From positions 15,457,805-15,493,660 of the forward strand of contig CP154954.1 in the NCBI GenBank assembly GCA_039621445.1: 35,856 bases of DNA. Reading direction: 5' to 3'. The position numbers and the translations under genes were made by a program. Positions 1 to 35,856 of the stretch are shown here, piece by piece. How positions within the stretch are numbered: the first letter of the stretch is position 1; every line of letters starts with the position of its first letter. The stretch is from Euglena gracilis. Taxonomy: Eukaryota. The notes under the pieces were generated by a model that made no database searches, was not told where the DNA came from, and was given only the letters and a program-made list of their open reading frames with translations.

Positions 1-1686
1 TGCACCAATATCTTCCTGCAAACGCTTAATACGCCTGCGGTGTTTGGACATATCGTCCAAAAGAGGGATTTTGTCAGAAAAAGACCGGAAATCTTGCGAA
101 ATTTTTCCAAAACCACCTTCCAATTCCCGTAGTCGCACAGCTAGAGTGTGCACCGCTTCGGAAATAGATTCCAGTTGTGGAGGTGGTTTGGAAGGAGGGG
201 TATTTTGCGGATTCCGCACGTTTTCAGCCATTGGCTGTTCCAAACACACAGAAACTTGCGCAGATAGCGCTAAGAAATCTTTTTGCAAGTTTTTGACTTG
301 CTGATTTACTGTTTCCTCGGTCCGTATCGGACTGTCACAAAATTTTCTCCTGACTTGGTGATTTTCATTACGCATATCTGCAGAAAATCGCTGAAATTCT
401 AAATTTTGTGAACATGGTACCGTATTGCGGTTTTGCAACTCCGCAATTGCGGTTTGGATGTCAACAATATTATTCTGCCACCGTTGGTGGTAAGCATCCT
501 GCCTGCTTGCGATATTCGCGATATGGGCGTAAAAACTTGTTATATCAGCAGAATTTTCACCACACCTACATGATTTTCGCTCCAACTTGGAAAGTCTTTC
601 CTCCAGTTGCTGCACATAAGTGCTGGAAGCGAAACCTTCACCAGGTTGGGTGTGCACATGGTGAAAATTTGCCGATTCACGGCTCAGTTGCATAATGCGC
701 TGTTGCGCTTCCTGGAATGCAGCAGCTAGGGTATCGAACTGCTTCAAGGTAACAAAATCTCCCATATCAGGATTTTTGTGGTCAAAAAGTGCCATTATTG
801 GCTCCACTTTTGTCAACAAATTTTGCAAACTATGTTGCATGTGCAAAAATGCCGCATCATCGCTGGATTGCACCTCACACAAATTTTCGCTCAGTCTCTG
901 AGAGTTTTGTGCGGGTGTGTCCTCCGTTGGAGGACATGCCAGCATGTGGTGAACCACATCAGTGGGTTGTTTGTCAATTGTGCCTGTAGGCACCGTTGCG
1001 ACATCCTGATGCAGGGAAATACAACAAGATGCGTGACTTTTATAATCACACTGGGCGATGGGTTGCTCGATGGAGCCACACGCCGATAGGCGTTGCACAC
1101 ATTGCGCAGCAGGGTTATCGCCTAAATCAAACACCGTTAGGTGTGGAAACTCCTGGGTGGGGAGATGCTCGATGGAGCTTGATACCTTTAGGCGTTGCAC
1201 CCTTTGGGTGTTGGAATGCTCGATAGAGCTGGGAACGGTGGGAGAATGCTCCATAGAGCTGGGGGTTGGACGTAATTGCTCGATAGAGCTGTCCACTGTG
1301 GCGGGATGCTCGATAGAGCGGGACACCGTTAGGTGTGGCACCCATTGGGTGGGGGGTTGCTCGATAGAGCTGTGGGGGGAATGCTCAATAGAGCTGGAAA
1401 ACGGGGTGGGGGAATGCTTGATAGAGCTCGAAAGCGGGGTGGGGGAATGCTCGGTAGAGCTGAAAATTATGGTAAGGGGATGCTCAATAGAGCTGAAAAC
1501 TGGGGTGTGGGGATGCTCAATAGAGCTGGAAACCACTGGGGTGGGGGAATGCTCAATAGAGCTGGGAGTTGCCCCATATAGGGCCACACACCTGGGTTGG
1601 AGCATATACTCCTGCAACAAATCTTCATCAAAGTTTCTCAAAGAACCAATCAAAGCTTTTGATGTGTTGGTGCTTGAGCTCTGCAT
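1..1686 (-). CDS. Long ORF (>=562 aa, runs off left edge), Ser/Pro-rich repeats then coiled-coil; probably a retroelement gag/ORF1-like protein
   Basis: Plus frame 1 has no TTA/CTA/TCA triplet from 1 to 1803, so the minus frame is open; ATG at 1686-1684 (MQSSSTNTSKALIGSLRNFDEDLLQEYML...). It contains SSIEH repeats and heptad-like segments (YVQQLEERLSKLERK, IVDIQTAIAELQNRN, LAVRLRELEGG). Absent from the ORF track because no stop lies in the window. The product call is inference. Confidence 0.6.
   Translation of the reverse strand, partial: MQSSSTNTSKALIGSLRNFDEDLLQEYMLQPRCVALYGATPSSIEHSPTPVVSSSIEHPHTPVFSSIEHPLTIIFSSTEHSPTPLSSSIKHSPTPFSSSIEHSPHSSIEQPPTQWVPHLTVSRSIEHPATVDSSIEQLRPTPSSMEHSPTVPSSIEHSNTQRVQRLKVSSSIEHLPTQEFPHLTVFDLGDNPAAQCVQRLSACGSIEQPIAQCDYKSHASCCISLHQDVATVPTGTIDKQPTDVVHHMLACPPTEDTPAQNSQRLSENLCEVQSSDDAAFLHMQHSLQNLLTKVEPIMALFDHKNPDMGDFVTLKQFDTLAAAFQEAQQRIMQLSRESANFHHVHTQPGEGFASSTYVQQLEERLSKLERKSCRCGENSADITSFYAHIANIASRQDAYHQRWQNNIVDIQTAIAELQNRNTVPCSQNLEFQRFSADMRNENHQVRRKFCDSPIRTEETVNQQVKNLQKDFLALSAQVSVCLEQPMAENVRNPQNTPPSKPPPQLESISEAVHTLAVRLRELEGGFGKISQDFRSFSDKIPLLDDMSKHRRRIKRLQEDIGA
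1063..1563 (-). repeat. Frame-preserving minisatellite (core TGCTCRATAGAGCT) encoding SSIEH repeats
   Basis: About 13 copies with spacings of 24, 30, 33, 36, 51 and 102 nt, all multiples of 3. Confidence 0.85.
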
Positions 1687-2249
1687 ATTTTTATTTATTT
1701 GCAGAAACAAGCACAAGAAAGCCCAAAAAGTAAGCAAAGGAACAAACTCAGAAGGATGTGGCAGCGTATACTGCCCAGAGCCTCCTGAAGCTCGTACCTG
1801 TGCTTAGAAGTTGGCTCCAAACAGCTCGTGGATGCTTTGTGGCCTATAGCCTCAACACCACTCACTGTTTGAAGTCACCTGTTAAGATGGGGGGAAGAAG
1901 GGGCGTAGGAAAGAAACCTAATCTGCTACCAAGTATACGTCCCCTGACTCTATTCCCACTGCCTGTCGGCCTACTTACACCCTCCCGTGGGAACAGAACC
2001 AGGAGAGTAACAAAAAGAAAATCTTTTACTTAACTATTAGTTTTTATTGCCTTTGGGCTTATGCAGAGCACAAGGCAGGTGGAGGAGCCCTATGGGCTAC
2101 GGAAATCGATGCCAAGTTCTTGGCTGTCCTTTCAGGACTTCAAATCAGAAAAATCAAACTTGAAACAGAAGTCTTGAATCAAAGACCAGAATGGAATAAA
2201 ATACCACCTGTGGAGAGGAGAACCAGAATTAGGCTTAGGTATTCCTAAT

Positions 2250-3695
2250 TCAGGCCGTTGGCCATCTGTAGGCATACCACCTAGCATAGTACTGTGTATG
2301 GGGCTCAGAGCTATATCTGGCCGTAGGCTTATACCTACATACACAGTACCATGGCCTTACGGCTGCCTGGTACACACCTGGGGCCAGAGTGCAAGTTGGT
2401 CGTCGGCAATGGGGCCGGGTGCTAGGTCGCAGGGATAGGGGTCCTTCACGTGGGGTTATCCGGTGAATAGGTCCCGGCTCGAGCTGAACGTCACCACAGA
2501 GTGTGACATCTTGGTGTCTGGGCCTCTCGGCTATGACAGCGTCGTTAGGGCTTATATCACCGTGTTGGTCACCTTGTTGGTAGTTTAGTTGCCTTTGTGC
2601 TGTCCGTCGTGCCCTCCGGACATGACGGTCAACTGAAATTACTGATCTTTTCGGACGTAAGAAGGCCATGATGTCCAGGATATCAACGGTGTGTGCATTC
2701 AATGGGGAGAGGTCGGACGAGGAGGGCTCCGTTGGAGGTACTCTGGGGAAAGTGCCTCTCGGCCGGAGAACGTTGGGTAGTGTCATTAGGTGAATAGGGG
2801 GCAGGTAGAGGTGAAAGGCCTCGCCGACGTTGCATACTTCGGACCATAAAACAGTCAGCAACCACATACTGGCATGTACACTCGATGGGGAGTCGTGACG
2901 TGGTGGTCGATGTGGCAATAGCCCTATGAGCACAAACAGAACTCCTCTCAAAACTTCCCAGCATTCGGTGAGCTCATAGACGGTAGTGTTCTCAACCAGG
3001 ACATCGGAAAGGAAGGCGTCTCGGAAACTTTGAAGTTCTGCATCCACCTCTTGAAGGCTCGCCAGCAATCTGTGCCGGATGAAGTTTTCTTGAAGTCCCC
3101 TGGAGACAGGGATTGTTGGTCTTTCCATGGTAGCCAGACGGAAGTAGATGGGTCCTGGTTGTGTTTGGACGTCACCATGGGTGGTGATTCGTTCCCCCCT
3201 TCCAGTCGGCTGGTGTCCTTCTGAAAACTTTTCCCGGGTTTGTTCTGCCGTGTGTCCTCGGCTTGTTATGGAGTGTACTTTTGCTGTCTCAGTAGATGGA
3301 AATACTGTGGCTGAAAAAACAGGGCAGGTTTCCCTGTGGTGCAAGCACCAACCTGCCGAGGCAGTGATGGTTTCAATGTCACACAAAGTGCATTTCAGCC
3401 AGTATGTAGCTTTGGGAAGAAGTGATTGGGAGGAGCCATCGGGGCCTTGCCGCAACGGTAGTTCGGCCTTGATCCGAAAGAAATCAGTCATGTTCATGGC
3501 AACAAGTTGGTCCAATAAATCCATGACTTCACCACAGGGTCCATTAAAAGCCGTCAGCGGGCCTGGATTGGTTTCCACATCACCCATTGTTGTCAGAGAA
3601 TCACCTCGCCCCGTCTTCAGATATGCATCTTCCGGTTTCTTCCCCCCGTGCGGGCTTGCAGGGCAGGGGTGTATGTCGCCGGCTGTTTCTGCCAT
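2250..3695 (-). CDS. 481-aa ORF with multiple 2A-like motifs and a CxxC...HxxxC Zn-finger-like motif; likely part of a retroelement polyprotein
   Basis: TGRGDSLTTMGDVETNPGP (3558-3614), TGRGERITTHGDVQTQPGP (3150-3206), RHQDVTLCGDVQLEPGP (2469-2519), weaker GDIHPCPA and GDISPND; Zn-finger-like KCTLCDIETITASAGWCLHHRETC. Confidence 0.65.
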   Translation of the reverse strand: MAETAGDIHPCPASPHGGKKPEDAYLKTGRGDSLTTMGDVETNPGPLTAFNGPCGEVMDLLDQLVAMNMTDFFRIKAELPLRQGPDGSSQSLLPKATYWLKCTLCDIETITASAGWCLHHRETCPVFSATVFPSTETAKVHSITSRGHTAEQTREKFSEGHQPTGRGERITTHGDVQTQPGPIYFRLATMERPTIPVSRGLQENFIRHRLLASLQEVDAELQSFRDAFLSDVLVENTTVYELTECWEVLRGVLFVLIGLLPHRPPRHDSPSSVHASMWLLTVLWSEVCNVGEAFHLYLPPIHLMTLPNVLRPRGTFPRVPPTEPSSSDLSPLNAHTVDILDIMAFLRPKRSVISVDRHVRRARRTAQRQLNYQQGDQHGDISPNDAVIAERPRHQDVTLCGDVQLEPGPIHRITPREGPLSLRPSTRPHCRRPTCTLAPGVYQAAVRPWYCVCRYKPTARYSSEPHTQYYARWYAYRWPTA

Positions 3696-3761
3696 GCGGA
3701 GGGGCTCCCATTAGGAAATCCTAATAGGATGTTCTTCCATCCTAACTTCCTCATCGGGCAC

Positions 3762-3787
3762 ACTTTCTGAGTGTCTATTTTTTTTCG
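3762..3787 (+). other. Euglena-type spliced-leader exon sequence (relict SL), not followed by an SL-RNA intron
   Basis: ACTTTCTGAGTGTCTATTTTTTTTCG matches the 26-nt Euglena SL exon as I recall it; the next bases are TTCGCATATCATG, not a GT donor. Confidence 0.9.
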
Positions 3788-4147
3788 TTCGCATATCATG
3801 TCGGACAACTGAAAGCCCCTGGTGGGGTTCAAGCTTTCAACTACCTGAAGTTCCAACTTACAACTCAAGTCAGTGAAATATTGAAGCTGCCTTGACAGAA
3901 GCACAAGTTCGACACAGAAGTACAAATCCGAGATACAGTACAGCAAAGACAATTACTGGAGCTGTCTGGAGCAGTGAAGTGGTTCATCTCCTTGCGGCTG
4001 TTGCAGGAGCACACCATCCTCTGCTACACCAGTTGGCTGGAAGCATTACCTCTGTTTCACTTTACTTTGCTGTACCATCTGTGCTGTAACATAGCGACCA
4101 CTGTCCCACCCTGCACTATGGCCCCAGGGCCTTCTGAACACTCCAGA

Positions 4148-4880
4148 GATGTGGCCCCAGGGCCCCAGACTTTTGCCATGATGATCCCAGATTTTGCCCC
4201 AGGGCCCAACAGATTTCAAGCCAAAAAGAACACTTACACAGAAAAGTTTTTCAGAGCTGTGGCCCCAGGGCCCAAGGCCTTTGCCATGATGCTCCCAGAT
4301 TTTGCCCCAGGGCTCAACACATTACAAATGAAAATGGACACTGGCACAGGAAAGTTTTTCAGAGACGTGGCCCCAGGGCCCCAGGCAGAGTTTTCCCCAG
4401 GGCTCAACAGATTTCAAGTCCAAATGGACACTGGCACAGGACAGTTTTTCGGAGATGTGGCCCCAGGGCACAAGACTTTTGCCATGTTGCTCCCAGATTT
4501 TCCCCCAGGGCTCAACACATTTCAAGTCAAAATGGACACTGGCACAGGAAAGTTTCTCAGGGATATGGCCCCAGAGCCCAAGGCTTTTGCCAGGATGCTC
4601 CCAGATTTTGCCCCAGGGCTCAACACATTTCAAGTCAAAACGGACACCTGCACAGGAAAGTTTTTCAGAGATGTGGCTCCAGGACCCCAGGCAGATTTTG
4701 CCCCAGGGCTCAACACATTTCAAATCAAAATGGACACGGGCACAGAAAAGTTTTTCAAAGATGTGGGCTCAGGACCCCCGGCTTTTGCCACGATGCTCCC
4801 AGACTTTGCCCCAGGGCTCAACACATTTCAAGTCAAAATGGACACTTGCGCAGGAAAGGTTTTAGGAGAAGTGGCCCCTC
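4148..4880 (+). repeat. Coding tandem repeat, 108/108/90-nt higher-order array
   Basis: Unit starts at 4148, 4256, 4364, 4454, 4562, 4670, 4760, 4868; encodes DVAPGPKAFAMMLPDFAPGLNTFQVKMDTGTGKFFR in ORF 3974-4954. Confidence 0.9.
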
Positions 4881-4918
4881 GAATAACAACTGGGACAAAC
4901 GTTAAAACACCCTACCAG

Positions 4919-5090
4919 CAAGGTTCCCGGGCTGTTTTTAAACAAGTTGTTTAAAACAGGTTTTTTTCCTATTTGTGGTGTTTTCTTTAAAAAAAGCACC
5001 CCTTTATAAAACAAAAAACAGTTTTTAAACCGTTTTTTATTCATGAAAGTTTTTTTGCTTTGTTTTAAAACAAAAAAAACGGGAACCTTG
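4919..5090. mobile_element. hAT-type MITE (172 bp)
   Basis: TIR CAAGGTTCCCG/CGGGAACCTTG; perfect 8-bp TSD CCTACCAG at 4911-4918 and 5091-5098; removal restores the host reading frame. Confidence 0.9.
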
Positions 5091-5098
5091 CCTACCAG

Positions 5099-5248
5099 GG
5101 AAGACAGGATCTGCTCTCCTGCGGGGACGTCCCCACGCACCCTGGACCGACGCATCACTCCAGAACAGACCACACGCACAGCCCGAACGTCCGGCTGGGG
5201 AGAGGAAGCATCCTCACCTGTGGTGACGTGGAACAAAACCCGGGCCCA
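5099..5248 (+). other. Two tandem 2A/StopGo-like peptides
   Basis: GRQDLLSCGDVPTHPGP (5099-5149) and LGRGSILTCGDVEQNPGP (5195-5248); the latter is 15/18 identical to T2A, EGRGSLLTCGDVEENPGP. Confidence 0.85.
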
Positions 5249-5523
5249 CCGGGAAAGACGCCCCGAGTACGGCCACGGGAAGAAAACAATGCTGAACCGC
5301 AACAGGGCACAGATGATCAAATCACCGCCACATTCACTGATTTAGCACACCCGGCAGGACCACCATTGGGGAGCGCAGATGCTGCAACAGTCACAAATGC
5401 GGCAGGCAATGCCTCCAACTTGCGAAGCTTACCCGACCAACCCTTCGCATGCAACATGAGGGCCCCGAAGTGCTTCAAACGCCGGCTTCAACCATCCGAC
5501 ACCTCCCAGTCTCGACCCAACAA

Positions 5524-5775
5524 GGGGGGTTGGTACACCCCCCCCCCCCCCACCACTCCGAGTGCTTCCCCACGCCATTACCCCCCCTCCCCCCCCCTAG
5601 CCGGACCCCCTCGCCACGCCACCGGCGATTTTCGCGATTTTTTGAACGAAAATTTTGTTGGCGACCATGGTACACCCCCCCCCCCCCCCCTCGTCGCCGC
5701 CCCCCTCGCCACGCCATTTCCCCCCCCTCCCCCCCCCCCTATTCGGACCCCCTCGCCACGGCGTACCAACCCCCC
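5524..5775. mobile_element. MITE, TIR GGGGGGTTGGTAC (copy 1)
   Basis: Inverted ends; highly similar to 7029-7284; no clean TSD at this copy. Confidence 0.85.
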
Positions 5776-6433
5776 ACAGTCTTCTCATGGGCACTACAAA
5801 GATACACGACACAACCAACGGAGGAGTCCCTATTCGGGGTTCTAGCCCTGCCGAAATTAACCCTGAGAGCTGTCAAACTCAAGGGGAAGTTCTCAAGAGA
5901 CATTCTTGAAAGCACAATTCTCCAACGCCTCCACCTCTTCAGACAAGGAGGATGGGCAGAACTGGCAAGTAGCTTGCTAGAGGAATTCAGTTGCGCACAA
6001 CAAACAGGAACAGAGACCCGCTCCCAAAAAAAGATCCGGGAGGACCCCTCTTGTGCAAAAAACTGAAATCTCTTGACCAGCATCCGGCGTCTCGTAGGAG
6101 AAGGGGCGGCGCGAAAAGCCATCCAGGTCCTACAGAGCAAAGGAACGCAAGACGTGCGAGACCCACGGGTACTTCAGAAATTGCAAGACTTACACCCAAA
6201 AGCAGACCGCCCAATTGTCACGCGCCCACCACCTGAAACCCTGAACAAATCACATGACGCAGCAGTTTGGTCAAGCATGGTGAAAGAAAGTGTCCTCAAA
6301 TTCAACCGCACCAACGCGCCAGGACCCTCTGGTCTCCGCATCAGCCACCTCCAAGACTGCCTTCGCCGCCCGGGCAATGTGGCTCTCCTGCAACAAGCCC
6401 TAACGGACTTCTGCATCAAGTGGGACAAAGGTG

Positions 6434-6798
6434 CCATCCCCCCCCCCCCGAGCTATCCCCCCCCCCCCGAGCTATTCCCATTCGGGGTACGGGAATAGCT
6501 CACTGTCATAGCACTTTTTATGAAGAACTTCCTAAGAAAGTGGTCAAAAATCGACGTTTTTGGACCATTTTCAAAAATCACCTTTTGGCAAATGTGCTCA
6601 AAATTGACCATTTTTTTGCCAACATCCAAAAAGTTGCCAAAAATGACCCCTTTTGGGTTGCCCGAGGGTCGGGTATGGGAATAGCTCGGGGGGGGGACCT
6701 AGGTCCCCCCCCCGAGCTGTTCCCCCCCCGTACTGTTCCCATTGGGCCGTAAAGGGTCCCGGGGACGGGAATAGCTCGGGGGGGGGGGGCATGGTGTA
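6434..6798. mobile_element. MITE with GAGCTATTCCC/GGGAATAGCTC subterminal repeats
   Basis: Inverted poly-C/poly-G ends with the repeated motif; interrupts WDKGAI|PQPHSHIW of the RT frame; left end looks damaged, possible TA target. Confidence 0.75.
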
Positions 6799-7028
6799 TC
6801 CCACAACCGCATTCCCACATTTGGTGCTCAGCCTCACTGACAGCACTCACCAAAGAAGGAGGAGGGACACGACCAATTGCCGTCGGGGAAACACTGAGAA
6901 GAGTCGCCGGAAAAACAATCCTGAAGCACCCGCAAGTCCGCAATGAATTGGAATCATTCCTACCAATACAATTGTGACTGGGAGTACCAAATGCTACAGA
7001 GTTCATCGCGCAAGGTGCACAACACATT

Positions 7029-7284
7029 GGGGGGTTGGTACACCCCTCCCCCCCCCCCCTCTCCGAGGGCCTCGCCCCCCCCTTTCCCCCCCCCCCCCCC
7101 CCCCCCTAGCCGGACCCCCTCGCCACGCCACCGGCGATTTTCGCAATTTTTTGAACGAGAATTTTGTTGGAAAACCATGGTACACCCCTCCCCCCCCCCT
7201 GGTTGCCGACCCCCTCGCCACGCCATTTACCCCCCCCTCCCCCCCCCCTATTCGGACCCCCTCGCCACGGCGTACCAACCCCCC
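7029..7284. mobile_element. MITE, TIR GGGGGGTTGGTAC (copy 2)
   Basis: Flanked by duplicated ATT (or CATTG if the TIR has 5 G); excision restores AQHIVQALQ in the RT frame. Confidence 0.9.
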
Positions 7285-9620
7285 ATTGTACAAGCACTTC
7301 AAGCATCCTCCAATTGGGCGCTCTTGCAGGTGGACTTCCGCAAAGCCTTCAACAATTCGCACAGAACCCAAATGTGAATGAACCCCAGTGCGATTAAAAT
7401 TTTAACTCTCACATGGTGGGGTTGAAATTAAAATTTAAGACTCACGAGGGGGGGGCTGAAAATTTAAATTTTCAGTCTCACGGCAGGGGGGGGGATTGAT
7501 ATCCGCAATTTTTCCGCAATTTCCGCAATTTTCCGCAGTTTCCGCAATTTTCCGCAATTTTCCACATTTTTCCCGCAATTTCCGCAATTTTTCCGCAATT
7601 TTCCACCATTTTTTTGAAGAATTTTTTCCCCACCACCGAAGATGGAAGATGCAATGAGTTCAAGCCATTCTTCAAATGGATCAACAGGTGTGCGATTGTG
7701 TTTTGTTGTCCCCCCCAGTTTACCAATTTTTCTCACAGGTGCACCACTGGTCACAGGAGACAAGGGCACAGGGGGGGAGGGGGGGGTCCGAGGGGGGGGG
7801 TTGGAAGCTGTACAGGGGGGGCAGGGGGGGGGTCCCCAGAAAATCACAACTGTACTGCCTACCCCCGAGACAGTTGCGACATTTTTCGTCCAATTGAGGT
7901 TGGCAATGATGGATTTTGCGAAATTCAGATGCATTTTGCAAAACATTTGTGTCTTGTAAAAGAGTGGTAGCCAGTATTTTCACTTTAAACACTTAACGTG
8001 ACCCCCCCTTATTTGTCCCCCCCCCCCTAATTGGCCAGAGCCCAGGTGGCCAATTAGGGGGGGGGGGTTCTCATTTCAAGGGAAAATGCCTTTATTCGGG
8101 TGTTTTTCGGGGGTTCGCGATTATGAAGGACGGGGTCCAGATGGCCAATTGCGGGGGGTTAGGGCAGCGGTGTCGGAACAATTTTTTCCCGCGGGGGGGG
8201 CGAGGAACCGACAAAATTTGGAGCACATCCTTCTTTTCCCCGGCGCGAAGCGCCGAGGAAAATTTTTTTCATGGCGCAACCAAAATGTACTTTTTTCTGT
8301 CCCCTTGGCCCCGAAGGGGCCGAGACGCTAACGCCTTTTTTGAAGACCAATGCTCCAAAAACTTGAGCTGGAAAGCGAAATCATGGGAGGCTAGGCGTGC
8401 CGCTCCGGGGGGTCCGGGCCCCCCCCCCCCCCCGCCCGCCCCCCCCCCCCCCTCAACCCCCCCCCACTGTGCCCAGCATAGCCAAGAAAAACGCATTTTT
8501 TTGAGCAAAAATTGCCCAAAAATGGCCAAAAATGGCCACTTTTTGGAACCAAAAATGGGCCGCGTGCCGCCCTCGGACCCCCCTCCCACCCCTCCGCCCC
8601 CCACGCGGCCGCCCGTGTGGCCGCTCGCCTCAGCCCCCCCCCCACTGTGCCTAGCCTCCATGGGTAGAACCCCTTTGCAAACCTCCCAATTCAACCCCTG
8701 TCGACTTCGCAACCTGGGGGGTGCAGAAGTCATTTTTTTTCACTTTGCGCAAAATCATTTTTTTTTCGTTGACCCGAAGAGTTTCCCCCAAACTCGGCTG
8801 GTCAAGAAAATGGAGGGAGGGGGACATATGGGGATATCAGTTTGTATTCAAACAGCCAAGGTGAAAGTGGTTTGTGGGGTCCCAAAGGAGCACCAAACCC
8901 CCATGAGGCTTTTTTTTAAAAAAAAAATAATTTTTCTTAGGGGGCACTACCCCTGTGCCCCCCCCCCCCCCAGTTACACCCCCGTGACCCCCCCCGTGAC
9001 CTGAGAATCGATCCTTCGCCATTCTTTTTTTTCAGCATTTTTTTAAAAAAAAAACAATGAACTTTCATGTATCCTTTTCCGCCCAATGCGCCTTCACACC
9101 CAAAAATGGGGGGTCACGGGGGAAGTATGACACTTTGCAGGTAGCCAGGAGGCAACATCCATGACGTGGCATCGCGATAAAATTGGTCATTTTTTGAAAA
9201 GGGAATTTTGTTAGGATTTTCTTGACCAACACGTTTTTGGGATGAAGTTTGGGCCATTTTTGACAAAATTCCGTTTTGGGTGGGGAAATGCACCAGTTTT
9301 TGGCACTTCTTTCAGGGGAAAAGTTTTTTTGGCCCCCGCCCCGTGACCCCCCCCCCCATGAGGGCTGAAAATTAAAATTTCAGTCTCATTGGGGGGGGGC
9401 TGAAAATTGAAATTTAAGTCTCACATGGGGGGGGCTGAAAATTCCATGTGGAACAAAACTAGTTAGGTGTGGCACCAAACCGGTTCCAAGAAGTTGCACA
9501 AAACTGGCCAAAAGATGTGGTGCCAAGACTGGCCTCATATGTGGTACCAGACTGGTGCCAAGATGTTGCCCGAAAACTGGCCCCCACATGTGAATCTGAA
9601 TCAAACAGTTGTAAAGCAAA

Positions 9621-10049
9621 CATAGCTGGCACTTCGTTTAAAACGAAGTCAAAAAAAACACGTTTTTTTAAAAAAAAACATGTTTTTTTTAAAAAAAATA
9701 AAAAAAAACGCCATTGAGAGTCCAGGGCAAAAAATTTTTTTTGCCTTTAATTTTAGCTTTTTTTGCCCGTCCTCGGTCAGAGAAAGACACCAAATTTGGG
9801 ATGTTTCAAGTTGAAACATCCCAAAATGGCAGAAAAATGCCCTATTTTGACCATTCTTGTTGAAGATAATCAAAAGTATTGGTTTTCAAGTCATTTGAGC
9901 TAAGATTGGTTCACCCTTGCGATCAAAGGCAAAATTTGGACCATCATTTTCCCCTTTGTTTTTTTTGCCGTTTTTTTTGCCCGTTTTTTTTAATAAAAAA
10001 CAAAAAAAACGTTTTTTTTTAAAAAAAAAACAAAAAAACGCCAGCTATG
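9621..10049. mobile_element. hAT-type MITE
   Basis: TIR CATAGCTGGC/GCCAGCTATG; perfect 8-bp TSD AAAGCAAA at 9613-9620 and 10050-10057. Confidence 0.9.
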
Positions 10050-11786
10050 AAAGCAAATCATAATGACCCAGATGACCATTACGTTGTAAACAAAATGGAC
10101 AAACAAACAAAAAACCTTCGAGTTTCAAGGCACAGCAACCATAGTGGGCCGACCTGTTTTTATTTGACGTTGTTTTCTTTGTTTTTTTTTTAATTCTAAC
10201 AATGTTTTTATTTCAAAAAAATAAAAAAAACGCCCAGTGGGTTTTAATGTAAAAGAATTTGAATGCACATTTTAAAATGATTTTTATCAACTTCTATTTA
10301 ATTTCTGCCAAAAACTTCCTTCCACAAAAATGAAAAAAGTCATAAAATTCCATTTTTGTTGCATTTTTGGATGTTTTTGACCATTTTTGGCAGTTTTTGC
10401 ACTTAGTAGGATTCAAAGGGGGTGCCGTCCGCTTGCCCCCCCCCGTGACCCCCCCCCCGTGACCCGGATTTGAACACCCCCCGATTTTGGGGTCCGCAAA
10501 CGCACGTGCTTCAATCACAACTGCTTTCAGTATTTTTCTTCAAATGTCGCGGCCAAGGGTTTACGGCCCAAAAGTCCACATCCCCCCTTAACCCCCCCCC
10601 CGTGATCCCCCCCGTGACCCCCCCCATGACCCAGCCCACCCCCAAAGTATGGTTTAGGAGTTTTATAACAAGTTTTTTTAATGAAATTTTCCTTTTTTGA
10701 TTTTTTTTTAACTGTTTTTTAAAGAAGAAAAAAACACGTTGTTTTGTTTTTTATTTATTAAAAAAAAAACAGAAAAGATGCCCACTATGACAGCAACAGA
10801 AATCGGAAAACATACACAACGGCCATTCCCAAGAAAAGGGGGGGGGTTGTGGATCGCTGAACGAAATAAGAACCACAACAGATAATTTTCCACCTATTCC
10901 TCACCATTTTTTTCAATGTGTGTGGTGTGTGTGTGTGTGTGTGTGTCTGTCCATTTCTTGATTCACATCCTGACAACCGAAAGCCTCTAGTGGGTAGTGT
11001 TTGAGTTCCGAGCAAATCAAGGTGGTTTATCAATATATGTTATCAACATCAAGTTTCAACTTCAAGTTACAAGTGACAAGTCAACACCAAGAAGCTGAAA
11101 AGTTGTTTTGTTGCTGGAGAAGTTTGGGATGTTGACTTACAGTGAAGATGTTGACTTACATTGAATTAGTGAATTGACGTGAAATGAACTTATTGGAAGA
11201 CTAATCTGGACCTGAGCATGTCCCTACTAAACTGCTCCCCGTCATTGGAGGCCAGGCGCAGTGGGGTGGGGTGAGGGGGGGGGGGCGAGCGGCTGCCGGC
11301 GGCCGCGGGGGGGGGGGGGGGGGGGGGCCGGGGGGGGGCGGGCCGGGGGGGCGGGGCCAATTTCGGGGCCAAATAGGGGGCATTTTTTGCCATTTTTTGG
11401 CCATTTTTTTTTTTTTTTAATGTCTTTTTCTTGGCTATGCTTGGCACAGTGCGGGGGGGGGGGGTCGAGGGGGGGCAAGCGGCAGTGTGGTGCCAAAGTC
11501 ATTTTTACGAATAAAAGCCCCCTATGTCTTTTTCCATACTTTCGAAAACCCGTCTTTTTGATTTTCGACGACGGTTTTAAACTGATTTAAAACGATGTTT
11601 TAAACGACTGATAAAAGACGAGGCCCACACTGGCGAGCCAAAAATCTTGTCCCCTAAAAAAAGAGTGCCAAAAATTGGTGCATTTCTGCAACCAAAAGAG
11701 TTTTTTTTTTGCAATTTTTTCCCCCTTCAAAAATAGCCATTTGGGCCATTTTTTCAAAAATGGCCCAAAATGCATCCCAAAAAATG

Positions 11787-13414
11787 TAACGTGACCCCCC
11801 CCTATTTGTCCCCCCCCCCTAATTGGCCAGAGCCTAGGTGGCCAATTAGGGGCTTTTGGTCAATTTGGGGGGGGGTCAATTAGGGGGGAGGGGTTCAGCC
11901 AATTAGGGGGGGGGGACCTTCTATTGGGGGGAGCATTGTCAATTGGGGGGGGGGTAGTAGCGTGAGGTAGTAATTGGCGGGTGTAGCGTGAAGCAACGGT
12001 GACATAACCAGGGGGGGGAAATGCGTTTCGCATTTTTTTTTTTTTTTTGCGCATTTTTTCAAATTTTCCAAAAATGCGCATTTTTTGCTCATTTTTTCGC
12101 ACTTTTTGGGGTATTTTTTCGTTTTTTTCAGCACATTTTTTGCTTTTTGGCACATTTTTTTTGTGATTTTCCAAAATTTTCGCAATTTTTTGACCATTTT
12201 TTGCATTTTTTTTGCAAAAATTTGAAAATTTTGACTTTTTTTGAAACGTACATTTTCCTCATTATTCTACATAATTTCTTCAAATTTGGTGCCATTTTTG
12301 CATGTTTTTGGGTAATGTTTGTATGTTCGCTATTTTTGCGCATTTTTCCTCGGATTTTGCACATTTTTGCGCATTTTTCCAAAAATGCGCATTTTTTGCG
12401 CATTTTTTGCGCATTTTTACGCATTTTTGCGCATTTTTGCGCATTTTTTCCGGGGCTGGGCGAGCGCATTTCCCCCCCCCTGCATAACGCAATTGATGTC
12501 AGGGTGACGTGACCCCCCCTTCCCCCCCCCCCTTATTGTCCCACCGACCTCTCCCCGGGAGGCCCGAACGGACAGTAAGGCTGAGGGGCTCCCGGATCTG
12601 TCCTGGGGGTGTGGGGGTTGTGGGCTGACTCCATGGTCGGCCCACGGTCGCCAAAGGTCGCCAAAAGGGCGCGATGGGTATTTCCTACTCAGTCTTTTTT
12701 GCCATGTAGCGGCGTAGGCAACTATTCCAGGGCCCTAAAATAACAAAATCCCTTGTGTGTGTAACTCCTTTTGTGTGTAAGTTGCGCTATTTTGCCGTGG
12801 AGCGCATTTTTTGACATCGACCCACCCACGACCTTTGGCGACCATGGCGGCCTTTGGCGACCTTTGGCAACCGTGGGCCGACCCTAGGGTCGGCCACCCC
12901 CTCCCCCGGCAACCCCCAACCCCCCCACCCCCACCCCACCCCCCCAGGTGCCAGCCATATCTACCCTCCCCAGGGGGAGGGGACAATAAGGGGGTACCAA
13001 AGGAATTTCATTGACCAAGCAAAAAAAATCCCCCGTCGGCCGGGGCTCAGGGACAACAAGGGGGGGGACAATAAGGGGGGGGGTACCACCCCCCCCCCCT
13101 TATTATCCCCCCGCCACCTCCCCCGGGGGCCCCAACGGACAATGAGGGGGGGGGGGGGACAATACGGGGGTACAAAGGGAATTCATTTGTCCGGGCCAAA
13201 AAATCCCCTGCCGGCGGGGGCCCGGGACACATAGGGGGGGGGGGGAAACATAGGGGGGGGGGGTGGTATATGGCACCCCCCCCGGGAGCGTTTTGACCCC
13301 CCGGCGACAATTAGGTGGGGGGTGACAATTAGGAGGGGGGTTACTCATCTATTTGTTGCCCCCCCCGGGGGGGCGACTATTAGGGGGGGTGACAAATAGG
13401 GGGGGGGGACGTTA
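11787..13414. mobile_element. TAACGTGACCCC-family TIR element containing nested insertions
   Basis: Left end TAACGTGACCCCCCCCTATTTGTC, right end GACAAATAGGGG...GACGTTA; same family at ~7994 and 17431-17699. Confidence 0.7.
12009..12482. mobile_element. MITE with CAGGGGGGGGAAATGCG / CGCATTTCCCCCCCCCTG ends and internal GCATTTTT repeats
   Basis: Inverted termini; 6-bp TSD CATAAC at 12003-12008 and 12483-12488. Confidence 0.85.
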
Positions 13415-13943
13415 TCTGGAAGAACTCACTGCAGGCAGAACAAGCAACGCCCTTCGAGCTCTGGGATTTTACACATTTTCGAACAGAAAGCATGCAGCCA
13501 CACATATGACAAATGGGACATTGGACGGCGGCACATCGACGCAAAGGACACTCACAAACTTGGCAGTCCCGAGGGAAAGAAGGATCCTCGGATGGTTTCG
13601 GATCAGGTTGAGTTGGGGTCTCAATGACATCAGTTTGGGGCAACAAAATGACATCGGTTTGGGGTTGAAAAAAAATTGCCCGGGGCGTTTGGTCAATTTG
13701 GGGGGGGGTTCAATTAGGGGGGGGGGAGGTGGTATTTAGGGGACTTTTTCCCGTGGCCTCCAAAAAAAAAAGCTTGCCAGAAAAAAATAGAATTTGAATC
13801 AAAAAAATATGAAGGCCCCCCTATTGCAAGTGAGGGCCCCCAACTGCATGTGAACAAAAATAACGCTCATTTGGGTGGAGGAATGTTCTTTCTATTCACT
13901 TCAGGTTGCATGAAGCATTTTGACGTGACATTTGCAGTCGATG

Positions 13944-15235
13944 TTTTAAAAACGTGTTCAGCCCGCCAAATGCCTGCCCTGAAATTCGTGGTCATGAACA
14001 CGTTTTCAATGAGGGCATTTGTGGCAATGACACGTTTTCAGTGAAGGCATCCGGGTTCAGGCACGTTTTCAATAAAGGCCTTGGCAGAACAGACGACGGC
14101 AGAACGGACGGCAGGGAAGGGGCGACAACACCTCGCTGCGGAGGCCAGTGCTGAAACCCACCACCAGGATGTTCGCTCGTTGCGCCTCATAAGCGTTGGA
14201 CCAGTTCACCCCCTTCAGCAACTGGTCCAACTCTTCAGGCTGCAACACGTCAGCTGGAGGCCGAACCGCCGTTGACACTGCCTTCCGCGCGCGTTCGCGC
14301 TCCAGGGAACACAAAAACATCTGGTTGAACTGGGGGAATTGGCGCTCTGAGGAAGGCAACACTACTCCCTCGGTCGTTGTTTTGCGGAATGCCCGAGCGA
14401 CGGCATTCACGTATGTCTGAAAAGAGGTTGCCGAACGATTCCCCGAAACGAACAAAGTTCCCGACTGCTGCTCACGTTGAGCCACACATTGTTCGATGAC
14501 GCTCGCCTCATCGAACAACAGGCTGGGTTCCAGCTCCCATCCCGTCCAGGCAACAAAGAAAGCATCCAGCTCAGGATAAGAGGCTTGCCGATGTTGACAC
14601 AGTTTGGCGAACTCCAAACAGTTGGCAACGGCAGCAAGCTCTGCACCCACGGAGCCGGACTTTTTCTTTGTGTTGCCCTGTGCCAGCAAGGTGCCATGAA
14701 GGGGGTCAACCTTCGGCTTCTTGGCATCTTGCTGGTATACCGCGAGAGCAGCCAGGAACAGTTCCGTCCTAGGGGGAGGTGGCAAAAGACCATTCACAAA
14801 GTTTGCCGTGCGTTTGGCCATATTGGCAGGGCTGCGGGAAAAAAGAAAAAAAGAAAAAAGGGGGGGGTGACACGTTTTCAGTGAGGGCATTTGTGGCAAT
14901 GACACGTTTTCAGTGAAGGCATCTGTGTTCAGGCACGTTTTCAGTGAGGGCATTTGGGGCAATGTCACCTTTTCAGTGAAGGCATCCGGGTTCAGGCACG
15001 TTTTCAGTGAGGGCGCCGTTTTTTGGGTCCGAATTTCACAAATTGGCGTTTTTGACCCCTTGCGTGAATCATGACCACGAATTTCAGGGCAGGCATTTGG
15101 CGGGCTCTGAAAACGTTTTTAAACAAATTGTGGCTGAGCCCAGATTTCAGCCTGAAAACGTGTTCAGGGGCCCCCGAAGGGGGCCCCTGGCTGAACACGT
15201 TTTCAGGCTGAAATCTGGGCTCAGCCACAATTTGT
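13944..15235 (-). mobile_element. Tyrosine-recombinase (Crypton-like) element, internally deleted
   Basis: ORF 14069-14968 ends in ...DVLQPEELDQLL...QRANILVVGFSTGLRSEVL (tyrosine-recombinase box I, TGxRxxE) after a core-binding-like region (SATSFQTYVNAVARAF). CACGTTTTCA repeat arrays flank both sides; ~55-nt inverted repeat 13944-14000 vs 15062-15122; terminal hairpin 15123-15235. Confidence 0.65.
15123..15235. repeat. Near-perfect ~113-nt palindrome with GAA loop
   Basis: ACAAATTGTGGCTGAGCCCAGATTTCAGCCTGAAAACGTGTTCAGGGGCCCCC-GAA-reverse complement, with one 4-nt bulge. Confidence 0.95.
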
Positions 15236-15901
15236 GTATAGAAAAATCTGCATGAACAACACAAGGCAGAAAGAGACCACGCACAGGTAAAAGATTTATT
15301 TGGAACGCCCTTTGAAACGACAAGATGATCATGAGCATTGCCATATAATTTTTTTGTGCTTCTCCAAGAGATCAGATCGGGAGTTAGATAGGCCACACGT
15401 TGCAGTGTGTGAGAATGCTGCAGACGACGGCAAAAGAGGAAAATAAAAATTGCTCAGACCTGCAAAGTTCGTTGACAGCTTGAAAATAGTTCGCCGTGTT
15501 CAATGAGTTCACCTGAAAGGATTAAATTGAAAAAAGAAATTGTGATTCCCATTAAAAACAGGATCCATTTGAGATTGGCCAAACCTCAACGACCTGGCGG
15601 CCAAACTTGACAACCAATGGCCGCTCCTGATTGTAAACCCTGTAATTTTCTACCACTCTTTTCCAGTTTTTCCCTTTCTTGTGCTGTCAAGCAACGAGTC
15701 AAGCGTTTATGTGTCAAATCTGGGCTAGGAGGATATAAGTATTTGGTCTGAGAAGGGCAGTTCTGAGAATTGTGTGTACTTTCTGACGTGACGGTGGCTT
15801 CTGGTGTGATAGTGGGATGTGATAGTGACTTCTTAGGGGGGGGGTGCGCACTTTTTAGACAGTTGCCGGATTTGACGCGGTTCGGGGGCGCCTGGAGCAG
15901 G

Positions 15902-15922
15902 CAATTGCTTAAGCGCTGACCA

Positions 15923-15962
<40 letters not shown>

Positions 15963-16267
15963 GGGGTTGGGTGACGGTTTTTTCAAAGTGACGGACTGGT
16001 TTTTGGCCCGGACCCCTCCCCCCCCCCCCCCCCCCCCCCCCGGGGGGGGGGCCAGGGGTGGGCAAAAGTGGCTTGAGTAACCCCGGCGCCAAAGGCGCCG
16101 GAAAATTTTTTTGGGCCTAAAATGGCCTAAAGTGACTGGAAAGTGGCCTTTTTTCTGAGTGGCCGACCCCCGGGGGGGGGGGGTAGTGACTGGCTGGTTT
16201 TTAATGAGTGACTGACTGGTTTTTAAAAAAGTGGAGTGACCCCCCCCCCGGGGTCGGTAAGCAATTG
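15902..16267. mobile_element. MITE, TIR CAATTGCTTA, internal GTGACTGACTGG repeats
   Basis: Inverted ends; related copy at 34386-34701. Confidence 0.75.
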
Positions 16268-17430
16268 TTTGGCCCTGGAGCCCAAAAATTTCGGAAAGCA
16301 CTGGGTCTTCCTATGCGGCCCCTCCCTCCTGACCCCCCCCCGGGGTGGGCAAATAGTTGGCCTTTTTTTCCATTTCATTCCATAAAACAGTTGCCATAGT
16401 GCACCTATGAATGGCTCACGGGTGCTCACGGGTATGGCAATTGTGACCATTCACCCCTGCAATATACAGCACCCATGAATGCACCCAATTCCTCATGTGG
16501 GAAGCCTGTGAATGGTTAAAGGTTTTGAAGCATCCTGTTTTGATAATTTCTCTTATCGGCACCTACTGAGCTTGCCGAATTTGAGAGATTTAGAGCGAGA
16601 TTTAGAAAATTAGAGCTTTTTTAAAAAAAACCCTTTTTTGGTGCCATTTTATGACATTTTATGGACATTGAGGTGACACAGCTTTCCAAAACAAAAAGAC
16701 AGCTTTTTTTGGGTTGTAAAATTTTTTGAATGGAATTTTGCTTTTTCTCGTTGACAATCACACTTACTGAAAAATTTCCATTTTTGGTGACAAACTGCAC
16801 CCATCTTTTGGCACTCTTTTTCTCGGAGATGTTTTGGGGGGGGGGCATTTTTGGGTTTGCAGGTGCTTTAGGTGCGATGCGAAGAGACCGTTCTGCCCAG
16901 TAAAGGATTATTCTCACAGAAAAACACTTTTTTAAAAAAAATCAGCCCTAGTTCATCCCTTCGGATTCTCAGCAGCATGGCTTCTCAACAGCGTCCTAGC
17001 GTGCATGGGCGCTCCATTGCGACGCTGCTGAGGGAACAGGCAGAGGACCTTGGTCGCCATCACCTTCGGATCCTCGGGCGGAAGCAGTTCCTGAGCAATG
17101 GGATGCGCCCCGTGAGACTTCCAACCGAACATCCGGCCCGAATGACATCAACAGTCTCCAAATGAATGTGCCAAAATAATTAATTGCCATTTTGGCCCCA
17201 AACTATCATCAGCCGAAAATTGCATGCTAAGTTTCCATTTGTTGTTTGTCAATGTTTGTTGTTTGTTGTCACATAACCAAACAACAAAGAAATCCAAAAA
17301 CTGTAAGAAAACAACATTGTAAGAATATTAATATGTTTTGCTAATTTATCAATATAATTATATATTAATATAATTATTATATATTAATATAATTATTATA
17401 TATATTATATAATTATAATATTAATATAAT

Positions 17431-17699
17431 TAACGTGACCCCCCCCCCCTATTTGTCCCCCCCCCCAATTGGCCAAAGCCCAGGTGGCCAATTGGGGGGG
17501 GGGGGTTACTCATTTCAAGGGAAAATGCCTTTATTCGGGTGTTTTACGAGGGTTCGCGAATATGAAGGACGGGGTCTAAGTGGCCAATTAGGGGGGGGTT
17601 AGGGGCAACCCCCCCCCTAATTGTCCCCCCCCCCCTAATTGGCCAGAAGGGGGGTCCGGGCCGCCCGGAGGGCGGCCAAATAGGGGGGGGGGCAAGTTA
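17431..17699. mobile_element. TAACGTGACCCC-family MITE in a TA-rich site
   Basis: Inverted ends TAACGTGACCCC..TATTTG / CAAATAGGGG..GCAAGTTA; body near-identical to ~7994-8165. Confidence 0.8.
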
Positions 17700-17919
17700 T
17701 ATATGGGGGAGCATGGCCGGCCAGCCGTCAGCCAGCCATCAGCCAGCCGTGCAACTCAGTGGAAAATGACCCGAGCCACATCCTTGCAATGCAGAAATTT
17801 TTTTCCGGCAATCTCCCTTCAAGGCCATGTTCATCGTTGTTCGAGGCTGCATTTTTGCCTATTTGAAGTCATTTTTGCCAACTTTTGTCAATTTTGCCAA
17901 TTTTGGACTTTTTTGACCA

Positions 17920-18160
17920 AATTCTGACCATTTCGGCCTATTTTTTTTTGGATCATTCTATGGTCATTGTTTTCCATCTCAAAAAGTATCCATCTCAAAA
18001 ACTTCCACAACTGGTCACCCATTTTCAACGAATTGGCAAAATTTAACTTAGAAATGGACAATAATGGACGGAAAAAGGCTCAAATTTTGTGTGAAATGGT
18101 TTCAAGTGAACAAAAAAATGCCCAAAGCAGCCCCAATTGTTGAATTCAAAAGATAATTTA
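17920..18160 (+). repeat. Dispersed repeat; second copy at ~32080-32320
   Basis: Colinear similarity (TTCTATGGTCATTG...ATAATGGAC..AAAAAGGCTCAAA...AAGATAATTTA). Confidence 0.8.
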
Positions 18161-19242
18161 CCCTCACCCAACCCCACCCACTCCTTTGAACCCCCCCCCC
18201 CCATTGCCAATTGGAAGGCTGCGACACGGACCCCAAGGAGGAGGTTTGGCGAAATAGGAAAGGGGAAAATATAAAACGTTCGCAAAAAATAAATTATTGG
18301 GAAAAAGAGCAAAGTAGAACTACAACAAAAAAAAATGCCTCCAAAGGCTACAAAACTCGTCCCCCCATTGGTGGTTGGATGGGAATAGGGGGGGGGCGGG
18401 GAGGATGAGGGCAAACCATTGACGCAAAAATAGCCCGTCTGGAAGGACGGGCATTTGCCAAAAAGTGGGGGGGGCCAGAAATCCCCCCCAAAGGGAGGAT
18501 AACTTGTGCATACCAAAAGGAAGCATGCGTGAAAATGCATAGCCGACAATTTAGTCATATGGCATGCATGATGGTGGGTTTATCCCCCATGGGGGGAGCA
18601 TTCTAGGGGTTAGGTTTAGGGTTAGGGGGGGTCATTGGTGTGCCAAACCTAACCCCAAAAACAATAAACATGTTGGCAAAAAAAAAACGACAATAAAGGA
18701 AGAGGTAAATGTTACGTACATAATACCAAAAAATGTGCAGGAAAATCGCAAAAGGGAAATAAACAAGGGAAACAAAAACCTACAAGTGAACAGAAACGAA
18801 AAAATATTGACAAATTGGCCAATGGTTACAAGTACATTTTGGCAACTGCGAAATGGGTCAGAAAACCTCCAAAAACGTCCGTTTCAAAAATTTTAAATTT
18901 CGCTGGAAAAGAAAAAGTCATAACCAACCCAACTATGCACAAAAAAATCAACCAATTTTCCATAGATAAAAAATTTGGGGGCAGGGATCCTCGAGCCCCC
19001 ACTAACTGTCTCCCCCATAATTGGCCAATTGGGGGTCTGCAGGAGCCCGGGCATTCCAAATAGGGGGGGGATTGAGGGCAAAATGAACGCCCGAAACTAA
19101 GATATGGTACCCCCCCAAAAAAGCATTTGCACACCAAATTAGGCATTAGCCGCTGAAATTTAGCTGAAATATGCATTTGCCACTCATGCCACCCAAAATT
19201 GGGCATTTTCCACCAGAAAACAGGAATGAAGGTATGTGTAAA

Positions 19243-19321
19243 TTAGGGTTAGGGTTAGGGCTAGGGTTAGGGTTAGGGTTAGGTTTAGGGTTAGGGTTAA
19301 CCCTAACCCTAACCCTAACCC
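19243..19321. repeat. Inverted interstitial telomeric repeat, (TTAGGG)~9 then (CCCTAA)~4
   Basis: Read directly; palindromic junction GGGTTAACCC. Confidence 0.9.
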
Positions 19322-20730
19322 ACATGTGTGTGTGCATACATACATATATATATATGTATATATAACATGTTATGTCTGTGTGTGTATATGTAAAATACAT
19401 AAATATATTATTATGTATATGTATTAGATACCAAAATGTGGGGGGGAAATCCTGCAAAAAAAATCGGAAAATCGCCAAGGGAAAAACACACAAATGAAAC
19501 CAAAATAAAAATATTGCCAAACAAGTGGGGGACGTGACACAACTACGAGAACCATCCATTCTCACTTTTTTGACAGACATGTGTATTTTTTTTGTGTCAC
19601 AGGGGTTCTGGTAGGGATTCTATCGCCCCATTTTCAAGGGTGTGTGTTGTATGTGTTTCTCCTGGCTTGGTTTGGATCAAGGATGGGGTTTGGGTATCGT
19701 CAACGTTAAGGTGAGGTTTGGGGTGTACGCTTGGTTTCAGCCCTAAAATCAGTCCTGGAAAAGAGCGGGTTGGACCGCCAATAATTGTCCAGCCCAAATC
19801 GACCAAAATGCCAAATCATTTTTGGGGTTTCTTTGGTGATCCTTTCCTTTTGTCCTCCCCCCAGGTGGGTCTGGACCGCTGATATGTTTTTGCTTAAACT
19901 GCACACAGTCCAATGTCCACTAAAAAAATCAGTCCATTTCCAAAGTTCTGAAATTCTTCTTTCCCCTCCTTCTGAAATGATTTCCAAAGCCTCGGTTGGT
20001 CCAAGGAAATTTCCAGTCCAGACCCTGAAGTCCCCCCCCCCCTTGCCCACTGACCAGCCCAAAATACTGACCCCCCAGTTGGGGGTCGCAAGTTGGGGGG
20101 GGGGTTGCAGCTAAGGGGGTGCGTAGTGGGTGCGTCCCCCTCGGTTGGGGGTTGTAGGAGACCTGGTTTTTTTGGCAACTGGTCGTACGACCACTTTCCC
20201 TTCGGAGGTTGCAGGGCAGGGGGTGCGTATGACCACCCCCTGGTTGGGGGTTACAGGAACCCGTGGGCAAGGGGGGGGGGTTGAAATTTGGTTGGCTGAA
20301 GACCCCGTTGGATGCCGGCCAACGTAATAGGAATGGGTGGAATTGATCATATTTGGCAATGAATAAGGATGTGATACGATGAATCCTGCCCCCAGGGGGT
20401 CTGTCTCCAGTCGGTACTGATATGGAGCAGGAGACAGTTTAACGCAGCCCACCGGAGGGCCACTGGATTGGGTTGTTGACTGCCTTTTTTTTAATGCTCT
20501 TATTTTTTGTTCCCTTGTCTTTTTTGCCTTTTTCCCCAACGTTTTATTGCTCCGCAGAACCGTATGTCATTTTGCTCGGAACCATTTCAAAACTTGGTCA
20601 TATGGGGGGCAAGAGCATGTTGTTTGTCGGTTTCACGAAACGGTATGTGATATGCTTTCGTGTCGTGTCTCCTGTTGGACCTTAGACACTGCATTACCTT
20701 GACCGGATGCCCGACGTTGTCCGTTGACAG

Positions 20731-20857
20731 CAGCTCCCTGCCCCCCGCCGACCAAATTGTGACCCTGCCCCTCAGCCGCTCCCCGCGCCTCCCTGCCGAC
20801 GCGGGAGACTCTCCCCGGCTGCTGCCCTCCGCCCGCACCCCACCTCCCTGTTGCAAG
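20731..20857 (+). CDS. Putative 5' exon of the cyclase gene (start uncertain)
   Basis: GC-rich open frame (SSLPPADQIVTLPLSRSPRLP...PPPCCK) ending at AAG|GTGTGG; phase 0 matches the next exon. Confidence 0.4.
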
Positions 20858-22252
20858 GTGTGGGCAAAGCTTGAATTTTTCTGGGAGTAATAATAAAAAA
20901 ATATAGTAAAAAAATAATAAAAAATAAAAAAGTCAACAAAATTTATTTGGCTGGTCAGGAATTTCTCTTCAGCCTGGAGAGGCATCCAACAGCCATTGTG
21001 TTTTCTTTTTCCACCAGCCAGCAGCTCCCAGTCGGCCGAATTTTTTTTTTAAAAGAGATCTCAAAAAAATGCCAACAAATGTTCACCCTTGAAACTTTTT
21101 TTTGAGTTTTCAGCTGGATTTAGGCTTTTTTTGCCTGTCTGGCGTTAGGACCCCCCTCTCCCGGACTCCCCTGGAACGCCAGCACCTTTTTTTCCAGCCA
21201 ACCCCCTTATCCAGCTGGCTGGATGGTTCCCTAGGGTTCTTAAGAAATTCCTTGCTCTCAGAAAAAGTCAATAAGCATTCCAACCTGAAGGTTTGGGACC
21301 CCCCAACAACTTAGCTCACCAGCATGTTTGCGTTGTGGGGGGGGGATGGGCTGTGTGGTACCTTCATCAGCTAAGGCACCAGCAGTGGTGAAGGCGTGCG
21401 GCAACATTGGCCGCACATTCCCAGCCACACTCACTCAGCCCGCCCCGCAACCATGCCCAGCTTAGCGCAAAGTTGGCAGTAGGGGCCAGCCAACAGCTTT
21501 TTTCCAGCCACAGACCCCACTGGAAGGTTGTACCTCACTCCAAGAGGTCGGTGCTATTGACAGGCGGGGGGGGGGGGCACTTTCATCCGTCCAGGGTTGG
21601 GCCAAGGTGCCCGAGGTGCGAAGACGTCGGTGGTTATCTTTGTCCTTAATCCACAACTGACCAACCAACCTTCGGAATCCAACCCGGGGTTGGGGATGTT
21701 TTCAGGTTCTGGCTTGGGCCAATCCAGCCAATTTTCTGATACAAAAACTGTGTCCAGAATCCGAACCGGCGTTCTGAGTTGTTGAAACTGTGGATTTGGG
21801 GCTCTGGCTTCGCGCCCGAACCAGCGTTCAAGGAACCACAGCCAATTTCTCCCAAATACCCATTTTTGGAACTTTTTGGGGGCATTTTTGACCTCCTTTG
21901 CGCTTGGCCATGTCGATCGGCCGATTGAAGTTGTCGCATGTCTGATGCCCTGTTACCCATCGATGGAAAGCTCTTCTCAAGGGATTTTGACAGATGGCCA
22001 CAGGATTCAGCCATGCTGCACACAGCGCTTATTTTCAGCGATCGTGTATTCCAAAATTTGACATCTTAATTTGTGAAATCCCACACCTCAGGTGCCATGC
22101 AAGCATATCAATCAAAAGCTCCCCCCAAGACCTTTCGCTTGGTACCCTCAGAACCCAGCCACATTGTACAGCGCCCTGAGAATCGCCGATCGCATGTTCC
22201 GACCCTTTTCGCAAATTCCAAAATCCACTGTTCACCTGCCATGTTGCCCCTT

Positions 22253-22689
22253 CAGGGTTGATGAGTTAACCGGACATTTTGCAAACTGGTCGATTAACCG
22301 TGGTTAACCGGGCTCCTCGATCAATTTACCGATTCATGGCGTGCACAAGCGGGAAGCAGAAAAATTCCATGGGATCTGTTTATTTCCCAACAATGCCAAG
22401 GCCCCAAATTTTCTCCCTTTGGGCACGGCACGGACCCCCCCCCCCCAATGGTGATGATTGTGATCGGCAGGGGGTACGTTGTTTTCCCATAAGCAGGCAT
22501 CTCAAGCTCTTGCACAGTGATTTGCGAAACCGGCTGTCAGAGCAGTCTGTACATGCTCTGCTCTTTGTTCGGATGAACCTCGGGCCCCGACGGGGGCGGG
22601 GGATTTACATTAACCGATTGGGCCTTGGTCGATCGATTAACCGAGGGGGGGGGTCGATTAACCGAAGATTGGTTCCCCAAACAACCCTG
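22253..22689 (+). mobile_element. Non-autonomous hAT element with transposase dimerisation-domain remnant
   Basis: TIR CAGGGTTG/CAACCCTG; duplicated GCCCCTT flanks; TTAACCG subterminal repeats; internal peptide LLHSDLRNRLSEQSVHALLFVRMN resembles the hAT C-terminal motif. Confidence 0.85.
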
Positions 22690-23478
22690 GCCCCTTGATC
22701 GACAGCTCTTCTCAAGGGCTTTCCGCAGATGGCCTTAGATTTCAGCCGTGCTGCATGGTATTCTATTTCAGAAATTCGCCAAATTTGGCCAAATGGAAAT
22801 TATTGCACAAAATACCCCAATTTCTGGTCAAATACCCCCCAAAAACTGCTCAGGTATGATTGCCACATGTCTACTGACCATTTTGGACGCTTTTTTGGCA
22901 CTTTCATTTTGGGACCCCCAGAGGCTGACTTTCCGCCCGAAACGGCGAATTGGACACCGGTTCGGCGCAGAAATTTCTGCGCCGAACCAGCGTCCTGAAC
23001 GCCGGCTTGGGCGTGAAGCCAGAGCCCCAATACACGGTTTCACTGTTCTTGATGTTTTAGTTTTTTGGCGGCCTTGCTGTTTTGCTGTTTATTTTAGCTT
23101 CCTGTTTGCGGTTTTTTTTTGCACCGGATACAATTCCATCCCAGGAGCACCTTCGGGGGGGGGGGGTCGGAAGTGTGTGCGGGAGGTTCGCCAGTGGCCT
23201 TTTTCCAGCTGCACCAGCCCAAATTCCGAAAATTTTCCTGCCTTTAAGTAAATTTCCTCAATGCAGTCCTCAAAAAGTTGGCAGATGGCATTGGCAAATG
23301 AGGCACACATTGTTCAGTTCCTTGTTCTTTTGTTTCACCTCCTTTCCCAGAAATGAGCCTGTTTGTTTTCATTTCGTACCCTCCCGCTCCATTCGCTTTT
23401 GGTTTGCTGATTTTCTCGGCAAGGTGCTAATTCTTTTTTATTCACCAATAATGATTTCCAATAACGACAACCCCCCAG

Positions 23479-23657
23479 ACCAAATCGCATTGCGGGCCAT
23501 GCCGTCAAAAAGGGCAGCGCCCCCTCACCGGTCCCACTCGCCGGGCCTCAGCCTCCCCTCCAATTGTAGAGCTCACCGCCAGCCCCCTGTCGGACTACGA
23601 CCCCGTGATGGTCCCCAGCCCGGTGTCCTCCGCACTCAGTGTTGGATTCCCCAAGTG
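23479..23657 (+). CDS. Putative cyclase-gene exon (low-complexity N-terminal region)
   Basis: CCCCCCAG| acceptor; open frame TKSHCGPC...SPLSDYDPVMVPSPVSSALSVGFPK; donor GTGTAT at 23658 (or GTGGTG at 23655); phases fit both neighbours. Confidence 0.5.
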
Positions 23658-25614
23658 GTGTATAGTGTGAAATGTGAGACGTGGTGTCCTGTGAGAAATC
23701 TCACCACCAAACGTTTGAGTGTTTTCCAAAATGTGCTGCATTTCCAGCAAGTTGAGAGTGTGAGTTTGGCAATCCAGCCCCCCCCCCCCCCGCACGTTAA
23801 CGTATGTTTGCCCAGCTTCAAGTTTTGCCTTGATTCATGTCCTGGGGGGGTGACTGCGGGACCTCCCATGTGAACTTTCCACAAGAAATTCTTGTATGTC
23901 AGCCTTGCACAAGAACTGCCTTCTCCCTCTGGAAAAATGGTCCTCTTACCAACCCATTGCTCACCCCAAACCTGTTGCAAATGGTCCCCAAAATTCCTGT
24001 GTTGGGGGTGACCTGAACATGGATTCACATGGTTCACTTAACGCAGCAGGCTTCTTTTTAAGGGCTTATCTATTTATCCAGGGATGGGCAGGCAGAGGGC
24101 CAAGGCATCTTCGACCCTGTTGGAACCCCCCCACCCGGGGCGAAAATGGCCGTTTCAGGGAATTTTGGTCGGCATGCACCGGGATGCCAAATCGAGTATT
24201 GGCAGGCCTCCCACAGCACAAGGCAGTCTCCCCCCCCCCCCGAGAAAGAGTTTAAGGAAGCCTGTGAACCACACCCCCAAGGGCCCCCAGGTAGGGCAGA
24301 GTGAGGCGGGAGGGTGGGTTTTCGAGAGTGGGTGGATGAAGGTTGGTTGAAGACCATACCCTGCCCCCTGTGTTACTGCCCCCCCTGGTTATTGACCCCA
24401 GGCTTTTGGGCCCAAAGTTGACCCCTGCCCTGTTGGTCCCAAGCTGACCCGGGTCAATAAGAGGGGGGGGGGGTAGGCTGAAAGAAATCTGAGGCAAATT
24501 TTCGGGAGGCAGGTGGATTGTTAGTTGGGTTGACCCGATCAAGAAACCTGAAGGGGTCCATTTTCCAGGGGAATTTGCAGGCTTCGGGTTTGAATGATGA
24601 ACCAGCACGGGGCCTTTGCTCTGTTTAAGCCCCCATTCGCTCTGTCCAAAGGGGTCCCCCTGCGACCCCGCAACCCCCCTACGACCCACATATGGAGGGT
24701 TTCCAGATCCCAGTACCGGGGGGGGAATTTTGTCCTAGAAAAAATTTGCACGGACAAATTTCGCGGAAGCAAATCCCGCGAAATATTTCCAGACATTTTT
24801 AAGGAATCCCGCGAAATGTCCATCAGGTGCACAATGCTTCACAGACGCGAAATTGGAATCTATTCCGCGAAATTTGTCGCCGCAAAATTTCTCTGGCACG
24901 AAAATCATGTAGGAGCCAAAATGGTTAAAAAGACCTAATCAGGAATTGGCACCGAAATTAGGATTCAATTGCCAAAATTTGGATATATTTTTGGACCACA
25001 ACTCAAGGATGGGGAGAGGCTGCCCCTGAGGCCCAATCCAGTTGGTTGGAGGTGGCTTCCCGGCGGGGAGGGTGTGCTCACCGACCAAGGTTGCCCAATC
25101 AACCGGCCAACGGATCCCTGACCCCGTCGTCGCAGGTCTTCTGCGGCAGCCCCGTCCATGCCGCGGCTGTACCTCCGCCAGCCTGAGGGTTGAGCCGCCG
25201 TCCGCATCCCACAATGTACCATTCTGAGCAGACTTCTTTTGATTTGCTGGTAACAAAAATGAATGAGACAAGAGGCCAACTTTCTTGACTATTTTTGCTG
25301 AGGGCAACAACAATGAAGAAAACTGCCATTTCATAAACAAGTGTCGGTTTCTGAAGATTGTTGCCACTAGTGACATCTCGCCAAAAGTTCGATGTGGAGC
25401 ACCAAGCGTGCTAACACGAAGGGGCCTGGAGGGTCAGGATTGTCCATTACTTAGGGTGTGTCTGGCCACCCCCCTAGCTCACCTGCGCTATCTGGATCAC
25501 TTTTTTTTAACATTTATTTATTTCTGGAAACCTGTAAACTCTGCCTCCGTTTTTTTGTTGTTGTTTCGCTTCCACTCCTTTCCACCCTGTTTCCCCCCCC
25601 CCCCCCGTTGTCAG

Positions 25615-25741
25615 CTCCGGCCGCGGGTGTGGCGCCAAGGACCCCCGGCAGCGGGCCCTCCAGAAGCTGCTCAACAAGGCGGCGTCCAAGCTGAAGGCGA
25701 ACCCGGGCAGCACGCCGGAGGCCGTGCTGCGAGGGCTGCTG
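25615..25741 (+). CDS. Cyclase-gene exon
   Basis: Polypyrimidine tract + TCAG| acceptor; high GC3; SGRGCGAKDPRQRALQKLLNKAASKLKANPGSTPEAVLRGLL; followed by GAC-CAG non-conventional intron start. Confidence 0.65.
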
Positions 25742-26220
25742 GACCAGGCCTCCGGGTCCACCCATTACGTCCCCGGCCGGGGCCTGGCTGGCCCCCCAAG
25801 GGGGGCTGGGCTGGTGGGGACACATTTTGCTTTTCGGGTGCCTGGGGGGTTGTGTTCCGTTGTGATTTTCCCTCCCCCACAGGGGGTGTGGAATGGAGTT
25901 GCATATTTTTTGCATAATCCAATTTGTTTTTTTTTAAAAAAACCCACATGGTTTGTGTTTTTTCAACAACGTATATTGAATTTTTTGTCAGTTTTTGTAA
26001 GTTGGATCACAGTCCCCGTACGTTGCACTGGAGGAGGGGGGCCAAAGGGTGGAGGGAGGAGTAAAAGGATCCACCAGCCCAGCACGTTGCGAAAAAAAGA
26101 AGGAAAAAACTCATAATAAATAATAAACAGCCCAGAAATATGGAACTTCAGAGCCTGAGGACGGCAGAAGAGTGATGTCCCTCCCCCCAGTGGAGGCGGT
26201 CGCTGCCGGGTCCTGCCCCC

Positions 26221-26304
26221 ACATACTACTCCAACGCGCTGCCCCTCGTCAGCAGCCTGTGTCTGAGGCAGTACTCCACTAAGCCACACTGCCCGGGTAC
26301 CATC
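26221..26304 (+). CDS. Cyclase-gene exon
   Basis: TYYSNALPLVSSLCLRQYSTKPHCPGTI; CTG at -8..-6 upstream and CAG at +4..+6 downstream; phase 0 on both sides. Confidence 0.65.
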
Positions 26305-26598
26305 AGCCAGGGGGGGGGTCTCAACAGCCCGTCCGGGGCATTTCCTGTGCCAGTCTGGCCGGCATCATTTGCCATCCCTCCCCCGGGATGTTGTCGCCTT
26401 TGGAGGTTGTCACGCACCGGGGAAGTTGTCACCTCGGGCCGTGCCGACGGACTTGCCATTCTGGAAATTCTCCTCCACCCCCCCCCCCTCCCCCGCCCCC
26501 GGGAAGTTGTCACGAAGGCTTGCACCAGCTGATTTTCTAGGTGGCATCACGTCCTGGGGAGGGGGAATCATTTCTCTTTTAAAATCATTCAATATAAA

Positions 26599-26803
26599 TA
26601 ACCCCCCCCCCCAAATAACACCCCCCCCCGGTGTGTTATTTGGGCACCCGAACTGGGGCCCCAAGGGGGTGTGTTTTATTTGGGGGGGTGTTATTTTTAC
26701 ATGGAAACCAAAGGAAAACGGGGGGGGGGTGTTATTTGAGCGCTCGAAATCGGCCCCCGAGGGGGGGGGTGTTTTTTGGGGGGGTGTTATTTGGGGGGGT
26801 TTA
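26599..26803. mobile_element. Intronic MITE (CCCCCCCAAATAACACCCC TIR)
   Basis: Inverted ends with TA flanks. Confidence 0.75.
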
Positions 26804-26837
<34 letters not shown>

Positions 26838-26940
26838 GCCGTCGTCGTCGTCGTCGTCGTCGTTGTTGTTGTTATTCTTATTCTTACTCTTATTCTTACT
26901 CTTATTCTTATTCTTATTCTTGTTGTTGTTGTCGTTGTCG

Positions 26941-26978
<38 letters not shown>

Positions 26979-27625
26979 GATGTCATTGTCATTGTCGTTC
27001 TTCTTATTATTTTTATTATTATTGTTATTATTATTAATTATTATTATTATTTATTATTATTAATTGTTATTAATTATTATTTATTTATTAATTATTATTA
27101 ATTGTTATTAATTCTTATCAACAGTTATTAACAGTTATTAACAGTTATTAATTGTTATTAACTGTTATTAGCTGTTATTAACTGTTTTTAACTGTTATTA
27201 ATTGTTATTAATTATTTTTAATCATCATCATAATAATCATTATTAATCATTATTATAAATCATTATTATTACTTATTATTACGTATTATTACTTATTACT
27301 ATATTTATTACTTTGAATTATTAATGATAATTATTATTAATTATCATTAATTATTATTGAATTATTATAAAATTATTAATTATTGTTGATAATTATTAAA
27401 AATTATTAATTATTATTAATTCTTATTAATTATTATTGATTATTATTAATTCGTATTATTTGTTATTATTTGTTATTAACTGTTTTTTTTTTAAACTGTT
27501 ATTAACTGTCATTAGCTGTTGTTAATTGCTATCAACTGTTATTAACTGTTATTGATTATTATTAGATTGTTATTAATTGTTATTAATTGTTATTAATTTT
27601 TTTAATTGTTATTAATCGTTATCAA
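26804..27625. repeat. Compound microsatellite / AT-rich tract: (GTT)n, (GTC)n, (TTATTC)n, (ATT)n, (TTATTAACAG)n
   Basis: Read directly. Confidence 0.95.
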
Positions 27626-27653
27626 GTGGTATTGATTAGCATGAATTATTATC

Positions 27654-28734
27654 ACCTCCCCTCCCCCTTGTCCAACGACCGGGCTTGCCCAACGACCCCC
27701 CCCCCCGGTCAGAGACGATCTTTTCGTATACGATCTTGGGGAAATGAGACTTGATAATGTTCTTGCTTTTGATTTTGTCCTTTGCAGCTTCTCCGACTTC
27801 TGTGATGAACCACTACCCAATGGGTTGTTGTGTTCTCTATCGTCGCTCAAATGGTGACCTTGAAGAAGGCATCGTTGTGGGCCCCTGCCGGTACGGTGAT
27901 GGTTAAGCGCCTATAGTAAAAATGGCCGAAAATGGCCGAAAATAGCCGAAAATGAGAAAAAATTTGTTGCAATTATTTTTCGAGTTTTTTTGCTTAACAT
28001 TTTCTTTTTCCCTGGGGGGCAAATTCCAGTGCGACTGATTCTTGTCTCTGTACAGCCTCTCTTCTCCTGCCATTATGCCTGGCCCTGCAACACATGCTGC
28101 TCAAAGAACCACCTCCTAATGGGTTATTTGGGCCAAAGCTGAAGGTTTTGATGACATTTCAGAAAATTTTGTTGACAAGGGCGATGCTGGCATTTTTTTT
28201 GTATATTTTGAAGGATTAAACCCATTTTTGGGATAATTTCTCCACAAATCTCCAGTACCACACCCGCCTTGGATCAATTTGGATCAATTTTGGATCAATT
28301 TGCACTGATTTGGCAAATATTGAGCCAATTTCAGTCATTATGAGCACATCTTTGGCATTTTTGGCCATTTTGCGCCATTTTGGTGATTTTGGGTTATTTT
28401 TCAAATTTTTTTGTGGACATTGCTGGCATTTTAAGACAATTTTAGGTTATTTGAAGCCATTTTAGGTTATTTTGGTTGCTTTTTGGGGCTTTTTGTGGTC
28501 AATTTTGGGCTTTTTGTGGTCATTTTGCTGGGTTGGGAGCCAGTGCATGAGATTGGCTATTGCCAGGCGCGAAGCGCCAAAAATTTCCAGCGAGACGCGC
28601 CGGAAATCCCCCCCCCCCCCTTGTCTAACGACCCCCCCCCCCCTGGTCAGAGGCGAACATTGGCCATTTTAACGACCGCCCCCCCCCCCCGGTCAGAGAC
28701 AAATATTAGCGGTCGTTGGACAAGGGGGGGAGGT
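27654..28734. mobile_element. Intronic TIR element (~1.1 kb)
   Basis: ACCTCCCCTCCCCCTTGTCCAACGACCG ... CGGTCGTTGGACAAGGGGGGGAGGT. Confidence 0.8.
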
Positions 28735-28830
28735 AATTAGTATTAATTATTGCTAATTATTATGAAGTATTATTAAATATTATTAGTTATTATTATTTCA
28801 TCATCATCGTCGTCGTCGTCGTCGTCATCG

Positions 28831-28870
<40 letters not shown>

Positions 28871-29037
28871 TTTTATAATATATTTTATATATTTAAAGAA
28901 TTTACCACCCCAAAACATACAAACGCGTGTGGATAAACTGAAAATGCTTGTGCTCCCCCCAGCTCGTTGGTCCCCCAGCTCCGTGTCCAATGCACATTGT
29001 ATTCCCCTCAGAAGTTGCCCCCCCCCCCCTGCCGCCC

Positions 29038-29202
29038 GACTCTGCGGTGCTGATGCTCGACATCTGCCAGTACTCCCGCCTCACGGCGGCGCTCGCCCAT
29101 CTCGGGCCGCACATCCTGAACCGCTGCATCAATGGCTGCCTCTCCCCGATGATCGACCACATCCAGGCCGCCGGCGGCGACGTTATCAAGTTCGCCGGGG
29201 AC
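29038..29202 (+). CDS. Class III adenylate/guanylate cyclase (soluble, ADCY10-like) catalytic domain exon
   Basis: DSAVLMLDICQYSRLTAALAHLGPHILNRCINGCLSPMIDHIQAAGGDVIKFAGD; both metal-binding Asp positions and the GGDVIKFAGDA signature. Confidence 0.9.
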
Positions 29203-29837
29203 GCCCAGGGCAGGGGGTGGCCCCCAGGTGGGTGGCCCCCAAAGGGGAGGGTCCTCCACCGGCATCGAATGGTGGGCTCTTGAGCCATTTGATGACGTCA
29301 CAGACCAGGTAGTGGTCTTGTTATTCTTTGGCTTTGTGCTTCCAAAGAAACAGGAGTCGGAGTCTGCGGTTTCTTTTTTACCGATCACTCTCCTTTATTT
29401 GGCAGGCTGGCAACACCACTGCTACTGCGGGCCGGGGGGACCTTTTGGTTTACATCAGACTACAGTGGCAGGAGGACCTGAACCTGGAACTTTCTTCAAA
29501 GTTCCATTAAATTTTCCACAGCAGGCTTTCTTTTGTGGGATGGTTTGCTGCATTTTTTTTCCCATGCATTGAAATGCCAACGCCCAAGGCGTGTTTTCCT
29601 TTCTCCTCGTCCAATGCATACACAACACACACACACGCGCGCGCGCGCACGCACGCACGCACGCATGCACGCAAACACAGACACACACAAGCGTGCGCGC
29701 ACATATGCCCGTGCGCATGCACGCACGCACACACATACAATACACACACAACACACACACACACACACACATACACACACACACACACACATGCACACAC
29801 GCCAAAGGCACGCCTGCCCTCCCCCCGCCCTGCCGGC
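29203..29837 (+). other. Euglenid non-conventional intron (clearest example; others at 25742-26220, 26305-29037, 30024-31562, 35531-35755)
   Basis: No GT-AG; begins GCC-CAGGGCAGGGGG, ends CCCCCCGCCCTG-CCGGC; CAG at +4..+6 pairs with CTG at -8..-6; Y|R junctions; removal restores KFAGDAIV. Confidence 0.88.
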
Positions 29838-30023
29838 GCCATCGTGACGGTGTGGGCCAACAGCCGGCTGGCGGAGTCGGTGCGGCACGCGGTGGCATGT
29901 GCGCAGTGGTTGCAGGAGAACTGCGGCCACTCCCCGATCCCCGGCACGAACCAGACGCTGCAGATCCACATCGGCGTTGCGTGCGGCGCGCTGCGCTCCG
30001 AGATCCTGTACTCCCACTGCCCC
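29838..30023 (+). CDS. Cyclase domain exon
   Basis: AIVTVWANSRLAESVRHAVACAQWLQENCG...LQIHIGVACGALRSEILYSHCP; continues KFAGD|AIV in frame. Confidence 0.88.
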
Positions 30024-31562
30024 GACCAGGGTCGGGGGTCTCCCCCCCCCCAATTCTTGGCCGGACTGTAAACCACCCCAGAATGTCGAGGCCGTGTTTT
30101 TGTGGACCGACTCTCAGGGGTTACAACAATTTGGACCCGGGGGGGGGATGCCCCCCCCCCCCTCCTCCACCTGGGTACGCCCCCGGTATTTGGTGGACTG
30201 CAGCCACCCGGGGGACCTGGCGGCCGCCCACCACCGGGCCGTGGCTGCCGTCCACCACCGGGCGGTGGCAGCGGTGGCGCCCCCCGCCGCCCCGCCGCAC
30301 CGCCCGGTGCGGGTGTTTGGAAAGGCAGGGCTGTATGGGAATCCTGAAACCCGGTGGGTGGAATGTGACCCACCATCACCATAGCCCATGAGCCGGCAGA
30401 ACGTCTGGGGCTGGGGGGTGAGCACAAGAGGAGTTTGGGAGGGTATTCAACTGCCTGACCCAACCTCACCCCCACCCTCCCCGAACAAACCCAAATTGTA
30501 ATCCTGCCCCTGATTTTAATGGAAATCCTGAAATACAACTAAACACCCAAGCATCTCCTGCCAAAGTCCAGGGACCTCCCCTCCTTTCCGCAGGACCACC
30601 CCACCCACCACCTCACCGTGAAAAGAAAAAAAAACCTTTGGCTCTGAAGTAAAACTTTGACCAAAAAATCGGAAATACCTCGCAAATATAGAAATACACC
30701 AAGGGCCTGGTGGGGGGGGGTCGGACCCCCCACCCACCAGGTTGGGGGTGGGGGGTGGGTGCAGCCCATGAACTCTGACAGGACGCCACCCCACATGGGA
30801 TCCAGTTATCAGCCGAAGTGGAACCCACTCCCGGGGGGGTCAGCCAGTCAACAACTTTCTCCCAGCCAGCCGTCTCCCAGCCAGGCTGCCGAGGAGGAGG
30901 CTGCACCCCCCCTCCCCCGGATGGGGTGAGCCCAGCCCCTTTGGGGGCCAGCCCGGCAAAGTCAGGCTGGAGGTCAAGAATAGCCAAAAAAGGTTTTTCT
31001 GAGGAGTTTTGGAGGTCTCCACCAGAAATTTCCACTGAAAAATTTCCACCCAGCTAAAATCAAGGGGGGAAATTGATATCTGCAATTTTTCCGCAATTTC
31101 CGCAATTATCTGCAATTTCCACAATTTTTTCCAATTTTCCCCAATTTTTCCGCAATTTCCGCAATTTTTCGGAATTTTTTTTCTTTACGCAATTTTTTCG
31201 TATGAACCTGGAACGGAAGGCAAGATGACTTTTGGCCAGTCCTCGAACATTTCGCAAGGGAACCCAGGTGCTTTTTTTGTTACTTAATTGCTAAGTTGCC
31301 AAAATTTTGCAAATTTTACAAAATTTGACAAAATTGGCAATTTCTGGGCCTTAGGTTTTCCCCCAATTTCTGCTGGGAAATGATTTTGATTTAGAAGAAC
31401 TCCACATTCTGGACCAGATTTTTTTCTGAGACCAAACTTTTTATCAATTTTTTGCCGTTTTCGGATTTTTCACCAAGAAATTCCATATTTCCAAAATCTG
31501 AGTATATGGCTACCCGCCCCCGGTATGCACTTCCCGTTGCCGAGCTCCCCCTTCCTGCTGCC

Positions 31563-31643
31563 GAATGTGAGGACCTCCATTTTGTGTCCGGCACACCGCT
31601 GAAGGAGGCAGGGGAGGCCTTGGACTTCGCCAATGCGGCAGAG
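31563..31643 (+). CDS. Cyclase domain exon
   Basis: ECEDLHFVSGTPLKEAGEALDFANAAE matches the family's G-x-P...A...A...GE segment; non-conventional acceptor, GT donor. Confidence 0.8.
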
Positions 31644-32349
31644 GTGTGCCCCCTCTCCATTTCGGGGTGTGACGTTGCTCGACAGTTCACAGCAGAGCAG
31701 ATGAAAAATTCAACAACTTTTTTTTAGGAAAAAACAGAATTTTCGAATGGGACACTGGGCCATTTTTGTTGCTTTTTTTTCTTAACTTCATGCAATGTGG
31801 AATTGAATATTTGGTATCCATTTTTAGGCAGTTCTTTCTGATTTACCCCAGATACTGTCCTCTGGGCCTGCACATGCTAGCCCATCCCCAACAAGACCTG
31901 TCTCCAATCTCTGTGCTTGTTGGCCTGTGCCAAGGATGGATATTGCTATTGGGTTTGGAGGGGTCCCGATAAAACCCGATATATTGATCCCCTCCAATAT
32001 GCTCAATAAATCCGATAAATTCGATATGGAGTTGAAAAAAGTACCCAAATGAACACAATTTTGCCTTTTTTTTTGACTAATTCTGACCATTTTGGCCGAT
32101 TTTTGGGTCCTTCTATGGTCATTGTGAAGGATTTTCATTTAAAAAGTTTTCAAATGACCAAAAATTGCACAACTGGTGTCCCATTTCCAAAGAACTGGCA
32201 AAATTTACCTCAGATATGGATAATAATGGACAAAAAAGGCTCAAACTTTGTGTGAAATAGTTTTCAAGTGACCAAAATTGCCCAAAGCATCCCCTATTGC
32301 AGAATTTGAAAGATAATTTAAAGTGAATGTTAAAATTTGGTGCCCAATA

Positions 32350-32763
32350 TACCCCCCCCCCCCGAATAGAAGCCCCCGGGGGCTACTATTCGGAAAACTG
32401 GTCGAAAACCGAGGGGGGGGCTTCTATTCGGGGGGGGGGGGCACTATTCGGAAAAACGTGGTCTGAAACCAAGGGGTCTGAGCACTATCCAACAAGTTTC
32501 TTCGTGGGTCCATATGTCCTTTTCCAGCCATGTCAAATCTGTCGCCCCTAAACGTAAACAAACCCAACCCTCATTGAACCAATGGCTGAAGAAGCCAAAG
32601 GACTGTTGAGGTTCAAAGCAGCAATGGCTGCAGCCTTCGACCCCTGCCTTGCCGTCCCAACTGAGAGGCTTCCATTCGGGGGGGGGGCACTATTTGGAAA
32701 ACTGCTCGAAAACCGAGGGGGGGGCTTCTATTTGGGGGGGGGGGGCACTATTCGGGGGGGTTA
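32350..32763. mobile_element. Intronic MITE (CCCCCCGAATAG/CTATTCGGGGGG)
   Basis: Inverted ends, repeated CTATTCGG subterminal motif, TA flanks. Confidence 0.75.
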
Positions 32764-34385
32764 AAGCATTTGCAAACCAAAGTTGGCATTAGCTGCTGAA
32801 ATTGAGCAATTTTCACCCGAAATACGCATTTGTCACTCATGACACCCAAAATTGGATATTTTCAACCCGAAATAGGATTTGACACTCAAAATTAGGAATT
32901 TTCCAACCCAAATTTGGCCATTGCCCCACAAATTTGGCATTTGCCCCTCAAAATTATGAAGTTTTTCAATAATTAGGAAATCGCCGCTGAAAATTAGGCA
33001 TTTGCACACCAAATTAGGGTCGCCACTCAAATTTTCATATTTTACATCCAAAATGAGCCATTTGCAACTCAAAATTAGAAATTTACACATGGAATTAGGA
33101 ATTTGCTTCTCAAAATTAAGCATAGGCACACTAAAATAGGAATTAAATTAGGAATTTGCCTTTCAAAAACATCCGTTGACAAGGTAAATAGCAGGGTTTT
33201 TTTGCCCCCCCCCCCCCCGATAAAGCCGATATTTTACGATATTTTTCAGGGACCCGATAAATTCGAGATTTTCGATAAAAACCCGATATGGGCCGATAAC
33301 CAATATCCATTCTTGCCTGTGGGGAGACAGTTTTTTTTTCCTGTTGGGTTGGCAGGTTGATAAGTGATTTTGGTTTGTTCGGGGAGGGGTTGGACCAACC
33401 CAGGGGGTCAGACCCTGCCCCACCCCCTCCAGGCCAGGGAGTTTGGGGTTCTTCTGGGGGCGGGGAATGCGGACCGCATAATCCCGCATATTTTTTTTTT
33501 GGGATAATCCACATGGAAAGGCCCCAAAAGGCATTTGAGACAGTTGCTTTCTGTTTCAGGGAAGATTTTGTACCATTTTTTTTAAATCATATTTTCCCTT
33601 CTTTTGGAGTAGCAATATAAATGAGCATTATACAGATTATACAGAGTGTGAATTCTTGGACTGCATAATCCCGCATAATCCCATATAATCCCACGTTATT
33701 TTTCAAGGTCAAGAATCATTTCATCACGTACTCCCAAGTGATTTTTTTGTAATTTTTGGATTTCTTTCTCCACACTTAATCCTCTTTTTCACCCAATTTC
33801 ATTGATCTTTGTGATTACTCCAACATTTTTGTTGAATTATCTGCTTAGTTTGTTTGGCTCATTGTCGGGCAGAGGAGGGGGTTGTTATTTGGCATAACTC
33901 ATCGGCCAGCTCCCAAACCGTACATACGGGGAAAGGCCTCAAAATACAACAAAAGTTCATTTTTAATTCAAAAATGCCACCAAAAAATTCGAGTTTTTCT
34001 TACGTTAAATGTGAATTTACGTTGAAGAAACAAGACTTTTCCATTTCGAAAAAAATTTCTTCTTTATGTTTTACGATTTTGTCTCCACATGAGAGAAAAC
34101 CCTCTGGGATATTTAGATAAAATGGGATCTGGCCCTGCCCCTATCTCCCTGCAGGGACAGGGCTGTACGGGAATCCCAGAAACCTATGGATGGTGGGTGG
34201 GGGCGTCGACCCCATCCTGGTGCACAGTTTTCTTTTCGTTCAAAGCAAGGATGAATCTGCAGCCATTGGTGTGCCGTGAAACTTTTTAACCATTGAGCAA
34301 AAATAAAACAATGGAATGCAACTTTTTGGGAATAAGCACAAATATTTTTTGGAGGCAAAATGCAACAAATGCCAGCTCTGGGCCA

Positions 34386-34701
34386 TACCATTGCTTAATA
34401 CCTGCCCTACCCCACCCCCGGGGGGGGGTGACTGACTGCTTTTTTTCAGAGTGACTGACTGGTTTTCTGGCGAAGAACCCCGGTGGGCCCAAAAATGAAA
34501 AAATTGGCTAACCTGGCGCCAAAGGCGCCGGATTTTTTTTTTTTGGATTTGGAGGCTTTTTTTTGGCAAATGTTCATTGCCTCCTCCTCATCATTCAAGA
34601 GTGGCCAGTCCCCCCCCCCCCATGGGGTGGTAAAGTGACTGACTGGTTTTTTCAGAGTGGAAAGTGACCCCCTCCCCCCCGGGGGTCGCTAAGTAATGGT
34701 A
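34386..34701. mobile_element. Intronic MITE related to 15902-16267
   Basis: TACCATTGCTTA/TAAGTAATGGTA ends; GTGACTGACTGG repeats; shared GGCGCCAAAGGCGCCGG. Confidence 0.75.
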
Positions 34702-35394
34702 TGCTCTGGGCAAATGTATTTCAATGCTCCAGACAAAAAAATATTGACTCTTTTGGCAAACATTTTTGCCACCCGGGAAAATTGGCAATTTTTTTCGGGC
34801 ATAAAGCTTGCGTGAGGTGCAATGCCCAGGATAGAGCCATACACTTCAAAGTCCAATTTCTTCCGTAACTGGTTTGGGTTAATTTGATTCATTTCGTAAG
34901 TCATTTCAGGTTTTTGCATTCACATTGGCTGATTTGGCGATTTTTGGGACAGCTTGGGTCGTTTTTGGGCATTTTGGTCCTGTACTCAAGGCCAAACTTG
35001 CAGGGTTTCGACCTTGAATGCGAACAACAGCAATGCAACAACAGCAAAAAATGTATTCATTTTAGCATAATCCTGCATAATTACCGCATAATCCCGCATA
35101 ATTTTGAAAAAAGAATTGCCGCATTATTTCTCCCCCTGATTTTTCTTCCCTGGCGCTTAGCACCAGATTAGTGAGTGAAGTGAGTTTTTTCCACTTATTT
35201 CATGGGCTGTTCTTTGCGGGGGGAAAAAACTGCGCAAAAACACGATTTGTTCGGGCTTTTTTGAGCCCTAAATTTTTCTGGGCTTCACCCCGGATTTTCA
35301 TTTTTGGACAGGGGGTTCAACCCCCTGCCTCACTTGGTATCTTTGAGGTCGGTATTCAGGGGGAGGAAGGCAACCCCCCCCCCCTGCCCATCAG

Positions 35395-35530
35395 GTGTGC
35401 CTCACCGCGGCGTGCGCCGCGCTGTGCCCGGGGCTGGCGACGGTGGCCACCGGCCACCCGTCCATCGTCCGCCTCTCGGCACTGTCCGGCTCCCCAATCC
35501 AGGCCCCCGTGCTGGCCCTGGAGAAGCCCA
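35395..35530 (+). CDS. Cyclase-gene exon
   Basis: CATCAG| acceptor; VCLTAACAALCPGLATVATGHPSIVRLSALSGSPIQAPVLALEKP; joins as AAE|VCLT. Confidence 0.8.
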
Positions 35531-35755
35531 GGCCAGGGGCCGGCCGAGAGGTAGCGGTGCTGGGGACAAATTGCGACTGTGTGTTTCTGGCTTTTGATGG
35601 TCCGAGCAGCATTGAAAACGGGGCCAAAACTTGAATTTCCGACTTTTGAAGAAGGATCGCCGAGGTCGCCCACGCGACGCAAACAGGGGACCCCGCGCAC
35701 CATTTGTTCCTTGTTTGGGGGCTCGCCGGACACCAGTTCCCCTGCCCCTGCCTCC

Positions 35756-35856
35756 GCCACCTGGTCTCGGGCTTCGTTTCCCCGACCATCCTGAGCTGGC
35801 TGCAGCAGGGCCGGAGGCGCCCTTGCACCTGGGCCGTCCCCCCGCTACCCGCTCCG
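35756..35856 (+). CDS. Cyclase-gene exon, inter-domain linker (3' end uncertain, gene continues beyond window)
   Basis: Split codon A|GC then HLVSGFVSPTILSWLQQG, resembling the linker before the second cyclase domain. Confidence 0.65.

Follow-up and report, generated by a model that had tools for sequence, protein, structure and literature searches.

Serial T2A-like peptides in two decayed copies of a probable R2-like retrotransposon lineage from Euglena gracilis

Our analysis of a 35.9 kb stretch of Euglena gracilis DNA (hereafter, the window) points to two related dead copies, each represented by its 5′ part, of a Euglena R2-like non-LTR lineage in which T2A-like StopGo peptides subdivide a single long ORF. 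We assign this reading a probability of roughly three in four. Scanning all six frames of the window over its full length for D[VI]xxxPGP returned exactly five matches, each preceded by Gly to give GD(V/I)xxxPGP and all located at 2469–5248, in agreement with the five 2A/StopGo-like motifs on two divergent ORFs described in an earlier, sequence-only reading. Three are encoded within the minus-strand ORF at 2250–3710 (DVETNPGP, 3558–3581; DVQTQPGP, 3150–3173; DVQLEPGP, 2469–2492) and two within the plus-strand ORF at 5069–5845 (DVPTHPGP, 5126–5149; DVEQNPGP, 5225–5248). When the window was shuffled 300 times under a first-order Markov model, the motif count averaged 0.083 and never exceeded 1; requiring the leading Gly lowered the average to 0.01.

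Two of the five motifs display the canonical core D(V/I)ExNPGP (3558–3581, minus; 5225–5248, plus), while the other three (QTQPGP, QLEPGP, and PTHPGP) lack both the Glu and the Asn of this core. The upstream context GRG-x-x-(L/I)-(L/T)-(T/S)-(C/M/H)-GDV accompanies four of the five, and the 18-mer of the canonical plus-strand motif is identical to the laboratory T2A at 15 of 18 positions (the T2A string used for comparison appears verbatim in 105 papers); both features had been recognized in the sequence-only reading. With this context included, the canonical 2A no. 1 spans 3558–3611 on the minus strand (GRGDSLTTMGDVETNPGP) and matches the family consensus given below. It is followed by two degenerate forms from the six-frame scan, no. 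2 at 3150–3203 (GRGERITTHGDVQTQPGP; Glu to Gln and Asn to Gln), which has the same form in the relative P0001, and no. 3 at 2469–2522 (...TLCGDVQLEPGP; Glu to Gln, Asn to Glu, and GRG lost). On the plus strand, a degenerate 2A at 5099–5149 (GRQDLLSCGDVPTHPGP; Glu to Pro and Asn to His) and the canonical T2A-like 2A at 5198–5248 (GRGSILTCGDVEQNPGP) form a doublet that tblastn aligned collinearly with a doublet in the relative P0152. Alignment (tblastn) to the first member of the P0152 doublet also yielded a candidate decayed sixth 2A, GDIHPCPASP (3651–3680, minus), which lies 33 aa upstream of no. 1 and, tentatively, would pair with it as a doublet.

The evidence supports the window motifs as genuine 2A/StopGo-type peptides of retroelement ORFs, with putative skipping activity. 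In the accessible portion of a preprint on deep mutational scans of P2A and F2A (10.64898/2026.09.24.754024), no substitution was tolerated at D12, E14, or N16, except E14H in P2A. The three window motifs without the Glu and Asn are most likely inactive relics, and their changes at positions intolerant in those scans speak against an earlier suggestion that degenerate motifs tune product ratios.

The minus-strand ORF (2250–3710) comprises 486 codons from stop to stop, with its first Met at 3695–3693, and appears to encode the N-terminal modules of a 2A-bearing retroelement. Separation at the 2As would give pieces of 45 (from Met6), 136, 227, and 73 aa, precisely the sizes proposed from the sequence alone. 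The zinc finger that had been assigned to the 136-aa piece corresponds to a CCHC motif (C-x2-C-x13-H-x4-C) at 3324–3392, which aligned with P0001, P0012, P0021, P0117 (twice), and P0152, the finger being common to six proteins in the alignment. Residues 26–187 of the ORF are collinear with the 2A–finger–2A module of P0152 (residues 301–462; blastp E = 7e-7, and tblastn), and this match, at roughly 30% identity, is the basis for the putative retroelement nature of the minus ORF. The only close paralogue, P0001, is 93% identical to aa 4–234 of the ORF, contains a frameshift, and possesses a distinct 194-aa N-terminus without a retroelement domain. Because P0001 has motif 1 broken (last Pro to Leu, NPGL) and retains the degenerate motif 2, there is no evidence of selection on the motifs within the minus family.

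Searches with the minus ORF were otherwise sparse. No RT lies downstream of the ORF within the window, and six-frame profile HMM searches recovered neither DAM nor endonuclease sequence from the minus strand. The ORF had no Pfam match and no match to a pre-RT HMM, and the latter result led us to discard a diverged pre-RT region as the identity of the 227-aa piece. A word-indexed protein search returned only P0001 at similar lengths and nothing at shorter lengths, no relative was present among metagenome contigs or IMG/VR viral contigs, and the best ESM Atlas score was 0.79 (zinc-finger clusters), below the lead level.

The plus-strand motifs precede, in collinear order, the N-terminal portion of a non-LTR reverse transcriptase, in a copy broken by three MITEs, two stop codons, one frameshift, and a 3′ truncation. 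The pre-RT and N-terminal RT region (5458–6438, frame 0; family HMM and tblastn) is interrupted by MITE 1 and an in-frame TGA at 6064–6066. It shows 41–43% identity to P0006, P0007, and P0152 by tblastn, and the pieces across 5458–7374 score 228 bits against the family HMM. Repeat analysis placed MITE 1 at 5524–5775 (252 nt; terminal inverted repeats GGGGGGTTGGTAC / GTACCAACCCCCC) and MITE 3, of the MITE 1 family, at 7029–7284 with ATT at both flanks; MITE 2, whose terminal inverted repeats are poly-C-GAGCTATTCCC / GGGAATAGCTC-poly-G, occupies 6438–6799 to within a few bases. The MITE hairpins gave only sub-threshold, miRNA-like Rfam matches. Protein collinearity resumes past MITE 2 at 6798 with RT domains 1–2 (6798–7028, ...TRPIAVGETLRR..., stop codon at 6975–6977), and the element ends with RT domain 3 (LQVDFRKAFN) at 7285–7374, both from the ORF list and tblastn. 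According to the family HMM, the 2A frame and the RT frame of this copy differ by one base, so an indel must be situated between about 5386 and 5458. Excision of a 251-nt MITE 1 as a means of restoring the frame was rejected, as MITE 1 measures 252 nt and the pre-RT frame begins before it (family HMM).

Beyond 7374, the window contains no further RT or endonuclease sequence, and six-frame searches with HMMs for the C-terminal endonuclease and for DAM, the latter built from relatives, detected no remnant. Pfam analysis of eight ORF pieces and of read-through frames at 5069–14000 (plus) and 1–4200 (minus) returned no family, with YjbR at chance level (E = 0.2). Rfam gave nothing in the window at gathering thresholds and no match to an SL-RNA, 5S rRNA, or ribozyme model. 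A word-indexed search of the RT piece against longer proteins also gave no match.

To place the window copies in a family, 1.84 billion protein representatives were searched with the plus-strand pre-RT piece, which identified 248 relatives at E ≤ 1e-3, originating from environmental assemblies. Fifteen relatives extend at least 300 aa beyond the pre-RT region on its N-terminal side; 12 of these contain at least one canonical D[VI]ExNPGP and nine contain at least two (10 of 13 and 7 of 13 without two near-duplicates). P0152 has the highest number among the relatives, with four canonical motifs in a single ORF. Fifteen non-redundant relatives hold 28 instances of D[VIL]xxxPGP, and the positions left free by this search pattern are strongly constrained: Gly precedes the Asp in 28/28, with Glu in 26/28 and Asn in 26/28. 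All 28 instances fall within the 13,834 residues that precede the pre-RT start, and none within the 40,267 residues after it. The family consensus, from 27 canonical instances, is GRG-x-x-L-L-(S/T)-C-G-D-(V/I)-E-x-N-P-G-P.

In the relatives, 2As separate modules corresponding to a DAM-like methyltransferase, a CCHC finger, and the RT–endonuclease body, and a doublet of two 2As 22–47 residues apart is often found directly before the RT part. Pfam analysis of eight long relatives identified RVT_1 in six and placed Dam (PF05869) on the N-terminal side of a 2A in five, and a W-x-NPPF motif is present in 9 of 153 relatives. In a tree of the RT region, 12 of 12 2A-positive rows, the window included, fell within one 23-row group (SH-aLRT 84), and the trait required 2 changes versus 8.6 in shuffles, with 0 of 500 shuffles as low. 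Two rows in this group, with 128–142 aa upstream, lack a motif. As an outgroup control, 80 more distant RT loci were examined, and none had a 2A motif on the RT strand. Collectively, these data support serial 2A segmentation of the polyprotein, through presumed skipping, as a conserved family trait.

The motifs, their position, and their family-wide conservation are direct observations, and from them we infer skipping. During translation, the ribosome would skip the Gly–Pro bond at each canonical 2A, releasing the upstream module with a ...NPG end and beginning the next product with Pro; several separate proteins would thus be obtained from one ORF. In intact relatives, the products would comprise a leader or otherwise uncharacterized module at the N-terminus, followed by a DAM-like adenine methyltransferase, a CCHC-finger module, and finally an RT–endonuclease. 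Within the window, the minus copy is an open 486-codon frame with no RT behind it and the plus copy has lost its 3′ half. Because both copies are decayed or truncated, segmentation is unlikely at this locus today; the serially segmented polyproteins proposed earlier find their counterpart in the relatives, with up to four canonical motifs per ORF, rather than here. A broader scenario, on which we are evenly divided, is that an APE-less R2-like lineage of a protist, probably a euglenid, gained a T2A-like peptide once and uses two to four or more StopGo sites to express a multi-protein toolkit (leader module, DAM-like adenine methyltransferase, CCHC-finger protein, and RT–endonuclease) from one ORF.

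Several other explanations of the motifs were weighed. The conserved motifs could mainly be translational attenuators that lower downstream RT protein rather than makers of discrete functional proteins. The accessible text of a 2026 preprint (PMC13405545) reports that most tested retrotransposon 2A-like peptides lowered protein abundance rather than simply skipping, with 59% of ORF2p-associated and 70% of ORF1p-associated peptides in a “reduction” class, and doublets directly before the RT part would suit dosage control. However, in several relatives the motifs fall precisely between recognizable modules (DAM-like, CCHC finger, and RT), as separation predicts, and the family consensus nearly equals T2A, the standard laboratory skipping peptide. 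We regard attenuation as unlikely, though it is the strongest of these competitors. Somewhat less probable is that the minus ORF does not belong to a retrotransposon at all and instead represents a multi-copy cellular gene or non-autonomous element with independent 2As, lying beside a retrotransposon. The minus strand without an RT, DAM, or endonuclease remnant and the differing 194-aa N-terminus of P0001 would fit this proposal, but the 2A–finger–2A block is collinear with the RT-bearing P0152, P0002, P0021, and P0085, and the ORF exists in at least two copies at 93% identity, one of them frameshifted, as in a decaying repeat.

We consider it very improbable that the motifs derive from the polyprotein of an integrated RNA virus (an endogenous viral element). 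T2A, to which one motif is 15/18 identical, is an insect-virus 2A, and multiple 2As are typical of some picornaviruses in the available text of PMC11512398. Nevertheless, the window motifs align collinearly with a non-LTR RT, the motifs of 15 non-redundant relatives are in frame with the RT, IMG/VR contigs yielded no relative of the minus ORF, and Pfam detected no viral domain. Finally, chance or low-complexity matches might be expected in a proline- and glycine-rich genome, and the window is indeed rich in poly-C/poly-G tracts and in PGP-containing repeats, such as DVAPGP at 4144–4950. With five motifs observed versus 0.08 expected and no more than one in any of the 300 shuffles, we count this explanation as refuted; the motifs also have a common context of roughly 18 residues, and relatives that are about 40% identical overall retain the peptide.

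The two ORFs are now separated by an insert (3762–5079, plus) that terminates in an A-run (5067–5079) and is headed by the exact 26-nt E. gracilis spliced leader (SL; 3762–3787), a sequence that supports the earlier description of the elements as euglenid. The insert contains 90/108-nt tandem repeats (4144–4950) and is flanked by CGGGCAC (3755–3761) and CGGGAAC (5080–5086). It looks like a retro-copied trans-spliced RNA, separate from both ORF copies, and as such would provide direct genomic evidence of trans-spliced RNA retro-copying in Euglena. In silico removal of the insert brings an ATG plus 10 codons (3729–3761, plus) in frame with the plus-strand 2A ORF. The 33-nt spacer between the divergent ATGs (3695–3693, minus; 3729–3731, plus) contains the palindrome ATTAGGAAATCCTAAT (3710–3725). 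The two ORFs probably once stood head to head, with ATGs 33 nt apart, and were later split by insertion of the retro-copied, SL-capped RNA. Two independent insertions are the simplest reading of the head-to-head pair. Twin priming, snap-back, and inverted duplication are unsupported as its origin, because the arms share no DNA-level inverted repeat and are offset.

A literature search found no paper joining “Euglena” and “NPGP.” Two large 2A surveys, whose supplementary tables might list such proteins, do not contain the string “Euglen,” and SLACS/CZAR occur together with 2A-like only in a review where the 2A belongs to L1Tc. Retrotransposon 2As described thus far are single N-terminal sites in APE-type elements, and the maximum reported per eukaryotic gene is three (PMC12338488), which four sites in one ORF would exceed. 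If the broader scenario above is correct, this family would represent the first use of 2As outside APE-type elements, a retrotransposon that is polycistronic by skipping, and StopGo could stand in for a multi-ORF organization in a cellular mobile element, as in picornavirus polyproteins. The family would also furnish about 30 naturally occurring T2A-like variants, among them N-to-H, N-to-Q, and N-to-E forms, on which the sequence rules of skipping could be tested.

By sequence, the relatives are R2-like non-LTR elements, with an RT and a C-terminal restriction-like endonuclease and without an APE. The family profile matched R2 proteins best (1e-13), with LINE-1 ORF2p at about 1e-3; only this profile gave matches, as phmmer of P0006 alone against PDB sequences returned none. 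An AF2 model of P0013 (pLDDT 83.7) matched R2 structures over 900–1060 columns (E = 1e-20), and seven R2 entries held the top Foldseek ranks. The aligned full-length relatives (e.g., P0006, P0007, P0013, and P0031) share a conserved C-terminal CxxC...H...C / RPAD / D.T / K block. A C-terminal CCHC finger and PD-(D/E)xK endonuclease are also present in outgroup locus L006; the window copy ends at 7374 without the endonuclease. Pfam detected APE (Exo_endo_phos) in none of eight long relatives and in none of the window frames scanned. Only a helical pre-RT region is situated between the 2A and the RT in the P0013 model and family HMM, and the APE-type hallmark, an N-terminal APE endonuclease downstream of the 2A (Ingi/L1Tc, CR1, L2, Rex1, and Crack), is absent here.

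R2 inserts into 28S rDNA and is not known to carry a 2A peptide or a DAM module. R2 (9nl3, 9dou, and 8gh6) is the best profile and fold match to the family, the RT and C-terminal endonuclease region included, and both are single-ORF; identity is about 15%, and the matched R2 chains do not match the 2A part of the profile. The CRE clade (CRE1/2, SLACS, and CZAR), to which the window element had originally been assigned, resembles it in having euglenozoan hosts, and the window element adjoins SL sequence. CRE-clade elements have a single ORF with an RT and a restriction-like endonuclease (PMC3708506, accessible text), and the insertion site of CZAR and SLACS lies within the SL exon, between its nt 11 and nt 12 (PMC5814959). 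In contrast, the window has no insertion within the SL exon at nt 11/12: its only SL copy (3762–3787, plus) is uninterrupted and heads the A-tailed, separate insert between the two ORFs. The relatives are R2-like, and the CRE-clade assignment is not supported.

DAM-carrying retrotransposons offer a further parallel, since a Dam-like (PF05869) domain with W-x-NPPF also occurs in the relatives; the window has no DAM remnant. The available text of a recent preprint (10.64898/2026.05.21.726589) describes DAM elements of E. gracilis with RTs that group among those of the LINE/L1-like type, and it either classes DAM elements as LTR/DIRS-like or treats them as potential chimeras or artefacts; the terms “skipping” and “self-cleaving” are absent from that text. 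If true, our reading would explain Euglena elements with a DAM domain and a LINE-like RT, which may be genuine single-ORF elements rather than chimeras or artefacts. L1Tc/Ingi likewise have a euglenozoan host, and the canonical plus-strand motif ends about 63 aa from the ATG at 3729, comparable to the N-terminal position of active 2As in ORF2 of non-LTR elements (PMC3708506, accessible text). However, L1Tc/Ingi and metazoan APE-type non-LTR elements (Heras 2006; Odon 2013) encode an APE endonuclease and usually a single 2A, whereas the present family is APE-less with an R2-like endonuclease and has arrays of two to four 2As that separate extra modules. Among class A viral 2As, T2A from Thosea asigna virus is near-identical over the 18-mer (15/18), and multiple copies per polyprotein also occur in picornaviruses. 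Those carriers are RNA viruses, whereas the carrier here is a cellular retroelement, whose 2As separate DAM-like, CCHC-finger, and RT modules.

A six-frame scan of all 35,856 nt for D[VI]xxxPGP returned exactly five matches, each preceded by Gly, against a mean of 0.083 and a maximum of 1 in 300 first-order Markov shuffles of the window (mean 0.01 with the leading Gly required), confirming the five 2A-like motifs on two divergent ORFs noticed in the sequence-only reading. Three are in the minus-strand ORF (DVETNPGP, 3558-3581; DVQTQPGP, 3150-3173; DVQLEPGP, 2469-2492) and two in the plus-strand ORF 5069-5845 (DVPTHPGP, 5126-5149; DVEQNPGP, 5225-5248). Two of the five are canonical D(V/I)ExNPGP motifs; the remaining three lack both the Glu and the Asn. 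The plus-strand canonical 18-mer is identical to T2A at 15 of 18 positions, as had been claimed, using a T2A string that occurs verbatim in 105 published papers. The piece sizes given for the minus ORF (45 aa from Met6, 136, 227, and 73 aa) were likewise exact, and the zinc finger assigned to the 136-aa piece is present there as C-x2-C-x13-H-x4-C.

Downstream of the plus-strand motifs lie reverse transcriptase (RT) pieces at 5458-6438, 6798-7028, and 7285-7374 (plus strand), for which Pfam gave no detection. A phmmer search with window 5791-6435 against 1.84 billion representative proteins found 248 relatives at E ≤ 1e-3, of which 60 reach E ≤ 1e-10 and the top ones share 39-44% identity; the family HMM scored 228 bits on the window. 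These relatives are environmental sequences. The plus copy is dead, as it carries three MITEs, two in-frame stops (6064-6066 and 6975-6977, plus strand), and a frame-shifting indel, and has lost its 3′ RT and endonuclease portions. A one-base offset between the 2A and pre-RT frames places the indel between about 5386 and 5458, and nothing of the RT beyond domain 3 or of an endonuclease is left anywhere in the window. MITE 1 (5524-5775) and MITE 3 (7029-7284, with ATT on either side) form one family with the ends GGGGGGTTGGTAC...GTACCAACCCCCC, and MITE 2 (about 6438-6799) is a third MITE-like insertion. The terminal inverted repeats of all three are rich in G/C homopolymers, and the MITE hairpins gave sub-threshold miRNA-like Rfam matches. 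Frame restoration by a 251-nt excision in this copy was superseded by the family HMM frame analysis.

Pfam RVT_1 was found in six of the eight long relatives scanned, and an APE domain in none of the eight. At their C-termini, the relatives have in common a CxxC...H...C finger and, after it, RH / E / RPAD / D-x-T / K; we read this block as a CCHC finger and a putative PD-(D/E)xK restriction-like endonuclease. The best PDB-sequence matches of a 12-member family profile are R2 proteins (9nl3_A, 1.1e-13; 9dou_A, 1.9e-13), with LINE-1 ORF2p at about 1e-3. In Foldseek, the seven best matches to an AlphaFold2 model of the relative P0013 (pLDDT 83.7, pTM 0.83) are all R2 structures (E 1e-20 to 4e-18 over 900-1060 aligned columns), and LINE-1 ORF2p ranks behind them. 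From the Pfam content, the C-terminal block, the profile matches, and the Foldseek ranking, the element is predicted to be an R2-like, APE-less non-LTR retrotransposon. The initial assignment to the CRE clade went further than this evidence: CRE is one of several such clades, and its hallmark, insertion between nucleotides 11 and 12 of the spliced-leader exon (PMC5814959), was not seen in the window. Five of the eight scanned relatives also have a Dam-like PF05869 match (27-31 bits) with W-x-NPPF, N-terminal of a 2A. This module shares one ORF with the R2-like RT, separated by 2A, in P0006, P0007, P0012, P0019, P0021, P0085, and P0152. Two unrelated PDB chains, 7p2p_B and 8ut1_A, matched the 2A portion of the family profile through 18-residue tails, which are probably laboratory 2A tags left over from their expression constructs.

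Motif conservation among family members was checked on related proteins, and the motifs are conserved: among the 150 matches listed and their cluster mates, 15 proteins extend 300 residues or more beyond the pre-RT region on its N-terminal side, and canonical D[VI]ExNPGP motifs occur in 12 of them, with two or more in nine. Without the near-duplicates P0002 and P0154, the corresponding counts among the matches listed are 10 and 7 of 13. P0152 holds four canonical motifs in a single ORF and P0002, from the same cluster, three; P0012 has three NPGP-core motifs, one with D-L instead of D-V/I, plus a degenerate fourth, and P0021 has two canonical motifs plus one degenerate. Positions outside the search pattern are also kept across the 28 non-redundant D[VIL]xxxPGP instances (Gly before Asp in 28, Glu in 26, Asn in 26), most of which have upstream GRG and LL(S/T)C. 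The family consensus, GRG-x-x-L-L-(S/T)-C-G-D-(V/I)-E-x-N-P-G-P, is essentially T2A. All 28 instances fall in the 13,834 residues upstream of the RT body and none in the 40,267 residues downstream. The plus-strand pair of the window, spaced by 33 aa, aligns with a P0152 pair spaced by 34 aa; pairs 22-47 aa apart directly before the RT part recur in P0003, P0006, and P0085, and His replaces Asn in the upstream member of both the window pair and that of P0085. A second 2A type, W-x-R-D-L-x-x-D-G-D-(V/I)-E-x-N-P-G-P, is found in P0014 and P0117 and resembles the description of Trp-containing class B peptides in a preprint (10.64898/2026.09.24.754024). Its context (Trp or RDL...DGD(V/I)E.NPGP) is also seen at the first motif of P0152, and the ORFs that carry this type also carry T2A-like motifs.

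On a quick IQ-TREE phylogeny of the pre-RT region (55 rows including the window, N-termini unknown in 30; the 2A-positive P0085, P0099, and P0117 left out as short matches), a single group of 23 rows (SH-aLRT 84) takes in all 12 2A-positive rows, the window included. Two changes suffice to explain the trait on this tree versus 8.6 in shuffles, none of the 500 being as low. The outgroup, 80 RT loci taken from metagenome contigs at 25-40% identity, is more distant and had no motif on the RT strand, one having a motif on the opposite strand about 9 kb away, and the ORF of outgroup locus L006 contains only pre-RT, RT, finger, and endonuclease. Given the tree grouping, the motif-free outgroup, and the L006 architecture, we infer that the N-terminal modules and 2A separators are an addition specific to one sub-lineage.

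The minus ORF, a stop-to-stop frame of 486 codons (2250-3710, minus strand), has no Pfam family and, among 5.8 billion proteins searched at similar and shorter lengths, only P0001 as a close relative (93% identity over residues 4-234, frameshifted beyond). P0001 begins with a different 194 aa that are absent from the window; its motif 1 reads NPGL, and its motif 2 is the same degenerate QTQPGP. Minus ORF residues 26-187 (2A, CCHC finger, 2A) are collinear with P0152 residues 301-462 and with the corresponding block of P0002, P0021, and P0085 (27-30% identity, E down to 7e-7), and the finger aligns across six proteins. Based on this collinearity and the finger alignment, we interpret the minus ORF as a putative set of N-terminal modules from a related element that lacks its RT part, on weaker evidence than for the plus ORF. 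The stretch GDIHPCPASP, about 33 aa before minus motif 1, aligns by tblastn with the leading motif of the P0152 doublet and may be a sixth, decayed motif. Two other minus-strand open frames, neither with a Pfam family, were observed. One, of 601 codons (1-1803), runs off the window start in a different frame from the minus 2A ORF; its SSIEH(S/P)PTP-type repeats correspond to 30/33-nt tandem units at 1214-1565, and the region after them appears coiled-coil-like by eye. The other, of 349 codons (14069-15118), contains PELDAFF, a weak resemblance to the start of the DAM module with a negative HMM score.

The interval separating the two ORFs contains a perfect match to the 26-nt E. gracilis spliced leader (PMC6242988; also a primer in PMC5654406), at plus-strand positions 3762-3787. 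No other copy occurs in the window, where none is expected by chance, and the sequence directly after the leader is not an intron-like GT. The segment that the leader heads (3762-5079) ends in an A-run at 5067-5079 (plus strand) and lies between 7-nt direct repeats that differ at one position (CGGGCAC, 3755-3761; CGGGAAC, 5080-5086). It could alternatively be the plus element's own 5′ leader; we consider it likely that a trans-spliced, polyadenylated RNA was retro-copied and landed between the two ORFs, comparable to the spliced-leader-tagged retrogenes of dinoflagellates (PMC12014239). With 3762-5086 removed, the plus 2A ORF gains an in-frame ATG at 3729-3731, 11 codons ahead of the junction; prior to the insertion, the two ORFs were arranged head to head and 33 nt separated their ATGs. 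That spacer contains a perfect 7+7 palindrome (ATTAGGA-AA-TCCTAAT, 3710-3725), and no DNA-level inverted repeat joins the plus and minus arms. Within the insert, a 352-codon frame without a Pfam family (ORF 3896-4954, plus strand) stays open across tandem repeats of 90/108 nt (4144-4950, plus strand; 306-nt super-unit, 85-90% matches), and the peptide ...KFFRDVAPGPQ... recurs in it.

Tested 2As, among them those of trypanosome L1Tc/Ingi and metazoan APE-type elements (PMC3708506), suggest by analogy that the ribosome would skip the Gly-Pro bond at each canonical site, so that one ORF would yield separate proteins. Activity is improbable for the three degenerate motifs of the window, and the suggestion that they tune product ratios fared poorly, because all three lack the Glu and the Asn, and deep mutational scans of P2A and F2A tolerated no substitution of D12, E14, or N16 except E14H in P2A (preprint 10.64898/2026.09.24.754024). 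The same preprint reports N/H before PGP only for class B peptides, with an upstream Trp. A 2026 preprint reports that many retrotransposon 2A-like peptides lower protein abundance (PMC13405545), which makes dosage control a serious alternative to the separation of proteins by skipping, or a further role alongside it.

The window locus is a decayed example of this family, and the interest lies in the family it reveals rather than in the locus itself. No paper linking Euglena with NPGP was found in the literature searched, and the main text of two 2A surveys does not mention euglenids, although their supplementary tables might list such proteins. Among non-LTR elements, 2A peptides have been described for APE-type clades (PMC3708506), with Dualen/RandI and others added (PMC13405545), and one survey gives a maximum of three 2A instances per eukaryotic gene (PMC12338488). 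A preprint on DAM-carrying retrotransposons, from which the words "skipping" and "self-cleaving" are absent, treats Euglena elements that combine DAM with LINE-like RTs as possible chimeras (10.64898/2026.05.21.726589). A Dam-like module and an R2-like RT encoded in one 2A-split ORF may explain these E. gracilis elements.

Follow-up and report, generated by a model that had tools for sequence, protein, structure and literature searches.

The window analysed here, a 35,856-nucleotide stretch of Euglena gracilis DNA, contains a complete spliced leader (SL) exon directly followed, on the same strand, by the remains of a non-LTR retrotransposon with a repeat ORF (ORF1), 2A motifs and part of a reverse transcriptase (RT). 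Upstream lie a fragment of a dispersed repeat, H, and a piece of a second retroelement, M. The anatomy of the SL element was read letter by letter in this one copy, as follows.

2223..3699, minus strand: neighbour retroelement piece M, outside the SL element (ORFs, tblastn, contig joints)
3700..3757, no strand: 58-nt fragment of the very abundant dispersed repeat H, outside the element (contig depth, loose ends)
3758..3761, plus strand: junction letters GCAC (read from sequence)
3762..3787, plus strand: complete 26-nt SL exon (single exact match, identical to the published E. gracilis SL)
3788..4117, plus strand: element 5' leader, 330 nt (sequence, ORF list, contigs)
4118..4918, plus strand: repeat ORF, ORF1 (first in-frame ATG at 4118)
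4919..5098, no strand: MITE-like insertion, 180 nt in all (read from sequence, frame equal on both sides)
5099..5523, plus strand: 2A region and linker (ORFs, tblastn of relatives' 2A regions)
5524..5775, no strand: first MITE copy, GGGGGGTTGGTAC...GTACCAACCCCCC ends (90% identity between 5524-5776 and 7029-7285)
5776..6440, plus strand: RT N-terminal extension (protein search, aligns to relatives)
6441..6792, no strand: compound MITE-like insertion, C-run and GAGCTATTCCC ends (flanked by GGTGCCATCCC / GGTGTATCCC)
6793..7028, plus strand: RT motifs 0-2, including KEGGGTRPIAVGETLRR (tblastn of relatives)
7029..7287, no strand: second MITE copy, GGGGGGTTGGTAC type, 256 nt and the second ATT of a 3-nt target duplication (self-comparison, tblastn)
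7288..7377, plus strand: RT motif A (LLQVDFRKAFNN), then TGA (tblastn of relatives)

The 26 nucleotides at 3762-3787, ACTTTCTGAGTGTCTATTTTTTTTCG, are identical to the string given as the E. gracilis SL in the cited passage of PMC6242988. This was the sole SL match in the window on either strand with up to three mismatches, and dinucleotide shuffles contained no SL match of any kind (0/100). Directly 3' of the exon is TTCGCATATC, which begins with TTCG and lacks the GTAT splice donor, whereas GTAT(A/G) comes right after the exon at all seven sites (7/7) in the SL-RNA genes of six environmental euglenid contigs. The same seven sites carry AATTTTTGG/A or AATTTCTGG 55-75 nt past the donor. An Rfam scan of the whole 35.9 kb window returned zero RNA families, 5S included, and neither a second SL nor an SL intron, an Sm-like site or a 5S gene was found across it. 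The preliminary description of this DNA had reported an exact exon without an SL intron, and both observations are borne out. It had also named a genuine SL-RNA gene as the finding that would speak against it; a GT donor, an intron and an Sm-like site were looked for and were absent, and such a gene at 3762 was rejected on the basis of TTCG in the place of GTAT.

Within the junction letters GCAC, AC may be part of the 5' end of the SL RNA, leaving GC over. The SL primer printed in PMC5654406 starts with ACAC, and ACAC precedes TTTCTGAG in five of the seven environmental SL genes. The majority of the contigs differs from the window at no fewer than 17 (at least 17 of 356) positions of the leader and ORF start; given this divergence, the chance of 26 unchanged letters is about 0.28, and a perfect SL is therefore uninformative by itself.

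The leader, which contains a four-codon uORF at 3798-3812, belongs to a larger set of sequences. Contigs by the hundreds cover 3788-4143 with 85-99% likeness. Contigs of other copies lack the segment 3878-3977 (joints 3867/3877 to 3978/3987, three runs), and leader contigs bridging 3877 to 3978/3987 continue into ORF1-type sequence at 4140. The leader and the ORF start are thus those of a multi-copy family. The SL-leader junction was absent from the metagenome contigs searched. A 102-nt contig of run X16 (record 13) spans 3779-3852, that is, 9 nt of SL and the leader, with one mismatch, and diverges past 3852; it therefore comes from another locus. An X4 contig with 21 differences starts at 3786. 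Together, these two contigs hint at the same SL-leader junction on other molecules; the labels of runs X1, X4, X8 and X16 as DNA or RNA are guesses, X16 being guessed to be RNA.

ORF1 consists of a methionine followed by about 7.5 units of 30-36 residues (DVAPGP..FAPGLNTFQVKMDTGTGKFF), encoded at 4144-4875 by tandem units of 108 and 90 nt with a higher-order period of 306. A Pfam scan of ORF1 gave zero families below E 0.1, and no homologue of ORF1 was found, including among 153 relatives of the RT part. Downstream, the region 5099..5523 is aligned by tblastn to the 2A regions of relatives. It contains a canonical motif, DVEQNPGP (5225-5248), within the ORF1-RT frame, and a degenerate one that departs from the consensus, DVPTHPGP (5126-5149). 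D[VI]ExNPGP occurs upstream of the RT in 17 of the 153 relatives. A D(V/I)ExNPGP motif thus lies in frame between two protein modules, the arrangement of a predicted 2A polyprotein.

The RT part was identified by comparison with its relatives. Positions 5779-6450 retrieve 258 proteins at E<=1e-3 (best, 8.5e-43), 5776-6438 matches all eight relatives tested (8/8), and RT homology picks up again at 6798. The landmarks are APGPSGLR near 6325, RPIAVGE near 6860 and DFRKAFNN near 7335. Pfam RVT_1 was detected in five of the eight relatives scanned (P0006, P0008, P0004, P0014 and P0028) and was absent from P0003, P0012 and P0020; the long scanned matches have RVT_1 where the RT is reached. As judged by these similarities, the RT homology is real. 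It stops at 7374, equivalent to residue 707 of P0006, a relative with 1294 residues. Past 7377, the RT and endonuclease parts of the relatives gave no match at E<=1 up to the end of the window; the few matches elsewhere in the window (E 0.19-0.27) all came from their N-terminal parts. The copy therefore holds the N-terminal third of the RT, and the window contains neither the remaining RT sequence nor the endonuclease or the 3' end.

A profile of 12 long relatives aligns with R2 proteins over positions 263-1009 (E 4e-31), from the RT through the C-terminal endonuclease, and with L1 ORF2p over the RT only (E 1e-11). The C-terminal consensus of the relatives reads CPxC..GDHxVxC..RPADxLL..DxTV. 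A CCHC motif and a PD-(D/E)xK-type endonuclease follow the RT in the relatives only, in the part that is absent from the window copy, and the relatives have no N-terminal APE. On the strength of this R2-type endonuclease of the relatives, the family of the element is predicted to be of the restriction-like-endonuclease (RLE; R2/CRE) type, to which the CRE, R2, R4, NeSL and HERO clades belong. Their N-terminal modules vary, and include a Dam-like domain and a zinc-finger segment. The element had been described as CRE/SLACS-like, which holds at the level of the RLE (R2/CRE) type and by way of the relatives, CRE-type being a label and not an observation. The succession of repeat ORF, 2A motifs and RT on the same strand, also described earlier, was found again, except that one 2A motif is degenerate and the RT is a fragment.

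Four MITE insertions interrupt the element. The segment 4919..5098 is made up of a 172-nt insert, which has the 11-nt terminal inverted repeat CAAGGTTCCCG, and of CCTACCAG, an 8-nt target duplication in its second copy. Without it, ORF1 and the 2A/RT part are in one frame, ...NVKTPYQ joining GRQDLLSCGDV.... Likewise, removal of 259 nt at 7029..7287 restores the RT frame. In-frame TGA codons are present at 6064-6066, in the RT N-terminal extension, and at 6975-6977, where the relatives have Gly. The SL-tagged copy is dead, with four MITEs, two in-frame TGAs, at least one frameshift and an end after motif A. With these later MITEs removed, the SL, leader, ORF1, 2A motifs and RT follow one another as a single unbroken unit.

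The 58 nt upstream of the junction belong to H. The summed contig depth of bin 3695-3759 is 253,000-411,000 in X1, X4 and X8, and that of the adjoining left bin is 5,000-29,000. Past 3757, 21, 20 and 13 contigs (three runs from three studies) share one different continuation, with an agreement of 0.77-0.9. Because other copies of H run on differently past 3757, the 58-nt flank is not an SL-gene promoter. At up to 3 mismatches, the window contained 0 matches to the continuation of H that is expected on the right. M lies head to head with the SL element, with these 58 nt between. Its ORF, running from 3694 to 2250, carries DVETNPGP (3581 to 3558), DVQTQPGP and DVQLEPGP, and M has 24-29% identity to the segment between the 2A motifs of relatives P0003, P0012 and P0020. 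Joints of the empty site, 2217 to 3700 with AGA or AGAA between, were present in X1, X4 and X8 (depths 661-2974). M is an insertion within this copy of H. In three runs, SL sequence was joined to an abundant repeat at four nearby positions (2261, 2265, 2269 and 2272 to 3761/3763).

The locus is probably a retro-copy of a trans-spliced, SL-capped retrotransposon RNA. An RLE-type non-LTR element with the layout leader, repeat protein, 2A, 2A, RT (and RLE in the relatives) would have been transcribed, and the SL trans-spliced at an acceptor just before TTCGCATATC, giving an RNA with the 26-nt capped leader. Reverse transcription of this mature RNA would have reached its extreme 5' end, and the product would have entered a copy of H, which would explain why the DNA copy starts with the SL exon and has neither SL intron nor SL-gene flank. 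Decay would have followed, through four MITEs, two nonsense codons, at least one frameshift and the loss of everything beyond RT motif A. We infer that trans-splicing made the SL-leader junction and that the SL-capped RNA served as template. The exon ends exactly at the donor boundary, the flank is foreign, the unit is continuous and no 5S or SL-RNA gene is nearby, all of which supports the retro-copy. These features fit the first of the two alternatives offered in the preliminary description, a trans-spliced RNA inserted at a non-SL site. The expectation that either alternative would define the expression and mobilisation of the family is more than one dead copy can support, other copies giving no more than hints of a shared junction. 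The copy ends at 7377 inside the RT, and the 3' end, poly(A) tail and target duplication are missing; retrotransposition is therefore read solely from the 5' junction. Points against the retro-copy are that none of the sequences compared is a source copy with a polypyrimidine-AG acceptor in the place of the SL, and that a daughter copy starting with the SL would have no AG at the old junction.

The second alternative was that the element entered an SL-RNA gene site-specifically, like CRE1/2, SLACS and CZAR, the SL exon being a remnant of the target. The family is predicted to be of RLE type, and according to the cited part of PMC4640811 the majority of RLE clades have specific targets, which for some are SL exons. 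The AC before the SL also precedes TTTCTGAG in five of the seven environmental SL genes, and the SL-repeat joints at four nearby positions in three runs indicate some recurrent adjacency of SL and repeat. Against this, CZAR and SLACS interrupt the mini-exon between nt 11 and 12, as stated in the cited passage of PMC5814959; here the exon is whole, and no SL remainder is found in the window. The break falls exactly at the exon/intron boundary, as splicing gives, whereas target cleavage would have needed a nuclease to strike just there. The flank belongs to a repeat with another continuation in 13-21 contigs per run, and the window lacks the SL intron, Sm-like site, 5S gene and second SL of a target locus. 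We regard a relic of SL targeting as quite improbable.

A chimera, in which a retro-copied cellular mRNA (SL, leader and ORF1) was joined to an unrelated RT element, either through nested insertion or through template switching during reverse transcription, would be in line with the lack of detectable relatives of ORF1, even among the 153 relatives of the RT part, and with the other N-terminal modules (Dam-like domain, zinc-finger segment) borne by these. We consider it unlikely, since the frame opened at 4118 continues across both 2A motifs when the 180-nt MITE, including its clean 8-nt duplication, is taken out, ORF1 passes into the 2A module with no junction scar, a 2A motif requires a protein ahead of it to release, and the relatives plainly differ in their N-terminal modules. 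Least of all would we expect an accident at the DNA level, such as recombination or gene conversion involving an SL gene, the insertion of a neighbouring repeat that captured an SL fragment, or an assembly join. The insertions do pile up here (four MITEs and a second retroelement head to head 58 nt away), the element is also broken at 7377, and the SL-repeat joints can be read as a repeat family inserting beside SL sequences. However, both boundaries of the SL are the ends of the RNA itself (the 5' end plus 2-4 letters, and the donor site), which unguided DNA breakage would not give, and the X16 contig of another copy or transcript has the same SL-leader junction.

R2 targets the 28S rDNA and its 5' end is freed from the co-transcript by an HDV-like ribozyme, and L1Tc of trypanosomes is of the APE type. 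The relatives' profile aligns with R2 (structures 9nl3, 9dou and 8gh6) from the RT through the C-terminal CCHC and RLE, the RLE part being absent from the window copy, and release of the 5' end would here be by trans-splicing instead of a ribozyme. L1Tc/ingi elements share an in-frame 2A-type motif, DxExNPGP, ahead of the enzymatic domains; L1Tc RNA is said to have no capped SL and to use the 5' ribozyme/promoter Pr77 (both in the cited part of PMC5814959), whereas the window element carries the SL. CRE1/CRE2, SLACS and CZAR, the trypanosomatid CRE clade, are likewise euglenozoan elements of the early RLE type joined to SL sequence. In contrast, they split the SL exon and keep SL-gene flanks, the copy described here having a whole exon with a donor-site end and a foreign flank, and the passages cited for them do not describe a 2A motif.

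In dinoflagellates, relict DinoSL sequences mark retro-copied mRNAs (Slamovits and Keeling 2008, as cited in the relevant passage of PMC5585692; see also PMC6050394 and PMC12014239 for relict-SL retrogenes). There, as here, a transcribed unit has the SL immediately at its 5' end in the genomic DNA, and this is read as the mark of a trans-spliced RNA that was reverse-transcribed and re-inserted. The present case comes from a euglenid, which has a 26-nt SL of its own, and the SL tags a retrotransposon instead of a host gene; one full SL was seen in one copy, as opposed to stacked truncated relicts.

A wider reading of the retro-copy is tentative, and we hold it to be doubtful. Euglenid RLE elements would be promoterless and ride on host transcription, SL trans-splicing would excise and cap their RNA, and insertion would be preferentially into one abundant repeat family. 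The SL-capped RNA would be both message and template, and an SL would be stamped on every new copy. The copied SL would offer a T8 polypyrimidine tract for renewed trans-splicing at the following AG; the first one is at 3812-3813. If this were true, SL trans-splicing would fill the role of the 5' ribozymes of R2 and L1Tc. The proposed insertion preference is in agreement with the presence of two related elements 58 nt apart in one copy of the repeat, and with the joining of SL to the related repeat, in three runs, at four positions in a 12-nt stretch.

Positions 3762-3787 on the forward strand read ACTTTCTGAGTGTCTATTTTTTTTCG, which is identical to the 26-nt spliced leader (SL) of E. gracilis printed in an excerpt of PMC6242988. 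The match was unique in the 35,856 bases (both strands, up to three mismatches), and none of 100 dinucleotide-preserving shuffles contained one. The SL primer printed in an excerpt of PMC5654406 carries two additional 5' letters, AC, which are also found ahead of the SL in the window (3760-3761). As a control, metagenome contigs were scanned for the 3'-terminal 24 nt of the SL, which yielded seven sites in six contigs. All seven harbored GTAT(A/G) directly after the SL and AATTTTTGG/A or AATTTCTGG 55-75 nt past it. By these sequence features, they are real euglenid SL-RNA genes. The SL in the window was followed by TTCGCATATC rather than by the GTAT(A/G) donor, and neither AATTTTTGG/A nor AATTTCTGG was present downstream. 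The claim of the preliminary description that an exact SL is present without the SL intron is thus borne out. Rfam detected no RNA gene of any family over the whole window, indicating that there is no 5S/SL array nearby. The environmental genes (contigs L001 to L006) have the same last 24 SL letters as E. gracilis and differ in their introns and flanks; in L006, two gene copies lie at a distance of 782 nt from each other, suggestive of a tandem array.

The SL is the first segment of a retrotransposon copy (3762-7377, forward strand), referred to as the SL element, which comprises the following features.

3788-4117, forward strand: leader of 330 nt with a 4-codon uORF
4118, forward strand: first in-frame ATG
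4144-4875, forward strand: 108/90-nt units of the repeat ORF (ORF1), with a higher-order period of 306
4919-5098: MITE of 172 nt with 11-nt inverted ends and the 8-nt duplication CCTACCAG, 180 nt in total
5126-5149, forward strand: DVPTHPGP, off the 2A consensus
5225-5248, forward strand: DVEQNPGP, canonical 2A
Thereafter, forward strand: linker, then RT N-terminal extension and RT motifs as far as LLQVDFRKAFNN
5524-5775: MITE, first copy of one family, interrupting the linker ahead of the RT extension
6441-6792: compound MITE interrupting the RT N-terminal region
7029-7284: MITE, second copy of the 5524-5775 family, 90% identical, with an ATT duplication

The repeat ORF, 2A motifs, and RT previously reported after the SL on the same strand are therefore all present, one 2A motif being canonical and the other off-consensus. 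ORF1 may be native to the element, in-frame continuity being the sole evidence. RT homology stopped at 7374, corresponding to residue 707 of 1294 in the relative P0006. Past this position, the RT and endonuclease parts of the relatives gave no match at E ≤ 1, the few other matches in the window (E 0.19-0.27) deriving from their N-terminal parts. Two in-frame TGA codons (6064-6066 and 6975-6977) are located in the RT part; in the alignment with the relatives, the first falls on a variable position and the second on a conserved Gly. Reading of TGA as Trp was ruled out on this basis, and the two codons are plain nonsense changes reflecting decay, not recoding. With these two codons, at least one frameshift near 5524-5779, and RT homology cut at 7374, this copy is dead. 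Pfam searches with the window's own pieces gave nothing below E 0.1, and none for four other ORFs.

As read from the window sequence, the four MITE-like insertions are later events that break up the SL element. Across the insertion at 4919-5098, ORF1 (...NVKTPYQ) continues in frame into GRQDLLSCGDV..., and the RT frame is restored once the insertion at 7029-7284 and its ATT duplication are taken out. A single 3.6-kb element was thus struck four times by three MITE-like families, which have G6TTGGTAC ends and a 3-nt duplication (5524-5775 and 7029-7284), CAAGGTTCCCG ends and an 8-nt duplication (4919-5090), or ends consisting of a C-run and GAGCTATTCCC (6441-6792).

The Euglena genome is 2.4 Gb in size and repeat-rich. 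Contigs from four public sequencing runs, each from a different study (three guessed to be DNA and one, X16, RNA), were aligned to 2200-4143, and the whole stretch was found to be multi-copy. The 58 nt ahead of the SL junction (3700-3757) are part of a very abundant repeat, H, which past 3757 runs into one other shared sequence and not into the SL (21, 20, and 13 contigs in three runs). Since H continues differently elsewhere, the data at hand indicate that the SL is not flanked by the promoter of an SL gene. H was considered as an SL-gene upstream region because its continuation terminates in GGTACACA, a feature shared with some environmental SL genes. This possibility was rejected since a related unit at 2365-2377 is followed by non-SL sequence in the window (CTGGGGCC) and in loose ends at 2376. 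Contigs of 'empty' H copies joined 2217 to 3700 with AGA or AGAA in between, indicating that the intervening segment is a separate insertion, M, in the same H copy.

2223-3699, reverse strand: M, with an ORF (3694 to 2250) containing DVETNPGP (canonical 2A), DVQTQPGP, and DVQLEPGP (both degenerate)

M is a discrete insertion in head-to-head orientation to the SL element, and its empty site was found in contigs of three runs. A Cys/His-rich segment is located between its 2A motifs. M displayed 24-29% identity to the segment between the 2A motifs of the relatives. No SL was present at the 5' end of M. Twin-priming inversion was rejected as the origin of the head-to-head pair since the ORFs of M and of the SL element differ in sequence and, additionally, both map to one part of the family layout, namely that N-terminal to the RT. 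The order of the locus is H-left, M (reverse), 58 nt of H, GC(AC), and the truncated SL element (forward); the H-right continuation, as 3' target junction, is absent from the window. Summed contig depth over 2200-2394 and 3695-3759 was 10-40x that of the surroundings, with a maximum near 970,000 in a run of 1.8 Gb. On the minus strand, these stretches are bounded by GTGTGTACCAGGC ... CTCCTCTCCACAG|GTGG, resembling a GT-AG intron whose interior varies; a SINE tail, a MITE, or a mobile intron are candidate natures for this repeat.

A junction located exactly at the splice donor, a foreign flank, and continuity of the unit are predicted by retro-copying of a trans-spliced RNA. The SL element is probably such a copy, inserted at a non-SL site as the preliminary description had proposed: the RNA of the element would have been trans-spliced to the SL, then reverse-copied into DNA with the SL at its 5' end. 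The other origin proposed there, a relic of SL-gene targeting of the CRE/SLACS kind, could also leave SL sequence next to an element. However, such targeting is expected to split the SL exon at nt 11/12 (CRE/SLACS, excerpt of PMC5814959) and to leave SL-gene flanks, whereas the exon is whole in the SL element and these flanks are absent, making this origin very improbable.

Evidence for other copies was sought in the run contigs. The leader was covered by contigs of 85-99% likeness that bridge 3877 to 3978/3987 and continue into ORF1-type sequence at 4140; most copies therefore lack about 100 nt present here. In joints from three runs, 3878-3977 was skipped or swapped for 34 other letters; the leader of this copy is therefore a variant that contains an additional segment. 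The window differed from the contig majority at no fewer than 17 of 356 leader positions. At this divergence, the probability that a 26-nt stretch stays unaltered is about 0.28, and the perfect SL is thus uninformative on selection. One X16 contig (record 13) spans 3779-3852 with one mismatch, then diverges, and one X4 contig (record 23) begins at 3786 with 21 differences. These contigs, which are hints and not counts, suggest that the SL-leader junction is also present in other molecules. The junction 26-mer had no match in the metagenome contigs. Joints between the abundant 2218-2376 repeat and SL sequence (3761/3763) were observed in single contigs of three runs, at 2261 (3/3 runs) and at 2265, 2269, and 2272 (one run each); the sequence past those SLs is not visible. 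Aligned as two repeat copies, 3700-3761 and 2203-2400 gave a local score of 30, a value that 28 of 300 shuffles also attained. Because this alignment was not significant, the idea that the SL junctions occupy homologous sites in two variants of a repeat was dropped.

An exhaustive HMMER search with 5779-6450 (stop read as X) retrieved 258 proteins with E ≤ 1e-3; the strongest match displayed 44% identity (E 8.5e-43). The long relatives contain a borderline N-terminal Dam-like match, RVT_1, and a C-terminal CPxC..H..C and RPADxLL..DxTV region; canonical 2A motifs were present in 17 of 153 relatives. A profile of 12 long relatives matched R2 proteins (9nl3, 9dou) from the RT through the C-terminal endonuclease (E 4e-31) and L1 ORF2p over the RT only (E 1e-11). 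On this sequence evidence, the family is of the restriction-like endonuclease (RLE) type, as placed by its relatives; this type comprises CRE, R2, R4, NeSL, and HERO (excerpt of PMC4640811), and the CRE-type label of the preliminary description is putative. A phmmer search of P0006 against the PDB gave no match, and word-indexed protein searches, run with both the RT piece and ORF1, returned no 'longer' relatives. The repeat ORF had no blastp match among the 153 relatives of the RT part and no relatives in protein searches. The relatives of the RT part stem from environmental assemblies (10/10 clusters from ENA/JGI). Matches of a large-collection profile search were nearly all 'hypothetical protein' or nameless, with one red alga, one transcript id, and one 'ribonuclease HI', and viral contigs gave one locus (20% identity). 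In P0006, P0008, P0012, P0020, and others, a PF05869 Dam-like match (27-31 bits, cut-off 28.1) lies ahead of the 2A motifs. The DAM-2A-RT-RLE layout may be undescribed in non-LTR elements because a 2026 preprint on DAM-carrying retrotransposons (10.64898/2026.05.21.726589) deals, in its available part, with DIRS and LTR elements.

Relict DinoSL retrogenes of dinoflagellates are a precedent for SL-tagged retro-copies (excerpts of PMC5585692 and PMC12014239). Our literature search found no report, for Euglena, of retro-copies that bear an SL or of retrotransposons capped by one, and neither subject comes up in the main-text portions of two E. gracilis genome papers. The phenomenon is of a known kind, the euglenid case and the element family appearing to be new members. 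Should SL-stamped copies prove common, the SL would provide a ready marker of full-length retro-copies in Euglena, comparable to the use of DinoSL in dinoflagellates. It would also follow that a retrotransposon RNA of euglenids is processed by the ordinary trans-splicing and capping pathway, unlike that of trypanosome L1Tc, described as devoid of the SL (excerpt of PMC5814959). This would part elements joined to the SL because they are trans-spliced from those for which SL genes are the target (CRE/SLACS), a distinction that bears on the origin of SL-gene targeting in Euglenozoa. For generality beyond this case, the present evidence consists of one dead copy and hints.

Two other types of repeats were observed in the window. 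A 30/33-nt tandem array (AGCTCTATTGAGCATTCCCCCACCCC-type) is located at 1214-1565 (reverse strand) within an ORF-like region of the same strand, and the 10-nt satellite TCCGCAATTT occurs twice, at 7502-7612 and at about 31061-31180.

Follow-up and report, generated by a model that had tools for sequence, protein, structure and literature searches.

Nonconventional (NC) introns, a known non-spliceosomal type, have been described in euglenids (Milanowski 2014, PMC3935182; 2016, PMC4770533), and their splicing code was reported by Nomura et al. 2025 (PMC12501133). As defined experimentally in the excerpts of that paper used here, the code sets 3 nt ahead of CAG, which is strict, and 5 nt after CTG as the best distance, with 6 tolerated; the CDG requirement was demonstrated by mutation, CGG-CTG introns were demonstrated to be spliceable, and 38.8% of NC introns lie outside the code. 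In E. agilis, 84.4% of all introns, conventional ones included, lie between short direct repeats (PMC12501133, in excerpt), and the published junction consensus is Y/R at both ends, the slash marking the junction (49-55 of 55; PMC4770533, in excerpt). A MITE origin of NC introns and their TSD-like repeats are already published; in that work we found neither a link between the 3 + 5 spacers and an 8-bp duplication nor a hAT label.

The closest described case is gapC intron 4 of E. agilis ACOI 323, which was recently gained and occurs in one strain only (PMC4770533, in excerpt). Read by hand from the Table S3 of that paper, it runs from five exon nucleotides plus aac, through CAT...ATG, to gtccc plus AAC; both 8-mers are GTCCCAAC, an 8/8 duplication around a CAT..ATG core with a TIR of roughly 9 nt. 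The authors wrote of 'eight nucleotide direct repeats' and attributed them to double-strand-break repair, not to a TSD (PMC4770533, in excerpt). Introners, described from Micromonas and other algae, arise when a non-autonomous TIR transposon and the target duplication that it creates together form an exactly removed intron, the element supplying one GT/GC site and the 3-bp TSD supplying AG (PMC11282704, in excerpt). Among transposons, Hermes (hAT) has an 8-bp TSD, the target nTnnnnAn and subterminal repeats bound by a BED domain (PMC10368747).

Results

The host gene and its introns

The window, that is the whole stretch analysed, is 35,856 nt of Euglena gracilis nuclear DNA (GCA_039621445.1, contig CP154954.1, 15,457,805-15,493,660 of the forward strand). 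It carries the 3' part of a protein-coding gene with 12 introns, of which 11 are complete and the twelfth is cut by the window end (Table 1). Exons were placed by tblastn with protein P0001 and the junctions then enumerated, their basis being a protein predicted from the transcriptome of a 98%-identical allele, not reads. The gene is 98% identical to EG_transcript_2591 (P0001, 61 aa, E 1.4e-32) and is, as judged by its sequence, an allele or close paralogue of this eukprot entry. The Pfam matches of P0001, AAA_16 (21.5 bits) and Guanylate_cyc (19.1 bits), are both under the cut-off. The micro-exon 25136-25153 encodes VFCGSP.

Table 1. Gene, exons, introns and TIR elements of the window; in junction formulae the slash marks the splice junction
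Feature	Coordinates	Strand	Description
Cyclase-like / AAA_16 protein gene	16977..35856	+	P0001 match, tblastn exon mapping; continues past window end
Exons, first half	16977-17123, 20720-20830, 21406-21448/50, 23507/09-23622, 25136-25153, 25637-25774	+	
Exons, second half	26221-26304, 29038-29202, 29838-30023, 31563-31643, 35395-35530, 35756-35814	+	
Intron I1	17124..20719	+	3596 nt; non-GT-AG, not slidable
Intron I2	20831..21405	+	575 nt; nonconventional, junctions C/G...C/A
Intron I3	21449..23506	+	2058 nt; slidable over CAA; contains element 22253-22689
Intron I4	23623..25135	+	conventional GT-AG, GTGTCC...GTCGCAG
Intron I5 (tentative)	25154..25636	+	483 nt; N3(GTC)-CATGCCGCGG...CCGCGGGTGTG-N5(GCGCC)/A
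Intron I6	25775..26220	+	446 nt; N3(GGC)-CGG...CTG-N5(CCCCC)/A; junction direct repeat CCCC
Intron I7	26305..29037	+	2733 nt; N3(AGC)-CAGGGGGGGGG...CCCCCCCCCCCCTG-N6(CCGCCC)/G
Intron I8	29203..29837	+	635 nt; N3(GCC)-CAGGGCAGGGGG...CCCCCCGCCCTG-N5(CCGGC)/G
Intron I9	30024..31562	+	1539 nt; N3(GAC)-CAGGGTCGGGGG...CCCCCTTCCTG-N5(CTGCC)/G; junction direct repeat CCGA
Intron I10	31644..35394	+	conventional GT-AG; contains MITE 34384-34703
Intron I11	35531..35755	+	225 nt; N3(GGC)-CAGGGGC...GCCCCTG-N5(CCTCC)/G
MITE	4919..5090	.	172 bp; TIR CAAGGTTCCCG (11 nt); exact 8-bp TSD CCTACCAG both flanks
MITE	9621..10049	.	429 bp; TIR CATAGCTGGC (10 nt); exact 8-bp TSD AAAGCAAA both flanks
MITE	10140..10789	.	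650 bp; TIR CATAGTGGGC (10 nt); exact 8-bp TSD ACAGCAAC; absent from initial annotation
MITE	34384..34703	.	320 bp, within I10; TIR CATACCATT(G/A)CTTA; exact 8-bp TSD CTCTGGGC; absent from initial annotation
Older relative of 34384-34703	15898..16271	.	ends CAGGCAATTGCTTA...TAAGCAATTGTTTG
TIR element	12009..12482	.	474 bp; CAGGGGGGGGAAATGCG...CGCATTTCCCCCCCCCTG; adjacent 6-bp duplication CATAAC
Non-autonomous TIR element nested in I3	22253..22689	+	437 bp; TIR CAGGGTTG (8 nt), ends CAGGGTTG..CAACCCTG; 7-bp flanking duplication GCCCCTT

Most introns of the gene are of the NC type. In most of these, 3 nt separate the 5' cut from the 5' arm (usually CAG) that follows it, 5, sometimes 6, nt separate the 3' arm (usually CTG) from the 3' cut after it, and the next exon begins with a purine. 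Five of the 11 complete introns (I6, I7, I8, I9 and I11) follow the published code N3-CDG..CH'G-N5-6/R, four of them with 3+5 spacing and I7 with 3+6. The initial annotation had given the general geometry as 3 nt, CAGG..CCTG and 5 nt; this stands for I8, I9 and I11. I6 has N3-CGG..CTG-N5 and I7 has N3-CAG..CTG-N6, which leaves 9 nt, not 8, outside the arms. I2, I3 and the tentative I5 keep the 3/5 pairing register with other letters (CGC..GCG, CAT..GTG or CAT..ATG at the arms), which places them among the 38.8% outside the code (PMC12501133, in excerpt). In I2, positions +3..+8 pair with -10..-5, and CGC and GCG take the CAG and CTG positions; I3 in its -2 register reads N3(AAC)-CATGCCC...GGGCCATG-N5(CCGTC)/A; the I5 reading requires Lys where the transcript-derived protein has Ser. 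I4 and I10 are GT-AG introns, and I10 is flanked by a 9-bp direct repeat, AGGTGTGCC. I1 matches neither GT-AG nor the NC code, nor the 3/5 register, and fits no described NC rule; its best end helix (CATCCGG with CCGGATG) is set back from the two junctions by 6 and 10 nt.

End duplexes are stronger than those with mismatched 5' or 3' partners in I2 (-26.9 vs -10.8 kcal/mol), I6 (-37.3 vs -21.9), I8 (-39.3 vs -25.5) and I1 (-15.6 vs -10.1). The duplex of I9 is not above its mismatched partners (-20.7 vs -21.2), and neither GT-AG intron has a duplex stronger than its mismatched partners, with no end pairing in I4 (-12.9 vs -10.8). The terminal inverted repeat of I7 is perfect over 11 nt; that of I8 spans about 15-17 nt, with a junction direct repeat CGCC. 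The interior of I7 holds AT-rich satellites and a nested TIR element. Compared with the euglenid NC introns described so far, nothing essential is different: code, paired ends and Y/R junctions are shared, short direct repeats make the junctions slidable, and GT-AG introns occur in the same gene, which makes the introns here ordinary members of the class.

Free-standing elements

The window is rich in non-autonomous cut-and-paste transposons that have CA..TG inverted ends and 8-bp TSDs. The four elements that had been listed (4919-5090, 9621-10049, 12009-12482 and 22253-22689) are real at these coordinates, the exact 8-bp TSDs of the first two match, and the caution attached to the two CAGGG elements, that their duplications are of 6 bp (12009-12482) and 7 bp (22253-22689), is borne out. 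In total, exact 8-bp duplications flank four MITEs with CA..TG ends, and a fifth, 15898-16271, is off by one indel, an extra C (GCCTGGAG vs GCCCTGGAG); the latter shares 240 identical positions in 444 aligned columns, flanks included, with 34384-34703. Over the whole window, 8/8 flank identity is found in 4 of 399 CA-start TIR pairs, the mode being 1-2, against 0.05 perfect cases per Markov-shuffle replicate (20 replicates). Among the 54 CAG..CTG pairs whose TIR is perfect over 8 nt, flank repeats of at least 6 occur in only two, 12009-12482 and 22253-22689, and shuffles give 0.04 per replicate (50 replicates). Element 12009-12482 has the ends CAGGGGGGGG..CCCCCCCCCTG and an interior of GCGCATTTTT-like repeats, and the 7-bp duplication of 22253-22689 is backed by a paralogous empty-like site at ~21950-21965 with one 7-nt copy.

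The exact-8-bp MITEs begin with CAA or CAT (CAT in 3 of the 4), and none of them has the CDG of the code. In a single MITE family, one copy has CAT ends and a perfect TSD and another has CAG ends; the third terminal base therefore varies within a family. I3 and I5 have CAT at +4..+6, as in these 3 MITEs.

Target-site duplications at the introns

Partial TSDs had been proposed at some intron flanks. The letters are as quoted, with 5/8 and 4/8 identity, but 3.4-3.7 of 8 positions agree even in unmatched intron pairs. The mean identity of matched left and right 8-mers is 4.14 of 8, that of 42 mismatched pairs 3.67. A sum as high as the real one arises in 648 of 5040 permutations, so that this comparison, confined to the introns of this gene, shows no excess identity above background; when it is limited to the first five introns, 4 of 120 permutations do as well as the real pairing. 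Within the window, no intron end was found to resemble a free-standing element. On the transposon-origin reading, the introns of this gene are old, their duplicates having decayed to background.

The hAT label

The ORF 22270-22698 of element 22253-22689 had been proposed as a hAT transposase remnant, a claim that the searches did not bear out. There was no match in Pfam or in PDB with E up to 10, no hAT match in a word-indexed search of 5.8 billion proteins, and no match by phmmer against 1.84 billion representatives; no transposase family appeared in the 129 ORFs of at least 75 aa from 1-22304 (129 of 222 ORFs). In an Atlas language-model search, the nearest named clusters were PF05699 (0.87-0.89, two queries), a sub-threshold lead. 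TTAACCG has 6 copies in the window, all of them subterminal in this element, 3 near each end. Target position 7 is A in 4 of 5 window elements, in line with nTnnnnAn, and a hand count gives A at this position of the TSD for 8 of 10 E. agilis NC intron positions (PMC4770533 Table S3, in excerpt); position 2 is T in only 1 of the 5.

The likeness to Hermes and hAT elements thus lies in the 8-bp TSDs (4-5 window elements), the short CA-start TIRs, the subterminal repeats and the A at position 7. The differences are that the window elements have no detectable transposase or hAT domain, that the duplications of the CAGGG elements are of 6 and 7 bp, that CATA ends occur, and that T is rare at position 2. 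With the 8-bp TSD, the CA-initial TIRs, the subterminal repeats and the weak PF05699-like lead, the hAT label is a reasonable guess, not demonstrated.

Discussion

The 3 + 5 nt outside the hairpin add up to 8, the duplication length of the window MITEs. The annotated arithmetic, in which an element plus 8 nt equals an element plus one TSD, is correct and agrees with the published code (PMC12501133, in excerpt). An 8-bp-TSD element would insert in an exon, its ends being able to pair in the required register, and the NC machinery would cut out the element together with 3 nt from the end of the left duplicate and 5 nt from the start of the right one. Since the stretch removed would be the element plus exactly one 8-bp duplicate, the mRNA would be restored without a scar, and old TIR-element insertions would be the most likely source of NC introns. 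Y/R at both junctions is the pattern that a duplicated target would leave. E. agilis gapC intron 4, as read from its letters, fits the element + 8 nt arithmetic exactly (PMC4770533, in excerpt); it is like I3 in its CAT..ATG core, N3 and N5 spacers and A as the first exon base, and its ends resemble the CATACC-type MITE 34384-34703, whereas it keeps a perfect 8/8 duplicate and in the window introns no more than 3-5 of 8 positions agree, a background level. Against this origin, the exact-8-bp MITEs fail the CDG requirement, the duplications are of 6 and 7 bp in the only CAG..CTG elements that clearly have them, and these elements, spliced at 3+5, would not restore the frame, I7 sums to 9, and I1 stands outside all rules. 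The annotated proposal that hAT insertions could become perfect introns is upheld in its arithmetic and by gapC intron 4, but the superfamily is unconfirmed and no intron duplication rises above background here.

The equality may also be a coincidence, in which the 3/5 spacing is the ruler of a splicing enzyme, e.g. a nuclease of RNase III-like or tRNA-endonuclease-like type that acts on the helix at the intron ends, while new NC introns come from double-strand-break repair or conversion of conventional introns and the 8-bp-TSD MITEs are unrelated neighbours. The missing TSD signal in this gene, the mismatch of the MITEs and CAG-ended elements noted above, and the tolerated N6 used by I7 would all agree with it, as would direct repeats at 84.4% of all E. 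agilis introns (PMC12501133, in excerpt), the 9-bp repeat at the GT-AG intron I10, the break repair proposed by Milanowski 2016 (PMC4770533, in excerpt) and the RNase III or tRNA-type excision proposed elsewhere (PMC12621601). We nevertheless consider it unlikely: an inverted-repeat core CAT..ATG exactly between two 8-bp copies in gapC is characteristic of a TIR transposon, not of break-repair filler, 4-5 free elements of the window share this end type and duplication length, and an enzyme ruler explains a fixed spacing, not a spacer sum equal to the duplication length of local transposons. Far less probable still is the reverse direction, with the introns as source of the repeats, not their product, and the MITE-like elements as mobilised introns, circular NC-intron RNA being re-inserted by reverse splicing or reverse transcription. 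NC introns are indeed released as circles (PMC11282704, PMC12621601, in excerpt), and a role of circular introns as transposition intermediates has been discussed (PMC11146597, in excerpt); however, intergenic and intronic copies bear the marks of DNA cut-and-paste integration, namely exact 8-bp duplications, perfect TIRs of 10-11 nt and subterminal repeats, and the window shows no sign of a copy made by reverse transcription.

A transposon origin could also be right with a superfamily other than hAT, the source being another or undescribed DDE family with 8-bp, perhaps 6-7-bp, duplications. The end consensus of hAT elements is YARNG, and 3 of the 4 exact-TSD MITEs start with CATA, which does not fit it; all HMMER-based hAT domain searches were negative, the duplication is of 7 bp at the element that carries the putative remnant, and T at position 2 is the exception. 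The PF05699 clusters nearest in both queries and the A at position 7 speak for hAT instead, as do subterminal short repeats with an 8-bp TSD, which are typical of it (PMC10368747), and we hold a non-hAT family to be possible but doubtful.

Introners resemble the insertion model in that one duplicate stays in the mRNA. They are spliceosomal, whereas the NC introns here are hairpin-guided and apparently non-spliceosomal, with fixed 3/5 offsets and an 8-bp duplication, and large families of near-identical introns are not demonstrated here. The equality 3 + 5 = 8 fits the published transposon-origin idea, short of a proof from this window, and we give somewhat better than an even chance to NC introns being fossil, occasionally young, insertions of 8-bp-TSD TIR elements, for which the name hAT is a guess.

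Results

Gene structure and intron map

A single protein, eukprot EG_transcript_2591, matched a 61-aa exon translation at 98% identity (E 1.4e-32), and the DNA therefore belongs to Euglena gracilis or to a species very closely related to it. This protein of 912 aa, P0001, is predicted from a transcriptome; it served to place exons and junctions and gives indirect evidence that the introns are removed from the mRNA. By tblastn of P0001 on the window, twelve exons from 16977 to 35814 on the + strand cover its residues 1-428 with 5 substitutions, and all donor/acceptor pairs reproducing P0001 were enumerated for the junctions, sliding ranges included. P0001 gives AAA_16 and Guanylate_cyc matches in Pfam, both sub-threshold, and the translated exons read like a cyclase (..GDVIKFAGDA|IVTVW..). 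The exon map thus places the span 22253-35755, discussed in the initial annotation, in the gene middle, from inside the third intron to the eleventh.

Introns of the cyclase-like gene, numbered 5' to 3'
Intron	Position	Strand	Ends and register
I1	17124-20719	+	fits neither code; downstream exon begins with T; CATCCGG/CCGGATG is the best helix, at 6 and 10 nt from the two junctions
I2	20831-21405	+	3/5 pairing register, CGC/GCG
I3	21449-23506	+	3/5 register, CAT/ATG, inside a CAA slide of the junction
I4	23623-25135	+	conventional GT-AG
I5	25154-25636	+	3/5 register, CAT/GTG; tentative, Lys for Ser needed after an 18-nt micro-exon
I6	25775-26220	+	N3-CGG..CTG-N5
I7	26305-29037	+	N3-CAG..CTG-N6
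I8	29203-29837	+	N3-CAGG..CCTG-N5
I9	30024-31562	+	N3-CAGG..CCTG-N5
I10	31644-35394	+	conventional GT-AG
I11	35531-35755	+	N3-CAGG..CCTG-N5
I12			truncated by the window end

Several features of the map deserve a record of their own. I1 allows no slide and lies outside the GT-AG and the nonconventional register alike. The micro-exon VFCGSP (18 nt, 25136-25153) has a GT-AG intron upstream and a nonconventional one downstream, and the codon after it reads Lys in the window vs Ser in the transcript-derived protein, which means that either the allele or the junction differs. I10, a GT-AG intron of 3751 nt, has the direct repeat AGGTGTGCC, identical over 9 bp, at its two borders (31642-31650 and 35393-35401). 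From this repeat come the acceptor as well as the AG|GT donor context; its length exceeds what splice consensus alone would account for and hints at gain via insertion or staggered-break repair. Upstream of the gene, 1-1803 (-) and 2253-3710 (-) read through for 601 and 486 codons without a stop and have no Pfam match, and tandem repeats lie at 1206-1571 and 4144-4878.

Splicing code and intron flanks

The code for nonconventional (NC), hairpin-guided introns is given in PMC12501133 as 5'-N3CDG..CH'GN5-6|R, with experiments there showing a strict 5' spacer of 3 and a 3' spacer for which 5 is best and 6 tolerated; the 3/5 geometry is therefore a matter established experimentally before this analysis. 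In our gene, a GT-AG register is present in I4 and I10, classed as conventional, and absent from I1, I2, I3, I5-I9 and I11. CDG at +4..+6 with a pairing CH'G 5-6 nt before the 3' junction is found in I6 (CGG/CTG) and in I7, I8, I9 and I11 (CAG/CTG), while I1, I2 (CGC/GCG), I3 (CAT/ATG) and I5 (CAT/GTG) fail this code. The downstream exon starts with A or G after I2, I3, I5-I9 and I11, and with T after I1; with CDG/CH'G ends followed by a purine, I6-I9 and I11 conform to the published code. The pattern of 3 nt + CAGG..CCTG + 5 nt, given in the initial annotation for the introns at large, holds for three of them (I8, I9 and I11), or four with the CGG variant of I6, and does not describe the introns in general.

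Folded as RNA from the first and last 30 nt, the end duplex beats the mean of mismatched partners in I1, I2, I3, I6, I7, I8 and I11. That of I9 is no stronger than its mismatched partners (-20.7 vs -21.2), and those of the two GT-AG introns, I4 and I10, are not above theirs. In I8, and in part in I6, I7 and I11, base pairing also joins N3 to the distal end of N5.

To compare the flanks in the N3/N5 register, the left 8-mer was taken as 5 exon plus 3 intron nt and the right 8-mer as 5 intron plus 3 exon nt. Left and right agree at 5, 4, 4, 3, 5, 4 and 4 of 8 positions in I3, I5, I6, I7, I8, I9 and I11 (mean 4.14), against a mean of 3.67 for the 42 mismatched pairs, which is high because the flanks are all C/G-rich and have Y|R in common. 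The observed sum was reached in 648 of 5040 permutations, so that a flank duplicate does not rise above background in these seven introns, and the partial repeats pointed out at intron flanks in the initial annotation are here no more than chance. An excess from a five-intron flank test (4.2 vs 3.4; 4 of 120 permutations) was gone with seven introns in the junction register. By self-BLAST the intron termini have no match elsewhere in the window, the only matches to other places coming from nested repeats inside I1 and I10. The introns of this gene are old and carry no statistical weight, and the window serves only as illustration and context.

Transposable elements and their duplications

A scan for terminal inverted repeats (TIRs; CA-start pairs of 12 nt with at most 2 mismatches, separated by 60-4000 bp) yielded 399 pairs, whose 8-nt flank identity peaks at 1-2. 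Four of the 399 reach 8/8, namely 4919-5090, 9621-10049, 10140-10789 and 34384-34703. An unrestricted scan returned 7 pairs whose flanks repeat perfectly over 8 bp, those four plus three in low-complexity DNA, compared with 0.05 per replicate in first-order Markov shuffles. The TIRs of the elements are 8-11 nt long. An older relative of 34384-34703 lies at 15898-16271; it starts with CAGG vs CATA, and its flanks are one extra C away from an 8-bp duplicate. Thus the third terminal base differs between two members of one MITE family (CAGGCAATTGC.. vs CATACCATTGC..), and the CAG/CAT distinction, which is relevant to the splicing code, can vary inside a family.

Of the 54 CAG..CTG pairs whose TIR is perfect over 8 nt, just two have long adjacent repeats, 12009-12482 with CATAAC (6 bp) and 22253-22689 with GCCCCTT (7 bp); shuffles give 0.04 such pairs per replicate. 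A diverged paralogous stretch ~740 bp upstream has a single 7-nt segment where 22253-22689 has two copies, which supports a duplication of 7 bp, not 8, for this element. All six window copies of the heptamer TTAACCG fall within it (22266-22664) and share one orientation, three towards either end; a transposase likely binds these subterminal repeats, and 22253-22689, which carries them, is a genuine transposon of the non-autonomous kind. Five metagenome loci matching the 19-nt left end of this element were set aside as chance, having only 19-22 nt in common. The four elements listed in the initial annotation (the MITEs 4919-5090 and 9621-10049 with their exact 8-bp target site duplications (TSDs), and the two CAGGG..CCCTG elements) are accordingly real and correctly placed, and its caveat that the latter two show 6- and 7-bp duplications is borne out.

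Other repeats were also seen in the window. A ~1.08-kb element at 27655-28733, in the AT-rich satellite of I7, has ~23-nt inverted ends (CCTCCCC..CCTTGTCCAACGACC / GGTCGTTGGACAAGGGGGGGAGG) and probably represents a different transposon class. Two 255-bp copies at 5524-5776 and 7029-7285, 89.5% identical and with ends GGGGGGTTGGTAC..GTACCAACCCCCC, have a flank repeat of only 3-5 bp and are another TIR family with a shorter duplication. Homopolymers of C or G up to ~36 nt (e.g. 15925-15960, 16017-16050 and many others) often form C-run/G-run palindromes within repeats, and such long runs make indel errors in short duplications plausible.

Proposed assignment to hAT

The initial annotation placed a hAT transposase remnant in 22253-22689, where the ORF 22270-22698 is found. 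This ORF has 0 matches in Pfam with E limits of 1 and 10, 0 among PDB sequences at E up to 10, 0 in two word-indexed searches of 5.8 billion proteins, and 0 at E up to 0.001 by phmmer against 1.84 billion representatives. With all of these empty, the remnant is not confirmed, and searches of the ORF returned no transposase, or remnant of one, with a BED finger or the hAT C-terminal dimerisation domain (PF05699). A single-sequence AlphaFold model of residues 44-106 has a pLDDT of 45.7 and is unusable. In a protein-language-model atlas, the top three named matches include PF05699 clusters, at 0.88 and 0.87 for the whole ORF and 0.89 and 0.89 for residues 44-106, all under the tool's 0.9 line and hence a lead only. 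The stretch ..SDLRNRLSEQSVHALLFVRMNL.. presumably resembles the hAT C-terminal motif and is not counted as evidence. More broadly, no transposase family appeared in a Pfam scan of 129 of the 222 ORFs of at least 75 aa, with starts up to 22077 (the first 22.3 kb); of the remaining 93, five fragments were also searched in Pfam.

As to the DNA itself, the hAT element Hermes (PMC10368747) makes 8-bp duplications, prefers the target nTnnnnAn and requires subterminal repeats. The exact 8-bp TSDs of the four MITEs, and that of 15898-16271 with one indel, are hAT-like, and so are the short TIRs with subterminal repeats, a trait that is not hAT-specific; the 6 and 7 bp duplicated by the two CAGGG elements, however, differ from hAT. 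Set against the Hermes target, four of the five window TSDs, a small sample, carry A at position 7 and one carries T at position 2. The possible hAT trace sits in a single element, 22253-22689, whose duplication is 7 bp, and the hAT label for the window elements is plausible but unproven.

A young intron of Euglena agilis

Milanowski et al. 2016 (PMC4770533) described gapC intron 4, an NC intron occurring in one E. agilis strain only and bordered by 'eight nucleotide direct repeats', which they ascribed to double-strand-break repair. The corresponding row of their Table S3, read by eye, is GTCCC|aac cattaccttg...ccaaggtatg gtccc|AACTC, so that left and right 8-mers are both GTCCCAAC. Between them the core starts with CAT and ends with ATG in an inverted repeat of ~9 nt; its spacers measure 3 and 5 nt, and A opens the exon. 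This intron is exactly a TIR element plus one 8-bp TSD, and its ends resemble those of the window's CATACC-type MITE.

Among 55 introns in the same source, 49-55 have Y|R at both junctions, as expected from two copies of a single target. By our hand count of Table S3, the second exon base, which is TSD position 7, is A at 8 of 10 E. agilis NC intron positions, and exon -4, which is position 2, is T at 4 of 10. For older introns, hand counts on 12 rows (tubB positions 9 and 15) give flank identities of 3, 2, 4, 2, 4, 4 and 4, 2, 4, 2, 2, 5 of 8; the TSD signal is absent from these rows (2-5 of 8), and such weak identity is the expectation if the intronic halves drift.

Discussion

The origin and the removal mechanism of euglenid NC introns are long-standing questions. 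That a transposon origin has been suggested, as the initial annotation said, is in print: PMC3935182 proposed an origin from the inverted repeats of MITEs, PMC11282704 named CAG/CTG as TIRs and the junction repeats as TSD-like, and the discussion of PMC12501133 as well as PMC12621601 restated the MITE idea. The MITE origin has thus been in print since 2014 and the TSD-like repeats since 2024, both with no named element type or quantitative prediction. The term 'hAT' is absent from PMC12501133, PMC11282704, PMC4770533 and PMC11170887, and neither the link 3 + 5 = 8 = TSD nor a superfamily was found in the literature searched, which takes in few subscription journals. The geometry and the idea of a transposon origin are therefore known; the quantitative match to an 8-bp TSD makes that idea usefully sharper, and the literature has one clean example of it. 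The initial annotation, as a whole, was largely right: its elements are confirmed and its 3/5 geometry is partly so, its hAT remnant is not confirmed, and its partial repeats do not exceed chance.

A comparable known system is that of introner-like introns, in which an intron equals a TIR element plus one TSD copy, as described in the review PMC11282704. The geometry of the window introns permits this build, since 3 + 5 = 8, and gapC intron 4 has it, whereas the window introns have no duplicate above background. It is quite possible, if short of probable, that euglenids have a non-spliceosomal 'introner' system, in which one superfamily of 8-bp-TSD cut-and-paste elements (hAT-like, with ends CAG/CAT...CTG/ATG) is matched to hairpin-guided NC splicing, so that the spacers must sum to the TSD length. 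Every exonic insertion would then be erased scarlessly from the mRNA, which would explain why ~70% of Euglena introns are of the NC type. The 2-nt gap between the spacers would be a trait of the nuclease, such as staggered cutting or a bulge of 2 nt that follows CTG.

The equality of the summed spacers and the TSD makes the idea of a transposon origin sharply testable, and it reinterprets as a TSD the published 8-nt gapC repeat once ascribed to break repair. If true, this would be the first transposon-to-intron pipeline that works without the spliceosome, and would account for the tolerance of a genome to a massive load of exonic transposons.
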